A stretch of 64,000 nucleotides of DNA. Origin: Halieaceae bacterium (GTDB lineage: Bacteria > Pseudomonadota > Gammaproteobacteria > Pseudomonadales > Halieaceae). The stretch is taken from contig CBDAQR010000003.1 in NCBI GenBank assembly GCA_965199055.1, positions 329,958 through 393,957 on the forward strand. Reading direction: 5' to 3'. A program made the translations under genes and the position numbers. Each line of letters starts with the position of its first letter. Position 1 is the stretch's first letter. Positions 1-64,000 of this stretch are shown here, piece by piece. The notes under the pieces are model-generated. The model saw only the letters and a list, made by a program, of their open reading frames with translations, did no database searches and was not told the DNA's origin.

Positions 1-867
1 CCCCGCCTCATTCATGGCCGTACGCACGGCATCGTGATACTGGCCATCCAGCGGTGTCATTGGCAGCCGCAGCGTCGGGCCACAGCGACCCATTTCCGCT
101 AGCGCCCACTTCACCGGAATCGGATTCGATTCCAGAAACAGTGTGCGGTTGAGGGAAGCCAGACGCGCATCGATGTCTCGGGCGGCGTCACTGTCGCCGG
201 CGCGAGCCACGCTCGCCACCTCGCTCACCAGACGCGGCGCCACATTGGCCGTCACCGAAATCGTACCGTCTGCGCCCATCAGCATCAGCTCAGTCGCGGT
301 TTCATCATCGCCGGAATACACGGCCATCTTGTTCTTGCAGATCGCGATGACTTCACGACCACGGTCAAGATCGCCTGTCGCTTCCTTTATTCCCACAATG
401 TTGTCGATATCCGCCAGGCGCGCGACGGTATCCGGCAGCATATCGACGCCCGTGCGACCGGGCACGTTGTAGAGTATCTGGGGAATAGCCACGGCCTCGG
501 CAATGTGACGGTGGTGTTGGTAAAGGCCTTCCTGGGTCGGCTTGTTGTAGTACGGAGTCACCAGCAGGCAGGCATCGGCTCCCGCGCCTTGCGCCGCCTG
601 GGTCAGCTCAACCGCCTCTGCCGTCGAGTTTGCGCCGGTACCCGCAATAACGGGCACACGGCCAGCCACCTGCTTAACCGCATGGGTAATGACTTCGCAA
701 TGTTCGGGTACCGCCAGGGTAGCGGATTCCCCCGTCGTACCAACGGCGACAATGCCATTGGTGCCTTCATCTATGTGCCAGTCGATAAGGGCATCCAGCG
801 CCTCCCAATCGACGGCACCGTCTGCCAGCATGGGAGTTACCAGGGCAACTAAACTGCCGCTAATCAT
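1..867 (-). CDS. dapA: 4-hydroxy-tetrahydrodipicolinate synthase (DapA), 3' end runs off the left edge of the window
   Basis: Reverse-strand translation from the ATG at 865-867 reads MISGSLVALVTPM...GTTGESATL...YNVPGRTG...IVGIKEATGD, which are the DapA hallmarks including the Schiff-base Lys context GIKEA. It is absent from the ORF track because its stop lies beyond position 1. About 289 codons are present. Confidence 0.9.
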   Translation of the reverse strand, partial: MISGSLVALVTPMLADGAVDWEALDALIDWHIDEGTNGIVAVGTTGESATLAVPEHCEVITHAVKQVAGRVPVIAGTGANSTAEAVELTQAAQGAGADACLLVTPYYNKPTQEGLYQHHRHIAEAVAIPQILYNVPGRTGVDMLPDTVARLADIDNIVGIKEATGDLDRGREVIAICKNKMAVYSGDDETATELMLMGADGTISVTANVAPRLVSEVASVARAGDSDAARDIDARLASLNRTLFLESNPIPVKWALAEMGRCGPTLRLPMTPLDGQYHDAVRTAMNEAG

Positions 868-997
868 GTCAAAACTCCAGAAATCGCTCCGAGGTACTGC
901 CCGCGGGAACTGCTTCAAATTGAAGACCGCAATTATCCATGTAACCGGGCAGATAACAACCGAGTTGGTCTAGAATACACGAGTAAGGAGAGAAGAA

Positions 998-1504
998 ATG
1001 CCATACCAACAAAGCCTGGTTTTCGCCTTTGCTGCACTAATAGCCCTGTTAAGCCTGGGTGCCATGGCAGAACAAGCCCCCCGGGTAAGCAGCCTGGGAG
1101 GCATCGATCGAGAGTTTATGGCGCAACAGCGCAGCCGCATCGACGACCTCGCACGCTTCAACCTGGGCCGTCAGCTTCGTGACGAAAAAACCAACGATCT
1201 CGATATCCTGCAAGTGTTGCTGGATCGGCGGCTGGTCAGAGCCGACCAGTCCCTGGAGTTGCAGGCCATGGGCGTAGTAATGGGTAATCTGCTGGCAGCA
1301 GAGCTGGATATGACCTGGGTAATCTACGAGGATCGCTATGGGCGCAGTCGCGCGCTGAAGATGAAGACCAGTGAGAACTACCTGTTTCCTATTACAATGA
1401 TTTCACGACGGGCGGAGGTAGGCGCGCGGGTAGATGTTGACGCGATATACGGCAAAGCCATTAGCGCGATGGAACCCTATCGCCGCGCCTTACCATTTCG
1501 CTAG
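998..1504 (+). CDS. exported hypothetical protein (possibly DUF3806-like)
   Basis: 168-aa ORF with an AAGGAG-like SD upstream and an N-terminal signal peptide (LVFAFAALIALLSLGAMA). I see no catalytic motif. The family name is from memory only. Confidence 0.7.
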   Translation: MPYQQSLVFAFAALIALLSLGAMAEQAPRVSSLGGIDREFMAQQRSRIDDLARFNLGRQLRDEKTNDLDILQVLLDRRLVRADQSLELQAMGVVMGNLLAAELDMTWVIYEDRYGRSRALKMKTSENYLFPITMISRRAEVGARVDVDAIYGKAISAMEPYRRALPFR

Positions 1505-1539
1505 TTGGCATTCGAAGGGACACCGCTTAACCTGTTCAC

Positions 1540-2661
1540 ATGGACGCGAGCTATCAATTAGAGGCTGACACCGGGGGCAATCAGGTTCTGGTCCTGCTGG
1601 GAGATTGGACCCTGCAAGAGGACTGCCCCGATTTCAGCGACCTGGTGCCCAAACTGGCCGGCCTCGAAAACCAGACCATCCAGTGCAGCACCGACAAACT
1701 GGGCGAGTGGGACAGTTCCCTGCCCGCCTTCCTCCTACAAGCATTCAACTACTGCCAGCAAAACGACATCCGCTTCGACTACTCGGGCCTGCCCGAAGGG
1801 GCACAGACACTGCTGACCGTCGCGACGGCAGTCAAAACGCATGTTCCACCCGAGCAAGAGCAGCGCAGTTGGCTACAAGCGCTGGACCCCACCGCAAAGC
1901 TGGGCAAGATAGCCGGAACGATCGAAGAGTCGCTGCAATTTATGGGCGAGACCACGGTAGCCATGGGGCGCTTGATAACGGGTCGCGCCAATACCCGCCG
2001 CGTCGATTTCCTGGATTTTATCTATCAGGCGGGACCCGCGGCCTTCGGCATTATCACCCTGACTAGTTTTCTCGTGGGCATGATTCTCGCCTATCTGGGT
2101 GCGGCGCAGCTGGCGCAGTTCGGCGCCCAGATCTATGTCGCCGACCTGGTAGCCATTGGTATGCTGCGAGAAATGGGCGTGCTGATGACCGCCGTGGTCA
2201 TGGCTGGCCGCACTGGCGCCGCCTATGCCGCTCAGTTGGGCACCATGCAAACCAACGAAGAGATCGATGCCATTGTGACCCTGGGCATCTCACCGATCGA
2301 ATTCCTCGTATTGCCACGCATGTTGGCGCTGGTGGTCATCATGCCCTTACTGGTGCTGTACGCCAACGTCATCGGTATTTTGGGGGGAGCCCTGGTGGCC
2401 GCCGGGATGGATGTGAGCTTTGTACAGTTCTGGCAGCAATTAAAAGGGGTGCTCAGCTTCACCCACCTGAATGTGGGCCTGGTAAAGAGCGTGTTCTTTG
2501 CCATGCTGATCGCCGTCGGCGGTTGTCGTGCAGGCATGCAGTGCGGCCGTTCCTCCGCCGCTGTCGGGCAGGCCGCCACCAACGCGGTCGTGGTTTCGAT
2601 TGTCTATCTAATCGTCGCCGATGCCGCGTTCAATATCATGTTTCAGAAGCTGGGTATTTAA
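1540..2661 (+). CDS. MlaE-family ABC transporter permease with an N-terminal STAS-like extension
   Basis: The C-terminal 250 aa are typical of MlaE/YrbE permeases (GAAQLAQFGAQIYVADLVAIGMLREMGVLMTAVVMAGRTGAAYAAQLGTMQTNEEIDA). It is first in a four-gene transporter operon. Confidence 0.85.
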   Translation: MDASYQLEADTGGNQVLVLLGDWTLQEDCPDFSDLVPKLAGLENQTIQCSTDKLGEWDSSLPAFLLQAFNYCQQNDIRFDYSGLPEGAQTLLTVATAVKTHVPPEQEQRSWLQALDPTAKLGKIAGTIEESLQFMGETTVAMGRLITGRANTRRVDFLDFIYQAGPAAFGIITLTSFLVGMILAYLGAAQLAQFGAQIYVADLVAIGMLREMGVLMTAVVMAGRTGAAYAAQLGTMQTNEEIDAIVTLGISPIEFLVLPRMLALVVIMPLLVLYANVIGILGGALVAAGMDVSFVQFWQQLKGVLSFTHLNVGLVKSVFFAMLIAVGGCRAGMQCGRSSAAVGQAATNAVVVSIVYLIVADAAFNIMFQKLGI

Positions 2662-2662
2662 G

Positions 2663-3439
2663 GTGACTGATAGGGACGTCCATATCCAGATCAAGGACCT
2701 GACCATGGCCTACGGGTCGAATTTGATCCAGTCCGACCTGAATTTCAATATTTATCGAGGCGACGTTTTCGTGGTCATGGGTGGCAGCGGCTGCGGCAAG
2801 AGTACACTGCTTAAACATATGATCGGGCTCTTTCCACCAGCGAAGGGTGATGTGTTCTATGGCGAGCACAGTTTTCAGCACGCTGACCCGCAGCAGCAGT
2901 TTGAAATGCGCCGCTCCTGGGGTATCAGCTACCAGACTGGCGGTCTGTTCTCGGCGATGACGCTGTCAGAGAACACTGCCCTACCCCTGCAGCAGTACAC
3001 AAGCCTGGGGCCGCGCGAAATCGATGACATCGTTGCCTATAAGCTGGCCTTAGTGGGGCTTGGCGGTTACCAGGAATACTACCCGTCAGAAATCTCCGGC
3101 GGCATGCGCAAACGAGCAGCGCTGGCGCGCGCGATAGCGCTGGATCCTGAAATTCTGTTCTTCGATGAACCCTCTGCCGGTCTCGACCCAATCAGCTCCT
3201 CGCTATTGGACGAGCTGATACTACAAATGCAGGAATCACTGGGCGCTACGGTCGTGCTGGTTACCCACGAGTTACCCAGCATCTTCGCTATCGCCAACAA
3301 CTCTGTGTTTCTGGACGCCGACACAAAAACCATGATTGACTATGGCGACCCTAAGGACCTGCGCGCCAATAGCCAGCATGAGAAAGTGAGGCGATTTCTT
3401 ACCCGCGGTGGCGGCGACAAACTGGGACAAACAGCATGA
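2663..3439 (+). CDS. ABC transporter ATP-binding protein (MlaF-like)
   Basis: It has Walker A GGSGCGKST, the signature SEISGGMRKR and Walker B ILFFDEP. I prefer the GTG start at 2663, 1 nt after the permease stop, over the track's 2621 start that overlaps the permease. Confidence 0.85.
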   Translation: MTDRDVHIQIKDLTMAYGSNLIQSDLNFNIYRGDVFVVMGGSGCGKSTLLKHMIGLFPPAKGDVFYGEHSFQHADPQQQFEMRRSWGISYQTGGLFSAMTLSENTALPLQQYTSLGPREIDDIVAYKLALVGLGGYQEYYPSEISGGMRKRAALARAIALDPEILFFDEPSAGLDPISSSLLDELILQMQESLGATVVLVTHELPSIFAIANNSVFLDADTKTMIDYGDPKDLRANSQHEKVRRFLTRGGGDKLGQTA

Positions 3440-4407
3440 GCAAACAGGCCAACACCGTTGCCATCGGCGCCTTCGTAGTCGGCGCGATGGTGATCTTATT
3501 CTCGCTGATTTTCTACATTTCCGGGAATGCGTTTCGCGGGAATACGGAAGATGCCGTCCTGGTATTCGATGGCTCCGTAAAGGGTCTCAAGATAGGTGCA
3601 CCTGTTGCGTTCAAGGGCGTGCAGATTGGCGAAGTGATCGACATCGATTTGGTGGTCGACACAGACACTTACGATGTGATCATGCCCGTGACCGTGCGTA
3701 TTCAGGGTGACACCATCAAAAAGACAGGCGCGAATCAGGACGACGACTCAACTAAGCACCTGCTAGATCGGGGCATGCGCGGCCAACTGCAGCTGCAGAG
3801 TCTGCTCACCGGCTTACTGTATATCCAGCTCGACTTCTTTCCTGACAGCAAAGAAAACTATTTCAGCTACGAAACGGACCTGGATCAGTTCCCTACCATA
3901 CCCACTGACCTGGAGCGTATATCACGCAACCTGCAAGAGCTCGACTTTGGCGCCACCTTTGAGGGGATTGAAAACAGCATCACCGGCCTGGACAAGCTGA
4001 TCAATAGCAACGAGATGCAGGCACTACCCGGCAACTTGAACCAATCTCTGACTGCAGTCGAAGAATTGAGCCGACGGCTCAAGCAGGAAGTAGACGCGCT
4101 CTCGCCGACACTGAATTCTCTCGCCACACACAGCGATGAGGCAGTCGTTGAATTTAATGAGGAATTGCCGAAACTCAGTGCGTCGGCACAAGAGACGCTG
4201 GCGGAGATTGACGCCACCCTCACCGCACTGCGCACCACACTGGATAACGTGGACTACGTGCTGTCAGACGACTCTGCCGTGCTCTACGATGTGCGCCAGG
4301 CGGCCAATGAACTCGGCGCGGCCGGGCGTGCCCTGCAATCCCTGGCGGAGACCCTTGAAACCCAACCCGAGTCCTTGCTCAAGGGCAAGTCACCCCTGGG
4401 TAATTGA
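3436..4407 (+). CDS. MlaD/PqiB-family MCE-domain protein
   Basis: ATGA overlap with the ATPase gene. It has an N-terminal TM anchor followed by an MCE domain (VLVFDGSVKGLKIGAPVAFKGVQIGEVIDIDL) and a long helical C-terminus. Confidence 0.85.
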   Translation: MSKQANTVAIGAFVVGAMVILFSLIFYISGNAFRGNTEDAVLVFDGSVKGLKIGAPVAFKGVQIGEVIDIDLVVDTDTYDVIMPVTVRIQGDTIKKTGANQDDDSTKHLLDRGMRGQLQLQSLLTGLLYIQLDFFPDSKENYFSYETDLDQFPTIPTDLERISRNLQELDFGATFEGIENSITGLDKLINSNEMQALPGNLNQSLTAVEELSRRLKQEVDALSPTLNSLATHSDEAVVEFNEELPKLSASAQETLAEIDATLTALRTTLDNVDYVLSDDSAVLYDVRQAANELGAAGRALQSLAETLETQPESLLKGKSPLGN

Positions 4408-4424
4408 TGATGAGGGAACTGATC

Positions 4425-4997
4425 ATGCGACACCACTGGATATCGGCGGTACTCATCGCCCTTCTCATCGCGGGCTGCGGCAGTACACCGCGCAGCAATT
4501 ACTATATGTTGAGCGCGGAGGCTGGAGGCACCCCGGGCATGAGTGGGCCTTCTATCGGGGTGGGACCGATTACCGTCCCGGATTATCTGAAGCGCAAGGA
4601 GATGGTGCTGAACCGCGATGCCAATCGTCTGGAATTGGCAGAGTACGATCGCTGGGCAGAAACCCTGGACGCGGGCATTTTGCGGGTTACCGCGCTCAAC
4701 CTGGCCTCTCTATTGGAAACCCAGCAGGTACAACGATTTCCCTGGCGGCGCAAAGCAGTCCCTGATTTCGGCATCAGTATCGCCGTGGTGGAGTTCAGCG
4801 TAAAAGGCACCAGCGCACTGCTGGTAGCAGAGTGGCGCGTGTCGAGCCCAAAAGACGGCACAGTGCTTAGCCAGCGCATCAGCAGTCTGGAAACCAGCGC
4901 GCGCAGCTCAGAACCCGCCGACGTGGCAGCAGCCTATAGCCAGCTATTGGCCAGATTGGCGGAGCAGATTGCTGCTGACATAAAAAAGGCGCCCTGA
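4425..4997 (+). CDS. PqiC/YmbA-type ABC-transport auxiliary lipoprotein
   Basis: It has a lipobox (LLIAGC) followed by GSTPRSNYYML, typical of the DUF330/PqiC family. GAGGGA lies 7 nt before the ATG at 4425; the track's longest ORF starts at 4404. Confidence 0.8.
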   Translation: MRHHWISAVLIALLIAGCGSTPRSNYYMLSAEAGGTPGMSGPSIGVGPITVPDYLKRKEMVLNRDANRLELAEYDRWAETLDAGILRVTALNLASLLETQQVQRFPWRRKAVPDFGISIAVVEFSVKGTSALLVAEWRVSSPKDGTVLSQRISSLETSARSSEPADVAAAYSQLLARLAEQIAADIKKAP

Positions 4998-5009
4998 AGG
5001 CGCCTTTTT
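4982..5009. terminator. bidirectional rho-independent terminator between convergent genes
   Basis: The sequence is AAAAAAGGCGCC-ctgaa-GGCGCCTTTTT. It forms a 6-bp GC stem extended by A/T pairing, with an A-tract on one side and a T-tract on the other. It overlaps the stop of the lipoprotein gene and sits 15 nt from the receptor stop. Confidence 0.8.
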
Positions 5010-5023
5010 CCTCTACAACCCCT

Positions 5024-7498
5024 TTAATTGAAGTTATAGCGCAGATCCATCCCGTACATACGCGGCTCTTCGCGGCGCGTGTATGCCGGTGAGCCGTCAG
5101 AGAAGTCGCTCGCCAGTTCGTTGCCGTTACCGCCAGCGTCGCTATCGGGCCCCCAATCGGTGGCGTTAGTCACCCAGGCACCGATCTCCCATTTGCCTTC
5201 CGGAGAGATCCAGGCGGCACGGGCATTGAGACGCTCCTCATCATCGAAATCTGGACAGGAGCCGAAGGGTGGCTCGGTCAGACTACCGGTCGCAGAGTCA
5301 TTGCTGATAATGAGATTGCCTTCAATCTCTTCGAACTCGTAGTAAGCGCCGGTACCATCGGCCAGCTCCTCCACATAGGCACAGCTAGTGCGATCCCCTT
5401 CGCCCTCTTTCCAGGCCCAGGACACGGAAAGAGAAGCTTCACTGCCATTGGTAAAGCCGTAGGTATAGTTCAGGCCGAGGCTATAGCTGAAATCATCGGC
5501 GAAGGTATCGCCTGACTTGTCCAGTACGACCGGCTCGCCGTTCACCTCTGAGCAACGATCCTTCTCCACAACCTCTGCATCGACCAGACCCGCATTGGCC
5601 CACAACTCCAGACCATCGGTGGCCAGCCAGGTGACAGACAACTCATAGCCATCGCCCTCGACATCGGAGGTCAGGAACTGGTGGCTGCCAAACTGACGGC
5701 CGAGACAGGCGCCGTCGACGAACTCCAGCTCCTGCAGGTTATCGTACTCGTAGTCAAAATAGGCCGCATTAATACGCAGGGTATTGTCGAACCAGGTCGA
5801 CTTGATGCCCGCCTCGTAAGTGGTGACCTCTTCCGGATCGAAGGGTGGATCATCGTTACGGGTGCCCACAGAGTTAAATCCACCCGCCTTGTAGCCTTCC
5901 GCATAGCTGGCATAGATCAAGACGTCATCCATCACGTGCCAGTCCAGCACCACACGGCCCGTCGTATCGTCCCAATCCTGGTCTTGATAGAACCAGCCCT
6001 GCTGTCCTTCCGGGAACGGCACCAGGTTGCCACTCTCATCGACCCGGGTCTCGTCGAACGCAAACCAGATACCGAAGTCGTTGTATTTCACATTACGGCC
6101 GAATTCCTTGTCGTCTTCGGTGTAGCGAATGCCCGCTGTCAGATCCAGGTTATCGAGAATCGACCAGGTAATATCGCCGAATACGGCCCATGACTCGTAT
6201 TCACCATCGATGTCAATCCACTCACTGTAGAAGCCGGCCGCGAGCGCTTCCTGGCCATTACTGTATTCGCGCGGGATATCCGCGAAATCCGGCACAGCGA
6301 AAGCCACGTCATAGCCAAAGCCGGGATCGAAAGTGCCGTAGGGCGCGCCGATTTCTGCCTCGACGATCAACTTGTCGACGGCGATGGTGCTGAGGGTGAT
6401 GCCACTGGTCTGCTTGGCGTTTTCCTTGTTGTAGTTTGCGCCGACCAGCCAGGTGAAGTTCTCGCCCATCTCACCGTTGAAGCGGAACTCCTGGCTCCAC
6501 TGGTCATTGTCTTCTGCGTTGTAGTCCGTGAAGCGGTACAGCGGATTTGCGGTGCCATCCTGCTCCTCAGGGTTTTCGGTCTCATATTCGCGGTAGGCCG
6601 TGATCGACGTGAAAGTCGCCCAGGACATGTCAAAGGTGACATGCAGTGAGGTGCCGAACAAATCAAGGGTTTCTTCGAGCTTTTCTTCGCTTTCCACGTC
6701 ATCAAAGTCAGCGCCGCGGTTGTCTCTCAAACCCAATACTGCACTGGAGGCCGGACGTGAATCCTGGTCGACCTCGTCGTATTCCACACGCCACAGGATG
6801 TCGAGGTTGTCCGAAGGTTCCCAGCGCAGGCTGGTGGTAATTGACCAGTTGTCCTCGCGCGCCAGATCGTCTCCATTAAACTTGTTGTCGATGAACCCGT
6901 CGCGCTCGTTCCACAGGGCGCTAGTGCGCCAGTAGACATTGTCCGCCAGCGGCATATTCCAAACGCCCTCTAGTTGGGTGCGGTCGTAGTCTCCGATGGT
7001 GGCGCGCACCCAGCCCTCGGTGTCGTCGATAGGCTTGTTGGTCACGTACTGGATGGCACCGGCGGCCGCGTTACGGCCAAACAACGTGCCCTGGGGACCG
7101 TTCAGAATCTCGATACGCTCAATATCATTGAAGGCGGTCTTCGACCCGCCAGAACGGCCGATGTAAACGCCGTCGATATAGACGCCCACAGCCGGATCAG
7201 ACCCGATACCAAAATCATTAGTGCCGATACCGCGAATCGAGTAGCGCGGCTGGTTTGCGCCGCGGCCAATGTCCACGTTGGGCGTGAATATACTGAGGTC
7301 GCCGATGTCCTGAGCGCCGAGATTATCGATCGCCTGGCGATCAAATGCTTGTACGGAAATCGGCACGTCTTGCAGGCCCTGCTCTCGCTTCTGGGCCGTA
7401 ACAATGACTTCTTCGAGCCCCTGCGCATGACTGACCCCACTGAGGCTGGCGAGCGACAGCGCGGCGACTATACCGCGGTACATACTACTTCTGTTCAT
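5024..7498 (-). CDS. TonB-dependent receptor
   Basis: It has a signal peptide, then a TonB-box/plug region (LEEVIVTAQKREQGLQDVPISVQAF, RIEILNGPQGTLFGRNAAAGAI) and the C-terminal beta-barrel ending MDLRYNFN. Confidence 0.95.
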   Translation of the reverse strand: MNRSSMYRGIVAALSLASLSGVSHAQGLEEVIVTAQKREQGLQDVPISVQAFDRQAIDNLGAQDIGDLSIFTPNVDIGRGANQPRYSIRGIGTNDFGIGSDPAVGVYIDGVYIGRSGGSKTAFNDIERIEILNGPQGTLFGRNAAAGAIQYVTNKPIDDTEGWVRATIGDYDRTQLEGVWNMPLADNVYWRTSALWNERDGFIDNKFNGDDLAREDNWSITTSLRWEPSDNLDILWRVEYDEVDQDSRPASSAVLGLRDNRGADFDDVESEEKLEETLDLFGTSLHVTFDMSWATFTSITAYREYETENPEEQDGTANPLYRFTDYNAEDNDQWSQEFRFNGEMGENFTWLVGANYNKENAKQTSGITLSTIAVDKLIVEAEIGAPYGTFDPGFGYDVAFAVPDFADIPREYSNGQEALAAGFYSEWIDIDGEYESWAVFGDITWSILDNLDLTAGIRYTEDDKEFGRNVKYNDFGIWFAFDETRVDESGNLVPFPEGQQGWFYQDQDWDDTTGRVVLDWHVMDDVLIYASYAEGYKAGGFNSVGTRNDDPPFDPEEVTTYEAGIKSTWFDNTLRINAAYFDYEYDNLQELEFVDGACLGRQFGSHQFLTSDVEGDGYELSVTWLATDGLELWANAGLVDAEVVEKDRCSEVNGEPVVLDKSGDTFADDFSYSLGLNYTYGFTNGSEASLSVSWAWKEGEGDRTSCAYVEELADGTGAYYEFEEIEGNLIISNDSATGSLTEPPFGSCPDFDDEERLNARAAWISPEGKWEIGAWVTNATDWGPDSDAGGNGNELASDFSDGSPAYTRREEPRMYGMDLRYNFN

Positions 7499-7586
7499 TA
7501 TGATGATTCCCCCAGAGCAGGCAGCACTACCATGGCCACGCTCTAATATTTTGATAGCGAATGGATTATTGTTATAGGAATAAGTC

Positions 7587-8279
7587 TTATTCTACTTCCA
7601 GTAGGAAGCCGTCGGCAACCGCTTGCAGGAGACCGATGTCCTTGGAACGCGCGTTATTGACCTCGCGAGACAGCGGTAATATCTGCAGATTGGTCTTCAG
7701 CTGCGGCGCAAACAGCGGCTCATTTGCCGCCGGCACCTGGTCACAGTCCAGCCAGCGCTGCCGTTCTTCACCCACCAGTATCACCGGCATGCGCTTGTGC
7801 AACTGCTCGAACTGCGGCGCAGCCGCCGTCGTCACCACGGCGCAGGTTTCGATCACTTCGTGCTCCTCCTCTCGCTTGCCCTCCCAGCGGTCCCAGATAG
7901 CCGCCAGGGCCAGCGCGCCCTCGGTGGACGATATCAGGTAGGGCTGGCGCCCACCCTGCTCGCTGCGCCACTCGATAAAGGACGAGATGGGAACGATGCC
8001 GCGACGGCGTTTGAAAGGTTCTGCAAACGCTCGGCTGGTAGCGATGGTTTCGCTGCGGGCGTTAAACATGGAGCACTTCTGATCGACCTGTTTTGCCCAG
8101 CGTGGCGTCAGCCACCAGCGCACCTGGGCCAATTCATTGCCCTGCTCGCCGCTGCGTATCATCGCAATTGTTTCCGTCGGCGCAATATTGCTGCGCGTGG
8201 GCAAACCCAGGTCTATTCCCAGTTCGCGCAGCAGTTGCTGCAGTTCCGGGTTATCAATGACATTCACACGCCCACACAT
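7587..8279 (-). CDS. SOS-response-associated peptidase (SRAP/YedK family)
   Basis: It starts MCGRVNV with the catalytic Cys2, and its length of 230 aa and overall pattern fit the SRAP family. Confidence 0.85.
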   Translation of the reverse strand: MCGRVNVIDNPELQQLLRELGIDLGLPTRSNIAPTETIAMIRSGEQGNELAQVRWWLTPRWAKQVDQKCSMFNARSETIATSRAFAEPFKRRRGIVPISSFIEWRSEQGGRQPYLISSTEGALALAAIWDRWEGKREEEHEVIETCAVVTTAAAPQFEQLHKRMPVILVGEERQRWLDCDQVPAANEPLFAPQLKTNLQILPLSREVNNARSKDIGLLQAVADGFLLEVE

Positions 8280-8331
8280 ACCGATAGTGTATACGAGGGC
8301 GGCGAAGCTGGCTCAGCGGCTGCGGCGTGAA

Positions 8332-9468
8332 TTAACTGCAGTACACGTCCCCGGCGGCAATACGCTTACCCAGGTCCGCCAACTGCCGGGCACTGCCGCC
8401 CAGCATGGTTTCGTTGTGTCGCGCCCACAAGCACAGCCGCCACAAAGGATAATCGCGATCAATCCCGGTCCCGCCATGCAGGTGCTGCGAAGCATAACTA
8501 ACCCGATGCCCGACATCGCCGGCCCAAATTTTGGCTACCTGCACCTCAGTCGTTGCCGGTGATTCGCCATCCAGCAGACTGACGGCCTGATACGTATTCA
8601 GGCGCAGGCACTCCACGTCAATGAAACAGTTCGCAGCCCGATGCCCCACAGCCTGAAAGGTCGCAATAGGCACGTCAAATTGCTTGCGTTCTGCCGTGTA
8701 GCTGGCCGTCATACGCATCGACTGATCGGTCACACCCACCTGGTGCGCGCAAAGAGCGGTCGCAGTGCGCTCGCTCAACCATTGCATCACCGCAGCGCCG
8801 GTCTCCGGTCCGGCCAGGACGTCATCCGCCTCAACCATTACCTCTTTTAGGTCCAGCTGATACTGCGGTTCATAGGTGGTGTACTGCGTTTCGGTGAGGG
8901 CCACTCCGTTAGCCCGGGGATCGACCAGCAGGACGACCGTACCGGTATCGGTTTTGGCCGATAGCAATAATCGATGCGCCTGCTGCGCAAAAGGCACGCA
9001 GGTTTTTACTCCGCTCACCCGAAAACCGGAAGCTTCCGGCACCGCTTCGGTGGTATTGGGTTGCGCGGGGTCTTCGCTGCCCAGCTCATTCAACGCCGCG
9101 GTGAGCAACTGGCTGCCATCGACGGCACCCGGCAGCAACGCCTGTTTCTGCGCCTCGGAACCAAACCGCTGGATAGGCAGCGCAGCCGACACCAGATGGG
9201 GTATCACAGGCACCGGCGCGATGGTACGCCCCACTTCCTCGACCAGTAGCGCCAGCTCAGTAAAACCAAAGCCCATACCGCCATAGGACTCATCGATGGC
9301 GACGCCCAGCAGCCCGGCTTCGACCAACTGCTGCCACAGCTCGCGATCGAAGGCCTCCTCGGCATATTCGTCGAAGGCGGCCAGTTTCTCTGCCGTTACC
9401 TGCTCGGAGAGAATCTGGCGAGCCAGGGTTTGTACTTCGCGTTGTTCTTCTGAAAATCCAAAGTCCAT
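8332..9468 (-). CDS. acyl-CoA dehydrogenase family protein
   Basis: It has the ACAD N/M/C domain pattern (MDFGFSEEQREV..., YGGMGFGF, ERKQFDVPIATFQAV). It is downstream of, and 12 nt from, a second ACAD gene. Confidence 0.9.
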   Translation of the reverse strand: MDFGFSEEQREVQTLARQILSEQVTAEKLAAFDEYAEEAFDRELWQQLVEAGLLGVAIDESYGGMGFGFTELALLVEEVGRTIAPVPVIPHLVSAALPIQRFGSEAQKQALLPGAVDGSQLLTAALNELGSEDPAQPNTTEAVPEASGFRVSGVKTCVPFAQQAHRLLLSAKTDTGTVVLLVDPRANGVALTETQYTTYEPQYQLDLKEVMVEADDVLAGPETGAAVMQWLSERTATALCAHQVGVTDQSMRMTASYTAERKQFDVPIATFQAVGHRAANCFIDVECLRLNTYQAVSLLDGESPATTEVQVAKIWAGDVGHRVSYASQHLHGGTGIDRDYPLWRLCLWARHNETMLGGSARQLADLGKRIAAGDVYCS

Positions 9469-9480
9469 GCTGCTATCCCC

Positions 9481-10668
9481 CTAGCGAGCCGCCCGCGGCA
9501 TCCAAAGCCCCGCGGCAGAAATAATGTCACGCTGAATTTCGTTGGTGCCTCCACCGAAGGTGATGATCGAAGCTGTGCGGTAAAGTCGCTCCAGTCGACC
9601 CGCCAGCACCTGGCCGGTCTGTGACTCACGTTTCACCAAGGATGCCTGGCCCAACACCTCGCCCAGCAGCCGATAAGCTTCGATAAAAAACTCGGAGCCA
9701 TAGACTTTTGCCGCAGACGCATCGGCCATATCCAAAGTGCCCTCCGTCATAGCCCAGGCCTGCTTGTAAACGACCAGTTTCAGGGCCTCGATCCCGGCGC
9801 GCACCCGCGCCAGGTTCATCTGCACCCAGGGCTGATCAATCAAAACGCCGTCGCCGGGCAATTCGGCTTCGCGCGCCCAGTTCACCACGTCATTGAACAA
9901 GACGGAGGTTGGGCCCACGTTAACCAAGCTGAGACGCTCTCTGTTGAGCTGTCCGGTGACCAGTTTCCAACCACCATTGAGCTCGCCTACAAGGTTGCGC
10001 TCAGAAACGCGGATGTTGTCGTAGTAGGTGGCATTGGTGCGTACACCACCCAGCGTATTTACCGGCGTACAGCTCCAGCCTGGGTCATCGTTCGGCACCA
10101 GGAAGATCGATATGCCTTTATGTTTCTTTGGCGCATTGGCGTCTGTGCGCACTGCCAGCCAGGTGTAGTCGCAGAAATGCGCCAGACTTGTCCACATCTT
10201 CTGCCCATTGATGACCCAATCGTCACCATCGCGCACCGCACTCGTCTTCAGGGAGGCAAGATCGGTCCCTGCTCCGGGCTCGGAGTAGCCGATCGATACC
10301 AGCAGTTCACCGGCAAGAATCTTGGGTACAAGCTCATTCTTTTGCCACTCGTTGCCGTGCTCAGCCAGCTGCGGTCCTACCGATTCCGTGGTGAGAAACG
10401 GGAACGGGTAGCCGGCACGCATCGTCTCCTCGATAAAGATGAACTGCTCAATGGGGCTCAAACCCTTGCCACCCAACTCCTCCGGCCATCCAAGACCGAT
10501 CCAGCCATCGCGGCCCATCTTCTCAAGCGCAGCTTTCCAGAGAGGGCCACCGCCCTCACCCATATCGCGGGCGCACTCCTCAAACAATTCCGGAGTCATC
10601 AACTCATCAAAATAGGCCCGCAGCTCTTCTCTGAGAGACTGCTGCGCCGGGGTAAATTCGACCTTCAT
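9481..10668 (-). CDS. acyl-CoA dehydrogenase family protein
   Basis: It shows an ACAD pattern from MKVEFTPAQQSLREEL. I chose the internal ATG at 10668 because the upstream 24 codons of the track ORF look non-coding. Confidence 0.88.
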   Translation of the reverse strand: MKVEFTPAQQSLREELRAYFDELMTPELFEECARDMGEGGGPLWKAALEKMGRDGWIGLGWPEELGGKGLSPIEQFIFIEETMRAGYPFPFLTTESVGPQLAEHGNEWQKNELVPKILAGELLVSIGYSEPGAGTDLASLKTSAVRDGDDWVINGQKMWTSLAHFCDYTWLAVRTDANAPKKHKGISIFLVPNDDPGWSCTPVNTLGGVRTNATYYDNIRVSERNLVGELNGGWKLVTGQLNRERLSLVNVGPTSVLFNDVVNWAREAELPGDGVLIDQPWVQMNLARVRAGIEALKLVVYKQAWAMTEGTLDMADASAAKVYGSEFFIEAYRLLGEVLGQASLVKRESQTGQVLAGRLERLYRTASIITFGGGTNEIQRDIISAAGLWMPRAAR

Positions 10669-10783
10669 AACGTACTTCCAAACAACTGATTGGGACAGCA
10701 ACCATGATAGCGAGGGACCTCTACCCCTCAATGGCCACATGAGTCATTCCTGACTGGCAAAACTGATCAACCGGGGGTGAATC

Positions 10784-10845
10784 AACAGCCTTGAGCGGAC
10801 CTGAAAAACAGCCTTGAGCGGACCTTAGTAAACAGCCTCGAGCGG
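10784..10845. repeat. three direct repeats AACAGCCTTGAGCGGACCT (x2 perfect, third copy AACAGCCTCGAGCGG) with 23-24 bp spacing in a divergent promoter region
   Basis: Copies start at 10784, 10807 and 10831. They lie between the divergently transcribed ACAD gene (start 10668) and the DUF35 gene (start 10947). Confidence 0.85.
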
Positions 10846-10946
10846 TTTTCATAAAAAGCTGAACCGGCCCCCAGATACCGGCCCGCCAGCTTGCCCGCTC
10901 CGGGGGTGGGTAGTATTCTGCCCGCCGCACTATCGAGGACTTCCCC

Positions 10947-11402
10947 ATGAGCGAAAAACCACTGGTAGCGGCCATCGACGGCTGGCACACCATGGATATG
11001 GAACAGCCGCACCTGATTGGCAGCCGCTGTATTCACTGCGGCACTTACTCCTTTCCCAAACAGAGCAGCTATTGCAAGAACCCGAACTGCAATAGCACAG
11101 AGTTCGAAGACGTGCATCTTAGCCGCACTGGAAAAGTCTGGAGCTATACCAACGCCTGTTATCAGCCGCCCGAGCCCTTTGTGGCGCCAGAGCCTTTCGA
11201 GCCCTATGCGTTGGCTGCCGTACAGTTGGAGAAGGAACAAATGGTCATCATGGGTCAGGTCGCCGATGGCCTTGGCGTGGACGCCCTGAAAGTTGGCATG
11301 GAAATGGAACTCGTATTGCAAACGCTGCATGAGGATGAAGAAGACACCAAGGTGACCTGGAAATGGCGCCCTATCGCTGAACAAGATGGAGGTGCAGCAT
11401 GA
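10947..11402 (+). CDS. DUF35-type OB-fold/zinc-ribbon protein (thiolase-associated)
   Basis: It has a rubredoxin-like CxxC...CxxxxC motif (CIHCGTYSFPKQSSYCKNPNC) followed by an OB-fold region. It overlaps the downstream thiolase-like gene by 4 nt, which is the canonical pairing. Confidence 0.85.
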   Translation: MSEKPLVAAIDGWHTMDMEQPHLIGSRCIHCGTYSFPKQSSYCKNPNCNSTEFEDVHLSRTGKVWSYTNACYQPPEPFVAPEPFEPYALAAVQLEKEQMVIMGQVADGLGVDALKVGMEMELVLQTLHEDEEDTKVTWKWRPIAEQDGGAA

Positions 11403-12592
11403 GCGCCGATCAGGAAATTGCGATCATCGGGGCCGGCATGACCCCCTGGGGCAAGTGGGGCAGAAACTTTGCCGAATACGGCGTAGAGGCAGCCCTCGAG
11501 GCACTCGCCGATGCCGGCATTCCGTGGCAGGACATTAGTTTTGTCTCCGGCGGCGCCACCATACGTAACGGCTATCCCGGATACGTTGCAGGCGCCACTA
11601 TCGCCCAGGCCCTCGGTTGGCAGGGTGCCGAAGTAAACACCTCATACGCGGCCTGCGCGTCGGGTTCCCAGGCACTGGCAGCCGCACGCACCAAAATTCT
11701 CGCAGGTCAGTGTGACGTCGCCCTGGTGGTGGGCGCCGATACCACTCCGAAAGGTTTCCTGGCTCCGGCCAAGGGCTATCGCCCGGAAGACCCGGACTGG
11801 GTGCGCTTCTATCTCGGCGTCACGAACCCCACCTATTTTGGCTTATATGCCCGTCGCCGCATGGATCTTTATGGCGACACTCAGGATGATTTTGCGGCAG
11901 TAAAGGTCAAGAACGCTGCCATAGGACTGCACAACCCACGCGCGCGCTACAAGAAAGCCTTCACCGCTGAAGATGTCGCCGCTTCGGCTATGGTGGCCGA
12001 CCCGCTTCGGCTGATGGACATTTGTGCCACCAGCGATGGCGGCGCCGCACTCATTGTTTCGAGCCTCGACTACGCCAGGAAACTCGGCAAGGGCGATGCA
12101 CCTCGAGTCGCGGCAATTTCAACGGTTACGCCAACCTTCGCCAGCAGCACCGTCGAGATGCCGGACATCGCTACTGACTCCGCCGCCGCAGACGGTGTCG
12201 AGCCCATCGCGTACCGCGGACAGATTCCCACCAAAGCCTACGAAGAGGCCGGCATCGGCCCGGAAGATATTTCGCTGGCAGAGGTCTACGACCTGTCCAC
12301 AGCTTTGGAGTTGGATTGGATAGAAGACCTGCAACTCTGTGAACGCGGCACCGCCGCACAGTTGCTGCGTAATGGCGATACCGCCGTAGGTGGGCGCATC
12401 CCCGTCAACGCATCGGGTGGTCTTGCCTGTTTCGGTGAAGCAGTGCCCGCCCAGGCGCTGGCTCAGGTGTGTGAACTCACCTGGCAGTTGCGCGGCGAAT
12501 GTGGACCGCGTCAGGTGGAAAATGCGAAGGTGGGCATCACGGCGAACCAGGGCCTGTTCGGCCACGGCTCCTCCGTTATCGTCAAGCGTTAA
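11399..12592 (+). CDS. thiolase-superfamily protein (SCP-x/lipid-transfer type)
   Basis: It has the active-site Cys context TSYAACASGSQAL and the C-terminal motif NASGGLACFGEA. It is paired with a DUF35 gene. Confidence 0.88.
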   Translation: MSADQEIAIIGAGMTPWGKWGRNFAEYGVEAALEALADAGIPWQDISFVSGGATIRNGYPGYVAGATIAQALGWQGAEVNTSYAACASGSQALAAARTKILAGQCDVALVVGADTTPKGFLAPAKGYRPEDPDWVRFYLGVTNPTYFGLYARRRMDLYGDTQDDFAAVKVKNAAIGLHNPRARYKKAFTAEDVAASAMVADPLRLMDICATSDGGAALIVSSLDYARKLGKGDAPRVAAISTVTPTFASSTVEMPDIATDSAAADGVEPIAYRGQIPTKAYEEAGIGPEDISLAEVYDLSTALELDWIEDLQLCERGTAAQLLRNGDTAVGGRIPVNASGGLACFGEAVPAQALAQVCELTWQLRGECGPRQVENAKVGITANQGLFGHGSSVIVKR

Positions 12593-13451
12593 GCGCCTTC
12601 AGTGCAGCGGCCTGGGATAGCAGACGCCGAGCGCCATCGACGTGCATGGTCTCAACCAGTTTGCCGTCCAACACCGCAACGCCCTTGCCCGCCGCTTCGG
12701 CCGACTCCCAGGCGTCGATAATTCGCTGCGCGCGCTCAAGTGCCTCATCACTAAAGCCATACACTTTGTTGGTCGTCTCTATCTGTGTCGGGTGAATAAG
12801 GGTTTTGCCATCGAAGCCCAGCGCATGCCCGTGTAAACAGTCTTCCCGGAAAGCCTCGGGATCGGTGATGTCCAGAAATACTGAATCGAGGACGACACGA
12901 TTGTGCATACGCGCTGCGTTTACGCTTTTGGAAAGCGCATAGAGCAGGCCGAGACGGTCGGACCTTACCGGTATTCGCAATTCGTGAGCCAGATCGGTCG
13001 TCCCCATCAATAGCGCTTCCAGCTCCTCACACGCCCCACAGATCGACTCGACATTGGCGACACCGCGGGGCGTTTCAATCATTGCCCAAACGCGCAGCGT
13101 ATCCGGCGCCCCCGCCTGTCGTAACAGGTCAATACAGCGCTCCAACTGATCGGCGCTATCAATCTTGGGGAGACATACAGTCTCTACGCCGGCCATGGCC
13201 AGAACGCGCAGATCATCTTCACCCCAGGGGCTGTCGATACCGTTGGCGCGCACCACCAAGCGCCGCGCGCCATACCCCCCTGCCGCCAATTGCTGCAAAA
13301 CCTGGGAGCGGGCGATCTCCTTCATATCCGGCGCGACGGCATCCTCTAAATCAAAGATCACCGCGTCACAGGGCAAGCTGCGCGCCTTATCCATGGCTCG
13401 TTGGTTGGCGCCAGGCATGTACAGTACGGAACGAAGCAGACTCTCTGCCAT
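12582..13451 (-). CDS. HpcH/HpaI aldolase / CitE-like acyl-CoA lyase
   Basis: It has LRSVLYMPGANQRAMDKARSLPCDAVIFDLEDAV, typical of the citrate-lyase beta / malyl-CoA lyase family. I prefer the internal ATG at 13451 to the track's 13607. Confidence 0.85.
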   Translation of the reverse strand: MAESLLRSVLYMPGANQRAMDKARSLPCDAVIFDLEDAVAPDMKEIARSQVLQQLAAGGYGARRLVVRANGIDSPWGEDDLRVLAMAGVETVCLPKIDSADQLERCIDLLRQAGAPDTLRVWAMIETPRGVANVESICGACEELEALLMGTTDLAHELRIPVRSDRLGLLYALSKSVNAARMHNRVVLDSVFLDITDPEAFREDCLHGHALGFDGKTLIHPTQIETTNKVYGFSDEALERAQRIIDAWESAEAAGKGVAVLDGKLVETMHVDGARRLLSQAAALKALNA

Positions 13452-13600
13452 TCTCACAATCTCCGGTGTTGCTGCGGCTGCCGATTGATCCGCAGCGGGG
13501 CTAGTAGAAGCCACCGAACTCCTTATAATCTGAGGCCACAATAAAATAGTAAAACGGGTATGTGCCGCTGCACAGCACCCAAATCCAGGAGCGTATGATA

Positions 13601-14563
13601 ATGCCAAGCCTGTTCAATACGGAAATCGCCATTGCCGATGGCACCCTCACCGGCCCCTGGCGCCGCCCTCGACAAATGCTGGCGGAGCAGACCTACGACG
13701 GTCACCTGTCCCTCCACGACGATGAACAGGCCCAGGAACTAGGCTTCAGCGGCGCGCCCATTGAAGGCCCGACGCACTTCAGCCAGTTCGAACCCCTACT
13801 GGTGGAGGCTTTCGGCGAACGCTGGCTAGAATGCGGTTGTATTAGCGCGCACTTCAAGACCATGGTGGTGGAAGGCGAAGAGGTTCAGGCGAGCGTTGAA
13901 GTACCCGCCGCAGGCAGCAATATCACGCGCATCAGGGCTGTGAAGAAAACGGGTGAACCCGTTTTAGAAGGCACTGCTTCGCTCGGCCCCGACCACCCCG
14001 AAAGCGAGCTGGAACGCCTGCTCGCCTCACGCCCCACACCCGACAAACTCGTCATTCTGGAGCACGTCAAGATCGGCGACAGCGCCGAGAACGCCGAGCG
14101 GGTACATATGCACTTCGACCAAAATCTCGGCGACGGCTACCCCTTCACACTGGAGCAAAAACTGCAGGTCATTACGGAACACAGCCCCTGGTACACCGCC
14201 GAGGGCGCGGTCGATTCACCCTGGGGCAAGCCCATCATACCGATGGAGATGCTGAGCCCGCTGGTGCAATACGCCTACAACGCTATCGGCAGCAAGGCGA
14301 AACGCCCAGTGATCGGCCTGTTCGCCGATCTGGAAATTCGACTGATCAACGGGCCGATATTTGTAGGCCAGGACTATCTGCTAGAGAAGGAAATCATTGG
14401 CCTGGGCGAGAGCGGGCGCACCGAAAGCGCCTGGGTTCGTACTTCGATTCGTGACGCCGAAAGTGGTGAACTGGTAGCCACCAGCACCCTGAATAGCGCT
14501 TATCTTAAAAACTCCTATCCGGATTACGACAAGGAAGCCGAGGCCATGGGCAAGACGGCCTGA
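13601..14563 (+). CDS. hypothetical protein, possibly a degenerate double hot-dog (MaoC-like) hydratase
   Basis: It has SLHDDEQAQELGFSGAPIEGPTHF, which resembles the MaoC dehydratase motif. AGGAG lies 9 nt before the ATG at 13601. The family assignment is tentative. Confidence 0.55.
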   Translation: MPSLFNTEIAIADGTLTGPWRRPRQMLAEQTYDGHLSLHDDEQAQELGFSGAPIEGPTHFSQFEPLLVEAFGERWLECGCISAHFKTMVVEGEEVQASVEVPAAGSNITRIRAVKKTGEPVLEGTASLGPDHPESELERLLASRPTPDKLVILEHVKIGDSAENAERVHMHFDQNLGDGYPFTLEQKLQVITEHSPWYTAEGAVDSPWGKPIIPMEMLSPLVQYAYNAIGSKAKRPVIGLFADLEIRLINGPIFVGQDYLLEKEIIGLGESGRTESAWVRTSIRDAESGELVATSTLNSAYLKNSYPDYDKEAEAMGKTA

Positions 14564-14608
14564 AACCCAGTCTTGCTACAATCGGCAACCGGCGCTGAAG
14601 GAGCCACC

Positions 14609-15079
14609 ATGCACAAACCCCTGTTACTTGTTTCACTGCTGTCCGGCCTGCTCGGCTGCAGCGTTGAGGTCGACCGCGCCGATAGCACGCCACCCTTTGA
14701 AGTGGTTGCCGATGCGCACGACACCATGATGCATATCCTGGAACCCGCCGCGGATGTCATCTGGGATTCTGCCGGCTATATCATCACCATTGAGGGCGAA
14801 CAAAATCTCGCGCCCACTACCGATGAGCTGTGGACCGAAGTCGTGAACGCGAGCATGGTCATCGCCGAGAGTGGCAATCTGCTGATGCTGCCTGGCCGCA
14901 GCCAGGGGGCAGATTGGAACGCCTATGCGGTGGGCATGATTCAGACCGGCAAACTGGCGATCGAAGCCGCGGAAAACCAGGACGCCGAAGCCCTCTTCGA
15001 CGCCGGCGGTCGTATCTATCAGGTTTGCCGAGCCTGCCATAACCAGTACTGGGTTAAGGAAGACGAGAACGGCGAATGA
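14609..15079 (+). CDS. class II cytochrome c (cytochrome c-prime-like) lipoprotein
   Basis: It has a lipobox (LLGC) and is about 155 aa and helical. A single CXXCH (CRACH) lies about 15 residues from the C-terminus, as in class II c-type cytochromes. An AAGGAG SD precedes the ATG at 14609. Confidence 0.7.
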   Translation: MHKPLLLVSLLSGLLGCSVEVDRADSTPPFEVVADAHDTMMHILEPAADVIWDSAGYIITIEGEQNLAPTTDELWTEVVNASMVIAESGNLLMLPGRSQGADWNAYAVGMIQTGKLAIEAAENQDAEALFDAGGRIYQVCRACHNQYWVKEDENGE

Positions 15080-15750
15080 GTCGAGTTGCCGCAGGCCTGG
15101 CATTAATGCTATTCGCTGCAGGCCTGGCGGCTCACGACCTTTCCGCTGACAACGCGGCATTCGTTCAGGGTCTGCAGGGCGCCGCCGCGGGCCCCTTCCT
15201 CTACCTCGGCGCCAAGCATATGTTTACCGGCTACGATCACCTGCTGTTCCTCGTGGGGGTCATCTTCTTCCTGTACCGACCCCGCGACATCGTACTCTAC
15301 GTAACACTGTTCACCTTGGGCCACAGTCTGACGCTGGTGCTTGGCGTGGGAATGGGCTGGCAGGTCAGCGGACACCTGGTGGATACCGTCATAGGTCTAT
15401 CGATCGTCTACAAGGCATTCGAAAACATGGGTGGCTTTCAACAGTTGTTCGGGATAGAACCGGACACGAGGATTGCGGTATTTGTCTTCGGCCTGTTTCA
15501 CGGCCTCGGTCTCGCGACCAAGCTGCAGGAATACATGGGCACCGGCGAAGGAATGTGGACCAACCTGCTCAGCTTTAATATCGGCGTGGAACTCGGTCAA
15601 CTCGCGGCGCTCACCCTGATTCTGCTGGTGCTGCTGCGATGGCGCGCGCACGGAAGCTATCGGCAGCATGCGTTCGCAACCAATAGCGTTCTGATGTGCC
15701 TGGGTTTTGTTCTGGCAGGCCAGCAATTGGCGGGCTACGTCTATGCCTGA
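15076..15750 (+). CDS. HupE/UreJ-family membrane protein (putative metal transporter)
   Basis: It is polytopic with FTGYDHLLFLVGV and FGLFHGLGLA motifs typical of the HupE/UreJ_2 family. It overlaps the upstream gene by 4 nt. Confidence 0.75.
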   Translation: MSRVAAGLALMLFAAGLAAHDLSADNAAFVQGLQGAAAGPFLYLGAKHMFTGYDHLLFLVGVIFFLYRPRDIVLYVTLFTLGHSLTLVLGVGMGWQVSGHLVDTVIGLSIVYKAFENMGGFQQLFGIEPDTRIAVFVFGLFHGLGLATKLQEYMGTGEGMWTNLLSFNIGVELGQLAALTLILLVLLRWRAHGSYRQHAFATNSVLMCLGFVLAGQQLAGYVYA

Positions 15751-16297
15751 GTCGCGTCGCATTATCGTTAGCTCCGCCGTTAGCTTTGTGGCCGCAGCTA
15801 TCTTGCTCCTCACAGTCGTGCTCCCCGCTGAATACGGTTGGGACCCACTGGGTACCGGCGAGGCCATGGGTCTGCTGGGTCTGGCCGGCGACGATGTTCG
15901 CCCACTGCGCGCTCAGCCGCAGAACTGGCATAGCGATGAAATTCGCTTTCAGCTACTGCCCTTTGAGTCAGTGGAATACAAATACCGGCTGGAGGAAGGC
16001 GCCGCCATGTTGTATCGCTGGACAGCTGACGGGGAACTGCTGTTCGATATGCACAGCGAGCCCGACGGTGCGGCTACGGGTTACGCGGAAACCTTCAATA
16101 AGGCGAACAGCCAAGCTGAGCAGGGGAACTACACTGCGCCCTTTGCCGGCATACACGGCTGGTTTTGGCAGAATCGCGGCGAAGAGGAAGTCACCGTTAC
16201 CCTGCGAACGGCGGGCTTCTACTCAAGCGCAATCGAATTTCGCGACGGCCACAGTTTTCGCTATGCCTTCACGAGTGAAGGCAAGATGCCCGAATAG
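15743..16297 (+). CDS. membrane-anchored hypothetical protein
   Basis: It has one N-terminal TM helix (IIVSSAVSFVAAAILLLTVVL) and a soluble beta-rich C-terminal domain. Its ATG at 15743 overlaps the HupE stop. The alternative frame 15696-16331 is Cys/Trp/Arg-rich junk. Confidence 0.7.
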   Translation: MPESRRIIVSSAVSFVAAAILLLTVVLPAEYGWDPLGTGEAMGLLGLAGDDVRPLRAQPQNWHSDEIRFQLLPFESVEYKYRLEEGAAMLYRWTADGELLFDMHSEPDGAATGYAETFNKANSQAEQGNYTAPFAGIHGWFWQNRGEEEVTVTLRTAGFYSSAIEFRDGHSFRYAFTSEGKMPE

Positions 16298-16321
16298 CAC
16301 CGGGGACTTTCACGGGAGGGC

Positions 16322-16459
16322 TCAGCCGTAGGCAAGCTCCAGCATCTCTAAAGTGTCCTGAATTTGGACGAACCAATACACGGCAAAAAACACGATGATG
16401 GCGCCTGCACTGATCAGCGCAGCCAGTTGTAGGTCTTTCGAGTCGCTTTGTTCGCTCAT
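16322..16459 (-). CDS. 45-aa single-TM peptide (not in the ORF track), last gene of the PQQ operon
   Basis: It translates as MSEQSDSKDLQLAALISAGAIIVFFAVYWFVQIQDTLEMLELAYG. AGGAG lies 6 nt upstream of the ATG at 16457-16459, 9 nt after the stop of the upstream membrane gene. The stop is a TGA at 16322-16324. Confidence 0.6.
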   Translation of the reverse strand: MSEQSDSKDLQLAALISAGAIIVFFAVYWFVQIQDTLEMLELAYG

Positions 16460-16468
16460 TCTCGTCTC

Positions 16469-17035
16469 CTAACCCGAAAACCCGATCCAACGGCCTGTTG
16501 CAGCCACGGTAAACCAGACCATGACCGACGATACCGCGACCGAACGCACCACCCAGGGGTTTAGCGAATCAATATCGCCGCGCAGCAGCGGACGTTTAAT
16601 GCAAAACACAAACAGTATGCCCGCACCCAGGGCGAGCATCTTGTACCAGAACACATCCAGGTAATAAATCTTCATGGCCACACCACAGGCCATGAACACG
16701 CCAGTCAACAATACGACGGCCAGCCCCCACAAAAACAGCTTGTGCGCCTGCTCCTGGACTTCTGCGCAGGGAACATCGGCAAACAGCCAACCCAGCAAGC
16801 GCGCATCACTGATCAGCACGGCACCACCAAGCAACGCCATGGACAACAGGTGGAAGGCCTGCACTACGGCGAAGGCCGCTCCCCAGGTTTTCCCAATGTG
16901 TCCGAACAGTGTGGTCTCCATCCACTCAAACATCGGCTGCAAACCGTCGTGCAGCTCAGACTTCAAACCGGTAAAGCCAACCAGGAGCGCAATACCCAGT
17001 ACCAGGATGACGCCAATCGTGCGTTGATAAGCCAC
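16469..17035 (-). CDS. uncharacterised 5-TM membrane protein E (paralogue of D)
   Basis: I chose the GTG at 17035 with a G-rich SD 5 nt upstream, 10 nt after the D stop. E shares the motif H-(L/V)-L-(S/T)-(M/L)-x-L-x(2-3)-G-x(4-5)-D-x-R-(L/M)-LGW with D. Confidence 0.75.
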   Translation of the reverse strand: MAYQRTIGVILVLGIALLVGFTGLKSELHDGLQPMFEWMETTLFGHIGKTWGAAFAVVQAFHLLSMALLGGAVLISDARLLGWLFADVPCAEVQEQAHKLFLWGLAVVLLTGVFMACGVAMKIYYLDVFWYKMLALGAGILFVFCIKRPLLRGDIDSLNPWVVRSVAVSSVMVWFTVAATGRWIGFSG

Positions 17036-17045
17036 TGCAGCCCCC

Positions 17046-17615
17046 CTAGAAGTGCGCCTGATCGGCGATACAGCCGGCCAGGTTTCCGATGAATGCGGGA
17101 GGGTTCTTGGCGCAGTCGAACCAGTCATAGGCGATCAGGCGACCGCAGATCACAATGCCAACCCAGAAACTGATGGATAAGGCTGCACCGAGTCGCAAGC
17201 GCGAGGGTGCCTTGGGGTCTGTATCCCAGCTCGACACCGATTCGCTCATGCGTTTATGGAAGAGCCAGGCATTGAGCGCCGCAGCAACCAGGAGCACTAC
17301 CTTTATACGAAACCAAAGGCTCTGCGACGTGCGCACCGGTATCGCGTAGTAAAGCATAATCCCGGTGATAAACATGATGACGAAGCCGACGGCCATGGGC
17401 CACGCCAGCTTGCTGGAAATGCGTGAGGCCGGGATATTCGGAAGCGCCCAGCCCAACATGCGCAAGTCGATGATAAACAACATGCCGAGACTCAGCATCA
17501 GCGTCAGCACATGGGTCGTTTCCACCCAGTTGTACATGTAATAGCTCTCGTGAAGCATGGTGCTCCACTGGTGGCCGTCTATCCAAACGGCAAAATCGTA
17601 GATCAGTTGGTTCAC
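17046..17615 (-). CDS. uncharacterised 4-TM membrane protein D
   Basis: It is 189 aa with 4 predicted TM helices and a Cys-containing C-terminal tail (CGRLIAYDWFDCAKNPPAFIGNLAGC). Its start is 3 nt after the stop of gene C1. Confidence 0.8.
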   Translation of the reverse strand: MNQLIYDFAVWIDGHQWSTMLHESYYMYNWVETTHVLTLMLSLGMLFIIDLRMLGWALPNIPASRISSKLAWPMAVGFVIMFITGIMLYYAIPVRTSQSLWFRIKVVLLVAAALNAWLFHKRMSESVSSWDTDPKAPSRLRLGAALSISFWVGIVICGRLIAYDWFDCAKNPPAFIGNLAGCIADQAHF

Positions 17616-17618
17616 CGA

Positions 17619-18071
17619 TTATCGCTCTCGCGGATCGTATCCATCCTTAGGCGCGCCGGTCCCCGAGGAACCCATGAAGGCACGCTTGCCATCGGCGAGT
17701 GTAATGTCGCGACCGTTGGCTTTGCAGGCCGGATCGCAACTCTTGTTCTTCGCCTGGTAGCCACGCACCTTGATCTCGCTACCTATGGGTACCGAGTTCC
17801 GGTTGATACCGGCGCGCAGTAGAGTGTTCGGAGTACCCCCCTCGACCATCCAGGCCTGGGTACTGCCGTCGGGCTGCTCGGCCGCCAGGTGTATCCATGC
17901 ATGCGGGTTAATCCACTCCACCTTGGTGACCTTTCCCTGCAGGGAGACTGGAGCATCCTTGTCGAACTCTGCGGAAAACGCATGGTGGGCCCAGGCTCGC
18001 CAAGAAGCGACGACAATGACAGGTACAGCTAACAACAAAACTGTTTCTCGGGTCTTCATTGAAATCTTCAT
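17619..18071 (-). CDS. small exported protein C1 with predicted mature N-terminus HHAFSAEFD
   Basis: An AGGAG SD lies 7 nt before the ATG at 18071. The signal peptide ends AWA just before HH. C1 is a paralogue of 57066-57545. I cannot confirm a family name (I recall DUF6152-type annotation, unverified). Confidence 0.8.
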   Translation of the reverse strand: MKISMKTRETVLLLAVPVIVVASWRAWAHHAFSAEFDKDAPVSLQGKVTKVEWINPHAWIHLAAEQPDGSTQAWMVEGGTPNTLLRAGINRNSVPIGSEIKVRGYQAKNKSCDPACKANGRDITLADGKRAFMGSSGTGAPKDGYDPRER

Positions 18072-18075
18072 TTCT

Positions 18076-19041
18076 TCACTCCTGCTCTTCCTGCCGCGCG
18101 CCAGCCAGTATATTCGGCAATCCGTAATTACCTTCGTGGCAAGCGTACTCAAAAATGGGGCCATCGGACTTGCGCAGGGTCAATTCGCCCGCCCAATCCT
18201 GTGTGTAAATGTCCGGATCGGATATCTCGAAGCGATACACCATTTCGTTTTCGTTGATGCGGGTGAAGCGCTCCGTGACCTTCGTATCATCGCCCATCAT
18301 CAACTGGTGCTTGATTGCCAGGCGCAGGAATTGCTCGGGATGGAACTGAGTGGTCTCAACTACCAGAGTGTCGCCTTCCCAGCGGCCGATACTGTCTCCC
18401 AGCCAGGGTTGTATCTGCGGCGGCAGTCTTTCACCCCCTATGCGGAGCGTGCGCACATTGTGGTTCATTTCCACCAGTATCATCACGTGCCCCGGCGACT
18501 GGGCAAACTGATAGTTGTTGTTGTACAGCACCGGCAACATGGGTGGACCGCCGGTGGAGCCAAAGCCCACGGTGCAGCGCTCTCCCTCGGGGCGCTCTTC
18601 GGGATTGTCGGCGAAGTTCAGCAGCTTGTAGGCGTTCCAATAGAAACGTAGCTGTTGATGCCACTTATAAGGTATCTGGCCGTCTGCTGGCTCAACGATA
18701 ATGGAACCGCGCGCTTCTCCGCGTACGCGCAGCGCTTTACTGCCCGGGTCCATCCAGAAGCTGTTGTAGCCGCCAATATCACCGCCGGCCTCGAGATCGC
18801 CTTCGCCCACGTTATCGACCGACTCCATCATCTCTTCCATGCCGTTTTCGACGAAGCGTGCCTCTTCCTCGGTCAGCACCAGGTTAGGCAGTTCATCCGG
18901 TCGCTCCAGGGTCGTTACTGTCGCCGTGGTCCATATCCCCTGCATGTCGGGGTCGCCCCAAGGCATTCTCTGCAACTCCCAGTCTGCAGCCAGGCTTGCG
19001 GGAGCCACCAGGAGCAAAACGATAGAAGCTGTTCTAAGCAT
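18076..19041 (-). CDS. exported uncharacterised protein B1
   Basis: It has a signal peptide MLRTASIVLLLVAPASLA. Its conserved blocks are GGYNSFW, FGSTGGPPMLP, WEGDTLVVETT, VTERFTR and EYACHEGNY. It is a paralogue of 56006-57064. Confidence 0.85.
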   Translation of the reverse strand: MLRTASIVLLLVAPASLAADWELQRMPWGDPDMQGIWTTATVTTLERPDELPNLVLTEEEARFVENGMEEMMESVDNVGEGDLEAGGDIGGYNSFWMDPGSKALRVRGEARGSIIVEPADGQIPYKWHQQLRFYWNAYKLLNFADNPEERPEGERCTVGFGSTGGPPMLPVLYNNNYQFAQSPGHVMILVEMNHNVRTLRIGGERLPPQIQPWLGDSIGRWEGDTLVVETTQFHPEQFLRLAIKHQLMMGDDTKVTERFTRINENEMVYRFEISDPDIYTQDWAGELTLRKSDGPIFEYACHEGNYGLPNILAGARQEEQE

Positions 19042-19054
19042 TTCGTCTATCCCC

Positions 19055-19879
19055 TCAGTCCAGTGGTTCATTGCGCAGGTGCCCGTACATCAGCTCCTCC
19101 ACGAATGGCACGCAATTGAATTGCAAAATACGGTCGTCGGCACCAACGCGTTTATAGAGGTTCATGCTCAGCGTCCAGGGCTGCGTATAGACCTTTTCAT
19201 CCTCCAGAGTCGCCTCGTAGCGCATGGTGTGCTCGCTAGTACGGGTAAATCGCTCGGTGACCTTGAGCTTCTCACTGTGGAAATTCCCCGCGCGGTCGAG
19301 CCAGGTCTGGTCGTTCTGCCCATCGGTATGTATCACCAGGGTATCGCCCTCCCACTCCGCCCAGGACTGGCGCATCCAGGAATCGATCGGTGCCGGGCCC
19401 GGATCGCTCAGCGCCACGTTGCGAACAGCGCCAGCATACTCATAGGAAAATACCAGCGCGTCCTTGTTATGAAAAATCTGAAAAGGGAATGACATATAGT
19501 TGGCCCGAGGGATACCGGGCAGATAACACTTGATCTCGGGATCTCGCTCCAGGTAGTTCGCCCGATTGTCATCGCGTTGCTTGAGCGCCCACTCCTGATA
19601 GGGAATCTTGCCTCCCTCCACATATCCGATACCACCCGGTACCGCACCCACAGCCCCCAGCGCGACCACTTCCTTAGCGGGCACCGGCACTACCGGACCT
19701 TCTCGCATCGCCAAGGCGGCGCGGGGCGCACTGGGTTCCAGATTGTAATTGGCGGTATTGAGCACCTGCCAGACACCATTAAGATCGGGTTTGCCGTCGG
19801 CGGTGCGCGCGGGCTCATAGTCCGCTGCAGCCAGTGCCGACCCGAGCAATATCAGCGATGTGATCAGGCTTCTCAACAT
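19055..19879 (-). CDS. exported uncharacterised protein A1
   Basis: GAGGA lies 5 nt before the ATG at 19879 (track start 19891). It has a signal peptide MLRSLITSLILLGSALA. Its conserved blocks are PDLNGVWQ, RDPEIKCYLPGIPR, DPGPAPIDSWM, WEGDTLV and TERFTR. It is a paralogue of 55141-55983. Confidence 0.85.
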   Translation of the reverse strand: MLRSLITSLILLGSALAAADYEPARTADGKPDLNGVWQVLNTANYNLEPSAPRAALAMREGPVVPVPAKEVVALGAVGAVPGGIGYVEGGKIPYQEWALKQRDDNRANYLERDPEIKCYLPGIPRANYMSFPFQIFHNKDALVFSYEYAGAVRNVALSDPGPAPIDSWMRQSWAEWEGDTLVIHTDGQNDQTWLDRAGNFHSEKLKVTERFTRTSEHTMRYEATLEDEKVYTQPWTLSMNLYKRVGADDRILQFNCVPFVEELMYGHLRNEPLD

Positions 19880-19896
19880 AGTGGTCCTCATATCTT

Positions 19897-21933
19897 TTAC
19901 TTATCGGAATCGTCTGGCAGCGCAAACGCGATGATGTGATCGCCTGGCGGCGCGCCGCCGGCCCAATGACCGCCCGCCGCAATAACTACGAACTGCTTTT
20001 GTCCGGGCCCGGTCTGGTAGGTCATGGGCACCGCATTGCCGGCGGTGGGCAGTCGCGCCTTCCACAACTCTTCACCGGTCTCAAGCGAGTATGCGCGCAG
20101 CGCGTGTTCATTGGCCACACCACTGAATACCAGGCCAGTATCGGTCATCATGGGGCCGCCGAATCCCGGCACCCCTTCGATCCACCAGAAAGGAAAGGGC
20201 GCCATATCTCTGGACGTACCCAGCGGAACACTCCACAGCGTTTTCCCGGCTTCGATATCGATGGCATCCAATGTCGCCCAGGGCGGCGCACTGCAGGGCA
20301 CCCCAAGGGGCGACATAATAAATCCGGTTTCAACACAGTAAGGCGTACCCGTTTGCGGCTGTCCTCTGCCTTCACAGTTTTCACGCGGGATGAGCCGCAA
20401 GCGACCGGCAACGCGGGTAGTGGCAACAACCATCACACCGGTATCGGGATGTATCGCCGGAGAGCCCCAGTTGTTACCACCGGCGTTCACCGGGTAGTGC
20501 ACCGTACCTTCCAGGGATGGGGGCGTGTAAATGCCTTCATTACGCATTTCTGACAAGGTATTGGCGCACGCTGCCTCATCGAACAGCACCATACCCCAGG
20601 CATCATCCGCCGTTAGCGGTGCATCGATGGTGTAGGGAATATGCGAGGGAAAAGGTTGGGTGGGCGATAGATACTCACCCTCTACCGCGCCTTCCTGCGG
20701 TACGGGTCTTTCCTCCACCGGCCACAGGGGCTCGCCCGTCTCTCGGTGAAAGGCAAAGGTCATCCCCATCTTCGTTACCTGCACCACAGCTGGCACTGTC
20801 TTGCCCTCCACACTCAGGTCGACCAGGGTGGGCTGTGCCGGTGTGTCATAGTCCCAGATGTCGTGATGCACCATCTGGTAATACCAGGCCACCTCGCCGC
20901 TTTCCCCGTGCAGGGCAACGGTGGAACTCGAATAATGATCCAAATCCCCCTCAACCAGTCTGCGATGTCCGCCGTAGTAATCCGGCGTGGTGTTGCCGGT
21001 TGGCAAAAACACCAGATCGCGCTCTTCATCCACCGAGATGATGGACCAGACACTAGTCGTACCGCTGCGCCAGGTGCCGTCTTCGTGTCTTGCATCCAAG
21101 CCAGGGGGCACTGGATTCCAGGCCCACAGCATTTCTCCACTGCGGACATCGAAGGCCTTAACCACACCCGCGGGTGAGGTGGTGCGCTGGTTGTCCAAGA
21201 CCATCGACCCCGTGATGATGCGATCACCCAGAATCGCCGGCGGCGATGTAATACCGTGCTCGGCCGAATGATGCTCGCTGAGACGGCCGCTGGTATCGAC
21301 CTGGCCCGCTTCACCAAAGTCAGGACAGGGCTTACCCGTTTCGGCATCCAGAGCTATGAGCCGCGCATCGAGCGTGCCCAGAATAATGCGGTGTTCACAG
21401 AAACCTTGCTCACCCGAGCGCCAGCTACTAACGCCACGGCAGTTGGGCAACACCGGCTCGGCATCCATATCGACCTGCGGATCAAAACTCCAGCGCTCCT
21501 GACCGGTGTTGGCATCCAGCGCAAACACTCGATTAAACGCGGTGCAGTAATACAGCGTGTCTTCAACGACGATAGGCGTGACCTGCAGCGAGCTCTGGCT
21601 GTGGCGACTACGTGAACCATGCCCTCCCTCTTCTTCCAGGGTCGGTTCACCCTCACCCCAGTAGGCTTCGCGAAAATCTCCGGAGCGATGCGTCCAGGCT
21701 ACTTCCAGTCGAGCGACATTGGCAGGGGTAATCTGGCTGGCGCGGGAAAAGTGTGTACCACCACCGGTGGCGCCGAATGCAGGCCAGTCGGCCACAACAT
21801 TGCGAGGCGCCGCTGCGGCCACTGCTTCATTACCGGCGTCAATACTGGCACCGCAAGCCACCAGTACTCCGGCTACAGGTATGGTTGCCGCCAACAGTAG
21901 TGATTGGGTGATCTGCTTAGCCCGCAGATTCAT
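19897..21933 (-). CDS. PQQ-dependent dehydrogenase, glucose/quinate/shikimate (Gcd) family, lipoprotein form without the N-terminal TM domain
   Basis: It has Gcd-type blocks (VAWTHRSGDF, TPIVVEDTLYYCTAFNRVFALDANTGQERWSFDP, VVKAFDVRSGEMLWAWNP) and the C-terminal GGHWAGGAPPGDHIIAFALP. The N-terminus is a signal peptide with lipobox LVAC. I chose the ATG at 21933. Confidence 0.88.
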   Translation of the reverse strand: MNLRAKQITQSLLLAATIPVAGVLVACGASIDAGNEAVAAAAPRNVVADWPAFGATGGGTHFSRASQITPANVARLEVAWTHRSGDFREAYWGEGEPTLEEEGGHGSRSRHSQSSLQVTPIVVEDTLYYCTAFNRVFALDANTGQERWSFDPQVDMDAEPVLPNCRGVSSWRSGEQGFCEHRIILGTLDARLIALDAETGKPCPDFGEAGQVDTSGRLSEHHSAEHGITSPPAILGDRIITGSMVLDNQRTTSPAGVVKAFDVRSGEMLWAWNPVPPGLDARHEDGTWRSGTTSVWSIISVDEERDLVFLPTGNTTPDYYGGHRRLVEGDLDHYSSSTVALHGESGEVAWYYQMVHHDIWDYDTPAQPTLVDLSVEGKTVPAVVQVTKMGMTFAFHRETGEPLWPVEERPVPQEGAVEGEYLSPTQPFPSHIPYTIDAPLTADDAWGMVLFDEAACANTLSEMRNEGIYTPPSLEGTVHYPVNAGGNNWGSPAIHPDTGVMVVATTRVAGRLRLIPRENCEGRGQPQTGTPYCVETGFIMSPLGVPCSAPPWATLDAIDIEAGKTLWSVPLGTSRDMAPFPFWWIEGVPGFGGPMMTDTGLVFSGVANEHALRAYSLETGEELWKARLPTAGNAVPMTYQTGPGQKQFVVIAAGGHWAGGAPPGDHIIAFALPDDSDK

Positions 21934-22142
21934 TAAAGCCCCCTGAATAATTATCGTTATGCGCACATACTCAAGATTCAAAAGTGTTACGCAGCGTTGG
22001 AGCCTTTGCAAGGAAAACATACCCAGCATTCTAATATGCTAAACCGCCGTTAAAGGCTATCTGTGTTTCACCCTCTTGATAGGGGGTTTCGCATACTGTA
22101 ACTTCGAAGATGATAAAAATAATTTCACAATGAGGTACACCC

Positions 22143-24554
22143 ATGGGCCGTATGAACCGCTCCATCCTCGCGCTACCCTTCGCCGCCCTGCCGCTCGCAA
22201 TCGCTTTGCAGGCACAAGCGCAGGATTCCGAAACCAGTTTGCAGCTCGAAGAAATTATCGTGACGGCAAGCCGCCGGGCGACGTCGCTGCAGGACACGCC
22301 TATCGCCGTAACGGCGTTTTCCCAGGGGATTCTGGAAGAGCTGAACGTCAACAGCCCATTTATGTACGAGGCGCTGGTACCCTCGCTGACCTACCAACAG
22401 TCGCCGAATCGGCTGTCGATTCGCGGCGTAGGACGATTCTCCAACTAACTCGGGACCGCCCCCGGTGTCGCCATCTACAATGATGGAATCTTCACCGCTG
22501 AAGCGACATCGCTTAGCACCCAGCCGATCAATATGGATCGGACCGAAATTCTGCGCGGCCCTCAGGGCACACTCTACGGCCGCAACACCACCGGTGGTGC
22601 AGTGAACATCATTTCCAAAAGGCCAACGGCAGAGTTTGGTGCCGACCTGCGAGTCAAAGTCGGAGAGGAAGACCTGCGCCAGTTTGCCGGAGTTGTGAGC
22701 GGCCCTCTCACGGATAGCTTTCGCTACAAACTGCACTACATCAATACCGAGCAGGATGGCCTGCAGGAAAATGTCGCAGGAGATGATTTCGGCAGTGAAG
22801 ACAGCTGGTATGCCGAAGCACAGATCGAATGGGACATTACTGACCGACTGCACCTGTGGGCTGAGTACTCTCGCTTCGAATATGACCGGGTACCCCGGGT
22901 GAACTGGGAGCAGGACGAGTACAACTGCGAAACCTTCTGGAATGGCCTCACAAAAAACTCACAATACCTCGCCTGCCAGAATGGTTTCGAGCGCGTCGGC
23001 ATCAATGACCCCAATAAGGAGGCCCGCAATGGCGAGGCCAAAGAAGAGCTGAACAATAATAACAGCATCACAGCTCGACTTTCGTTCGATCTCGAAGGTG
23101 CTGAACTGAGCTACCTGTTTGGCAAGGTCGAATACGACTACGACATTACAACCGACTCGGATGGCACCCAGGACACAACACCTGAGAACCAGATATTTTT
23201 ATCGGTAGGACAATATCAGGACCAAACCACCCACGAACTGCAGTTAATCTCTGACTGGGACAAGGACTGGAACTATGTTGTCGGGCTCTACTATTTCGAG
23301 GATAAAAACGAGCAGCCGTACTTAATCCACAATCCGGATAACCCAACCTTTTCTACCAGTACCGATCTTGCGGGCAACTTCTGGGACAACCCCCTGGGCG
23401 CGATCTATTACCAGGTCGGCGCGATCGACAACGAGTCGTGGGCCGTGTTCGGCGAGGTCGATTTCCCCATCGCCGAGAAGTGGACCATGACCCTCGGCGC
23501 CCGTTACTCCGAAGATGACTTCACCGGCTACGAGAGCCAGATCCGCTACTACAACCTGTTCCGGGAGTTCGGCGGCGTCGACCTGCCCTATGCACTGGAT
23601 GCCAGCGTCGAGCCTTTTGCCGGCGATTCAAGCCGCTATATCGGCAGCCCCTATGACGCCAAGCACGAGGACGACTTCAGTAATACCACCGGTAAGATCA
23701 CCCTGAGTTACCGTCCGGGTGACGCAACTCTGCTGTGGGGCACGCTTTCCAATGGGTACAAGATGGGGGGCACACGTCTGGGTGCCATGGAAGAGTTTTT
23801 TGCCGCAGAAGCCGGAGTAGTGGACGATGGCGAGTTCGATCAAGAAGAGGTGATTTTATATGAGATCGGCTGGAAAGACAGCTTCCTCGACAACACGCTG
23901 CAGACCGAGCTGGTCGGCTTCTTCTACGACTACGAAGATATGCAGCAGCTGCGAGGTTACCTGACACCGCCGCCTGCCTCTATCGGTCTCGATCAGGTAG
24001 TCAACGTGGACACCGAAATGTGGGGTATCGAGGCCAGCGGCACCTGGCTCGTGACCGACCACCTGCGCGCCATCATCTCTTACTCCTACAACGACACGGA
24101 AATCACCTCAGACGCATTTTTCAATGACACTGACTTCGGTGAACGGGACGAAGACGGCAATATCATTCCCACCAATGTGAAGGGCAACCAACTGCGCTTG
24201 ACCCCTGAACATAAGGCAGCCATCTCACTACACTATTTCTGGCCCACGCAGTACGGTGAGTTCACCCTAGGTGGCACTGGCTCCTATATGGACGATCGCT
24301 ACTTCGACATTTTCAATAACGATGAGGAAGGCAGCTATACCCGTGTCGACTTACAGGCATCGTGGACCAGCGTCAGCGAACGCTACGAAATCCTTGGCCT
24401 GGTGACCAATGCGACCGATGAAGAAGCATTTAACACCCACGGCTGCGGCACTCAGGGCACTGGCACCTATGGCACCTCGGATTTTGTTCTCACCTGCGGT
24501 GGCCGCGCCTTGGACAAGCGGCTTTGGGAAGTACAGTTCATCCTGAAGATCTAA
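22143..24554 (+). pseudogene. TonB-dependent receptor interrupted by a single in-frame TAA (22446-22448)
   Basis: ORFs 22143-22448 and 22533-24554 are in the same frame. Translation across the stop reads ...RLSIRGVGRFSN*LGTAPGVAIYNDGIFTAEATSLSTQPINMDRTEILRGPQGTLYGRN..., a continuous plug domain. Confidence 0.7.
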
Positions 24555-24602
24555 GCGAATACAGCTAAGCCGCGATAAGACGGCGCAAGCTGCGGAGACC
24601 TG

Positions 24603-24626
24603 GGGGGCATTAGCCCCCTTCTTTTT
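24603..24626 (+). terminator. rho-independent terminator after the receptor gene
   Basis: GGGGGC-atta-GCCCCC is followed by TTCTTTTT, about 50 nt after the stop at 24554. Confidence 0.75.
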
Positions 24627-24653
24627 GCCCGCCGTTTTTGTATTTTGGCCGCG

Positions 24654-25121
24654 CTACAGTTTCCTGCCCAGGCGCTTTTCGACCTCGCGCTTCTCCCAGT
24701 CATCGCCCCAGAAATCAAAGACCTCGAAGACCTGTAGTGCGTGACTGGCCAAGCCCAGCCCCCAGCCCATCGCCGGCCAGATCACCCAGAGATAGTCAGT
24801 GGTCGTGAGATTAACGAAGAGAAGGAAGGTCATCACCAGCACGTAACTGGCAGCATGGCTGTAAAAGCCCTTGAGATCGCGGACGTACTCAATGGCCTCT
24901 TTTTCTTCGTAACTTATGGAAGTGTCTTCGTTCATGATGGGCGGCTCTCCCTGCAATTCGCTGAAGTGCACATCAAAGACGGCGGCGATGGCCTTTAAGG
25001 TCTCAGTGCTGGCGGTATCGCCACGTTCCAGCCGCTGCACCGTACGAACACTGATGTCACACATCTCGGCTAACTGCTCTTGAGACCAGCCCCGCTGTAG
25101 CCTGAGTTTCCTGATGACCAT
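24654..25121 (-). CDS. XRE-family HTH protein fused to a C-terminal 2-TM domain
   Basis: It has MVIRKLRLQRGWSQEQLAEMCDISVRTVQRLERG (HTH_3-like) followed by two hydrophobic helices. I chose the internal ATG at 25121. Confidence 0.8.
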   Translation of the reverse strand: MVIRKLRLQRGWSQEQLAEMCDISVRTVQRLERGDTASTETLKAIAAVFDVHFSELQGEPPIMNEDTSISYEEKEAIEYVRDLKGFYSHAASYVLVMTFLLFVNLTTTDYLWVIWPAMGWGLGLASHALQVFEVFDFWGDDWEKREVEKRLGRKL

Positions 25122-25248
25122 AAAGGGCCTCCGTATTCGTAAGCCATAGTGACCGAAATGTGGACTATTGCGCCACGACATCCACCTGACACGTACCCGA
25201 CACCACAGATTTCATCATAGCTGTGGCCGAGACAAACAGCACAATCAA

Positions 25249-27327
25249 TCAAAGACTGGCGAAGCCCTTACCCTCTTCTGCCAGTCTCACCATCAATGGC
25301 GCGGGCTCCCAGGCGCTATCGCCTGTCTGCTCCTGGTACTTGCGCATGGTGGCGACGATCTTATCCAGACCAACGCTGTCGGCGTAGTGCATTGGGCCGC
25401 CGCGATAGATAGGCCAGCCGTAGCCGTAAACCCAGGTTACATCGATATCACTCGCGCGAATGGCTATGCCTTCCTCCAGGATCTTGGCGCCCTCGTTAAT
25501 CATCGGATAAATACAGCGCTCCAGAATTTCTGCATCGGCGATGTCTCGCTGTTCGAGCCCCGCTTTCTCAGAAAACTGACGAATAATGTCTTCCACGACC
25601 GGCGATGGTGAAGGATTGCGCTTCTCATCGTAGTCGTAATAGCCAGCACTGGTTTTCTGGCCACGACGGTCTGCCTCGCACAACAGGTCACGAATTGTTT
25701 CGCCCTTAGAGGTCTCCGCACTCCAACCAATGTCCAGACCCGCAAGATCCGACATCTGGAAAACCCCCATGGGCAGGCCAAACTCCACCAGCACACGGTC
25801 TACATCCTGCGGCAGCGCGCCTTCCAGGATCAGCTTCTGACCCTGCTCCTGACGCGGGAACAGAATTCGGTTACCGACGAAGCCGGGGCAAACTCCCACC
25901 AGCACCGCTGTTTTTCGAATGCGCTTGGCAAATGACATGCAGGTCGCGATGACTTCTTTCGAGGTTTTGCCACCGCGCACGATCTCCAGCAGCTTCATCA
26001 CGTTGGCGGGCGAGAAAAAGTGCAGCCCAATGACCGACTCCGGCCGCGATGTGGCGGCAGCGATCTCATTCACATCCAGCGCGGAGGTGTTCGAGGCCAA
26101 GACCGCGCCCTGCTTTACGATGCCGTCCAGCTTGCCGAAGATTTCTTTTTTCAGGTCCATGTTCTCGAACACCGCCTCGATCACCAGATCGCAATCGGCA
26201 AGGTCCTCGAGCTTAAGGCTACCGGTGATCAAGCCACAGCGCGTTTCCACATCCTCGGCACTGATGCGACCCTTGCTCGCGGTATTTTCGTAGTTCTTGC
26301 GGATAACACCGAGGCCACGATCCAATGCTTCTTGCTTTGTCTCTACGATGGTTACGGGTATGCCAACATTGGCCATATTCATGGAGATGCCCCCACCCAT
26401 CGTGCCTGCACCGATCACGCCCACCTTTGCGATGGGTATCTCTGCGGTGTCCCTGGGCACGTCCGGAATTTTCGCGGCCTGACGCTCGGCAAAGAAAAAG
26501 TACTGCTGCGCGCGCGACTGGGGACCGGCCATCAACTCGGCAAACAACTTTGATTCCACGGCCATACCTTCATCGAAGGGCAGATTTACCGCCGCCTCAA
26601 TGCACTGAATATTGTATTCAGGCGCGAGGAAACCACGGGTTTTGCGAGCAATCGATTTACGGAAATCATCGAACAGAGACGGATTGTCCCGGGCTGATTG
26701 CAGCTTATCTTCCCGATCGCGAATTCTGGTGAGCGGCACGGCCTCATCAATCACTCTACGCGCGAAAGACAGCGCGCCATCGCGCAGATCACCGGGAACA
26801 ATTTCCTCCACCAAGCCGTCGGCCAGTGCATCGTCGGCGCCAATTTGTGCACCCGATGTCATCATCACCAGGGCCTTCTCCGCGCCTACGACTCGCGGCA
26901 AACGTTGGGTACCACCCGCACCAGGCAGCAATCCAAGATTAACTTCCGGCAGCCCAAAGCGAGCGCCTGCATCACACACGCGGAAGTGACAGCACAGCGC
27001 CGTTTCCAGGCCACCACCCAGAGCAGTGCCATGAATCGCGGCAATGATCGCTTTGTCGGAGTTCTCCATGACACGCAGCACCGCTTGAAAATCTGGTCCT
27101 TTCGGTGCTCCGGCGAACTCGGTGATATCGGCGCCGGCAATGAAGGTGCGACCCGCGCAAATCAGCACAATGGCTTTAACCGCATCGTTCGCAAGACACT
27201 GCTCGACGCCGTCTTTAATACCCTGGCGCACGCCCTGACTGAGAGCGTTGACCGGCGGATTGCCGATGGTGATCAACGCGATATCACCTTCGATCGTCAG
27301 GTCGGCCATGTCGGTGAGTGCTGTCAT
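25249..27327 (-). CDS. bifunctional enoyl-CoA hydratase / 3-hydroxyacyl-CoA dehydrogenase (FadB/FadJ-like)
   Basis: It has an N-terminal crotonase fold (ITIGNPPVNAL, FIAGADITEF) and a Rossmann motif VGVIGAGTMGGGI in the 3-HCDH domain. I chose the ATG at 27327; the track ORF is extended to 27501. Confidence 0.9.
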   Translation of the reverse strand: MTALTDMADLTIEGDIALITIGNPPVNALSQGVRQGIKDGVEQCLANDAVKAIVLICAGRTFIAGADITEFAGAPKGPDFQAVLRVMENSDKAIIAAIHGTALGGGLETALCCHFRVCDAGARFGLPEVNLGLLPGAGGTQRLPRVVGAEKALVMMTSGAQIGADDALADGLVEEIVPGDLRDGALSFARRVIDEAVPLTRIRDREDKLQSARDNPSLFDDFRKSIARKTRGFLAPEYNIQCIEAAVNLPFDEGMAVESKLFAELMAGPQSRAQQYFFFAERQAAKIPDVPRDTAEIPIAKVGVIGAGTMGGGISMNMANVGIPVTIVETKQEALDRGLGVIRKNYENTASKGRISAEDVETRCGLITGSLKLEDLADCDLVIEAVFENMDLKKEIFGKLDGIVKQGAVLASNTSALDVNEIAAATSRPESVIGLHFFSPANVMKLLEIVRGGKTSKEVIATCMSFAKRIRKTAVLVGVCPGFVGNRILFPRQEQGQKLILEGALPQDVDRVLVEFGLPMGVFQMSDLAGLDIGWSAETSKGETIRDLLCEADRRGQKTSAGYYDYDEKRNPSPSPVVEDIIRQFSEKAGLEQRDIADAEILERCIYPMINEGAKILEEGIAIRASDIDVTWVYGYGWPIYRGGPMHYADSVGLDKIVATMRKYQEQTGDSAWEPAPLMVRLAEEGKGFASL

Positions 27328-27386
27328 AGTGTGTAACCCCGTATATTTGCTAGTCTCTGAACAACAGTGGAGAGTAGACGACAACG

Positions 27387-28553
27387 ATGGGACTGACAAA
27401 CCAGCCGGAACACGAGAAGATACGCACTGCGGTGGCGCGCCTGTGCAGCCAGTTCGAAGACGACTACTGGCTGGAGCACGACCGCAGCGGCGAGTTTCCA
27501 TTTGAGTTCTATCAAGCGATGGCCGAAGGCGGCTGGTTAGGCATCACCATGCCCGAGTCCTGTGGCGGCAGCGCCATGGGTGTCACCGAGGCGGCGGTGT
27601 TAATGCACACGGTCGCCCGCAGCGGCGGCGGATTCTCCGCCGCCTCCAGTATTCACATTAATCTGTTCGGCCCGCACCCTATCGTGGTCTTCGGCAGCGA
27701 TGAACAGCAACAGCGCTGGCTAGTGCCGCTTGTCACGGGCAAGGAGAAAACCTGCTTTGGGGTGACCGAGCCCGATGCGGGGCTCAATACCACCGCGCTG
27801 CAAACCCGCGCCGAGCGCATCGAGGGCGGCTATCGGATCAATGGCCGGAAAATGTGGACCACCACGGCCCAGGAGGCTCACAAGATCATTCTTCTGGCTC
27901 GCACGACACCGCTGGAAGAATGCGCCAAACCCTCCGACGGTATGACCCTGTTTTATACCGATCTCAATCGCAATCACATCGAGGTACGGGTCATCGACAA
28001 GATGGGGCGCAAAGCGGTGGACTCCAATGCGCTGTTTATCGACGATCTGTTTGTCCCCGAGGAAGATCGCATCGGCGAGGAAGGCCAGGGGTTCAAGTAT
28101 CTCCTGCACAGCCTCAATCCGGAGCGGATTCTGGTCGGCATCGAAGCAGTGGGTATCGGCCAGGACGCCCTGCGCAGAGCCAGTGATTACGCCGCGGAAC
28201 GTGTTGTATTCGATCGGCCCATTGGTCAGAACCAGGGCGTACAGCACCCGTTGGCTGAGAATTGGATCTATCTGCAATCCGCGGAGACCCTGTGCATGGA
28301 GGCAGCGGCCCGCTACGACGCAGGCCAAGAATGCGGCGCCCACGCCAATGCGGCGAAATTACTCGGCGGACGCGCAGGGCAGGATGCCTGCAATCAGGCG
28401 GTGCTCACGCTGGGCGGCATGGGTTATGCCAAGGAGTTTCATGTTGAGCGATTACTGCGCGAAGTGATGATTGCCCGCATCGCACCGGTATCCGAGCAAT
28501 TGATTTTGTCCTACATTGCCGAGCGCGAGCTGGGACTGCCCAAATCCTATTGA
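27387..28553 (+). CDS. acyl-CoA dehydrogenase
   Basis: It shows an ACAD pattern throughout (GWLGITMPESCGGSAMG, CFGVTEPDAGLNT, ERVVFDRPIGQNQGVQHPLA). Confidence 0.9.
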   Translation: MGLTNQPEHEKIRTAVARLCSQFEDDYWLEHDRSGEFPFEFYQAMAEGGWLGITMPESCGGSAMGVTEAAVLMHTVARSGGGFSAASSIHINLFGPHPIVVFGSDEQQQRWLVPLVTGKEKTCFGVTEPDAGLNTTALQTRAERIEGGYRINGRKMWTTTAQEAHKIILLARTTPLEECAKPSDGMTLFYTDLNRNHIEVRVIDKMGRKAVDSNALFIDDLFVPEEDRIGEEGQGFKYLLHSLNPERILVGIEAVGIGQDALRRASDYAAERVVFDRPIGQNQGVQHPLAENWIYLQSAETLCMEAAARYDAGQECGAHANAAKLLGGRAGQDACNQAVLTLGGMGYAKEFHVERLLREVMIARIAPVSEQLILSYIAERELGLPKSY

Positions 28554-28557
28554 ACTG

Positions 28558-30546
28558 CTAAGTATCGGCCCCGTACCAGATCGGCGCGGTCCACGCTCGC
28601 TCCTGAATCGTTTTCGGTAATTTGTCGCCGGTGCAACCGTCCGGGCGCTCGCTCGCGGGTAGGGACAAGCACATGCGGGTAGACCAGCGACAACTGGGAT
28701 TCTCAACCACGCGCGCATAGTACACAGCGTCCTGTTCGGCATCGAACGTCGGGTCCTGCCAGACACCACACAGGTTGCTAAAACCGCTGCCTCGAGGCTC
28801 ACAGCTGTCCAGGTCGACGCTGGCGCCATTCTCAGCATCTCCGGCGACATCGATCACTTGCTGGTGAAACTCGCCGTTATCCCCTACCCATCCCTTGATG
28901 ATCTGGAGTCGCTGTAAGGGCACGCCAGGATACGCCTCGGTACCTGGGTCCGCCGCAGCAGACACAACGAACTGTGGCGACCCATCGCCGTCATTAGAAG
29001 GCAACACACTACCCATGGGGACGCCACTACTATAACCCTTTGCAGCTAGATCCGGACCGTCGCAGATATCTGGCGGGATGTCCCAGCCGCCATAGAAACG
29101 CGGCGCGATGCGCGGCCCACTGGTAGCAAAGGTCTCTCGTCGCTTGAAACTGTCAAAAATTGAATCGCGGGTATTTTCTTCGACCCATACACCGGCAAGG
29201 CCGCCCGGTTTCTGAAAAGCCACTGCCCGGGGGCGATCACCCACCGTGAGCATGCTCTGCTTGGCAGCGCCATACTTATAGGGACGATCCGCCTCATTCA
29301 CCGCTCCCGGGGTAGACATATGGGTGTCAGTGCTGCCGATGAAGCCAAACACGTAGGGGTTTACTCCTATACGCTGCTTCTCCCGCATACCTTCAAGTAG
29401 CGCATAGCGCACATAATCTGTGCGCGAGATGCAGCCCTTACCGCCCTGCGCACCACTACCGGAACCTTCCTCACAATCCTCGATCTCAGGCGTACCGAGA
29501 TCACGAATTTTCTCAAAATCGCAGAGTTCGTCCTCCGCTCCCAGGACTTTGTACATGCCATTGCGGCATTCGCTCTCACCCTTTATCTGCATCATCTCAA
29601 CAACGGGTTCCAGGCGTACACGCAAGGCCGCCTCTTCGCGCTGTTGCGCCAATGGCAGTTCCGCATATTCGACGCGAAACATCTGTCCATTGGAGAGATT
29701 GGGATTATGCGGTATCGCGATCGCGTCGCGGCCGTTGCCACTGTCATTACACTGTTCAAGCAATTGCCTGCGCAGGTCCATTGCTACCGGGGTTTCCAGT
29801 GAAGAGATGGGCAACTCGGGCACGATCTCATTGCGCAGGATGATATTGCGATGCACCTTGGTCGCGCGCGGTGAGTGACTGTATTCCCACGCATGGAAAG
29901 TGGTGAAGGAACAATCCTCGGAGCGATCGTACCAGCGCTCAGCCGCCGCCTGTATGCCCTGCCAGACATTACCCAGCTCCTCGCGACAAATGGCATCGTC
30001 ATCACCGCAGACATCATCGCGACGGCCGAAGGGTCCGATCAAACCACCGAGCCGCGCGCGAAAACCCTTCGCGCCGATTAACTTGGCAATGAATGCCTGA
30101 TCTTCACCGCGATAGATTGAACAGCCCGTGCTGTCATAGGAAGCCGACCCGGGTGTTGTACACAGAGACACCTCCGCCAGCCACTCGGCATGGTCGGTGA
30201 GCGCAGCAAAATCCAGGGGGCGGTCGATTTGAACTTTTCGCACCGGATTATTGGGGTCGCCACTATAGACATCAATCTCGATACCCGTCGCATAGGCATA
30301 GACATCGTCGGGTAGGGTGCGCGTCTGCAAGGAGTTCGCGTCCATCGATAGTGAAGAGTGGATATGCAGATCACCGTACAATGGCTGTCGTTCCGCAACG
30401 CTGTGCGCGCAGTCTTCCCGCGGCGCAACCGCTTGTCCCGGGGCAGCTGCAGGCGCTGGTTCCCAGGGCTCCGTGCTCAATTCAAGACTACCAAGACCAC
30501 AGCTCGCCAGCAGCGGTAGCACCAACATTAAAGCAGGGGTCTTCAT
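28558..30546 (-). CDS. DUF3604-like lipoprotein (PHP-like metal-dependent hydrolase fold, function unknown)
   Basis: It has a lipobox LLASCG and YGDLHIHSSLSMDA near the N-terminus, as in DUF3604/PHP-type proteins. It is 662 aa and starts 2 nt after the stop of the upstream PCu(A)C-fusion gene. Confidence 0.7.
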   Translation of the reverse strand: MKTPALMLVLPLLASCGLGSLELSTEPWEPAPAAAPGQAVAPREDCAHSVAERQPLYGDLHIHSSLSMDANSLQTRTLPDDVYAYATGIEIDVYSGDPNNPVRKVQIDRPLDFAALTDHAEWLAEVSLCTTPGSASYDSTGCSIYRGEDQAFIAKLIGAKGFRARLGGLIGPFGRRDDVCGDDDAICREELGNVWQGIQAAAERWYDRSEDCSFTTFHAWEYSHSPRATKVHRNIILRNEIVPELPISSLETPVAMDLRRQLLEQCNDSGNGRDAIAIPHNPNLSNGQMFRVEYAELPLAQQREEAALRVRLEPVVEMMQIKGESECRNGMYKVLGAEDELCDFEKIRDLGTPEIEDCEEGSGSGAQGGKGCISRTDYVRYALLEGMREKQRIGVNPYVFGFIGSTDTHMSTPGAVNEADRPYKYGAAKQSMLTVGDRPRAVAFQKPGGLAGVWVEENTRDSIFDSFKRRETFATSGPRIAPRFYGGWDIPPDICDGPDLAAKGYSSGVPMGSVLPSNDGDGSPQFVVSAAADPGTEAYPGVPLQRLQIIKGWVGDNGEFHQQVIDVAGDAENGASVDLDSCEPRGSGFSNLCGVWQDPTFDAEQDAVYYARVVENPSCRWSTRMCLSLPASERPDGCTGDKLPKTIQERAWTAPIWYGADT

Positions 30547-30548
30547 TA

Positions 30549-31406
30549 TTATTTTCCCTTGTAGACGGTTGCCGTTAGAGGCTGACTCCTCCCATCTGAA
30601 AAATTCAGCACCAACTCGACCTCGTCACCGGCACGTAGCGGTCGTTTGGCTTTGTGCAACATCAAGTGTTTCCCGCCCGGCTCAAGCAGCAATGACTCTC
30701 CGGGCGCCAAGGTCACCGACTGGAGCTGTCGCATGCGCATCATGCCGCCCTCCATCGACATATCATGTATTTCGCCACGGGCATAATCGGGACTGGAAAC
30801 GCCTACCAGCGTCACCGCCGACGAACCCTCATTGAGGAGTGTCATGTAGCCGGCATGCACCGGCGCGACCGGCGGCGCTTCGCGAATCCATGGGTCGTCG
30901 ACAGCGAGCACTGGCAAAGCTTCGCCCTTAAAGGAACGAGACTGCAGCGGAATTTCCACCGGCTGCCCGTTCGCCAGCATGATGGAGATGACAAACGTCT
31001 CTGGGGTCGGGCTGCTGTAAGTTAGCGTGCGGAAGTTGCCCTCGCCTTTATTCTGAAAACTGACGAGCCGCTCCTCAATAGCGACCAGTTCCATCACCTG
31101 GGGTTTCTCAGATCGCGGCGTAAATCCGGGGTCCCACTGCTTCACATACAGCATAAGTGAATCACCCTGCTGTTCGATCACGATCAGCTCAACCATGGGC
31201 GTTGTGTCACCCTGCGTAATGCGCACCAGTGACGCAATCGATCCGCCGTCGACACGTATCCAGTTTTCTTCCAGCACGCGGCCTTCGCCAACATCACCCG
31301 ACCAGGCGCCCGTCATCCAAGTCAATTGCTCGATCGTGCCTCGAACCCCCGCAGCCGCAGGCAGGCTAATCAACAGGGTCAACAGGGGGATGAGAACGAT
31401 TTTCAT
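30549..31406 (-). CDS. exported fusion protein: uncharacterised N-terminal domain + PCu(A)C (DUF461) copper-chaperone domain
   Basis: The C-terminal domain matches the PCu(A)C motif H-x10-M-x21-H-x-M exactly (HDMSMEGGMMRM...GGKHLM). The signal peptide is MKIVLIPLLTLLISLPAAAG. I chose the ATG at 31406. Confidence 0.8.
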   Translation of the reverse strand: MKIVLIPLLTLLISLPAAAGVRGTIEQLTWMTGAWSGDVGEGRVLEENWIRVDGGSIASLVRITQGDTTPMVELIVIEQQGDSLMLYVKQWDPGFTPRSEKPQVMELVAIEERLVSFQNKGEGNFRTLTYSSPTPETFVISIMLANGQPVEIPLQSRSFKGEALPVLAVDDPWIREAPPVAPVHAGYMTLLNEGSSAVTLVGVSSPDYARGEIHDMSMEGGMMRMRQLQSVTLAPGESLLLEPGGKHLMLHKAKRPLRAGDEVELVLNFSDGRSQPLTATVYKGK

Positions 31407-31545
31407 AGGCTTGCTCCGAGCGCGCGCCGCCTTCATAGAAGCGCGCTTGCGATGTTTTCGAACTTTGAGTATGTTAACTGACATACGGGGCTTTCGCATC
31501 CTCTGCCGGGTTCCACACAATAATAATCAATTGGGAGTCTTCACG

Positions 31546-32979
31546 TTGTCGCAAGCTGAGGCACCGAAACCCGCACTGACCTTCCTGCAAAAATTCAGCT
31601 ACGGCCTCGGTCAATTTGGCTGGGCATCAAAAGACGTCTGTTTCCATTACTTCCTGTTTTTCTACTACACCCAGTTCCTAGGACTGTCGCCAAGCCTTGC
31701 GGGATTGGCGGCCATGTTGGCGCTGATCGCCGACGGCATCTCCGATCCCATTATTGGCCAGATCTCAGACAACTGGGCAGGTAAGAAGTGGGGGCGACGC
31801 CACCCCTTTATGGCTCTGGCGCTGATTCCCTATCTCGCCGCACTGCTGGCGATCTTTAACCCACCAGACAGTCTAGAGGGTACCAGCCTATTCGTCTGGT
31901 ACCTGTTCTTCGCCATCACGGTACGCAGTTTCCTCACACTGTTTACGGTGCCCCATATGGCACTCGGTGCAGAGATGACGGAAGACTATAGCGAGCGTAC
32001 GGATATTTCCGTCTATCGTAATTCGCTGGGTTATATCGGCGGCCTGTCTGTACAGGTCATTGCCTGGTTTCTGGTGATTCCCGCCGCGACAACGGCAGGA
32101 GACGCTGGCGAGGGTTACCGCAATGTCGGCTTCGTTGCCGCCGGCCTCGCATTCCTGGGTATGAGCTCTGCCTTATTAGGGACGCGCAGCCGCATACCCT
32201 TTCTGGAGAAGACCAGCGACGCGCAAAAATCACGGCCCTGGTACTACGCCTTTAAAGACATTGTCACGGTTATCAAGCACCCCTCTGCCGCGGTCTTGTT
32301 CTTTGCCAGCCTGGTGCTGACCACACAGATTGGCATTCAGAACACCATGCTGCTGCACGTAAACACCTATTTTTACGGCTTTTCCAGCGAACAAACCGGC
32401 TTCTTCATGCTGGTAATCTTTCTTGCGCTTTTACCGGCCTCCTGGCTCGCTGTGTATGGCACAAAATTCCTCGGCAAACGCCGTGCCGTGGTCAGTTTGG
32501 TGCTAGTGGTCGCCTTTGTTCATCCCATTGCTTCCCTGGCTCATCTCTACGGTCTTGCACCGCCCACCAGCAGCACCGCTCTCGTTGTGTTCGTCTGTAT
32601 TTTTGTCGTATTGCAACAAACCTTCTACATCGCACATATCAACATAGCAGGAGCCATGTTGCCCGACGTGGTCGATGAGATGGAGTTGCATACCAGGCTG
32701 CGCCAGGAAGGCATGCTCAATTCAGCGATGATGCTCACCCAAAAGGTCACCTTTGGTTTTGGCTCCTTTTTTGCTGGCCTCGCCATTGATTTCGCTGGGT
32801 TCGAAGGCGTACGCAGCGTGACAGACACCACCCCCGAGATGCTCAGTCGGCTGATATGGATCTACGGCCCGGGCATTAGCCTCCTCACGCTACTCGGTGC
32901 GTGGATACTCTCTCGCTATCGACTTACACAGGCCCGCTGTGCGGAGATTCGCTCGGAGCTAGCCACGCTTCGCGGATAA
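31546..32979 (+). CDS. MFS transporter of the glycoside-pentoside-hexuronide (GPH) type
   Basis: It has FSYGLGQFGW...LIADGISDPIIGQISDN...GRRHPFM, typical of MelB/GPH symporters. I propose the TTG start at 31546 (GGGAG 8 nt upstream), so the start is uncertain. The track ORF start at 31195 overlaps the divergent gene. Confidence 0.75.
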   Translation: MSQAEAPKPALTFLQKFSYGLGQFGWASKDVCFHYFLFFYYTQFLGLSPSLAGLAAMLALIADGISDPIIGQISDNWAGKKWGRRHPFMALALIPYLAALLAIFNPPDSLEGTSLFVWYLFFAITVRSFLTLFTVPHMALGAEMTEDYSERTDISVYRNSLGYIGGLSVQVIAWFLVIPAATTAGDAGEGYRNVGFVAAGLAFLGMSSALLGTRSRIPFLEKTSDAQKSRPWYYAFKDIVTVIKHPSAAVLFFASLVLTTQIGIQNTMLLHVNTYFYGFSSEQTGFFMLVIFLALLPASWLAVYGTKFLGKRRAVVSLVLVVAFVHPIASLAHLYGLAPPTSSTALVVFVCIFVVLQQTFYIAHINIAGAMLPDVVDEMELHTRLRQEGMLNSAMMLTQKVTFGFGSFFAGLAIDFAGFEGVRSVTDTTPEMLSRLIWIYGPGISLLTLLGAWILSRYRLTQARCAEIRSELATLRG

Positions 32980-33003
32980 AGCTGCTAGAATCGCGCACCC
33001 GAA

Positions 33004-34371
33004 TTGGAAGCCCGTTCCTTGAGCGACGATCAGCCAAATACGATAAATGCGAGCTCGGCCAGCGTATGGAAACTCGCCTGGCCAAATATCGTTTCCAACC
33101 TACTGATGACCACAGTAGGTTTTATTCACATAAAAATCACCGCCGAGCTCGGCACCGAAGCGGTAGCTGGCGTTACCACCGGGCATCGTATTTTCTTCCT
33201 GTTGCAGGCACTACTGATGGGTGTTTCGGTCGCCGCGACGGCGATGATCGCACGTAGCTGGGGCGCGGGGGATCGTGATACCGCCGAACAGCTGACCACG
33301 ACATCTTTGCTTTTGGGCATGACGATTGCCGCGGCTCTGACGCTGCCTGCCGTGTTGATGCCCATGCAACTCGCAGGCCTGTTCGGTCTCGATGAACTGA
33401 CCACACGTATGGCCGCGGACTTCATCTTCTGGCTGGGCATCTTCAACCTGGTCTCTTCCATCATGATGATGTTGAGTACCGCACTCAGAGCCGTTGGCGA
33501 CGTGATTACACCATTATGGTTTATGCTCGCCAGCAATGTACTGAATGTGATCTTTGCCTACCTGTTGGCCTTCGGCCACTGGGGCCTGCCCGCCATGGGA
33601 GTCGGCGGCGTGGCGCTCGGTGGCGGGGTGGCCAGCACTGTAGTGACACTAGTGTTTGCCCAGGTTTGGCGACGCGGTCACTTCCGTCTCGGCGCACCCA
33701 AGCGATTTAGAGTTAACTGGCCACAAACCCAACAGCTGCTGAAAATTGCCGGTCCCGCAGCCCTGGAGCAGGGTATTATCCAGCTCGCCTTCCTCGCTTT
33801 TCTCGCGATTGTCGCCGTATACGGCACCGCGCCTTACGCAGCCTACGGTATCGGGGTCACCCTGCTGTCATTCTGCATCGTAGTCGGCTTTGGTTTTAGC
33901 ATCGCCACCGCCACTCTGGTAGGCCAGCATCTGGGAGCAGGCGATACTGAGGGCGCATTGAAAAGCGCAAATCGCTCGTTACGCATGTCGATCATCGCCA
34001 TGGCGGTGCTGGGCGGGCTGGGCATGTGGGGCGCAGAGCCGCTGGCCCGCTTTATGATCGACGACGCCGAAGTGGTGTCTTACACGGTCACATTTATTTA
34101 TATCTTGGGCGTCGTGCAACCGTTAATGGCCATCGAGCTGACACTGGGTGGTGCACTGCGTGGTGCCGGCGATACCCGCTACCCGCTTCTTGCCACCTTT
34201 TGCGGTCTTGTACTCGGCAGGGTGTTACTGGCTTTCATAGCGGTGTGGCTGGAGCTATCCGTGTACTGGGTGTTTGCGGTATTGATCGCCGACTACAGCA
34301 TCAAGGCAATGATACTCGGCTGGCGCTATCGCTCTAGACACTGGCTCGATACCCACATCGAATTAAATTGA
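33004..34371 (+). CDS. MATE-family efflux transporter
   Basis: It has 12 predicted TM helices, the N-terminal VWKLAWPNIVSNLL motif and the later GALRGAGDTRYP motif characteristic of the MATE/NorM family. The start is a TTG, so it is uncertain. Confidence 0.85.
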   Translation: MEARSLSDDQPNTINASSASVWKLAWPNIVSNLLMTTVGFIHIKITAELGTEAVAGVTTGHRIFFLLQALLMGVSVAATAMIARSWGAGDRDTAEQLTTTSLLLGMTIAAALTLPAVLMPMQLAGLFGLDELTTRMAADFIFWLGIFNLVSSIMMMLSTALRAVGDVITPLWFMLASNVLNVIFAYLLAFGHWGLPAMGVGGVALGGGVASTVVTLVFAQVWRRGHFRLGAPKRFRVNWPQTQQLLKIAGPAALEQGIIQLAFLAFLAIVAVYGTAPYAAYGIGVTLLSFCIVVGFGFSIATATLVGQHLGAGDTEGALKSANRSLRMSIIAMAVLGGLGMWGAEPLARFMIDDAEVVSYTVTFIYILGVVQPLMAIELTLGGALRGAGDTRYPLLATFCGLVLGRVLLAFIAVWLELSVYWVFAVLIADYSIKAMILGWRYRSRHWLDTHIELN

Positions 34372-36996
34372 AACCTTGAAGCCCAGCGAATATACACGGC
34401 CAATAGAAAAACTGTGGCTCATGTCGATGCCATCGAAATCTGCCAGATAAGGCGGCTCTTCATCCGTAATGTTGTCGACATTGAGTGAGACGCTGGCGCG
34501 ATCGAAAAGGCCGGTAACGGGTAGCTCGTAGTTCAGATACAGGTTCGCGACGGTAAACGAATCGAGATCCGTAGTGCCATTATCATAGCCGTCCTTATAC
34601 ACCACGGTTAACGCACCCTGCCATTGCTTCCAGTTAAAACCGAGGTTTCCATTCAGGCTCCACTCGATAGCATTTCCTTCGTCTAGTTCATCCACGCTTT
34701 CCCCTCCGGGAACGGGTGTGGCCTCACGTTCCAGCACGTAGTTACCCGCCAGACTAGCCGTCACTAGCACTTCTGAGATCAGGAGTGCCTGCGTCAGCTG
34801 AAAGTCCACACCACTGGTTTCGATCGAGGCGAGATTGGTGCGGCGCGCATCCGTGATGAGATAGGGCGTGAACGGACCGGCATAGAGGTCTTCGATGGAC
34901 TCGAACCCGTCGTAGCGATACCCATCCAAAATCGCTTCCGCCTGCTGCTGGGTGGGATTGGTCACGTAAAACTGTTCCAGCGAAGGATTAGTAAAGAACC
35001 ACGGTTGGAAAAATGGCACCACCGAAATCGCATTCTCGTAGTCGATGTCGTAATAGGTAGCGCTGATCCGAAGACCGTCCCCCAAATTAATGTCCCAGTC
35101 AAACCCGAGCGACCAGGTATCCGCTTCCTCAGATTCAAGTTCGTCGCCACCGCCGGCAAGCAGGATTGTGGGTCGCACCACATCGATCTGGCCGGCATCC
35201 GGTGCCAACCAGGGGCTGACTGGAATATATTGGGCTCGACTGTCCACAGACTGACCGCTGTCCGCCAAGTTCGGCGCCTGAAACGATGTGCCCCAGTTGC
35301 CGCGCACGAGAAAAGACGGTGTGGGTGACCAATTGAAACCGATCTTCGGGTTCGTCGTATCACCGACATCGCTATAGTCGTCATAGCGAGCGGCTAGGGA
35401 AAAATCGAGAGCGCCTATGGGGGAACTCGCCGCTAGCGCAGGCAGGAACAGCTCGCCGTAGAGAGACTTAACATCCCTGTCAAACTTGTTCGTGTAAAAG
35501 GTCGGCGAACTGAAGCTGGTGTCCGTCGCCCATTCCGGCTCTGTTTCCTGCTCCAAGTATTCAACGCCTATGGCAAGCTTGGCTTCTCCGGCCGGGAGCT
35601 CTATCAAAGGACCATCGGCAACACCGCGCAGCTGCAGTACATCCTGATCCGACCTTCCCCAGCCTGAGACATAGTCAGTCAAGCGGTCGATAACCGCCGG
35701 ATTGGTCTGCAGGACAGCGTAGGGATTAATAGCAGCATCCACCGTCGTTGCCACCAGGGCCTCTGCCTCATAGTCACGGTCAATCCCACCGGTCCGTGAC
35801 TCATTTTCACTCGCTCCGTAATTGACGCCCAGGCTAGCCAACCAGCCATTAGTGAGTGAGAACTGCAGCATGGCCATCACATTGTACGACTCGTATGCAC
35901 CAGTGCTCGGGTAGCCGCCACCGAAGACCTCTTCGTAACTAAACTCCACATTGTGGGCGTTTTCACCACCCAGGGGATCGAAGAACGGGTTAGCAGAGCT
36001 GATGCGCCCTCCTCCCTCTACCCCCGTGCTAGCACCGCCATTCTTTCCTTCGAAGTCTACATCCCGATCGGAATAAATCGCCGACAACTCAAACCGCATG
36101 CGCTCATTGAGTTGATGATTGAGTGAAGCAAACACTGTACCGCGCTCTTGCTCCGGCACCATCGAGATCAAGTCGGTCGGCTCACACAGATTTTGGCCCG
36201 GTTGACGGGTATCCATCCTGTAAGACTCCCCACCGACAATGATGTTACCGGGTGTGCAATTTGAGATGCGAAAATCCTGACCGCCCTTTGCGGTGTGGTT
36301 GCCGGAAATCCAGCTTCTGTCGTCACCCGTCAGTGAATCGTTCTCAGTCCAGTACAGTGAGATCAGACCGCCGCCGCCCTCCCACTGGGTACCCGCGGTC
36401 AAGGTGTATTCCTTATTGTCATAGTCGTCACCCCGACCGTACTTCCCAGCAAACTCAACCCCCGTAAACTCATCACGGGTGATAAAGTTGATTACGCCAC
36501 CGATAGCGTCCGAACCGTAGAGCGACGAGCCCCCGTCCGGAATAACCTCCAGCTGCTGCAGGATTGCTGGCGGGATCACCGATGCATCTGGCGTCGTTTG
36601 ATTAATGCCCGCGCCCGGTAGCCGCCAGCCATTCAGCAGCACCAGGGTGGTATTGCCACCCGAAGCGCCAAGACTCCGAATATTCGGCCGATTGATGGGC
36701 AGCCCAAGCTCCGTAGTCGGGACGGGCAAGGTGTTAAAGAAGTTGGTGACCTGGGGCACCTGGGCAAGCAGCTCGTTCGCTGATGTGACACCCGTGGCCT
36801 CAATCGCTTCACGGTCCATGTCCACCACATTGGTGCCAATGGGTGCAATGCCGCGAATTAGGGTACCCGTGACAGTCACCTCTTCGAGCACCGGGGACCC
36901 TTCTGCGTCTGACGCATCTTGTCCGAATGTTGCCAGGGGGAGACTGACTCTTAACAGCATTGTCAGACTACTGACTAAAATCACGCGCTTTTTCAT
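34363..36996 (-). CDS. TonB-dependent receptor
   Basis: It has a signal peptide, the plug motifs VLEEVTVTGT and SLYGSDAIGGVINFIT, and a C-terminal barrel ending GFKVSI. Its stop overlaps the convergent MATE gene by 9 nt. Confidence 0.93.
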   Translation of the reverse strand: MKKRVILVSSLTMLLRVSLPLATFGQDASDAEGSPVLEEVTVTGTLIRGIAPIGTNVVDMDREAIEATGVTSANELLAQVPQVTNFFNTLPVPTTELGLPINRPNIRSLGASGGNTTLVLLNGWRLPGAGINQTTPDASVIPPAILQQLEVIPDGGSSLYGSDAIGGVINFITRDEFTGVEFAGKYGRGDDYDNKEYTLTAGTQWEGGGGLISLYWTENDSLTGDDRSWISGNHTAKGGQDFRISNCTPGNIIVGGESYRMDTRQPGQNLCEPTDLISMVPEQERGTVFASLNHQLNERMRFELSAIYSDRDVDFEGKNGGASTGVEGGGRISSANPFFDPLGGENAHNVEFSYEEVFGGGYPSTGAYESYNVMAMLQFSLTNGWLASLGVNYGASENESRTGGIDRDYEAEALVATTVDAAINPYAVLQTNPAVIDRLTDYVSGWGRSDQDVLQLRGVADGPLIELPAGEAKLAIGVEYLEQETEPEWATDTSFSSPTFYTNKFDRDVKSLYGELFLPALAASSPIGALDFSLAARYDDYSDVGDTTNPKIGFNWSPTPSFLVRGNWGTSFQAPNLADSGQSVDSRAQYIPVSPWLAPDAGQIDVVRPTILLAGGGDELESEEADTWSLGFDWDINLGDGLRISATYYDIDYENAISVVPFFQPWFFTNPSLEQFYVTNPTQQQAEAILDGYRYDGFESIEDLYAGPFTPYLITDARRTNLASIETSGVDFQLTQALLISEVLVTASLAGNYVLEREATPVPGGESVDELDEGNAIEWSLNGNLGFNWKQWQGALTVVYKDGYDNGTTDLDSFTVANLYLNYELPVTGLFDRASVSLNVDNITDEEPPYLADFDGIDMSHSFSIGRVYSLGFKVSI

Positions 36997-37000
36997 CCTG

Positions 37001-40000
37001 CTATTTCCTCAGTATTTTCACCGGACCAGCCAGCCCTGCCTCACCCAGATGCGCCTCGAACTGCTCCAGCTCTTTGTCCATAAGCGCTTTGGAGCTGACC
37101 AGCGAATTTCTCAGAGCCGGCGTAATCTGCACCTGCAGCCGATTGGCACCCGGCTGCACCGCTTCAGTGATATCAAACAGAAACGGATCGAATGATTTCA
37201 GTGGAAGGCGCTGCCCATTGAGCTCGACATGGGCGATACCGGAGACCCTTCCCAAATCGAGCACATACCGACGTCGCTTCTCATCCGCCTGTAACACAAA
37301 CGACATCTCATACAGCAGATGTACCGGGTCGCCATCTAGATAAGGCAATTTGCGTATCATTGAGAGTCCGGGCGTGACAGCAATAGTGTCCGCAGCTGTG
37401 CGGACAATCCTATTGCCATCAAGCATGGAGACCAGTTCCGCATCCTCAGTCAGCACCGACAGCGATCTTCCAGATGGCGCCAGCTCGGCATCTGTAAACA
37501 AGAGAAAGCGCGACTCCAGGGGCATCAGCGACAATTCGAATACGCCTTCTTCGGTAGGCTCCGCCGCCCACAGCGCGCCGGAGGCGGCGTCGAACCAGTA
37601 GGCCCGCGCCGGCCGTATATTTGACGCAGGAATCAAGCGTGCACTTTGCGCCTGCAACGAGCGATTCACCAGCAAGTGCGACTGGTTGGCATCCGGGCCG
37701 CGGCGGCTGAAGCGGCGCACATCGCTTGAACCATCTACCTGAAGCCATGCCTGTATTTTTGCGGCCAGTTCTGCACCACTGGCGACAGTACGTCCCTGCG
37801 CCAACCGACCCACTCCCGCAGCTACCTGCTCATCTCTCTCGGCATATTGTGAAAAGCCAGGCTGGCGATTCGCCAATTTGCCCAGGAAGTAAACTGGCAG
37901 CCCCTCCGCCGTGATGGATGCAAGCGCCTGCACAGACTCGAGTGGCATGGCCTCTACGTCAGGCACCAGCACTGCCTGATGATGAGCCGAGTGGACTTTA
38001 CCCGCTTGCAAGGCGTGACCATTGACCCAACTCCAGGTAATACCGCGCGCGTCGAGCGCCTTAAGCGTCGGTATCAGGCGCTCCAGCCAGACCAGGCGCG
38101 GGTCCTTCTCTCGAGGGAGGAACTTAATGAGGGGCATGTCCACACCTCCCTCCTTCGGTGGTCTGGGTCCGTCACCGGGCAACATGCCGGCGAACAGAAG
38201 CTCTTCTCCGGCTAAAGCCGAATCCTCAATTGACTTGGGGAAACCCAGGAAGGGGTAATACACCAGCACGTCCACACTCGGCTCACCTGCCTGCAGGATA
38301 TGCTGACTGCGTTTTATGTAATCATTCAATTCCGGTAATGCAGTCCAGGTCGGTGTGCTGGGACCGTAGTTATCAGAGAAGCCACTGGGGTTTCCCGGGC
38401 CCTGGAACGGGTACCAGCCCAACCAATCGAAAGTTTGCTTGTAGGCTTCATGCTCACTGGTATACGGGATACCGTGAAAAATCACTTGGTTTACTCCCGA
38501 CAGGAACAACAGGTCAGCGCCGGCCTTGATATGTCTTGGCGTCACAGCATAGGCACGTTTGCGCCACACAAAGGATTCCGCGCTGACTACAGGCCTTTCG
38601 TAGAGTAGTCCCGCGGCTCCCGCTAGCTTCATAACCAACTCGGAGCTACTACCCCACAAGTGCTCGGTTTCCGGTATGTGATTGGCACCAAGCGCTCGAA
38701 TGGTGTCCATCTCGAAGCCGTAGGTTTGTCCCTTGGACACCAGCCCACGCTGTTCGGCCCAGTCCATGGAGTTTTCAGCAAAGCGCTCGATCACAAGATC
38801 CGATAAGGTCAACTGGTAGTCGTAGCGAATACGTTCATCGCTTTCGTCAATCAGGAAACTTGGCGCAGAAGTATTGCGGCCGACGTCACGCACAAAGAAG
38901 TTATCGTAGGCATCAACATACACAGCCGGAAGATGTGGGACCAAGTCATAGCCCCGCCGTGCAGCGAAGGCATCGAGAATATCTTTGGATGCAAGTCGGT
39001 CAAGCTTGAACTCAAGGCTGTCATTAAAGAAACCCTTGAAAGCCCCGCCATAGTGGCGAGTCAATCCGGTGCGACTACCGAAGGCAAAGTCATAATGCGC
39101 ACGCACGCGTTCTAGATCCAGGTGATCGATCACATAGCCCGGCTGCTCTGCGGCCACCAGTGTTGGCGCTTCGCCCGAGGGCATGAGATAACTGGCTATG
39201 ATAACCCACTCCCCTTCCGGCACCCGCCACTTAAGTTGGCCACGCTCAACCCTGTCTGTCAGCACAATGATAGAGCTGGCGTCTAGCTCTAGCGTATCGG
39301 TCGCATCCAATGGATTGCCCGCTCGGTGACCGCCACGCACTTGGGCGGCGTGCACAGCAAGCAGCTGCCGTTGTTCTACGGCGAAGTGGCTAAGCTCCAT
39401 ACCAATAAACTGTTCAGCCACTGCCATCAGATAGTCCTGCACTGATGGCGATGGCAAGGGCAGATCGACCTGCTTAGCCGCACCGCCACTCACAAACCGT
39501 TCCCCGAAGCGCAGCTTCCACAGGCCGTCCTCTAGTCCTACCTGCGGTCCGCCCGCAGGCCAGCCGCTGAGGTGATTTAGGTATACCTGCATATCCAGGT
39601 CGTCTGCGCAGTCCATGAATTGCGCAAACGTAGAAAACCACTCATCACTACCAAAACCGTTGATTCTCTTTTGTGTTGCCCGCTCCTCGATGGCCGCCAG
39701 CCCAGCGTTGAAGGGCTGAATCTCTACGCCCCCAAAACCCGCCTCACGCAAGTCCGCAAGCTGATCACAGGCAGAAGCTGCGTCTACGTCACCGCCCGGC
39801 CACCACCAGCGGGTCCAGGCACGAAATCTATCCGGCGGCTCTGCGAGCCGCTGGAGGTTCAATACCGCTTGTTGATCTCGAACTGGACTGGCCCGCACGG
39901 GGTTAGGCGCGGGCTCGGCGTAATCGCGTATATCTGAGTATTCCGCGGCCTCAGGCGCATCCAAATTGTTCCTGATCTCACTCATAAACCAGCCGACAGC

Positions 40001-40072
40001 GAGCGCGACAAGCAATAGCAAGGCGAGCGGGGCGAAGAGCAGGTATTTGAAGAAGGCACGAGCAGCGGTCAT
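37001..40072 (-). CDS. large membrane-anchored glycosyl-hydrolase-like protein (GH106-like, tentative)
   Basis: It has an N-terminal TM anchor, then RAWTRWWWPGGDVD...GFGGVEIQPF, resembling the N-terminal region of GH106-type glycosidases. The C-terminus is a galactose-binding-like domain (VELNGQRLPL...FDITEAVQPGANRLQVQI). It starts 4 nt after the start... rather, its stop lies 4 nt from the receptor gene start. The family call is from memory. Confidence 0.6.
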   Translation of the reverse strand: MTAARAFFKYLLFAPLALLLLVALAVGWFMSEIRNNLDAPEAAEYSDIRDYAEPAPNPVRASPVRDQQAVLNLQRLAEPPDRFRAWTRWWWPGGDVDAASACDQLADLREAGFGGVEIQPFNAGLAAIEERATQKRINGFGSDEWFSTFAQFMDCADDLDMQVYLNHLSGWPAGGPQVGLEDGLWKLRFGERFVSGGAAKQVDLPLPSPSVQDYLMAVAEQFIGMELSHFAVEQRQLLAVHAAQVRGGHRAGNPLDATDTLELDASSIIVLTDRVERGQLKWRVPEGEWVIIASYLMPSGEAPTLVAAEQPGYVIDHLDLERVRAHYDFAFGSRTGLTRHYGGAFKGFFNDSLEFKLDRLASKDILDAFAARRGYDLVPHLPAVYVDAYDNFFVRDVGRNTSAPSFLIDESDERIRYDYQLTLSDLVIERFAENSMDWAEQRGLVSKGQTYGFEMDTIRALGANHIPETEHLWGSSSELVMKLAGAAGLLYERPVVSAESFVWRKRAYAVTPRHIKAGADLLFLSGVNQVIFHGIPYTSEHEAYKQTFDWLGWYPFQGPGNPSGFSDNYGPSTPTWTALPELNDYIKRSQHILQAGEPSVDVLVYYPFLGFPKSIEDSALAGEELLFAGMLPGDGPRPPKEGGVDMPLIKFLPREKDPRLVWLERLIPTLKALDARGITWSWVNGHALQAGKVHSAHHQAVLVPDVEAMPLESVQALASITAEGLPVYFLGKLANRQPGFSQYAERDEQVAAGVGRLAQGRTVASGAELAAKIQAWLQVDGSSDVRRFSRRGPDANQSHLLVNRSLQAQSARLIPASNIRPARAYWFDAASGALWAAEPTEEGVFELSLMPLESRFLLFTDAELAPSGRSLSVLTEDAELVSMLDGNRIVRTAADTIAVTPGLSMIRKLPYLDGDPVHLLYEMSFVLQADEKRRRYVLDLGRVSGIAHVELNGQRLPLKSFDPFLFDITEAVQPGANRLQVQITPALRNSLVSSKALMDKELEQFEAHLGEAGLAGPVKILRK

Positions 40073-40107
40073 GGCGTTTAGTACAGCGCTAATATTTTTA
40101 TAATCTC

Positions 40108-40135
40108 CATTCATTAACCACTTGGATAATGAATG
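40108..40135. promoter_or_regulatory. 9-bp perfect inverted repeat CATTCATTA-N10-TAATGAATG, candidate TetR operator
   Basis: The arms are at 40108-40116 and 40127-40135, in the AT-rich divergent region between the hydrolase/receptor operon and the esterase-TetR operon. Confidence 0.45.
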
Positions 40136-40189
40136 TTTATGGATCATACTGCCTCGATATTGAGAGGGCAAGCGGGAGCAGCAAAAACC

Positions 40190-41092
40190 GTGAAGATCGA
40201 ACGTCTGGCGCGAGCTCTATTACTGATCTGCTTTTGGCAGGGAGGCGTCGCCGCGCAAGAAGAGACAATTCAGCTATGGCCGAATGGCGCACCCGGCAGC
40301 GAGCACTGGGAACAGGTGGAAACGGAAACCCTGGACTTTCTGCCTCACCGCGTCGTACGTAATGTGGTCAATCCTACGCTGCAACCATTCCTGGCTGCCT
40401 CAGAAAACAACTCAGGTGTGGCAGTGATTGTTGCCCCGGGCGGCGGCTTTCAATTCCTTTCCATCGAAACAGAAGGGACGCAGGTGGCCGAATGGCTACA
40501 AGAACAGGGCATTAATGCTTTTGTACTGAAATACCGACTCGATGAAACAGCCAAAAACGATAGTATCTTCAAACTCCAGGTTGCCTGGATGTTCTTCTCG
40601 GCCATGATGAGGGGTGACGAGTATCCCGAAATTCCGTTGTCCCAGACCCAGCCCCTTGCAATTGAAGACGGCATGGCGGCGGTTCGATACATTCGTCAGC
40701 ACGCTGACAAATGGGGTATTCAGTCCAACGCCATAGGCATACTTGGTTTCTCGGCGGGCGGCGCAGTCGCGACCGGTACTGCTATGCGAGGCTCTGACAG
40801 CAGCCGCCCTGACTTTGTGGGTTCTGTCTATGGTGTACCCGATACAGCCAGCGTTCCCGAAAATGCCCCACCCCTATACATCGTAGCAACGAAAGACGAT
40901 CCGGTGGTTCCCTGGCGGCTAAGCGAGCTACTGAGCGAGCGCTGGGAGAACTCTGGATACGACAGCACTTTGGTCACCTATGCCGATGGCGGACATGGCT
41001 TTGGTATGCAGGAGAAAGGCGCCAGCAGCGATGACTGGATCGAAGGTTTCCACCGCTGGCTTTTAGCTAAAATAAGGAATGAAGCGAATTGA
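40190..41092 (+). CDS. exported alpha/beta hydrolase (esterase/lipase type)
   Basis: It has VIVAPGGGF (oxyanion region), the nucleophile elbow GFSAGG and GGHGF near the C-terminus. I prefer the GTG start at 40190 with GGGAG 11 nt upstream, which gives a normal signal peptide; the track start is 40133. Confidence 0.8.
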   Translation: MKIERLARALLLICFWQGGVAAQEETIQLWPNGAPGSEHWEQVETETLDFLPHRVVRNVVNPTLQPFLAASENNSGVAVIVAPGGGFQFLSIETEGTQVAEWLQEQGINAFVLKYRLDETAKNDSIFKLQVAWMFFSAMMRGDEYPEIPLSQTQPLAIEDGMAAVRYIRQHADKWGIQSNAIGILGFSAGGAVATGTAMRGSDSSRPDFVGSVYGVPDTASVPENAPPLYIVATKDDPVVPWRLSELLSERWENSGYDSTLVTYADGGHGFGMQEKGASSDDWIEGFHRWLLAKIRNEAN

Positions 41093-41765
41093 TACCGAGG
41101 CAACAACCGTGACGGCCGATGCAGACACTTCCGCTGCAGGCGTTCGAGCAAAGCAGAAACAGGAAACCCGGAAACGGGTTCTGAGCGCCGCACTGCTGGA
41201 GTTTTCGCAGAAGGGATTTGACAGCGCCAGTCTGCGCACCATTTCAGCTAACGCAGGCGTGAATCACGGGCTTATCAAATACCACTTCCACAGCAAGGAG
41301 GAACTCTGGAAAGCCGCGGTGGATTTCCTTTTTCGGCGACTGCACGAAGCGGTAGCGGAGCCCGAAGAGGACAAATCGAAGACGCGATCCGAAAGATTGA
41401 GACTGTGGATTCGTCGCTACGTCCGCTATTGTTCTGAACACCCGGAGCACGCGCGCATTATGGTCCAGGAATCAATTCGCGACTCCGAACGACTGCGTTG
41501 GGCCGCGGAGAAACACATTGGCGCCGACCATCAGGTTCTTCTGCAAAGCTTGCCGAGAGACCTTGATCTCAGCCGATTCCCCAACATTGACATGAAGATT
41601 CTTATCTACGTGCTCAATGCGGCCATGCAGGCGCCCTTCACTCTCGCCGCGGAGATCCGACATATCTACGCTATGGACGTCTACCAAGACGAATTTGTGG
41701 AAACTTACGCCGACAGTCTCTTCGACCTGTTCTACCGACCCTATCTCGCCAACACCGATAGTTAA
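41079..41765 (+). CDS. TetR/AcrR-family transcriptional regulator
   Basis: It has the HTH RKRVLSAALLEFSQKGFDSASLRTISANAGVNHGLIKYHFHSKEELW. It overlaps the esterase gene by 14 nt. Confidence 0.9.
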   Translation: MKRIDTEATTVTADADTSAAGVRAKQKQETRKRVLSAALLEFSQKGFDSASLRTISANAGVNHGLIKYHFHSKEELWKAAVDFLFRRLHEAVAEPEEDKSKTRSERLRLWIRRYVRYCSEHPEHARIMVQESIRDSERLRWAAEKHIGADHQVLLQSLPRDLDLSRFPNIDMKILIYVLNAAMQAPFTLAAEIRHIYAMDVYQDEFVETYADSLFDLFYRPYLANTDS

Positions 41766-41818
41766 TCTCACTGCAGCAATTACACTGAGCCATTCGTGGA
41801 TGTTGGCGCGACACCTGA

Positions 41819-42676
41819 TCAGAAACCAGCTACTTGCTCCAGGGTCGTCCCTCTGATCGACTGAACCAGGTACAGGGCGCCGGTAACCAGTTTGAGGGGT
41901 GCCGGCGTGGCAACTTCCTTGGCAAATTCCGGCTTCGCCCGCAGCCCCTCATACCAGCGACACACCGCCGGATGGAGCCTGGCGAATGGGTAGCCGGCTG
42001 CCGTTAATCGGTCGGCATAAATAAACCAGGCAATATCCAGAAGCGTGATCTGCTCACCGGCCAGATAAGGACTCGAACCCAGTTGTTGCTCTAGGCGCTC
42101 ATAAACCCTTCTAAAATTCTCCGCCGCTTGCCGGGCCTGAGCGTCTGTCACACCCTGCTTCGCGTAGTTCCTCCAAAACTCCAGTTCATGCGCCTTGTGC
42201 GGATCCTGCTCGCCACCGATCGTACCCGCATCCTGCTCGAAGGTATTGATGGCTTTGGGCTTCTTCTGCGCGAGGAACATGGGGAATAGGAAACGCATGG
42301 TCAGAATCCGGATGTCCAGATGCAGATCGTCCTCTTCCTTTAAGGCAGCGATCATTTGCGCATGGGAGTCCGGCGGAATCAGTCGCGGCTCGGGAAAGGT
42401 CTCATCCAGGTAAGCCAGAATGTCGTTGCTTTCGATATGTACCGCGCCATCGTGAACGAGAACCGGCACCAACCCGCGCGGGTTAACGCCTAAAAACCAG
42501 GGCTCGTAGTTTTTCTGCGCGGCGAGGTTGACGTGATGCGGTGTCCAATCAATGCCTTTCAGGTTAAGGAATATGCGCGTTTTTTGGGAACAGGAAGAAC
42601 CGCTGAAGTGAAACAGGTGCAAGCCTTTCCACTCCAGAATTTCCCTAGTCGTAATATCGCTTTCAAGCAGTTGCAT
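41819..42676 (-). CDS. glutathione S-transferase family protein (zeta-like SSC motif)
   Basis: It has the thioredoxin-like N-domain FSGSSCSQKTRIFLNLKGI and the motif VPVLVHDGAVHIESNDILAYL. It is the last gene of the minus-strand aromatic operon. Confidence 0.8.
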   Translation of the reverse strand: MQLLESDITTREILEWKGLHLFHFSGSSCSQKTRIFLNLKGIDWTPHHVNLAAQKNYEPWFLGVNPRGLVPVLVHDGAVHIESNDILAYLDETFPEPRLIPPDSHAQMIAALKEEDDLHLDIRILTMRFLFPMFLAQKKPKAINTFEQDAGTIGGEQDPHKAHELEFWRNYAKQGVTDAQARQAAENFRRVYERLEQQLGSSPYLAGEQITLLDIAWFIYADRLTAAGYPFARLHPAVCRWYEGLRAKPEFAKEVATPAPLKLVTGALYLVQSIRGTTLEQVAGF

Positions 42677-42685
42677 AAGTCACCT

Positions 42686-43693
42686 TCAGGACGCCGACTG
42701 GGCGCGGGCCCTTAAAACCCGAATCAGGTTCTTGATCACCTTGAAATTGAAGCGCGCGATCAGAAAACCGGGCGAAGGATCAGGCCCCCAGTAGTCTTTC
42801 ACTCCGGACACCGGTGTATCCTGCGCCTGGTGGGTCTCATTAACAAGATCGGTGTCGGTCCAGTGTTCATGGATAACGCCAAACGGGCTGCGCCAGTAAT
42901 CGAAAATCTGGCCACCCAACAGATGCCGACCAATACCCCAGACATGCTTGCGTTTACGCCGTTTCAAATACTCATGGCCTGACATCAGGTCATCCAAGTT
43001 ACCCACTTCAAAAGCGACATGCTGGACTCGAACACCCTCATCCATCGCAAACTGAAACCCCACCACATGATGGTCGACGTAATCCTGGCCGCGATCCAGG
43101 CGCGAGAAGATCATCATGGGGGATCCATCGGGCAAGCGCACCGCGTCGGAGGTTGTTAATCCGATACGCGCGTTGTACCAAGCGTACAGACTGCCGGGAT
43201 CCGCACTCTCCAGCACAAGATGTCCAATCCTGCGAACCTTGGAAGGACCGTGTTCGACTCCCGGCAGCACACCGACCCTGTCGTAGGAACCGTTCATATT
43301 GAAGGTGTGTGATGGCGCCGGGTCCAGGGGCTCAAGTCCAGCGCGGCCATAGACGATCTCAAGCTGCATACCATTGGGATCTGTGAGCCTGACGACCTGG
43401 CCACCCGCCGGTTCGTTCAGTGCCTCCACCGCGGAGGCACCCTCTATTTGAGCGATGGTCTCAAGATCTTCCAGACTATCAGCTTCAAACGCTAGCGCCG
43501 TGACATCGCGATCGCCCTGCGACAGCACGTAACAGGGAGGCCCCTCGTCGGTACCCCGCAGATAAACGGCGCCACCCTCGCGGGCGGCCACCTGCAGCCC
43601 AAACTCGTCCAGAAACTTTTCGGCCTTGGCCATATCCGGCGCTTCAACGCGAACATAGGCAAGACGTTTTACTTTAATCGTCGGTTCAGTCAT
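42686..43693 (-). CDS. two-domain VOC-superfamily extradiol dioxygenase-like protein
   Basis: It has two glyoxalase/dioxygenase modules (RLAYVRVEAPDMAKAEKFLDEFGL; IGHLVLESADPGSLYAWY; VQHVAFEV) and is 335 aa. Confidence 0.8.
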   Translation of the reverse strand: MTEPTIKVKRLAYVRVEAPDMAKAEKFLDEFGLQVAAREGGAVYLRGTDEGPPCYVLSQGDRDVTALAFEADSLEDLETIAQIEGASAVEALNEPAGGQVVRLTDPNGMQLEIVYGRAGLEPLDPAPSHTFNMNGSYDRVGVLPGVEHGPSKVRRIGHLVLESADPGSLYAWYNARIGLTTSDAVRLPDGSPMMIFSRLDRGQDYVDHHVVGFQFAMDEGVRVQHVAFEVGNLDDLMSGHEYLKRRKRKHVWGIGRHLLGGQIFDYWRSPFGVIHEHWTDTDLVNETHQAQDTPVSGVKDYWGPDPSPGFLIARFNFKVIKNLIRVLRARAQSAS

Positions 43694-45146
43694 CTTCTCT
43701 CTCCGTTAACGCTGCCCAGGGCTCGCGATCTTCGTCACCGCCGAAGAAGTCGGGATCCAGGAATACTTTGTATAATGGGATATGAACGCTCGGACCCCGC
43801 GGCATCTCATCCAGGCATCGCTGCATGTCATCCACTCTCTGCGGCTGAGCATTGGCGAGATCATTGCTTTCCAGCGGGTCGTCCCCGAGGTGATATAGCT
43901 CCTGTCCGTCGCTATCGCTGATCAGCTTCCAGGGCCACTGGTATAAGGCCTGATCGTCAAACTGACCGCGTATCAAGAAGTCGGTCGGCGCCGGGGCCAC
44001 CCGCCCAGACAGCACCCCCAACTGGTCGCGACCGTCAAGATCGTCGGGCACCTCGGCACCCACCAGCGAAAGAATTGTCGGCAAGACATCCTGCACTGTG
44101 ATAAACGCATCTGTGGTGCCGGCCTCAAGCTGCTTGGGAAAGTACACTAGCGACGGGACGCGCGCGCCCCCTTCGTAAACCGACGCTTTACCGTGCCGCA
44201 GAGGTGTATTGTCTGCACCACCCTCCAGAGCATTGGTACGCACAAACTCCAGCATCTGAATCGGCAAGGGCGCTCCGAACCACTCCTGAAGCGTTTCCGA
44301 CAAGCTGACGAATCGCGTGTCTTTCATGGAGTGGCGGTTAAGCCCCCCGTTATCGCTCATGAACCAGATCATCGTGTTATCAAGCTCCCCCGCACGCTCC
44401 AGCGCATCGATAATCTGCTGAACCGCCGCGTCAAACTCAGTAACCATAGCCGCGTGGGTGCGGCGAAAGGGATCGCTAATCGCCGCGTAGGAATCGATGG
44501 TCTCCTGCGGTGCTTCGTTCGGTAGGTGTGGGGCGTTAAAACTGGCGTATAGAAAAAACGGCGCTGTCGAGTCTCGAGCCTCTATCAACCGCACCGCCTC
44601 AGCGGCCAGCAAATGTGTGCTGTAGCCCTCTTCCTTCAGGCTCTCACCATTGCGCTGCCAGTCGAGACCACCGCCGTGGACGTGATCCCAATAGCCAATG
44701 CCACCGGTGACATGGCCATAAAATGTGTCGAAGCCGCGCGCATTCGGGTGATACGCCCATTTCGCATAGCCCAGATGCCATTTACCGACAAGCCAGGTCT
44801 GATAGCCCACTGCTTTCAATCTGTCTGCCATGGTTTTCTCGGAAACGGGAAGACCCTGAGTCGCGTACTTGGCAAACTGGCGGTAAACGCCCAATCGCTG
44901 CGGCGACTTTCCCGTCATCAGCGCCGCCCGCGTCGGTGAGCAAGTAGGCTGAGAATGGTACTGGTTCAGCACCACGCCCTGAGACGCCAGTGCGTCCAGG
45001 GTCGGCGTTCGTATTTCACTGCCGTGGTAACCCACATCATTCCAACCGAGATCATCAGCCAGAACAATGACCACATTGGGCGCACTCGATTCGGCCAGCA
45101 CAGCCCGCGCGAGCACACCCAAGAGCACAAAGCAGAGAGACCGCAT
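43686..45146 (-). CDS. arylsulfatase (formylglycine-dependent sulfatase family)
   Basis: It has a signal peptide, the N-terminal block NVVIVLADDLGWNDVGYHG and the sulfatase signature CSPTRAALMTGK (C-x-P-x-R). Confidence 0.92.
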   Translation of the reverse strand: MRSLCFVLLGVLARAVLAESSAPNVVIVLADDLGWNDVGYHGSEIRTPTLDALASQGVVLNQYHSQPTCSPTRAALMTGKSPQRLGVYRQFAKYATQGLPVSEKTMADRLKAVGYQTWLVGKWHLGYAKWAYHPNARGFDTFYGHVTGGIGYWDHVHGGGLDWQRNGESLKEEGYSTHLLAAEAVRLIEARDSTAPFFLYASFNAPHLPNEAPQETIDSYAAISDPFRRTHAAMVTEFDAAVQQIIDALERAGELDNTMIWFMSDNGGLNRHSMKDTRFVSLSETLQEWFGAPLPIQMLEFVRTNALEGGADNTPLRHGKASVYEGGARVPSLVYFPKQLEAGTTDAFITVQDVLPTILSLVGAEVPDDLDGRDQLGVLSGRVAPAPTDFLIRGQFDDQALYQWPWKLISDSDGQELYHLGDDPLESNDLANAQPQRVDDMQRCLDEMPRGPSVHIPLYKVFLDPDFFGGDEDREPWAALTEREDD

Positions 45147-45147
45147 C

Positions 45148-45927
45148 TCAGATTAATCCCGCGTAGGAACCACCGTCCATTTGCAGGTTTTGACCCGAGA
45201 TGAACCCCGCCTGCGCACTACAAAGATACGCGCAGGCATCGCCGAATTCTTCAGGTTGGCCGAAACGCTTGGCGTTGATGGTGTCGGCAATCGCCGCGCG
45301 TGCCTCTTCCATGGTAATACCCTGCATATCCACCATAAGCTGCGCCATGAACTTCTGCCGATCGGTATCAAAGCGCTCGGGCAAGAGATTGTTGATCGTG
45401 ACGTTATGCGCCACCACCTCATTGGACAGCCCTTTGCACATTGCTGTGAGCCCGGTTCGAGCCGCAGTAGAGAGCCCCATATGCGGATTCGGTGACTTCA
45501 CCATCGCTGAGGTAATGTTGACGATGCGGCCAAATCGACGCTCTTTCATCCCTTCGATGACACCCTGAATCATAAATACCGGCGCCAGCAGATTGGCATC
45601 GAGTGCGCCGTACCAATCGTCCTGGCTCCAATTAGCAAACAGGCCGGGCGGCGGGCCACCGTTGTTGTTTACAAGAATGTCAGGCGCTTCGCAGGCAGAT
45701 AGCAGTGATGTCCGGCCGCCCTCCGTATTGATGTCGGCCACTACCGCACTTACGCGGCCACCACCGAGCGCGCCGAGCTCCTGCGTGGTCGCTTCCAGGG
45801 TCTCTGCGTTAAGGCCGTTAATCACCACATCACAGCCTTCGCGAACCAGTGCAGCGGCACAGGCTTTACCCAATCCGCGAGATGAGGCGCAAACAATAGC
45901 CTTCTTACCTTTAATTCCCAGATCCAT
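45148..45927 (-). CDS. SDR-family oxidoreductase
   Basis: It has a cofactor-binding region (GKKAIVCASSRGLG, a variant of TGxxxGxG) and the NNNGG motif. It is 259 aa. Confidence 0.88.
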   Translation of the reverse strand: MDLGIKGKKAIVCASSRGLGKACAAALVREGCDVVINGLNAETLEATTQELGALGGGRVSAVVADINTEGGRTSLLSACEAPDILVNNNGGPPPGLFANWSQDDWYGALDANLLAPVFMIQGVIEGMKERRFGRIVNITSAMVKSPNPHMGLSTAARTGLTAMCKGLSNEVVAHNVTINNLLPERFDTDRQKFMAQLMVDMQGITMEEARAAIADTINAKRFGQPEEFGDACAYLCSAQAGFISGQNLQMDGGSYAGLI

Positions 45928-47564
45928 TACGCCGCCTCCTCCAGTGATTTACCTGCTAACAGTTCGCTCAGTGTTCGTGCCACTACCAGCGTCGCCTGCG
46001 GTGGCGCGGCCTCCCAACGAGCCGCGATATGACCGTCTGGGCGAACCAGCAATGCACCGTCCTCCTGCAAACCCGCTCTCGTATGAAATTGCTGCGAGGG
46101 CTTAAAGTGCAGGCCTTCACTCACCACGGTCAGCTCAGAATCTGCCCACGCAGCAGCCTGGGGGCCGGTAATCAGCGTGAACTCGCTGTTCGACAGTTGA
46201 CCGAGCAACCATCGATGATCCTCCAGCGCAACCAGGGGAAGGAAGTTGCCGGTTTCGAAGCTGGGTTGATAGTTGCTGATATCGATCGCATCGGGGTCGA
46301 CGGTCACGCCATAGCGATAACCCAGCTGCAAGTTAAAGCTGTCGAAGTGTGGGCGCTGCATCTCTACCGCCGCCTGTATCTCGTCTGACTGATGGTCAGA
46401 GCAGGCCTGCGCGTAGTGAGTTGCCATGTTCTGGGGATCGGGACCGTATAAGGCCTCAAACATGGCAAACATCTTGGACGAGTTCAGCAGGCTCTGGTGG
46501 GTATTGATTTGAGCTATGGGGCGGCGCTCCGCGTCATAGGTCTCAAGCAATTCAGGAAGCGCCTTACCATTCAGCACCTGAGCCAGTTTCCAACTGATAT
46601 TCTCGGCGTCCGCGACACCCGTGTTCACCCCCAAGCCACCCGTGGGCGGAAAACGATGCGCCGCGTCGCCCGCAAGGAACACGCGGCCCTGCTGATAGCG
46701 GTCAGCCACCTGCGCAGACATCGTCCAGGGACTGACATTTCTTACTCTAAAATCAGGGAGCGAAACCCCAGCCGCAGCCTCCACCAGTTGCTGGCAGATG
46801 GCATCATCGAAATCCGCACGCGTTTGCGTATTCGGATCATAGGCTTGCATGAATACCCAGGTGCGATCGCGCTCGTATCCAATAAACGCGCCAGACGACT
46901 CGGGATTCAAACAGAAATAGAGCATGCCGGGGTGCTCGACGGTGATGTCTCGAAGATCGGCTTCAAAATGAATCATCATGTAGTGGGCCAGCCCTTCGGG
47001 ACCGCTCATTCCTATACCCAACGCATCGCGCGTCGATGAATTCGCCCCATCGGCTGCAATCACGTAATCAGCGCGCAGCTGAAAATCTTCCGAGAGGCCT
47101 TTGGCCTGCAGTGTCGCAGTGACGCCCGTGCCATCGTCCTCAATGGTCACGGCATCGACCCCACGCAATAGAGAGGCGTCGGAGCAGCGCGACAACCGGG
47201 CACTGAGAAAGCCTTCGAAAATCGGCTGGGGGATATTCACGAGGGGCCATGGGGTATATTCCAGAACGCCCTCATCCTGACGCTCATAGGGCAGACTGCC
47301 GAAGCAGGTACCGCTGAGCGTATCCACAAAATGTACCGCCCCTCCCTCGGCCGCAGAGGCGCCAGCAGCTCGGATATCATCCGCCGACACGCCGAGCCGC
47401 TGACAGATCTCCAAAGTGCGTGCGTTCACGGCATGGGCCTTAGGCGCATCCAGGCGATCCAGACGTCTATCGACCAGCACACAGTGAATACCTGCCTGCG
47501 CAAGACTAAGTGCACTGACCAGCCCTACAGGACCGGCTCCAACAATGAGTACTTGTGTTTTCAT
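45927..47564 (-). CDS. FAD-dependent aromatic-ring monooxygenase (PheA/TfdB/PcpB-type)
   Basis: It has the dinucleotide fold VLIVGAGPVGL, the DG motif ADGANS and the later GRVFLAGDAAH. It is 545 aa. Confidence 0.88.
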   Translation of the reverse strand: MKTQVLIVGAGPVGLVSALSLAQAGIHCVLVDRRLDRLDAPKAHAVNARTLEICQRLGVSADDIRAAGASAAEGGAVHFVDTLSGTCFGSLPYERQDEGVLEYTPWPLVNIPQPIFEGFLSARLSRCSDASLLRGVDAVTIEDDGTGVTATLQAKGLSEDFQLRADYVIAADGANSSTRDALGIGMSGPEGLAHYMMIHFEADLRDITVEHPGMLYFCLNPESSGAFIGYERDRTWVFMQAYDPNTQTRADFDDAICQQLVEAAAGVSLPDFRVRNVSPWTMSAQVADRYQQGRVFLAGDAAHRFPPTGGLGVNTGVADAENISWKLAQVLNGKALPELLETYDAERRPIAQINTHQSLLNSSKMFAMFEALYGPDPQNMATHYAQACSDHQSDEIQAAVEMQRPHFDSFNLQLGYRYGVTVDPDAIDISNYQPSFETGNFLPLVALEDHRWLLGQLSNSEFTLITGPQAAAWADSELTVVSEGLHFKPSQQFHTRAGLQEDGALLVRPDGHIAARWEAAPPQATLVVARTLSELLAGKSLEEAA

Positions 47565-47610
47565 ACTTTTATGAGATCAATTCCAAAAATGAGAGTAAAT
47601 ACAATTTTAA

Positions 47611-47622
47611 TTGACCTGTCAA
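47611..47622. promoter_or_regulatory. short inverted repeat TTGAC-CT-GTCAA in the divergent promoter of the TetR and monooxygenase genes
   Basis: It has 5-bp arms with AT-rich flanks and lies 25 nt upstream of the TetR ATG at 47647. It is weak evidence on its own. Confidence 0.25.
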
Positions 47623-47646
47623 ATTTTTCGACTTATTATTTCTCAC

Positions 47647-48288
47647 ATGAAAGACTACTTCCGTAACCAGGCCATTGGCGCCAACAAGCGCACCCGTACC
47701 CGTGGCTTGCTGATCGATAGCGCAATCAATGTGTTTTCAGAAAAGGGTATTGAGGAAGCCAGCATCAACGAAATCACGGCGATTGCGGGCCTCGCGAACG
47801 GCACTTTCTATAATCACTTCAAGGATAAGGATGAGCTGGCGCTCGCGTCCGCAGAGGCCATTACCCTTGAAATTGCCAAGCAGCTCGACGATCAGATGGC
47901 GGATCTGACCCGGGGTGTTTCGAAAGTGATCGTCGCCTCCTGGGCGTTCATGATCATCGGCCGCAAAGCCGGAGACTGGGCCAATGTGCTGGTATCTCAA
48001 TACCAGCGCCAGCCGTCCGTTCGAAGTTCTGCGTTCGAATACATGCGGGCCGATGTCGCCCTGACCCAGAAGCAGGAGAAACTGAGCGTTACGGTCGATG
48101 ATTTTCTGCTAGAGCAGATTGCCGCACTGATGATGGCGGCTATGCGCACCATGAGTCACGGCGGCAATGACAACAGTATCCCCCACCGCACCTGTGAACA
48201 CATTCTTAGACTATTGGGCATGACGCCCGACCAGGCAGCAAAAGAAGTCGAAACTGTCGCCAAACACCCGATACTCAAGCGCCTTTAG
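47647..48288 (+). CDS. TetR-family transcriptional regulator
   Basis: It has the HTH TRGLLIDSAINVFSEKGIEEASINEITAIAGLANGTFYNHFKDKDEL. I chose the ATG at 47647. Confidence 0.88.
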   Translation: MKDYFRNQAIGANKRTRTRGLLIDSAINVFSEKGIEEASINEITAIAGLANGTFYNHFKDKDELALASAEAITLEIAKQLDDQMADLTRGVSKVIVASWAFMIIGRKAGDWANVLVSQYQRQPSVRSSAFEYMRADVALTQKQEKLSVTVDDFLLEQIAALMMAAMRTMSHGGNDNSIPHRTCEHILRLLGMTPDQAAKEVETVAKHPILKRL

Positions 48289-48362
48289 GTGGCCAGATCA
48301 GGTTGATGGGGTAGAATCAGGTACTACCCACTATGTGGGCACCCACAGACTTTGGATAGACC

Positions 48363-49223
48363 ATGCCCACCGACCTGGAAAAACTGCTCGCGCTGTTAAA
48401 AGTAGAGCGCATCGACAAGTATCTGTTTCGCGGCCGCAGCCCAAAACACCCTCCGCGCATTTTTGGCGGTCAGGTACTCGCCCAATCATTGTATGCCGCC
48501 ATCCGCACAGTGGATGATTCGCTGCGCATGCCGCATAGCTTGCACGCTTACTTCCTCAGGCCTGGCAACCCCAGCAAGCAGATCATTTACGAAGTGGACC
48601 CGATCCGTGACGGCAAGAGCTTCACCACCCGCCGGGTGGTGGCTAAACAGGACGGTATTCCCATATTCAGCACATCGATCTCCTTCCACCTGACCGAAGA
48701 CAGTTTCGATCACCAGTTCGACATGCCCCAGGTGACACCGCCGGAAGAGCTGGAAGATGATTTTGATTATTGGACGCGCATTGCTAAAGAACAGGGCGAT
48801 GATCGCCTCAAGCCCTGGGCGCAATCGGTATATAGACGGCCCGTGCAGCGCCGCGATTTCCTGGATCCCCAGCCACAGGAACCGGTACAAGACTACTGGT
48901 TTAAAACGGTGGCACCGATAGGTGATGAACCCATTCTGCATCAGACAGTTCTGGCCTATATTTCTGACCACTCGCTGCTGGGCGCCGCACTCCTGCCCCA
49001 CCCTGCTACCGGGCGCAGCATGAATATGGCGCTGGCCAGCCTGGACCACGCTATCTGGTTCCATCGCCCATTCCGTGCAGACGAGTGGCTGCTCTACCAC
49101 CAGGACAGCCCAACCGCATTTGGTGCCCGAGGACTTAGCCGTGGCACCTTTTATGCTCAAGACGGAACCCTTGTGGCCTCCACCATCCAGGAATCATTGC
49201 AGAGGCAACTCAAGGCGAAATAA
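48363..49223 (+). CDS. tesB: acyl-CoA thioesterase II
   Basis: It is 286 aa with a double hot-dog fold. The motifs FRGRSP...IFGGQVLAQSL and SLHAYFLRPG are characteristic of TesB. Confidence 0.8.
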   Translation: MPTDLEKLLALLKVERIDKYLFRGRSPKHPPRIFGGQVLAQSLYAAIRTVDDSLRMPHSLHAYFLRPGNPSKQIIYEVDPIRDGKSFTTRRVVAKQDGIPIFSTSISFHLTEDSFDHQFDMPQVTPPEELEDDFDYWTRIAKEQGDDRLKPWAQSVYRRPVQRRDFLDPQPQEPVQDYWFKTVAPIGDEPILHQTVLAYISDHSLLGAALLPHPATGRSMNMALASLDHAIWFHRPFRADEWLLYHQDSPTAFGARGLSRGTFYAQDGTLVASTIQESLQRQLKAK

Positions 49224-50234
49224 ATGGATGCTACGCAGCCTGCCAAGCTGTATCGCACCTGGGCACTGTTCCTGGTGCCGCGCGCACGCTTCGGTGCCTG
49301 GATTGCCAGCCTGCTCATACTGAGCGTCCTACTGCCGATCTATCGGCAGGTCGCCGACCCGGAGTACATGAGCTTTTACTCCGCCCTGTTTCTGTCTGGC
49401 ATGGTGGCTTACATCATAGGCGTGTATGCCTACATCATTGATCGTTCCGAGCAGGCCTTCGACACACTCGCGCCGCTAAATACTATGAACGAGGAGCAGG
49501 CAGCACAGTTTCGCCTGGGGATCAGCCATTACAGCGCCTCGGTACACTGCTGGGTGACAGGTTCTGCCCTGGTCATGGGATTCACGCAAGTCATCCTGCT
49601 TGAAATCTCCCGCACGGGAACGGCATCAACAATACTGATCAGCCCTACGGCCATGTTGTCGGCCTCCGCCACCCTGTTGGTCTGGTTATCGATGACGACG
49701 GTAATCAGCTCGGTGATTCGCAACGCATTTATGTTCTACTTACTGGGGCGCGATCATCTGCGCATCGACTTGCTGCGCGCCCGCGAACTGGTGCCATTGG
49801 CCTGGGTGTCTGTCATTTCCACCCTCTCCCTGATTGGCGCCCAGGCCTTGTTTGGTCTGCTGGCCCTGGACGGGAGCGAGGACTGGCTGGTTCTGCTGCC
49901 CGGATTCCTGCTCACCGCTGCGCCAATGCTGCCGCTGTTTTTGCTGCCGATCTGGTCTGTGCACAAGCGCTTGCAGGCACTAAAGGCGCGAGAGCTCGAA
50001 AGTATCCGCTGCATGCTAGACGCGGGGGGCGATACCTTCCGCGAGCCGCTCGAGCACCCGGACCACCTCGCACAAGTGAACGAACTATTGGCATATCGAC
50101 GTGAAATTCAAGCGGTACCAGAGTGGCCCTTTGATCTCGGCGCGGTATCACGGTTGGCTTTGTACCTGATTATTCCACCGCTAACCTGGGTAGGCGCCGC
50201 ACTCATCGAAAACCTGGTGGACAGCGTTCTTTAG
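49224..50234 (+). CDS. polytopic membrane protein of unknown function
   Basis: It is 336 aa with several TM helices and starts immediately after the tesB stop codon. I recognise no motif. Confidence 0.7.
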   Translation: MDATQPAKLYRTWALFLVPRARFGAWIASLLILSVLLPIYRQVADPEYMSFYSALFLSGMVAYIIGVYAYIIDRSEQAFDTLAPLNTMNEEQAAQFRLGISHYSASVHCWVTGSALVMGFTQVILLEISRTGTASTILISPTAMLSASATLLVWLSMTTVISSVIRNAFMFYLLGRDHLRIDLLRARELVPLAWVSVISTLSLIGAQALFGLLALDGSEDWLVLLPGFLLTAAPMLPLFLLPIWSVHKRLQALKARELESIRCMLDAGGDTFREPLEHPDHLAQVNELLAYRREIQAVPEWPFDLGAVSRLALYLIIPPLTWVGAALIENLVDSVL

Positions 50235-50240
50235 TCACGC

Positions 50241-50269
50241 AAACAAAAACGGCTCCCGCAGGAGCCGTT
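50241..50269. terminator. hairpin terminator between convergent genes (T-tract on the minus strand)
   Basis: AACGGCTCC-cgca-GGAGCCGTT forms a 9-bp stem. It is preceded on the plus strand by AAACAAA, which reads TTTGTTT downstream on the minus strand. Confidence 0.7.
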
Positions 50270-50291
50270 GAGAAAATCACAAGCTAATCGA

Positions 50292-52385
50292 TCAGTTGTT
50301 CGCAGCGACCTGACGCTGGCGATAACGGGCTAACATGGCCTGTGAGTACTCGTTGATATCGAGTATGCCGTCGCCGTCCTGGTCCATCTGGTCGTAGCTC
50401 TCTGCGATCTGCTGGCCATAGCGTCCACGCAGCTCAGAACGCGCCAGTTTGCCATCGAGGTTGTCGTCCAGCATGCCGAAGCCGCGACCGGCACGCAGCA
50501 TCTGCTCGTACTCAGGCTTTGGATCAGAACTGGTCTCATCCTTCCAGCGATAGCTCAGGTTGGTATACAGCATTTCTTCCCAGCTCTGGTCGCCCCAGGT
50601 AATCACCAGGCTCGGATCCGGGTTGGCCGGGTTACGGGCGCTGTTGTCGTACTCGTAGCGAGACACAATCTTCGAACCGGCCGGTATCTGCACTGGCTCA
50701 ACAAACTCATAGGAGCGCTGCCAGTTGAAGTCATACTTGGGCATCGACAGGAGCAACTCCTCCTTGCCGTCCGGGTAGATGATCGTCAGAGTCGAAGACT
50801 GACCGCGGTAATGCGCATGGGGGAAGGCGTAAAACAGCTCGGCGTCCCGCGGGAATTCGATGTAAGCCACTTCCTGATAGCCAGCGACTTCGGGCGGTAT
50901 CTCTATGCTGGGATCAGCAATGGCGATATTGCGCAGAATTTTTTCCGGCACCTCGTCGTAGAAGTACAGGCCTACCCGCGTAACGTCGGTCACTTCCTTG
51001 CCAAAGGGGGTGTAGTGCATCTGGAAACCGAAGCCACCACCTGGCGGTATATAGGTGCCGACGTTTTCACGCGCCTCATACGACTCAGACCCTACCGCAT
51101 AACCACCAATCGATGCGCCCCAAAGCGATTCATCGGCGGTACCGTCAGTGGGTGCATCTTTGAGAATACCTGAGAGCACATGGTGCACCGCCTGGCGTGA
51201 GCCGGGCTTCACCGTGCTGGCACGCAACCACTTACCTTCCGTCAGAGGATTGGCAATAGCAGGGCGAATCCAATCGACCACACCGCTTGCAGGCACGTCA
51301 TAGGCAGGAATCTCAACAATCAGGTCGGGTTCACCCAGCGGCCATTCCTCAATGGGAGGTCGCGGCACCGCCAGCGGATCCGGACCATCGCCGCGCGGAG
51401 AGCCTGCCTCGATCCAATGCACCAGAGTTTTGATTTCCTCGGCGCTCAGGCTCTTATCGTTGAGCCACTCGCCAACGTGAGGGTCGACATTCCAGGGCGG
51501 CATAGTATCTGTGCGAATCACTTCGCGAATCATGGGCGAGAAGCCCTTGATCATGTCGTAGCTATTCATGGCCCAGGGCGCGATACCGCCGTCGGAGTGA
51601 CACTCCGCACAATTGTCGAGCAGTATCGGGGCAATGGTGTCGTGGTAGGAAATCTTGGCGTGCTCAGCGCGACGATCGCGTTCGGGGAAGTTCACCAGGC
51701 AACCCGGTGCATCGGCGCTGGCCACTTGAACGGCTTCGCCAGCAAGCACGGCATCCAGCGCGTCAATCAGGTAGGTGTGATTGGGCTTCTCACGCTGCAC
51801 TTGATAGCTCAAACGATCATCAACCGGGCCGTGATAGACAACGGTTCGCGTCTTGGGATCGATCACATAGACTTCTGCGGTGCGCGTGACACCCAGGGAC
51901 TCACCCACGAGCTGGTACTGATCCACAAGCACCGGGATATCGAACCCGTATTCGGCCGACTCGGCAGCAATGGTCTCGCGATTGTCTTGCAGATTGGAAT
52001 TGAGCAGAAAGAACGGCACACCCCGGTCCGCATAGCTGTCACGCACTTCTCGGTAGAAGGGCATTGCATTGCGCACGATCGGGCAGCCGTTGCCCTGGGT
52101 CATGATGACAATCGCCGGCGCGTCGTCGTAATAGTAGAGCTGGTGCGCCTCGCCGCTATCATCCAGCAGCATAAAGTCATCGACGCGCGTACCGACAATC
52201 GCGTCTTCAGTCGTCGGCCAAGCCGCGGCATTGTCGGCATTAGCAGGAGCGGCAGCCGGCTCAGCGGCGATCGGCGCCTCAGCTTGCTCCTGACTGCAGC
52301 CTGACGCGGCAAACAACCCTGCAACAAAGACAAATCCCAGTGCTGCGCGCAGGCCCTTATTCGAAGTAGCTTTCATGGTAAGCAT
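50292..52385 (-). CDS. multidomain lipoprotein: redoxin-like + CXXCH cytochrome c-like + copper type II (DBH/PHM-like) monooxygenase-like + two EF-hands
   Basis: It has a lipobox AASGC and a thioredoxin-fold region (IVIMTQGNGCPIV). It also has CAECH followed by PPW, His-rich blocks (VHHVLSG, MHYTPFG, FPHAHYRGQ, YDFNWQRSY), and C-terminal DDNLDGKLARSEL and DQDGDGILDINEY. I chose the ATG at 52385 (GAGGG 5 nt upstream). Confidence 0.75.
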   Translation of the reverse strand: MLTMKATSNKGLRAALGFVFVAGLFAASGCSQEQAEAPIAAEPAAAPANADNAAAWPTTEDAIVGTRVDDFMLLDDSGEAHQLYYYDDAPAIVIMTQGNGCPIVRNAMPFYREVRDSYADRGVPFFLLNSNLQDNRETIAAESAEYGFDIPVLVDQYQLVGESLGVTRTAEVYVIDPKTRTVVYHGPVDDRLSYQVQREKPNHTYLIDALDAVLAGEAVQVASADAPGCLVNFPERDRRAEHAKISYHDTIAPILLDNCAECHSDGGIAPWAMNSYDMIKGFSPMIREVIRTDTMPPWNVDPHVGEWLNDKSLSAEEIKTLVHWIEAGSPRGDGPDPLAVPRPPIEEWPLGEPDLIVEIPAYDVPASGVVDWIRPAIANPLTEGKWLRASTVKPGSRQAVHHVLSGILKDAPTDGTADESLWGASIGGYAVGSESYEARENVGTYIPPGGGFGFQMHYTPFGKEVTDVTRVGLYFYDEVPEKILRNIAIADPSIEIPPEVAGYQEVAYIEFPRDAELFYAFPHAHYRGQSSTLTIIYPDGKEELLLSMPKYDFNWQRSYEFVEPVQIPAGSKIVSRYEYDNSARNPANPDPSLVITWGDQSWEEMLYTNLSYRWKDETSSDPKPEYEQMLRAGRGFGMLDDNLDGKLARSELRGRYGQQIAESYDQMDQDGDGILDINEYSQAMLARYRQRQVAANN

Positions 52386-52528
52386 AGTATCCCTCGCCCA
52401 CCGCACTATTATGCGGCACGAACATACTGTAAAGTCGAAAAGAACAATAATGGTACAAAAAACAGTCAATTACCAGCACGGCGTGCAGTGTAAACATGAC
52501 AGATTGTTAACAATTGCAGACAGGGGAA

Positions 52529-53554
52529 ATGCGTGTGTTTAAGAAGCTAATTCTGTGGACCTTGGGGGCTTTTGCTGTGGGATTTGCGGCGCTGGCCTTG
52601 CTCATGCACCTCAGCGCGCGCAGCGCCCTGGACAACGAACTTCAATACAGCGCCTCTGTCGCCATGTTACCGGTCTTCAGCCCTGCAACGACCGACGGCC
52701 TGGTGCGAATTAGCGCCAACGATATGGAGTATCGTGCTCGCATCGCGGGATTTACTGCCAACGAGGATGGCAGCATTCGCCCCACCGTTATTCTACTGCA
52801 CGGCTGGCCCACCACCTCCGCCATGTGGATTCCACTTATCCAGCCACTGGTCGATGCAGGCTACCGGGTATTCGCACCCGACCAGCGCGGCTACAGCGTG
52901 GGTGCTCGCCCCGTGGGGCGTGACAACTACACCGTAGATAGATTGAGTGCTGACATCCTTGCGCTCGCCGACGAGATCGGCGTTGATCAGTTCCATCTCG
53001 TCGGTCACGACTGGGGCGCGGTGGTCGGCTGGCAAACGGTGCTGACGGCATCTGAGCGGGTAATCAGTTGGAATGCGCTATCTATCGCCCACCCGGCGTC
53101 TTTCGGTGCTGCGGTTGAAAACGATCCCGACCAGGCGGCACGCAGCCGCTATTTCATGTTATTTGCGACGCCGTGGCTGGCTGAATCGGTATTCTCGATG
53201 CGAGACTTCGCACTGTTAAAGGGTGCCTACGGACCGTTCCCTGAAGACACGAAAGCTGAGTTTCTGGCCATGTTTGCCGAACCCGGCGCAATGACCGCGG
53301 GCTTCAACTGGTACCGCGCCATGCTGGTGACCGCTGAGAGTGGCCCGAATTGGAACCCTGAAGTGAATACGCCGACCTTATTCGTATGGGGTAATCAGGA
53401 TGGCGCCGTGGGCCGCTGGGCGACCGAAGACCAGGCGCGCTTCATGAAGGGTCCTTACCAGATAATCGAGGTAGAAGCGGGTCACTGGTTACTGGCCACC
53501 GATGACGGCACCGTGATCAATGCCGTCGTGCAGCATATTCAGTCTCAATCCTGA
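52529..53554 (+). CDS. alpha/beta hydrolase (epoxide hydrolase / haloalkane dehalogenase-like)
   Basis: It has LLHGWPTTS (HGxP oxyanion motif) and the nucleophile elbow VGHDWGA. The N-terminus is a TM/signal segment. I chose the ATG at 52529. Confidence 0.85.
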   Translation: MRVFKKLILWTLGAFAVGFAALALLMHLSARSALDNELQYSASVAMLPVFSPATTDGLVRISANDMEYRARIAGFTANEDGSIRPTVILLHGWPTTSAMWIPLIQPLVDAGYRVFAPDQRGYSVGARPVGRDNYTVDRLSADILALADEIGVDQFHLVGHDWGAVVGWQTVLTASERVISWNALSIAHPASFGAAVENDPDQAARSRYFMLFATPWLAESVFSMRDFALLKGAYGPFPEDTKAEFLAMFAEPGAMTAGFNWYRAMLVTAESGPNWNPEVNTPTLFVWGNQDGAVGRWATEDQARFMKGPYQIIEVEAGHWLLATDDGTVINAVVQHIQSQS

Positions 53555-55053
53555 GCGGGCTTCACCCGGCGTTGGTACTGGGCCTCAATCAGGTCCAACT
53601 TGGCACCGATCACGTTCGCCTGAACCGAATCCTCATTGCCGAACACTTTCCAGTCGCCGCCAGGCGCCACCTCGGGCCAGGCTTGCGCAGCCGGTGCATT
53701 GGGATTTCCCGTTCGAGCAAACTGCAACCAATAAGCACGCATGCGCTTTGACATGGCCGCAGTTAGCGGCTCATCTTGCAAATGCCCGCCCCAGATATAT
53801 TGGCCGTCTGCTCCGTGCGCAGAGCCGTAACGCTTACCCGCCTGTTCCGGCGGTAGAAAGTCGATGTAATACAGCCAAGCCGGTTGCGAAACCTTTGCCA
53901 TAGACTGTGCCAGTAAGCGTGCAGAGATCAGGTAACGGTTATCACCCCACATGCGCTGGAGCCAGACGCCGTCGCTATCGGCTTGGTAGAGCTGGCGCGC
54001 CAGCATGGCGTCATCGCCCAGCGCCCGCCGATAATCAGCTTCGCTAATACCCGAAAATGGCATGACCGAGCCCTCAAAACTGTTGCCGCCAGACATATAG
54101 GGCACGGACTGTTGTTGGCCTCGCATGAATCGAAGGCCCGGCTCTTCAATCAATGAAACGCCATCGACCACCGGCACTTGAAAACCCTGCACGGCATTCG
54201 CCAGGGCCTGCCCGTCCAGGCCTCGGAGCATGGCTTCCGTCTGCTTGGCGTCGGTAATCCGACTCACGAGCTCGCGGCCCATCCTCTCTGCCGACTGCGC
54301 CGGGCGACCGTCCATCGTCAGGGGGGCTGGTTTTGGCGCGCCCTTGGAACGCGGCAATGCCCAGGTTGCGTAACCACTTTGCGCTATCGCCTGATGAAAC
54401 AGCCCCTGGGTCTGGTCGCTCGCCATAAGCAGGTTTACTGCCATGCCACCCGCGGAGACGCCGAAAATAGTGACATTACCCGGGTCACCGCCAAATGCCG
54501 CAATATTGGTCTGCACCCATTGCAATGCCAGCACCATATCCAAAAAGCCAGGATTGGCAGGCAAGCCCGCGAGGGAGTCGTGTGCGAAAAAGCCCAAGGG
54601 ACCAAGCCGATAATTGATCGACACCAGCACGATATCTTCCACGGCAAATGACTCGCCCGGGATCATGCCGGAACCGCCACGAAAAGCACCGCCATGAATC
54701 CACACCATCACGGGTCGCTTCGCATCGTCCAGACCTCGCGTCCAGACATTCAGCAAAAGACAGTCTTCGCTCGTGTGACCAGCATCGATACCCGGCATGG
54801 CTGATTGCAAGCAGGCCGAACCAAAATCCTGCACCGCCAGGGGCGCGGCAAGCGCACGCTTTGGCACCGGTGCACGCCAGCGCAAGTCACCCAGCGGTGG
54901 TTCGGCATAGGGCACCCCCTTGAAGCTATAAATGCCCTGGTCAAGTTTGCCCTTCAGCTCACCACTGCTGGTAACTACGTTGGCCGCAGCCAAAGGCAAG
55001 CTCATACAAACGGTAAGACCCAGAAGGGCTGAAACGGCTCTGAACATACTCAC
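53545..55053 (-). CDS. type-B carboxylesterase/lipase
   Basis: It has EDCLLLNVW and GGDPGNVTIFGVSAGG (the carboxylesterase type-B signatures) plus a signal peptide. Confidence 0.9.
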   Translation of the reverse strand: MSMFRAVSALLGLTVCMSLPLAAANVVTSSGELKGKLDQGIYSFKGVPYAEPPLGDLRWRAPVPKRALAAPLAVQDFGSACLQSAMPGIDAGHTSEDCLLLNVWTRGLDDAKRPVMVWIHGGAFRGGSGMIPGESFAVEDIVLVSINYRLGPLGFFAHDSLAGLPANPGFLDMVLALQWVQTNIAAFGGDPGNVTIFGVSAGGMAVNLLMASDQTQGLFHQAIAQSGYATWALPRSKGAPKPAPLTMDGRPAQSAERMGRELVSRITDAKQTEAMLRGLDGQALANAVQGFQVPVVDGVSLIEEPGLRFMRGQQQSVPYMSGGNSFEGSVMPFSGISEADYRRALGDDAMLARQLYQADSDGVWLQRMWGDNRYLISARLLAQSMAKVSQPAWLYYIDFLPPEQAGKRYGSAHGADGQYIWGGHLQDEPLTAAMSKRMRAYWLQFARTGNPNAPAAQAWPEVAPGGDWKVFGNEDSVQANVIGAKLDLIEAQYQRRVKPAQD

Positions 55054-55140
55054 AATTCCAATTCTGTGCTTTAATGGTTTTCCCGAGTAACGACATAATA
55101 ACTGCTAAGGCGCGCCGGGACAGCCGGCCACGGGAGACCC

Positions 55141-55983
55141 ATGCGAAAACTCCTACTCACCCTATTTATCATTATTACTCCTCTCGCCTGTGCGAGCAGC
55201 ACGGCAACTGGCGAGTATAAAGCACCGCGTGGACCCGGAGGCGTGAACCCCGATCTCAACGGGATCTGGCAGGCGATGAATGAAGCCCACTATGATCTTG
55301 AGCGCCATATGGCTCGCTCCTCCATGGAAGAGCGCGAAGGACCGCGTGGCCCCGTTCCTTCTCGCGGCACGGTCGCATTAGGCGCAGTGGTCTCAGTACC
55401 GCCCGGCCTTGGCGTCGTCGAGGGTGGCGACATACCCTACACCCCGGAAGCGCTGGCAAAGCGTAATGAGAATCGCGCCAACTGGCTGGAGCGCGACCCC
55501 GAGATCAAGTGCTATCTCCCCGGCATACCCCGCTCGACCTACATGCCTACCCCCTTCCAGATTATCCAGGGAGATAAGGATGTATTCATGGTGCACACCT
55601 ATGCCAACGCCGTGCGCAACATCTACTCGAATGATCCGGGCCCGGCGCCCATCGACTCCTGGATGGGCCAAACCGTTCTGAGCTGGGACGGTGACACCAT
55701 GGTGTTAACCACCACCGGGCAACTCGCCGACACCTGGCTGGATCGGGCTGGTAATCACCACTCCGAACAAATGGTGGTGGTAGAACGCTTTACGCCGGCC
55801 AGCCCCAATCATCTGCATTACGCGGCGACCATCACCGATCCAGCTGTATTCACCCGACCCTGGACGATCAGCATGCCACTTTACCGGCGCATGGAACCGG
55901 ACATAAAGATTCTCGACTTCAAGTGTCCGGAGTTCGTTGAAGAACTGATGCACGGCGAGTGGCGTCGCCATCCTTTGGATTAA
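55141..55983 (+). CDS. exported uncharacterised protein A2 (paralogue of A1)
   Basis: It shares long identical blocks with 19055-19879: RANxLERDPEIKCYLPGIPR, DPGPAPIDSWM, TWLDRAGN, FVEELM. Confidence 0.88.
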   Translation: MRKLLLTLFIIITPLACASSTATGEYKAPRGPGGVNPDLNGIWQAMNEAHYDLERHMARSSMEEREGPRGPVPSRGTVALGAVVSVPPGLGVVEGGDIPYTPEALAKRNENRANWLERDPEIKCYLPGIPRSTYMPTPFQIIQGDKDVFMVHTYANAVRNIYSNDPGPAPIDSWMGQTVLSWDGDTMVLTTTGQLADTWLDRAGNHHSEQMVVVERFTPASPNHLHYAATITDPAVFTRPWTISMPLYRRMEPDIKILDFKCPEFVEELMHGEWRRHPLD

Positions 55984-56005
55984 GAAGCGCCACAGGAGAT
56001 TATCG

Positions 56006-57064
56006 ATGAAGAAACAGATAGCGATAGCAGCCATAGCACTGAGCGCCACGCCGCTGGCATGGGGCGAAGTGCCCCGCACTTCCTGGGGCGCGCCCGACCT
56101 GAGCGGCAACTACAACACCGCAACACTCACCCCGCTGCAGCGGCCCCAGGAGTTTGGCGACAAAGCCTACGCCACCAAGGAAGAGGCAGCGGCTATCGTA
56201 GCGGCCTACGAGGCGCGCGCCGCAAAACTCAATGAGGGCCAATCGGATGATCCAAACCGCAAAGCCCCTCCCAAGGGCGGTGACGGTAACTACAGCTTTG
56301 GCGCGGGCGGAGTCGGAGGCTACAACTCTTTCTGGGTCGATCCTGGTACCAGCGCGAATACTGTCGACGGAAAATTTCCCACCTCGATCATTTACGATCC
56401 CCCGAGCGGTCGCTGGCCTGCGCTGACACCAGCGGGACAGAAGGAACTGGCGCGGCGCTTTTCGCCGAAACCCAATACCGGTACGGCGTGGTGGTTGGAA
56501 AAAGGTGACGGCAGCGGCCCTTACGATAACCCGGAAGATCGCCCTACTTCGGATCGCTGCCTGATGGCATTCGGTTCCAGCGGCGGGCCACCCATGTTGC
56601 CCACGCTATACAACAACATGAAGCGCATTGTGCAGAGCCCCGACCACGTGATGATCCTGGTGGAGATGGTGCACGATGCCCGCGTGATTCGATTGAACAG
56701 CGAACACGTGTCGCCGGACATTCGCAAATGGCTGGGCGATTCCATCGGCTGGTGGGACGGAGACACACTGGTGGTGGAGACTACCAATTTCAATGATCAT
56801 CCCGGCATGTATGGCGCCACTCGTGACTTAAAAGTAACGGAACGTTTTACGCGCATCGACGCTACCACGCTGAACTACGAGTTTACGGTGGAGGACCCCA
56901 ACGTGTGGACGACGCCCTGGAGCGGCCGTTACAGTTGGCCTATTACCAATGACCCCGTTTACGAGTACGCCTGTCACGAGGCGAACTACGCAATGGGCAA
57001 CATACTGCGCGGCGCACGCTTGCTGGAAGCCGAAGCGGAACAACAGGAATCAGGTGGCGACTAA
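56006..57064 (+). CDS. exported uncharacterised protein B2 (paralogue of B1)
   Basis: It shares GGYNSFWxDPG, FGSxGGPPMLPxLYNN, QSPxHVMILVEM, WLGDSIGxWxGDTLVVETT, VTERFTRI and YEYACHExNY with 18076-19041. Confidence 0.88.
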   Translation: MKKQIAIAAIALSATPLAWGEVPRTSWGAPDLSGNYNTATLTPLQRPQEFGDKAYATKEEAAAIVAAYEARAAKLNEGQSDDPNRKAPPKGGDGNYSFGAGGVGGYNSFWVDPGTSANTVDGKFPTSIIYDPPSGRWPALTPAGQKELARRFSPKPNTGTAWWLEKGDGSGPYDNPEDRPTSDRCLMAFGSSGGPPMLPTLYNNMKRIVQSPDHVMILVEMVHDARVIRLNSEHVSPDIRKWLGDSIGWWDGDTLVVETTNFNDHPGMYGATRDLKVTERFTRIDATTLNYEFTVEDPNVWTTPWSGRYSWPITNDPVYEYACHEANYAMGNILRGARLLEAEAEQQESGGD

Positions 57065-57065
57065 T

Positions 57066-57545
57066 ATGAATAGATCCGAACAGAAACCCCAGTATCGATC
57101 CAAAGCGATTGAAGGCATTCGGCCCATCTACCTGCTGGTTGCGCTCGCCCTGGCAACCGCGGCCTACTTCTCCGGCCAGGCGGTTGGCCATCACGCCTTT
57201 TCGGCGGAGTTTGACCCCAATCGACCGCTGGTGCTGCGCGGCCCGGTCACCAAGGTAGAGTGGGTTAACCCGCACGCCTGGATTCACCTGGACGCGGAAA
57301 TGGAGGACGGTTCAACGGAATCCTGGATGGTAGAGGGCGGCACCCCCAATACACTGCTGCGTCGCGGAATCAACAAGAACACGGTCAAGCCGGGCACCTA
57401 CATCATCGTGGATGGCTATCAGAGCAAAGACCGCTCCAACCGCGCCAATGGTCGCAACATTACTCTGGCTGACGGTCGCAAGCTGTTCATGGGCTCTTCC
57501 GGTACCGGTGCACCCAAAGACGGCGCGGACCCCACTGAGCGTTAA
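57066..57545 (+). CDS. small exported protein C2 with predicted mature N-terminus HHAFSAEFD (paralogue of C1)
   Basis: Its ATG at 57066 lies 1 nt after the B2 stop. It shares HHAFSAEFD, VTKVEWxNPHAWIHL, WMVEGGTPNTLLR, ITLADG and FMGSSGTGAPKDG with C1. Confidence 0.85.
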   Translation: MNRSEQKPQYRSKAIEGIRPIYLLVALALATAAYFSGQAVGHHAFSAEFDPNRPLVLRGPVTKVEWVNPHAWIHLDAEMEDGSTESWMVEGGTPNTLLRRGINKNTVKPGTYIIVDGYQSKDRSNRANGRNITLADGRKLFMGSSGTGAPKDGADPTER

Positions 57546-57581
57546 TCCGGCGCCGACCCTACCGAACGTTAATCCGGCGCG
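57522..57581. repeat. 27-bp tandem duplication (2.2 copies) spanning the C2 stop codon and the convergent MFS stop
   Basis: Unit 1 (57522-57548) is GGCGCGGACCCCACTGAGCGTTAATCC. Unit 2 (57549-57575) is GGCGCCGACCCTACCGAACGTTAATCC. A partial third unit, GGCGCG, follows. The units are 23/27 identical. Confidence 0.9.
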
Positions 57582-58888
57582 TTCTGTAAATCCTCCCGCA
57601 GCGTGCGGGAGGCCAGGAAGAAGTGTGTCAGTGACCACACCGACACCACCGGTATCACGTATAGCATTGCGTAGCGCAACGACTCTGCACCGAGCGTAGG
57701 CTGCAACATATCGCTGACCATACCCACCGTCCAGGGCCCGGCGCCCAGGCCGATGATATTCAGAATGAAGAACAGAATTGCCGAGGCCATAGCACGCATG
57801 CGCAGACCTACCAGGCCGTGTGACATCGCCAGCGCATTGCCGAGATACACGTTCGACATAATCGCGGGAATGATCATGCACATCAGCGCTGTGTACTTAC
57901 CGTCGACCAGATAAACCGACACCACGAACGGCAGCGCGACGATTCCAGCAATGCCCGGCAACCATACATGCCAGCGTTTGTCTTTAGGGGCGAGCCGATC
58001 GGCCAACAAACCGCCACAGAGTACACCGACCGCGCCGCCGAAGCCCATAATCATCGCCAGCCAGGTGCCGAGTTCTCCCGTAGACATTTCGTGGGAGCGA
58101 ATCATAAAGGACGCTGTCCAGTTGCTAATGCTGTAGCTGGCAAACGCATTGAGTGCAGCGCCCAGAGCAATATGGCGAAAGGCCCTCGCTGTCCACAGCA
58201 CACCCAACACGCCGGTAAACGTGGTGGATGATGAATCCGCGGTACGGTTTTCTGACAAGCCGCGTATCGGTTCCGCCATGGTGTAGCGAACCACAACTGC
58301 TAGCACGACACCGGGAAGCCCCACCACGATAAAGGCGACGCGCCAACCAAAAAACTCATTGAGCCAACCGCCAAACAGGAAGCCAAACAAAATACCGATG
58401 TTGACCCCCATGGAATAAAACCCCAGCGCACTCGCGCGCCGCTCTGGCGGGAAAATATCGGAAATCATGGAGTGCGAGGGCGGACTGCCACCCGCTTCCC
58501 CGACCCCAACGCCAATACGTGCGAGCAGCAGTTGCACATAGTTCTGCACGAAACCGCTAAGTGCGGTCATGCCACTCCATACCGCCAATGCCAGTGCGAC
58601 AATGTTGCGGCGATTCGAGTGGTCGGCCCAGCGCGCAATGGGAATCCCGGCGGTCACGTAAAACACGGCGAAGGCAAAACCGGTTAACAAACCCAATTGG
58701 CCGTCGGAGAGGTCTAGCTCTGCCTTAATGGATTCCTGCAGGATCGCCAGTAACTGACGATCGATGAAATTGAAACTATAGACGATCGTCAGCAGAACCA
58801 GCGCATAGTAGGCGTTACGGCGATTCGCGTAGGGGTTATCGATATCGGCAGGACTGCCCTCAGCCGGCCTGGCTGTTTCCTCGCTCAT
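57569..58888 (-). CDS. MFS transporter
   Basis: It has 12 predicted TM helices with MFS motifs (FNFIDRQLL, ADHSNRRN). It is downstream of the quinohemoprotein gene. Confidence 0.88.
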   Translation of the reverse strand: MSEETARPAEGSPADIDNPYANRRNAYYALVLLTIVYSFNFIDRQLLAILQESIKAELDLSDGQLGLLTGFAFAVFYVTAGIPIARWADHSNRRNIVALALAVWSGMTALSGFVQNYVQLLLARIGVGVGEAGGSPPSHSMISDIFPPERRASALGFYSMGVNIGILFGFLFGGWLNEFFGWRVAFIVVGLPGVVLAVVVRYTMAEPIRGLSENRTADSSSTTFTGVLGVLWTARAFRHIALGAALNAFASYSISNWTASFMIRSHEMSTGELGTWLAMIMGFGGAVGVLCGGLLADRLAPKDKRWHVWLPGIAGIVALPFVVSVYLVDGKYTALMCMIIPAIMSNVYLGNALAMSHGLVGLRMRAMASAILFFILNIIGLGAGPWTVGMVSDMLQPTLGAESLRYAMLYVIPVVSVWSLTHFFLASRTLREDLQNAPD

Positions 58889-58907
58889 GGGAACCTCTCA
58901 TTGCTTA

Positions 58908-60758
58908 TTATTGTTTTCGCGGACGGAAAGCGAGTAACACATTGCCGGCCGGTTGCCCAAACATACCATAACCGGAGTTCACGAACAGCGTGCCGTTGGC
59001 CGCCGTAATGCCCGCATTATCGATAGCGCCACCGTGACCGCTGACGCCGTTGATGCCATCAAACTTGCGCAGGCTGTCGTAGCGGAACAACACGGAGCCG
59101 TCGTCAGCATCAAAGGCAATAATTTTTCCATCCAGACTACCCTGTACGACCGCACCCTCGAGCGCGAGCGGCGCATTAGAATATCCGAAGTACCACATGC
59201 ATCGCGGCGCGCGTTCCTGACGACCCTCACAGTCCGCGCTGGCCGGTTGTTCCCACAGCAGGTCTCCGCTGCTGGCATCCAGCGCGTAGAGACCTGGATA
59301 GCGCTCTTTACCCGGTTGGCTGATGCCAGGGTCGTTAAGCGGCACAAACACGCGCTTGCCATGGTAGGCCATGCCCCAGTGCACACCGCCCAGCGGCGTG
59401 CCGTCGCCCCGGTTCCAGTGCCAGACCAATTTGCCCTTCTGATCGGGATCAAGCGCCCAGACAGAACTGGATTTCTGGCCGGCGAGCAGCAGATCCCGAC
59501 CCTTGGCGTCACTGGCAATAATGACCGAGGCCCCAAAATCCACATCGCGCTCAACGCTGTATTCAGGTGGACAATTCAGCGGACGCGGCTGCTGACGACA
59601 ACCACTGAGGAAAATATCCTGCGCGGTTGCCTGAAACGACCAGCGAATATCTCCGGTCTCCATATCCAACGCGATGATGGCATCCGTGTTGCCGTGAGCA
59701 GGTTCCGAGGTGCTCTCGCCCGTGCCCACATAGAGCAGTCCTCGCTTCTCATCGATCGCGGGTGAAGTCCATACCGGTGCACCCGAGGGGCCAAAGATCT
59801 GTTGGCCATCGCCGCGGTCTCGCTGCGCGGTAGCGGGTGGCAGCATGGGTGTGTACCAAAGTACCTTCCCGGTCCTGGCATCAAGCGCTGCAACTGCACC
59901 GCTTGCCTTACAGCATTCATAGTGATCGGCCGCCGCCACCATAATTTCGAACTGACTAACGCTCGCGTAGACACGCTCGCCCACCAGTACGGGTGTACCT
60001 GTGATAACGGACTGTGGAAAACGTTTTAGATCAGCAATCCACAACGCTTCACCCGTGCGCGCATCAATTGCGTGCACCCGCGCCTGGCTATCACCCACCA
60101 ACAAAACAGGCTGCTGCCCGGTGACACCGTAGGTCAGACTGCTGCGCAATTGCATGTCAGCGCTATACACCCAACGTAGGCAGGGATCGCCGCTGATATC
60201 GAAGGCATAGAGTTCCAGTGTCTGGATGGGACTGACAAAGAGCGTGTTGCCGACAATAGCGGGTTGCGCGCGCATCTCCGTCACGCCGGGAAAGGCGAGC
60301 GCCCAGGCTAGCTCCAGCGTCGACACATCTGTCTTGCCCAGGCCGGCACGTTCGCGATTGAGATAGCGGTGATTTTGAGGCCCCAGGCCGAAGCCACTGA
60401 CCGCAGTGCCACCGGCAAGCTTCGCCCTCGAATTTTCGCAGCGCATGGCAGACTGCCAACTACGGTCCACACTGGGATCACCGCTCAGGTATTCAGACAC
60501 CGCGCTGATCTCGGCACTGGAAAGCAGTTGTCCCTGCGCCTGCATGCGCCCTTCACGCAGCGCATAGGCGATCATCGGGGATGGCATTTGCTGCAGCGCA
60601 GACCGCGAACGTGACTTAGTCTCTTCCGGGTTGTCGTGGCAGGCCGCGCAATGCTGTTGATACACCTGCTCGCCCTTCGACAGCTCCGCTGTATTCGAAA
60701 AACCCGGCAACAGGAGCGTCGCCAGGATCAATGCGCTGACGGGCAGACGATAACTCAT
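58908..60758 (-). CDS. PQQ-type beta-propeller dehydrogenase with an N-terminal cytochrome c domain (quinohemoprotein, PVA-dehydrogenase-like architecture)
   Basis: It has a signal peptide, then CAACHDNPEE with downstream Met residues as candidate axial ligands (ALQQMPSPM), then repeated PQQ/BamB-like propeller blades (AxDxxTGxxLW motifs x4). Its ATG overlaps the stop of the upstream decarboxylase (ATGA). Confidence 0.8.
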   Translation of the reverse strand: MSYRLPVSALILATLLLPGFSNTAELSKGEQVYQQHCAACHDNPEETKSRSRSALQQMPSPMIAYALREGRMQAQGQLLSSAEISAVSEYLSGDPSVDRSWQSAMRCENSRAKLAGGTAVSGFGLGPQNHRYLNRERAGLGKTDVSTLELAWALAFPGVTEMRAQPAIVGNTLFVSPIQTLELYAFDISGDPCLRWVYSADMQLRSSLTYGVTGQQPVLLVGDSQARVHAIDARTGEALWIADLKRFPQSVITGTPVLVGERVYASVSQFEIMVAAADHYECCKASGAVAALDARTGKVLWYTPMLPPATAQRDRGDGQQIFGPSGAPVWTSPAIDEKRGLLYVGTGESTSEPAHGNTDAIIALDMETGDIRWSFQATAQDIFLSGCRQQPRPLNCPPEYSVERDVDFGASVIIASDAKGRDLLLAGQKSSSVWALDPDQKGKLVWHWNRGDGTPLGGVHWGMAYHGKRVFVPLNDPGISQPGKERYPGLYALDASSGDLLWEQPASADCEGRQERAPRCMWYFGYSNAPLALEGAVVQGSLDGKIIAFDADDGSVLFRYDSLRKFDGINGVSGHGGAIDNAGITAANGTLFVNSGYGMFGQPAGNVLLAFRPRKQ

Positions 60759-62188
60759 GCGGCTGCCACCGTATCTTGTAAGAGCTGCCAGAGCTGCTCG
60801 ACGTGTGCTCGCGTTGTGTTCTCCACACCGATAGACACACGCACCATCCAGCGACCGTCCAGTACCGATGGCGACATAAATGCCGCACCCGATTGATTAA
60901 TACGCTCTACCCAGCCCAGTGTGTGCGCATCCAGTGCCTCCCCTTCCAGCGGCGAACCATCTGCATCAACGGGCACGTGCCGAACACACACGGTTTGCAA
61001 TTCCACCGGTGCCACCACCTGCCAGTTCTCCGCCGCCTCCACCTGCTCACGCAACCATTGAGCGTTGGCGAGGTCACGTCGCAATCGTTCTCGTATTGAC
61101 TCGGGTCCGTCGAGGCGCAGGTGAAACCAAAGTTTTAGTGCCCGAAACCGACGGCCCAAGGGAATGCCCCAGTCGCGATACTGGGTCACTTCGCCATCGG
61201 CGGTGGAGCGCAGGTAGGCGGGGTTGGTCGACATGATCCGCTCCAGAAACTCGACATCACGAACATAGAACAATGCGGTATCGAGAATGGTGCCCATCCA
61301 CTTATGAGGATTCCAGGCCACCGAATCCGCCTGCTCGACCCCTTGCCAGAGGTGTCGACATTCGGGCAACAGCATGGCCGAACCCGCCATCGCGGCATCA
61401 ACATGCAGCCAAATGCCATGTCGATTGGCGATATCGGCGATCGCCTGCACCGGGTCCATGGCCGTGGTACCCGTCGCACCCACGGAACATACAATACAGG
61501 CCGGAATACGGCCCGCGTCCATGTCCTCTGCGATTGCGCGCTCCAAAGCCGCAGGCAGCATCGCCCAGGTGTAAGGGTCTTCTTCAATGAAGCGCAGATT
61601 GTCATTGCCAAAACCGGCTAACTGCACCGCCTTCGCAATCGAGGAGTGCGCCTGGCTGGTGCTGTAGACCACCATGGGAGCGGACACCGATTGCAATCCG
61701 CCCGCATTCTTACTGATATTGCCTGCGCGTTCCCGCGCCAGAATCACCGCCGTCACACAGGCGGTGGAAGCCGTGTCGTGAATGGTGCCGGACCACGCCT
61801 CGCTCTAGCCGGTTAGCTGACGCAACCAGTCGCATACGACCTCTTCCACCTCTGTCAGCGAGGGGCAACTCTCCCAGGAGATGCCCAGCGTGCCCATACC
61901 GGAGCTGGCGATATCGCCCAACACGGAAGCCAGCGAAGCATTAGATGGAAACCAACCATAATGCATAGGATGCTGGACCTGCGTCACACCCGGCACCACC
62001 AAGGCATCCAGGTCTCGCATTACAGCCTCGAAGGATTCCGCCTCGGCCGGGGGTGCTGCCGGCAGTGACTGGCGAACCTGGCCGGGCGCAACCTGGGCGC
62101 GCACGGGTAATTGTTCGATTCGCTGCCGGTAATCTGCGATCCAGTCGATCAACTCGTGACCCGCGCGGCGAAATTCTTCTGGCGTCAT
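60755..62188 (-). pseudogene. group II PLP-dependent (aromatic-L-amino-acid-type) decarboxylase interrupted by one in-frame TAG (61805-61807)
   Basis: ORFs 61805-62188 and 60755-61756 share a frame. The read-through translation ...VCDWLRQLTG*SEAWSGTIHDTASTACVTAVILARE... is colinear with the family. The PLP-lysine motif NPHKW is present downstream. Confidence 0.7.
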
Positions 62189-62241
62189 AGTGGGCTACTC
62201 CATCAATGAGCGCTGAGTATATACGCCACGCAGCAACGCAG

Positions 62242-62257
62242 GCGACAGCGCTGTCGC
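62242..62257. promoter_or_regulatory. perfect 16-bp palindrome GCGACAGCGCTGTCGC in a divergent intergenic region
   Basis: It equals its own reverse complement. It lies between the decarboxylase start (62188) and the SDR start (62315). Confidence 0.35.
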
Positions 62258-62314
62258 AAACGCGCCGCATCCACTAGGATTAGCGCTGCACTCAATCCAA
62301 CAAGGAACTCCTCC

Positions 62315-63094
62315 ATGCTCGATCAACTGTTCTCGATGAAAGACAAAGTCTGTGTTGTCACCGGCGGCTCTCGCGGGCTCGGCTTTTATATGGCCAAAGG
62401 CTTTCTCGCGGCAGGCGCCGCTCGCGTCTATATCACGGCTCGTAAGGCTGATGCCTGCGATGCCGCCGCCGAGGAACTGTCTGAGTGGGGCGAGGCCATT
62501 TCGATTCCCGGTGACATCAGCACCATGGACGAAGTGCAGTCGTTGGCCAATACCCTGAAAGAGCGCGAGGACAGTATCGATGTTCTAGTAAATAACGCCG
62601 GCCGCGGCTGGCTGGAGAGCTTCGAGAATTTTCCGGAAATGGGCTGGGACAAGGTGATGGACCTCAATGTTAAATCGCCCTTCTTCCTGACGCGCGAACT
62701 CGCACCGCTGTTAGCCGCCGGTGCCACGCCCGACAACACCGCCAGTGTGATCAATATCGGCTCGATAGCCGGTATTTGCGGCGCCACCGATACACTTAGC
62801 TACGCTCCCAGCAAATCGGCCATACACCAGGTGACACGCAACCTGTCAGTGATCCTGGCCGAGCAAAACATTCGTGTGAACGCCATCGCCCCTGGCCGCT
62901 TCTTCACCGCCATGACTGAATATGCCAGCCAGGACAAAGACGCCTATGAGGCGGAGATTCGCTATATACCCCTGCATCGCTGGGGCGAAGAAAAAGATAT
63001 CACTGGCGTGGCCCTACTGCTGGCCAGCCAAGCGGGTGGATTTATCACCGGGCAGATTATCCCGGTTGACGGAGGTACGTCGGTCGTCCGCTAA
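62315..63094 (+). CDS. SDR-family oxidoreductase
   Basis: It has the TGGSRGLG cofactor motif, NNAG, and the catalytic Y-x3-K (YAPSKSA). Confidence 0.9.
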   Translation: MLDQLFSMKDKVCVVTGGSRGLGFYMAKGFLAAGAARVYITARKADACDAAAEELSEWGEAISIPGDISTMDEVQSLANTLKEREDSIDVLVNNAGRGWLESFENFPEMGWDKVMDLNVKSPFFLTRELAPLLAAGATPDNTASVINIGSIAGICGATDTLSYAPSKSAIHQVTRNLSVILAEQNIRVNAIAPGRFFTAMTEYASQDKDAYEAEIRYIPLHRWGEEKDITGVALLLASQAGGFITGQIIPVDGGTSVVR

Positions 63095-63110
63095 CAGCTG
63101 GGTGGCGTCT

Positions 63111-63845
63111 TCATACCCGGTCGACGACCGGCTTGCCATGTTTAAAATAAACGAAAGGTCCTTTATCCCCCGGTGCGTGACCCTCTCGTACCCTGCGCTC
63201 AACCTCCGCCAACACCATGCGGGTGATATTGGGCAACTCGAGCTTGAGCGCATTCTTGAGCGTTACCCAGTGTATTTCGAGTAACTCACCGGAGCCTCCC
63301 AAATCCTCGTGCACATCGCCTTGAATCAAATCTGCTTCGGCCATGAAAAAGCGCGCGTCGAAACGGCGACTGCGATAGGGTGGAGTAATGGCTCGCGCCA
63401 CCAGGTGGAGCGTGTCCAGCCGCGGATTAATATCGAACTTCAAGAATTCGCGCCAATGCGCTGAGCGCGTTTTCAAAGTGGGCGTATCCGGCTCACCCAA
63501 TAACAAGCCGGTCTCCTCGAAGGTTTCTCGAATGGCTGCCATGGCCAGTGCGCGCGCCTTGCGCTCGCTACAGCCCTGAGTGAGCCGCTTCATCACCGCT
63601 GGGTGCAAATCATAGGGGGGCGTGAGTCTGCCATCTCCGGCATCAACACGACCACCGGGAAAGACAAACTTGTTCGGCATGAACTTGTGTCCCGCCGAGC
63701 GCTTGCCCATTAGAATGCGCGGCGAGCGCCCATCGCGGCGCACCACGATCAGCGTGGCCGCGTCCTTCGGTCGCACCGCCCGGCCAGAAGACCGTATTTC
63801 TTGTCCGGAGATATATTTGGGGTCGTAGGCAGGCTTATCCGCCAC
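63111..63845 (-). CDS. NUDIX hydrolase
   Basis: It has a Nudix box GGRVD...AAIRETFEETGL and is 244 aa. Confidence 0.85.
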   Translation of the reverse strand: MADKPAYDPKYISGQEIRSSGRAVRPKDAATLIVVRRDGRSPRILMGKRSAGHKFMPNKFVFPGGRVDAGDGRLTPPYDLHPAVMKRLTQGCSERKARALAMAAIRETFEETGLLLGEPDTPTLKTRSAHWREFLKFDINPRLDTLHLVARAITPPYRSRRFDARFFMAEADLIQGDVHEDLGGSGELLEIHWVTLKNALKLELPNITRMVLAEVERRVREGHAPGDKGPFVYFKHGKPVVDRV

Positions 63846-63847
63846 TG

Positions 63848-64000
63848 CTAGCTCCGCGCATTAAGGCGTGCGACTGCCCGCTCGGCACCGTCGAGCGAGC
63901 CATTAATCATTGCAACCAAGCCCTCCAGATCGACACCCTCGGTGCTCTTCTGCCCCGCCATATAACGCGCATAGACTCCGTGCACAATGCAGGCCGATTT
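63848..64000 (-). CDS. 3' end of an unidentified gene (only the C-terminal 50 codons are in the window)
   Basis: The open frame from the window edge reads KSACIVHGVYARYMAGQKSTEGVDLEGLVAMINGSLDGAERAVARLNARS and ends at the TAG at 63848-63850. There is too little sequence to name it. Confidence 0.4.
   Translation of the reverse strand, partial: KSACIVHGVYARYMAGQKSTEGVDLEGLVAMINGSLDGAERAVARLNARS

Follow-up and report, generated by a model that had tools for sequence, protein, structure and literature searches.

The seven-gene cluster at positions 16322-21933 of the window (the 64,000-nucleotide stretch of Halieaceae bacterium DNA analysed here) is one instance of a widespread, never-studied envelope module. 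Its conserved unit is A/B together with C, joined in about half of loci by D/E and a lipoprotein cytochrome. Because its genes recur next to those for c-type cytochromes and periplasmic dehydrogenases, or are fused with them, the module likely handles dehydrogenase electrons. We tentatively favor, at a little short of an even chance, a periplasmic module that accepts electrons from dehydrogenases with no membrane anchor of their own, among them the Gcd-family enzyme in the window.

The cluster and its core proteins

Seven minus-strand ORFs lie within 16322-21933, each where the original prediction placed it, and the tight packing it described stands on re-reading the sequence, with gaps of 17, 13, 4, 3, 10 and 9 nt from the PQQ dehydrogenase to peptide F. 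An SD-like motif precedes six of the seven, all except the dehydrogenase, as had been proposed (GAGGA for A, GAGGGG for B, AGGAG for C and F); that of D is weak (GAGAG), and a G-run lies upstream of E. Six of the products are the same in public gene calls (PQQ dehydrogenase 678 aa, A 274, C 150, D 189, E 188, F 45), homologues of the cluster genes are conserved across many genomes, and the seven are real genes. Promoter-like and terminator-like sites were no more numerous than in shuffled sequence in consensus scans. The divergent TonB-dependent receptor and the convergent trio of cytochrome, HupE-UreJ and TM-anchor genes were also found as described.

The PQQ dehydrogenase (19897-21933, minus strand) belongs to the Gcd/quinate/shikimate family and matches the full Pfam PQQ profile at 723.6 bits. 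It shares the homologous beta-propeller of Gcd (TIGR03074) but scores under the family cutoff (662 vs 832.65), and since the alignment covers profile positions 136-783 only, the enzyme lacks the family's N-terminal membrane anchor, a feature absent from the original prediction. Where Gcd has a 5-TM ubiquinone-reducing domain, the window enzyme has a lipoprotein signal, and with its lipobox LVAC it is a probable lipoprotein.

A1 (19055-19879, minus strand) is an exported beta-barrel protein of calycin-like type; neither Pfam nor NCBIfam has a family that matches it, and its relatives fall in 8324 representative clusters at E<=1e-3. Its AF2 model is of moderate confidence (pLDDT 60), and the best 50 Foldseek matches in the PDB are all CRABP/CRBP/FABP-type barrels, weakly scored at E about 1e-3. 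Its conserved residues include G35-x-W37 and the C118/C256 pair but no ligands for a metal or haem. Its paralogue B1 (18076-19041, minus strand; 27% identity, E 2e-18), also without a Pfam or NCBIfam match, has more invariant polar residues than A1 (E191, H194, R197 and C301-H302-E303-x-N305 among 71 sequences). A and B constitute paralogous calycin-like barrels outside any Pfam family. C1 (17619-18071, minus strand) is an exported DUF6152 protein (122 bits) with a predicted OB fold (AF2 pLDDT 74, weak Foldseek matches). Its mature N-terminus is His-His, invariant across relatives; A28 and H29-H30, which flank the predicted cleavage point, and H57 and H61 reach >=90% conservation among 72 sequences drawn from several phyla, and the N-terminal His falls exactly at the predicted signal-peptidase site, in fusions as well.

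Membrane proteins and the convergent genes

The 4-TM protein D (17046-17615, minus strand) matches DUF6644 at 28.3 bits (cutoff 27), and E (16469-17035, minus strand) matches it at 185 bits; their predicted paralogy is borne out (22% identity, E 9e-8). In a joint alignment TM1 His35 of D and His62 of E are invariant, and D has a pair of Cys at its C-terminus; the positive-inside rule puts the TM1 His of each protein close to the periplasmic face. A Pfam scan of 24 D/E sequences found sub-threshold similarity to DUF2214, CopD (5 of 24) and HemJ (3 of 24), with D itself at 23.1 bits against a CopD cutoff of 32.1. Peptide F (16322-16459, minus strand; 45 aa, one TM) has homologues in five gammaproteobacterial loci (L001, L002, L006, L011, L017) with a common C-terminus Y-W...LAYG and is probably a small subunit accompanying D/E.

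As originally noted, none of A to E contains CXXCH. Their placement outside well-characterised families is also upheld: profile, PDB and literature searches returned no characterised relative, with no PDB relatives by sequence or profile comparison and no papers on DUF6152 or DUF6644 in the literature search. By these comparisons A to E appear to have no characterised homologue.

On the plus strand, a class-II-like lipoprotein c-type cytochrome (14573-15079) has an invariant lipobox Cys, CXXCH near the C-terminus and an invariant Met in the N-terminal region, which make His/Met haem ligation probable. Its family profile remotely matches PDB cytochromes c' (E 5e-4), and Cytochrom_C_2 is sub-threshold in 9 of 14 members. 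The start codon of the adjacent HupE_UreJ_2 membrane protein (15076-15750, plus strand; Pfam 175 bits) overlaps the cytochrome stop by 4 nt; conservation among 11 sequences marks a mature N-terminal His and an H48-x5-D54-H55 motif. TMa (15707-16297, plus strand), a single-pass protein with a periplasmic domain and no Pfam match, conserves H116 and H150 and is paired with the HupE-like gene in every one of 10 proteobacterial loci.

A second copy in the window

A-B-C recurs in the window at 55141-57545, a second copy absent from the original prediction. On the plus strand, A2 (55141-55983) is 53% identical to A1 over its full length and has no Pfam match; B2 (56006-57064) is 41% identical to B1 and retains the YACHE-x-N motif; and C2 (57066-57545), a DUF6152 protein 68% identical to C1, has the mature N-terminus HHAFSAEFD, with its start at MNRSEQ inferred. 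Convergent with this copy is a minus-strand gene (58908-60758) for a cytochrome c domain (PF13442 at residues 25-91, CAACH motif) fused to a PQQ-like beta-propeller (PQQ 88 bits, PQQ_2 97 bits). Both A-B-C copies in the window thus adjoin a PQQ-family protein.

Conservation and gene neighborhood

The module occurs in at least four phyla, and its set of genes is kept despite rearranged order in Gamma- and Alphaproteobacteria, Acidobacteriota, Gemmatimonadota and Acidimicrobiia. Among 53 well-flanked loci, C is present in 50, B in 43, D in 28 and E in 26. The cytochrome, originally set apart as a convergent unit, is part of the system: in 29 of the 53 loci no more than 8 kb separates it from A, and in 15 of 21 it is no farther than 300 bp from D/E. 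In proteobacteria it is accompanied by HupE-like and TM-anchor genes, and in L003 and L041 the HupE-like gene separates the cytochrome gene from D/E.

The density of PQQ-family genes is 6.1 per 100 kb in the 1 kb around module genes vs 0.8 at a distance of 4-10 kb, an enrichment of about 7-fold (p=6e-5), and such genes adjoin or are embedded in the module in Halieaceae, Caulobacterales, Acidobacteriota and Gemmatimonadota loci. Even so, 41 of 53 A-B-C loci lack a PQQ-family gene within 8 kb; the association is real but facultative. The original view of a module coupled to PQQ-dependent oxidation therefore survives in part. The repeated genomic linkage and the lack of characterised relatives speak for it, but what is conserved is not the seven-gene operon (PQQ-like genes in just 12 of 53 loci, about half of loci without D and E), the TonB-receptor link is not conserved (1 of 53), and the cytochrome is not separate.

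Fusions and the proposed electron-accepting role

Protein P0269 combines a class I cytochrome c with a full A domain, and the cytochrome domain is present in 119 of the best 120 clusters of its relatives, so that cytochrome c::A fusions form a large subfamily. The gene order in six such loci is always B - cyt c::A - B' - DUF6152; a PQQ dehydrogenase lies within 5 kb in five of the six, and in L082, L087 and L089 it is contiguous with, and on the same strand as, the cytochrome c::A gene. Elsewhere, TAT-exported GMC flavoprotein dehydrogenases lie immediately upstream of A-C (L033, L049); no tri-haem cytochrome subunit was apparent among the ORFs called in these two loci. Because of the cytochrome c::A fusions, electron hand-off is the best backed of the three roles first offered, the others being metal delivery and substrate capture. 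The last would make A/B non-redox periplasmic carriers for dehydrogenases, with hydrophobic alcohols, esters or cofactors such as PQQ as cargo and C, D and E as unrelated accessory proteins. The calycin-like fold of A, the adjoining PQQ enzyme and frequent lipid-metabolism, esterase and SDR neighbors fit this picture, but it leaves both the cytochrome c::A and C::A fusions and the conserved cytochrome-D-E sub-module unexplained, and we regard it as very unlikely.

From the observed gene content, conservation, fusions and neighborhood statistics we infer complex formation, the direction of electron flow and the core's final use of electrons as follows. Barrels A and B with the small predicted OB-fold protein C would form a core complex that exchanges electrons with c-type cytochromes. 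In the window, the lipoprotein PQQ dehydrogenase, without the 5-TM ubiquinone-reducing anchor, would oxidise a periplasmic substrate, and electrons would exit through the A1/B1/C1 complex and the convergent-strand class-II-like lipoprotein cytochrome c. D, E and peptide F would connect this relay to the inner membrane, and the HupE-like permease with its single-pass partner may deliver or take away a metal ion, which could be destined for the His-rich site of C. A bound quinone in A/B is plausible, C might hold Cu, and D/E may carry bis-His haem b, like the distantly related HemJ. Since many loci have no PQQ gene, D/E or cytochrome nearby, the core would also have to work without them or with distant partners.

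Relation to known redox and metal systems

Quinoprotein alcohol and methanol dehydrogenases are encoded together with a cytochrome c that serves as their dedicated acceptor (ExaA-ExaB, MxaF-MxaG, PedE/H-PedF), and as in those operons a c-type cytochrome gene here lies beside a periplasmic PQQ dehydrogenase. The module differs in that its cytochrome is barrel-fused or a class-II-like lipoprotein, the A-fused protein being the sole cytochrome of the L082, L087 and L089 operons; B, C and often D/E have no counterpart there, and the window enzyme is of the Gcd family rather than ADH/MDH. In E. coli YceI-YceJ, a periplasmic lipocalin-like isoprenoid binder is paired with a cytochrome b561, and the pairing of a calycin-like periplasmic protein with a small haem-type membrane protein recalls the module; homology was not detected, however, and YceI-YceJ has no DUF6152 or cytochrome c partner.

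CopC/CopD and YcnI/YcnJ are copper import systems in which, as in the module, a small exported N-terminal-His protein stands beside multi-pass membrane proteins; CopC and YcnI bind Cu by the N-terminal His, and cytochrome c is also known fused to the copper chaperone Sco. Acquisition and delivery of copper, or of nickel/cobalt, is an alternative, which we consider unlikely. C would act as a periplasmic metallochaperone that holds the ion through its N-terminal His, D/E would import the metal in the manner of CopD, and the HupE-like protein would serve as a permease for divalent cations; reduction of the metal ahead of import would fall to the cytochrome, and A/B would bind a metallophore or serve as scaffolds. 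The invariant histidines of C, the N-terminal His and H-x5-D-H motif of the HupE-like protein, the CopD similarity and the TonB-dependent receptor divergent in the window and in L002 agree with this, and the HupE-like gene and CopD-like similarity appear to suit metal transport as well as they do a relay. Yet the enrichment of PQQ and GMC dehydrogenases and the large cytochrome c::A subfamily are left unexplained, and at least seven C/A units within a single 20-kb locus would be unusual for metal homeostasis. The HupE-like gene occurs in only 6 of 53 loci and a window-type receptor in 1 of 53; no riboswitch was found, nor any consistent Fur box. C is a DUF6152 protein and not CopC, is unlike CusF (hhalign probability 2.6%), D falls under the CopD threshold, and the Cop systems have no cytochrome, PQQ or barrel partners.

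The N-terminal His-His of C seems closer to the copper site of an enzyme or a chaperone than to an electron-transfer center, which argues against a relay, as does the lack of conserved metal or haem ligands in A. L060 contains five fusions of DUF6152 with an A/B-like domain, and the tandem expansion of C-A units in that locus suggests substrate diversity rather than a generic relay. A further reading, which we judge distinctly unlikely, takes A/B/C as a periplasmic oxygen- or peroxide-activating metalloenzyme acting on hydrophobic compounds; C would supply a site resembling a histidine brace, A/B would form the barrel for the substrate, and cytochrome c and PQQ and GMC dehydrogenases would be the reductants. 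It draws on the invariant N-terminal and other His of C, the C::barrel fusion, the invariant polar residues of B, the L060 diversification, alpha/beta hydrolase or esterase neighbors or fusions (DUF3089 in L008 and L025) and the carboxylesterase and hydrolase genes upstream of A2. The model is the redox systems of LPMOs, whose histidine brace is defined in PMC10952591 and whose documented reductants are PQQ-dependent, GMC and cytochrome partners (PQQ pyranose dehydrogenase, GMC and CDH donors in fungi; Cbp2D/Cbp2E in Cellvibrio; PMC8981238). Both have an obligatory N-terminal His protein, a lipocalin-like/YceI-like domain, c-type cytochromes and PQQ or GMC dehydrogenases. The likeness is functional, however, with no sequence or fold relationship: C has a predicted OB fold vs the immunoglobulin-like sandwich of LPMO and CopC, and the module is periplasmic and without carbohydrate-binding modules.

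For the electron-accepting reading, D/E can be compared with HemJ (PgdH2), a protoporphyrinogen dehydrogenase that is a dimeric b-type haem membrane protein (PMC13564367). It is likewise a small multi-pass protein in the same remote similarity group, but its matches to D/E are under threshold and no link of D/E to tetrapyrrole synthesis was found. The TonB-dependent receptor gene divergent from the cluster contains an in-frame TAA.

Operon structure

The original prediction placed seven minus-strand ORFs between 16322 and 21933, in the order PQQ dehydrogenase, A1, B1, C1, D, E and F, with intergenic gaps of 17, 13, 4, 3, 10 and 9 nt and SD-like motifs upstream of every gene except the first, and the sequence agrees on each of these points. 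Six of the seven products are identical in public gene calls, and base composition is uniform over the operon region. Given the tight spacing, the seven genes are likely to be co-transcribed. Scans for consensus promoters and terminators yielded no more sites than in shuffled sequence and are thus uninformative on transcription units, and no Rfam riboswitch or other RNA family reached threshold in the whole window. Two pairs of products are paralogous, the exported proteins A and B (27% identity, E 2e-18) and the membrane proteins D and E (22% identity, E 9e-8).

Converging on the operon from the plus strand are genes for a lipoprotein cytochrome c (14573-15079), a HupE-like protein (15076-15750) and a TM-anchor protein (TMa, 15707-16297). 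The cytochrome stop and the HupE-like start overlap by 4 nt (15076-15079), the HupE-like gene and the TM-anchor ORF, as called, by 44 nt (15707-15750), and 24 nt (16298-16321) separate the ends of the two convergent operons, a stretch in which no convincing terminator was seen.

A conserved core and its variable partners

Conservation was examined in loci found with an A-family alignment using one genome per species, which gave at least 570 confirmed loci; 80 were kept, from Gamma- and Alphaproteobacteria, Acidobacteriota, Gemmatimonadota and Acidimicrobiia. Window proteins were mapped onto these loci with our own, crude ORF calls, and genes within 8 kb of A were counted in 53 loci, those in which A is flanked by 6 kb or more on each side. 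By this measure C accompanies A in 50 of 53 loci and B in 43, whereas a PQQ-family gene is found in 12 and F in 4, so that the seven-gene operon does not hold up as the conserved unit. D is present in 28 of the loci, E in 26 and the convergent cytochrome in 29, counts that refer to copies near A since the loci were selected via A, and the HupE-like and TM-anchor pair is present in 6. The cytochrome gene and D/E occur together in 21 loci, and in 15 of these they are no more than 300 bp apart. The original prediction had set the convergent trio apart from the system and proposed a test of linkage to TonB receptors; the locus counts and the proximity of the cytochrome to D/E argue that the trio belongs to the system and the receptor, of which the window type occurs in 1 of 53 loci, does not.

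Gene order varies by lineage while the set is kept, with arrangements that include A-B-C convergent with cytochrome-D-E, D-E-A-B-C, and cytochrome-HupE-TMa-D-E. The immediate flanks are heterogeneous, 100 flanking ORFs matching 135 Pfam families, and no flanking gene is constant, the commonest families being SDR (5) and PQQ (3). Several ORF clusters were discarded once they were recognized as antisense reading frames across A, B or C in loci of high GC content.

The receptor gene itself (22143-24554, plus strand) carries an in-frame TAA at 22446-22448, codon 102 (RGVGRFSN*LGTAPGV), which could reflect a pseudogene, a strain mutation or a sequencing error; the orthologue in another Halieaceae locus (L002) appears uninterrupted, as a single 803-aa ORF call. 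The AT-rich divergent intergenic region (21934-22142) contains two 13/19 matches to the Fur-box consensus, at 21943 and 22106. Iron regulation of the module through Fur was rejected, the best upstream matches in 23 other gammaproteobacterial loci being mostly 9-12/19, which is noise level, and the window matches may relate to the receptor or be due to chance.

Association with PQQ and flavoprotein dehydrogenases

The PQQ dehydrogenase (19897-21933) has the eight-bladed beta-propeller catalytic domain (Pfam PQQ, 723.6 bits, full length over profile positions 1-595). Its match to TIGR03074, the membrane-bound glucose/quinate/shikimate family, is restricted to profile positions 136-783, and full membership was rejected at 662.2 bits against a curated cutoff of 832.65, the multi-TM anchor (positions 1-135) being absent. 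Where the family has this anchor, the enzyme has a lipoprotein-type signal (LVAC).

Genomic linkage to PQQ enzymes, which the original prediction had named as a test, was borne out. Among the fetched loci, PQQ-family genes within 1 kb of a module gene number 14 in 229 kb (6.1 per 100 kb) as against 4 in 508 kb (0.8 per 100 kb) at 4-10 kb, a difference with binomial p=6e-5 in which the unit is the locus and not the independent evolutionary event. The link is facultative but clearly non-random. PQQ genes adjacent to or embedded in the module occur in Halieaceae (L002), Caulobacterales (L041), Acidobacteriota (L066) and Gemmatimonadota of the Longimicrobiales (L022, L035, L040, L064 and L073), and the enzymes are of mixed type: some carry just a signal peptide, one has a 5-TM anchor and another is fused to a cytochrome. 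Two further loci (L033 and L049) encode a TAT-exported GMC flavoprotein dehydrogenase and its small subunit just upstream of A-C.

These observations of gene content, conservation and neighbourhood statistics, together with the fusions described below, lead us to a tentative reading, to which we give somewhat less than an even chance, that the module is an electron outlet for the anchor-less PQQ dehydrogenase. The enzyme would oxidize a periplasmic substrate and, as it would not reduce ubiquinone via the usual TM domain, its electrons would exit through A1, B1, C1 and the lipoprotein cytochrome, while D, E and F would tie the relay to the membrane. That the proteins form complexes is inferred in this scheme, as are all cofactors, the way the electrons flow and where they finally go. 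Should the module be the electron outlet or redox client of anchor-less periplasmic dehydrogenases, it would explain the respiratory link of the many orphan PQQ and GMC enzymes in these groups.

The window holds a second core set on the plus strand, comprising A2 (55141-55983), B2 (56006-57064) and C2 (57066-57545), respectively 53%, 41% and 68% identical to their counterparts in the first set. Internal gaps are 22 nt and 1 nt, and no second D/E/F or cytochrome/HupE set lies beside it. The set is convergent with an MFS transporter gene (57569-58888) and with a gene for a 616-aa cytochrome c-PQQ-like propeller fusion (58908-60758, minus strand).

Gene fusions

Domain fusions indicate that C probably works physically with the predicted barrel proteins A and B, and the barrel proteins with a c-type cytochrome. 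In one locus (L060), each of five proteins of about 345 aa has a DUF6152 domain, the family of C, ahead of an A/B-like one; scores for the DUF6152 domains are 48-85 bits, above threshold, and in each protein the predicted signal peptide cut falls directly before HH. A second type of fusion, represented by the protein P0269, combines a whole A domain with a class I cytochrome c (PF13442, CQACH), and the cytochrome domain is also present in 119 of the best 120 clusters found in a search with P0269. This large cytochrome c::A subfamily has a fixed order, B - cyt c::A - B' - DUF6152, in all six distinct loci, five of which have a PQQ dehydrogenase within 5 kb, contiguous and on the same strand in L082, L087 and L089; in L082 a homologue of the window lipoprotein cytochrome lies 3 kb away. 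Both cytochrome c::A and DUF6152::A fusions offer ready-made test constructs.

The L060 fusions lie in a 20-kb island (1-20460) where DUF6152 and A/B-like units number eight or more, the five fusions included. A gene of the PQQ alcohol-dehydrogenase type (15208-17654) and one for a di-haem cytochrome c are found there too. Cyclase genes (PF04199) recur among the cytochrome c::A loci (L082, L085 and L089). In L025 (8867-10756) an A domain forms a fusion with a DUF3089 alpha/beta hydrolase, which in L008 (8862-9983) is encoded directly upstream of A and in L001 (3802-4896) lies 5 kb off. Upstream of A2 in the window are a carboxylesterase (53545-55053) and an alpha/beta hydrolase (52514-53554).

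The predicted barrel proteins A and B

Neither A nor B matches any Pfam or NCBIfam family, and neither a PDB sequence search with A nor a profile search with A/B gave a significant relative. The AF2 model of A is of moderate quality, with a pLDDT of 60; it is better in its strands (residues 133-243) and has a helix at residues 260-268. In a Foldseek search of the PDB with this model, for which the low pLDDT must be kept in mind, the best 50 matches are all iLBP barrels (CRABP/CRBP/FABP-type calycins), at weak scores (E 1.4e-3 and worse, TM about 0.5 on the target). Calycins combine an antiparallel beta-barrel with a C-terminal helix and a G-x-W motif near the N-terminus, and the conserved G35-x-W37 and a conserved Cys pair of A are consistent with the predicted calycin barrel. 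B has more invariant polar residues than A, including E191, H194 and a C-H-E-x-N motif. That A and B are purely substrate carriers is quite improbable in our estimate and would leave the cytochrome fusions unexplained.

In a library clustered at 50% identity, A has homologues in 8324 representative clusters (E<=1e-3); the A/B family, with more than 8000 such clusters, has neither Pfam model, solved structure nor literature. The family occurs commonly in Halieaceae, SAR86 and Porticoccaceae, which are abundant marine heterotrophs, and also in soil Acidobacteriota and Gemmatimonadota.

The predicted N-terminal histidines of C

C1 is a DUF6152 protein (PF19649, 122 bits against a gathering score of 27), and its homologues carry the same annotation. 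In a set of 72 sequences that spans several phyla, A28/H29-H30 at the signal-peptide site is conserved at 95% or more and H57 and H61 at 90% or more, with several acidic residues also conserved. Since the A-x-A site is conserved before H29-H30, mature C is predicted to begin His-His. Predicted mature residue 1 is thus His and a second His is present, in C as in the L060 fusions, a feature shared with histidine-brace copper proteins. In the brace (PMC10952591), copper is bound by the amino terminus together with two imidazoles. The AF2 model (pLDDT 74) weakly resembles OB folds (LysRS N-domain, ModE Mop and SSB; Foldseek E 3e-3 and worse), and a PDB sequence search with C gave no significant match. 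These Foldseek results led us to reject an immunoglobulin- or cupredoxin-like beta-sandwich of the LPMO, CopC or YcnI type, and a CusF-type OB-fold metallochaperone was rejected at an hhalign probability of 2.6%. If the His-His site binds copper, C would be a new fold among histidine-brace proteins.

The obligatory N-terminal His could instead mean that the module is an oxygen-activating enzyme in its own right. The fusions and diversification, the recurrence of esterase neighbours and the parallels with LPMO systems, in which PQQ, GMC and cytochrome proteins act as the reductants (PMC8981238, PMC10952591), would all suit such an enzyme; the argument is one of analogy throughout, and we consider it improbable. 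A more specific proposal, which we hold a little less probable again, is that A/B-C, separate or fused, form a new periplasmic metalloenzyme family in which hydrophobic substrates would sit in the calycin-like barrel and O2 or H2O2 would be activated on them by an N-terminal-His site of the OB-fold subunit, with PQQ or flavin dehydrogenases as reductants via c-type cytochromes; the dehydrogenases might then oxidize the product. Such a family would be a bacterial counterpart, with unrelated folds, of LPMO-dehydrogenase or pMMO-methanol dehydrogenase coupling.

Membrane proteins, cytochrome and permease

E is a DUF6644 protein (PF20349, 185 bits) and D a borderline one (28.3 bits against a gathering score of 27); all 24 D/E homologues match the family. 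Their joint alignment retains one TM1 His together with G85, K105, W151 and G158-R159. Sub-threshold matches to DUF2214 (8 of 24 members), CopD (5 of 24) and HemJ (3 of 24) were also obtained, and a PDB profile search with D/E found nothing significant. Assignment of D to CopD (PF05425) was rejected at 23.1 bits against 32.1, as was that of D/E to HemJ/UPF0093 (PF03653), for which the best E was 0.0017. HemJ, to which D/E are distantly related, is a dimer that carries b-type haem (PMC13564367), so that in the proposed relay D-H35 and E-H62 could plausibly hold a bis-His haem between them. F, a 45-aa TM peptide, is conserved.

The lipoprotein cytochrome has a single, invariant CXXCH (C152-x-x-C155-H156) about 12 residues from the C-terminus, as in class II cytochromes c. 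Class II cytochromes of the low-spin c556 type have a Met from the N-terminal region as sixth ligand, and cytochromes c' have none; a Met in that region is invariant among 35 sequences and is the putative sixth ligand here. Cytochrom_C_2 scores 22 bits against 26.5 on the window protein and gives matches below threshold for 9 of 14 members, and the family profile remotely matches PDB cytochromes c' over the C-terminal helices only (E 5e-4).

The HupE-like protein belongs to HupE_UreJ_2 (PF13795, 175 bits against 24.5) and conserves H20, H48-x5-D54-H55, H83 and H142, its mature N-terminus being His. In the electron-outlet reading, the permease, with this N-terminus and the H-x5-D-H motif, may serve a metal site of C. 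That the whole module instead traffics metal would accommodate the HupE-like gene, the His-rich termini and the CopD-like matches; it would leave unexplained the dehydrogenase enrichment, the cytochrome c::A subfamily and the tandem C-A units, and we regard it as unlikely. Lanthanide handling was considered and dropped, there being no pointer to it in the sequences.

Relation to known systems

Secure family memberships are confined to DUF6152, DUF6644, HupE_UreJ_2 and the PQQ propeller, and five of the seven operon proteins are without a characterized relative, which upholds their earlier description as uncharacterized envelope proteins. By role, the module as an electron outlet would come nearest to quinoprotein dehydrogenase-cytochrome c pairs, and by its cast of parts to LPMO redox systems and CopC/CopD. 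By predicted fold the nearest are calycins and OB-fold proteins. A has no sequence family, and the fold predicted for C is no beta-sandwich. In the literature, we found no description of this gene set, no paper that mentions DUF6152 or DUF6644, and none that combines HemJ, CopD and haem.

Other genes in the window

The flanks at 5024-14563 and 25249-28553 encode beta-oxidation-type enzymes (thiolase-like, MaoC-like hydratase, HpcH-type lyase and a FadB-like fusion), judged from translations alone, a setting that suggests lipid catabolism. A second TonB-dependent receptor gene (5024-7498) was confirmed by Pfam. On the minus strand, a 725-aa ORF (50292-52469) has a Redoxin/AhpC-TSA domain at residues 92-217, with no Pfam match in the remainder.

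Follow-up and report, generated by a model that had tools for sequence, protein, structure and literature searches.

The CopC/CopD and YcnI/YcnJ pairs, CusF, the periplasmic dehydrogenase complexes (catalytic subunit, cytochrome c and membrane subunit), PQQ dehydrogenases with a dedicated cytochrome, and the class II cytochromes c (cytochrome c', c-556; PF01322) are the described systems closest to the genes analysed here, whose core is a triad, A-B-C, found twice in a 64,000-nucleotide stretch of a Halieaceae genome (hereafter the window). As in CopC/CopD and YcnI/YcnJ, C is a small secreted beta-protein whose predicted first mature residue is a conserved His, and it is encoded beside membrane proteins of the CopD-like superfamily. 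With CusF it shares a secreted, single-domain OB fold and a proposed role in metal handling. Like the dehydrogenase complexes, the module to which the triad belongs encodes periplasmic proteins together with a small c-type cytochrome (X) and small membrane proteins, and it sometimes directly adjoins PQQ dehydrogenases; X itself resembles the class II cytochromes in its length, C-terminal CxxCH and N-terminal Met. Our tentative reading, held with somewhat less than even confidence, is that the second triad, A2-B2-C2, is a copy, confined to the core, of the periplasmic portion of a widespread, membrane-associated module with a metal- and haem-linked redox function.

The preliminary description had recognised the second triad (55141-57545, + strand) as a copy of the A-B-C order of the first (17619-19891, − strand), and the open reading frames are present at these positions (Table 1). 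Judging from operon spacing, A, B and C are co-transcribed (22 nt separate the A2 stop from the B2 start, and 1 nt the B2 stop from the C2 ATG), and all three products are predicted to be secreted. A2 retains the Cys pair C124/C262 and the WLDRAGNHHS motif, and B2 retains E220, H223, R226 and H234 and the C185/C323-H324-E325 motif by comparison of conserved residues, while C2 has a predicted mature start at His42-His43 (nt 57189; predicted cleavage between AVG and HH). The carboxylesterase gene is divergently oriented to A2, with 87 bp between the two; a carboxylesterase also adjoins the module in two other loci (L005, L058). On the other side, the MFS gene is convergent with C2 and sits between C2 and PQQ2, downstream of PQQ2 in the latter's operon. 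The 1.4 kb previously given as the distance from the triad to this PQQ gene is 1,363 bp (C2 end at 57545 to 58908), and PQQ2 belongs to a convergent operon (decarboxylase-PQQ2-MFS) separate from that of triad 2.

At the first locus, the triad-1 operon begins with PQQ1, a 75% orthologue of which is located upstream of A1 in locus L090. The TIGR03074 match of PQQ1 is confined to profile positions 112-783, and its start is probably at 21933, yielding a lipobox, LVAC; that of C1 is probably at 18071. The X-HupE/UreJ_2-Y operon is convergent with the triad-1 operon. The 45-aa peptide is also present after E in three further loci (L006, L007, L154). A promoter and terminator scan performed no better than on shuffled sequence, and an Rfam scan of the window and eight related loci found no riboswitch.

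Table 1. Module genes and neighbouring genes at the two loci of the window, in order of position.
Feature	Coordinates	Strand	Description	Match or basis
X	14609-15079	+	probable class II (cytochrome c'/c-556-like) c-type cytochrome	
HupE/UreJ_2	15076-15750	+	membrane protein	PF13795 E 9e-52, 175 bits vs cut-off 24.5
Y	15707-16297	+	TM-anchored, ~150-aa periplasmic domain	no Pfam family
Small peptide	16322-16459	−	45 aa, single TM	
E	16469-17128	−	DUF6644 membrane protein, D paralogue	PF20349 E 2e-54
D	17046-17615	−	four-TM DUF6644 (CopD-like) membrane protein	
C1	17619-18071	−	DUF6152; predicted mature N-terminus HH, after AWA	
B1	18076-19071	−	triad-1 B	
A1	19055-19891	−	triad-1 A	
PQQ1	19897-22029	−	glucose/quinate-type PQQ dehydrogenase without N-terminal membrane domain	PF01011 E 3e-217
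Carboxylesterase	53545-55053	−	context	PF00135 E 3e-95
A2	55141-55983	+	predicted secreted 280-aa protein, A/B superfamily (A subtype)	ORF; no Pfam/NCBIfam match
B2	56006-57064	+	predicted secreted 352-aa A paralogue (B subtype)	A2 vs B2 E 7e-12
C2	57066-57545	+	DUF6152: predicted signal peptide, then mature OB-fold domain	PF19649 E 7e-33
MFS transporter	57569-58888	−	context, outside module	PF07690 E 3e-44
PQQ2	58908-60758	−	N-terminal cytochrome c (CAACH) + PQQ-type beta-propeller	

Pairwise BLASTP aligned A2 with A1 at 53% identity over 280 aa (E 3e-107), B2 with B1 at 40% (E 3e-83) and C2 with C1 at 63% over 145 aa (E 8e-65). MAFFT codon alignments gave protein identities between the triads of 54/45/72% for A/B/C (mature parts for C) and nucleotide identities of 59/53/64%. 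The blocks then quoted as identical (RDPEIKCYLPGIPR and DPGPAPIDSWM in A, GGPPMLPxLYNN and GDTLVVETT in B, HHAFSAEFD and WMVEGGTPNTLLR in C) do occur in both copies. From the codon alignments dN was 0.29-0.57 and dS 2.0-4.0, and because dS is saturated, dN/dS is uninformative beyond indicating purifying selection and very great age. With sequence this diverged and dS saturated, triad 2 is therefore not an assembly repeat, as had been argued before; the GC and GC3 of both triads match those of the window. Orthologues of A2, B2 and C2 in other genomes reach 74/68/81% identity, above their identity to A1, B1 and C1 (C2 is 77% identical to its counterpart in a Gemmatimonadota locus), and A1 shares up to 76% of its residues with sequences from marine metagenomes. 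Since the members of the triads are closer to orthologues elsewhere than to each other, the two triads are different ancient subtypes with no recent duplication between them; the 'old duplication' originally proposed understated how far apart they are.

Across genomes, the triad is a conserved unit. The survey comprised 54 loci from three phyla (Gammaproteobacteria, Acidobacteriota and Gemmatimonadota), made non-redundant at 90% A identity and each flanked by 4 kb or more on either side. B lay within 4 kb of A in 48 (89%) and C in 49 (91%), most commonly as A-B-C on a single strand. Even very divergent DUF6152 genes are followed by a gene of the A/B superfamily, and so is a DUF6152 gene on a Novosphingobium plasmid that also carries X and two DUF6644 genes. 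This conserved linkage gives strong support to the proposal that A, B and C function together; from synteny only, they may form a complex.

A and B belong to a single superfamily as paralogues, and their homology extends from end to end in a four-way alignment of both copies. The superfamily comprises 21,098 cluster representatives at 50% identity, hosted by Acidobacteriota, Gemmatimonadota and abundant marine Gammaproteobacteria, and more than 8000 homologues of A2 are, every one, named 'hypothetical'. Searches with A and B of Pfam and NCBIfam, including E values up to 10, returned only sub-threshold, chance-level matches, and neither the single proteins nor profiles of 148 and 150 sequences matched any PDB sequence; the superfamily is without a Pfam model, a solved relative or publications in the literature searched, where queries on DUF6152, DUF6644, histidine brace with OB-fold, and HupE/CopD/PQQ likewise found nothing relevant. 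No fold could be recognised, the AlphaFold model of A2 being poor (pLDDT 44 from a 14-sequence alignment), and its Foldseek matches (E ≥0.04) were discarded. A lipocalin-like fold for A/B, also considered, found no support: the sole DUF3471 match falls within an additional domain at the C-terminus of an A-like protein. A and B carry no Tat signal and no flavin, molybdopterin, Fe-S or PQQ-propeller signature. Direct reading of the signal peptides of A2, B2, C1 and C2 found no twin-arginine (RR) motif, so any cofactor would be acquired in the periplasm. The pattern of His retention is complementary: B keeps E..H..R and a second His where A has Gly or a gap, A keeps the D and HH of WLDRAGNHHS, and single proteins of the L062, L082 and L081 types keep the full His/Glu/Asp set in one chain.

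C belongs to DUF6152 (PF19649; C2 113 bits and C1 121 bits, cut-off 27), a domain carried by all listed C homologues. A confident model (pLDDT 87.8) with Foldseek matches to OB folds predicts a secreted OB-fold protein with an invariant His-His right after the predicted signal-peptidase site; HH directly follows an AxA-type predicted site in 65 of 65 C sequences. In 150 diverse DUF6152 proteins H1, H2, D9, H29 and E49 are invariant, and no Met is found among the invariant or near-invariant columns. The conserved C-terminal tail (FMGSSGTGAP) is of lower model confidence and compatible with a docking peptide. Lanthanide handling, considered because of the PQQ enzymes, was set aside for the triad, the conserved ligands of C being His and not carboxylate-rich loops.

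The module is larger than the preliminary description had it, with the probable class II cytochrome X, which had not been noted there, two DUF6644 proteins, and HupE/UreJ_2 with its partner Y as more regular partners than the PQQ enzymes. X and the two DUF6644 (CopD/HemJ-like) proteins are each found in ~41% of loci; D, E and X do not lie within 4 kb in ~60% of loci, triad 2 among these. The statement that triad 2 lacks D, E and the small peptide holds throughout the window, where their sole homologues are at 16322-17615; PF20349 matches occur at the first locus only (E 184.5 bits, D 28.3 bits), with no DUF6644 homologue near 55141-57545. X has ~145 aa (~120 mature residues), with a CxxCH near the C-terminus and a Met near the N-terminus conserved in 57 sequences; the window copy has a C-terminal CRACH, the conserved N-terminal Met and a probable lipobox. 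It scores 22 bits against PF01322, below the cut-off of 26.5, and seven of eight X members match that profile weakly at positions 63-121, the haem end. In two Acidobacteria X is fused to a B paralogue. All 52 D/E proteins match DUF6644, with weak CopD, DUF2214 and HemJ matches; each has four TM segments and one conserved His, and they occur almost exclusively within 1.5 kb of a triad. Wherever HupE/UreJ_2, with Y as its constant partner, was detected in a genome locus, it lay within 1.5 kb of a triad. In fuller versions of the module, including the first locus of the window, the core is thus joined by X, D and E, and sometimes by HupE/UreJ_2 and Y.

Under the redox reading, A and B would form a heteromer that together retains the His/Glu/Asp set held by single-copy relatives in one chain. 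C would dock on this heteromer and either supply its N-terminal His-His as metal ligands or deliver a metal acquired in the periplasm, copper being the foremost candidate in view of other proteins in which a His at the first mature position is a ligand. Electrons would pass between the periplasmic A/B/C unit and the membrane via cytochrome X and D/E, and PQQ dehydrogenases and other secreted catabolic enzymes would be interchangeable neighbours acting on the same substrates or sharing a common electron route. Triad 2, without its own X, D and E, would probably rely on the first-locus proteins or on the haem domain of the quinohaemoprotein encoded nearby. Several results weigh against the redox reading: next to the module there is no recurring copper- or metal-responsive regulator, P-type ATPase or multicopper oxidase, Met-rich motifs are missing, A and B have no recognisable fold, and D, E and X do not lie within 4 kb in ~60% of loci. 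A bolder form of the proposal strikes us as distinctly doubtful: that A/B and C are a new kind of periplasmic metalloenzyme in which the N-terminal His-His of a separate OB-fold subunit (histidine-brace-like) contributes to a site common to two subfunctionalised paralogues, with a dedicated class II cytochrome c and a CopD/HemJ-like membrane pair linking it to the respiratory chain. It would be an unrecognised oxidoreductase that operates alongside PQQ dehydrogenases in Acidobacteriota and marine Gammaproteobacteria.

Pure metal trafficking or homeostasis, with C as a metallochaperone, D/E and HupE/UreJ_2 as permeases, A/B as metal-binding or buffering proteins and no organic catalysis, would account for the mature His-His and invariant Asp, His and Glu of C, for the conserved His-rich positions in A and B, and for HupE/UreJ_2 and its partner, which directly adjoin the module in 12 loci. 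The similarity of D/E to CopD points the same way, but falls under the Pfam cut-off (PF05425, 23.1 vs 32.1 bits), with any weak match in just 11 of the 52 proteins, and the fold of C is OB, not the CopC beta-sandwich. A dedicated c-type cytochrome and B-cytochrome fusions would be unexpected in simple trafficking, and it is unusual for chaperones to occur as several paralogous cores in one genome and one operon; neither a metal-sensing regulator nor a riboswitch was found. We regard this explanation as unlikely.

To a similar degree we doubt that A and B serve in the periplasm as substrate-binding or catalytic accessories for breaking down hydrophobic or polymeric organics together with an adjoining secreted enzyme, the cytochrome and membrane proteins being secondary. 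Such a role would suit the neighbours of the module, which besides PQQ dehydrogenases include beta-lactamase-fold hydrolases, amidohydrolases, carboxylesterases and a GH39-like protein, as well as the strong paralogue expansion (ABBBC, tandem BAC-BAC) and the fusions, in which the B domain is joined to a DUF3089 alpha/beta-hydrolase or a squalene-cyclase-like repeat and an A-like protein is joined to DUF3471. Each neighbour enzyme family is, however, limited to few loci, no binding fold is established for A/B, and the pairing with C, its His-His N-terminus, X, D and E are left unexplained. The paralogue expansion and hydrolase fusions, which suit substrate handling equally well, weigh against the redox reading. 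SDR, PhoR, Pst, acyl-CoA dehydrogenase and RmuC genes also recur as neighbours and were judged lineage synteny, not parts of the module.

The suggested link to quinoprotein biology survives in a narrower form: PQQ dehydrogenases are occasional partners, enriched solely in the immediately adjacent slot. Seven PQQ genes lie at 0-500 bp from the module in 92.6 kb, compared with 11 in 903 kb at 0.5-8 kb; 1.67 would be expected in the adjacent slot (Poisson P 0.0017), where the rate is ~6 times that of the flanks. A PQQ propeller gene is found within 4 kb in just five of the 54 loci (9%), which is not the regular co-location of an operon accessory. The abutting genes include glucose-dehydrogenase-like and N-terminal-cytochrome PQQ2-like types, the latter adjoining the module in L024, L043, L058 and L076. 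That the triad serves specifically to assist PQQ dehydrogenases (e.g. in maturation or electron acceptance), in line with what was first suggested, is improbable: PQQ genes near both window triads, abutting genes in at least seven independent loci in four arrangements, and the adjacent-slot enrichment speak for it, but in ~90% of the loci whose flanks are long enough a PQQ gene is missing from the nearest 4 kb, and more than one PQQ type abuts the module.

A second copy near a PQQ gene would on its own be a modest finding; its value lies in the module and parts list that it exposes. The linkage of A/B with DUF6152 provides a defined multi-protein system to test instead of scattered hypothetical genes, and the dedicated cytochrome and two CopD/HemJ-like membrane proteins sharpen its definition. 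Should the module turn out to work as a redox enzyme or as a route for handling metals, it would close a gap in the picture of periplasmic substrate oxidation or enzyme maturation in the oligotrophs that carry it.

Set against the systems named at the outset, the module departs from each. Compared with CusF, C is without the conserved Met/Met/His site and CusCBA-type partners, and CusF is absent from the top Foldseek matches of the C model. In contrast to the periplasmic dehydrogenase complexes, the putative catalytic A/B lies outside known cofactor families. X falls below the Pfam gathering threshold for class II cytochromes and is lipoprotein-like, and it is dedicated to the module or fused to B. 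With CopC/CopD and YcnI/YcnJ the predicted mature N-terminal His is shared, but the OB-fold C matches neither the CopC nor the YcnI family; D and E, two short four-TM paralogues, match CopD below threshold; and C and D/E come together with the A/B proteins and, in many cases, a cytochrome.

The three open reading frames of triad 2 (A2, B2 and C2) were present where the preliminary description had placed them, on the plus strand, with spacings of 22 nt (A2-B2) and 1 nt (B2-C2). The motif blocks quoted there were all found, and triad 2 does lack the DUF6644 membrane proteins D and E and the small peptide of the first locus. By BLASTP, A2, B2 and C2 are 53% (E 3e-107), 40% (E 3e-83) and 63% (E 8e-65) identical to A1, B1 and C1 of triad 1. 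Codon alignments of the three pairs gave a nucleotide identity of 53-64%, a third-position identity of ∼39%, dN of 0.29-0.57 and a saturated dS of 2-4, while the GC and GC3 of both copies match the window values. Both triads are thus genuine and ancient, and purifying selection acts on them. By sequence they are different subtypes: A2, B2 and C2 are up to 74, 68 and 81% identical to proteins from other genomes, other phyla included, and only 54, 45 and 72% identical to A1, B1 and C1. A1-type operons from marine metagenomes typically run A-B-(B)-C-X-D-E, where X is a probable class II c-type cytochrome, and most A2-type loci consist of A-B-C alone.

Features of the window discussed in the text
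Feature	Position	Strand	Remark
X, probable class II cytochrome c	14609-15079	+	
HupE/UreJ_2 gene	15076-15750	+	downstream of X
Y, TM-anchored HupE/UreJ_2 partner	15707-16297	+	
First operon (PQQ1-A1-B1-C1-D-E-peptide)	16322-22029	-	contains triad 1
TonB-dependent receptor gene	22143-24554	+	divergent from PQQ1 operon; in-frame TAA at 22446-22448
725-aa secreted protein	50292-52469	-	redoxin domain, CAECH haem motif
PLP-dependent decarboxylase	60755-62188	-	upstream of PQQ2; in-frame stop at 61805-61807

Window proteins were mapped onto 80 genome loci (A2-led alignment) and 80 metagenome loci (A1), and linkage was counted in 54 loci with at least 4 kb on each side, de-duplicated at 90% A identity. 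Within 4 kb we found B in 48 of the 54 loci, C in 49, E in 23, D in 22, cytochrome X in 22, HupE/UreJ_2 and its partner Y in 6 each and a PQQ gene in 5. The loci belong to Acidobacteriota, Gemmatimonadota and Gammaproteobacteria, the last including Halieaceae and Porticoccaceae. A DUF6152 subfamily ∼37% identical to C2 has a compact A/B-superfamily gene immediately downstream, and a Novosphingobium plasmid groups X, two DUF6644, A-like and DUF6152 genes; the invariant core of the module is thus an A/B-superfamily protein plus DUF6152. Paralogues have expanded within the module, as tandem B-A-C B-A-C (L049), A-B-B-B-C (L063, L070) and, in many marine contigs (L092-L101), A-B-B-C-X-D-E. Several metagenome contigs (L082-L085) keep an order of dnaK-dnaJ and a MerR-family regulator gene (possibly HspR-like), then directly a divergent DUF6152 and a compact A-like gene.

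Searches of Pfam, NCBIfam and PDB, among them one with a 148-sequence profile, gave no match to A or B. By sequence comparison the two are paralogues of each other: A2 matches B2 at E 7e-12, all-against-all comparison places both in one cluster, and they align end to end, with an N-terminal PDLxG, a Cys pair, W-GDTLV, ERFT and a C-terminal C-x-E in common. A profile from the four window A/B proteins retrieved 21,098 representatives at 50% identity (E ≤1e-3), a large family without annotation. In compact single-copy relatives (L062, L082, N. humi), one chain holds the E..H..R, DGRxH and G-H-P-H-S motifs. B proteins retain the first two sets (E in 82/82, H in 81/82, second H in 74/82) but not the third, which A proteins keep together with the neighbouring Asp (H and Asp each 83/83); at the first two sets, A proteins show Gly or a gap. 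Such complementary retention, as expected of a homo-oligomer turned hetero-oligomer, is our main argument for a putative A-B complex. Other domain combinations in the family join A/B domains to a DUF3089 alpha/beta-hydrolase or a squalene-hopene-cyclase-like repeat (P0404, P0400), and one A-like protein has DUF3471 as an additional domain at its C-terminus (L064:4590-5651).

C belongs to DUF6152 by family match. The predicted mature protein starts with His-His after an AxA-type signal-peptidase site in all 65 locus-encoded homologues, and H1, H2, D9, N27-P28-H29, W46 and E49 are invariant over 150 diverse members. In Foldseek, a confident model from this 150-sequence alignment (pLDDT 87.8) groups with LysRS anticodon-binding domains, SSB and PriB (E ∼1e-3, TM 0.4-0.6), which gives C a predicted OB fold. 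The C-terminal tail of the canonical subtype is conserved and modelled at lower confidence, which suggests a docking peptide.

X is a secreted protein of ∼145 aa, encoded in the ∼450-bp C-D gap of A1-type operons, with a conserved N-terminal Met and C-terminal CxxCH and weak Pfam matches at the haem end of cytochrome c'. An X-like gene is present in 58 of the collected loci. B paralogues of two Acidobacteria (L038:15256-16509, L043:13685-15046) carry this cytochrome c'-like domain, with CVQCH, at their N-terminus, a fusion that connects the A/B superfamily with haem-based electron transfer. The window's X-HupE/UreJ_2-Y operon (14609-16297) is convergent with the first operon; Porticoccaceae loci have these three genes directly after C, and L047 has A-B-C-X-HupE2-Y on a single strand. 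D and E have four TM segments and one conserved His apiece, match DUF6644 in all 52 proteins examined, show scattered sub-threshold matches to CopD, DUF2214 and HemJ, and occur almost exclusively within 1.5 kb of a triad. The C-terminal EF-hand pair of the window's 725-aa redoxin protein gives weak lanmodulin-like matches, to PDB 6mi5 (E 1e-3) and to NCBIfam LanM (E 8e-5, well under the cut-off), and cytochrome-containing relatives of this protein occur in 9 module loci.

The preliminary description had set each triad beside a PQQ enzyme. PQQ2, the cytochrome c-PQQ gene, does lie 1,363 bp from C2, but on the opposite strand, in its own decarboxylase-PQQ2-MFS operon convergent with triad 2. Measured from the A-B-C block, PQQ genes in the genome set showed no clear distance decay. 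Measured from the whole module in 107 de-duplicated loci, seven PQQ genes fell in the nearest 500 bp, where 92.6 kb was surveyed and 1.67 were expected (Poisson P 0.0017), and 11 at 0.5-8 kb, where 903 kb was surveyed. Their arrangement varies: on the same strand, upstream in the window, L090, L119 and L056 and downstream in L020 and L024; divergent in L086; and convergent directly after E in L123 and L133. More than one type occurs (glucose-dehydrogenase-like, N-terminal-cytochrome PQQ2-like). The proposed quinoprotein link is a real but facultative association. PQQ1, which heads the first operon, matches the membrane glucose/quinate dehydrogenase family only from profile position 112 onwards, without the N-terminal membrane domain, and when read from Met at 21933 has the lipobox LVAC. 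These features suggest a soluble variant with a lipid anchor, which would require an external electron acceptor. Two genes in the 64-kb window are interrupted: the decarboxylase (...DWLRQLTG*SEAWSG...) and the TonB-dependent receptor (...RGVGRFSN*LGTAPGVAIYNDG..., both ORFs in the same frame), the latter through a nonsense mutation, which would make it a pseudogene, or through an error in the sequence.

Tentatively, and from sequence and genomic context, we picture the module as a possible periplasmic metal- and haem-linked redox complex; copper as its specific metal is held with much lower confidence. A and B would form a heteromer, C would supply or deliver metal to it through His-His, and X with D/E would couple A/B/C to the membrane; triad 2 would rely on the X, D and E of the first locus, and PQQ dehydrogenases and various hydrolases would be variable neighbours. 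Of the less likely rivals, pure metal trafficking would employ the His-His of C and would not lead one to expect the cytochrome fusions. A and B might instead assist catabolic enzymes as substrate-binding or catalytic accessory proteins, a role in keeping with the hydrolases nearby and less so with the constant DUF6152 partner. That the triad serves as dedicated PQQ accessories suits the 500-bp enrichment and conflicts with the facultative association.

Compared with known systems, the module departs from each in at least one defining feature, and the literature searched made no mention of DUF6152 or DUF6644; we therefore rate it as outside known kinds, its function being read from sequence and context. 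Its nearest analogies are CopC/CopD and YcnI/YcnJ (an N-terminal His protein with a CopD-like membrane protein), CusF (a periplasmic OB-fold chaperone) and the cytochrome-linked periplasmic dehydrogenase complexes.
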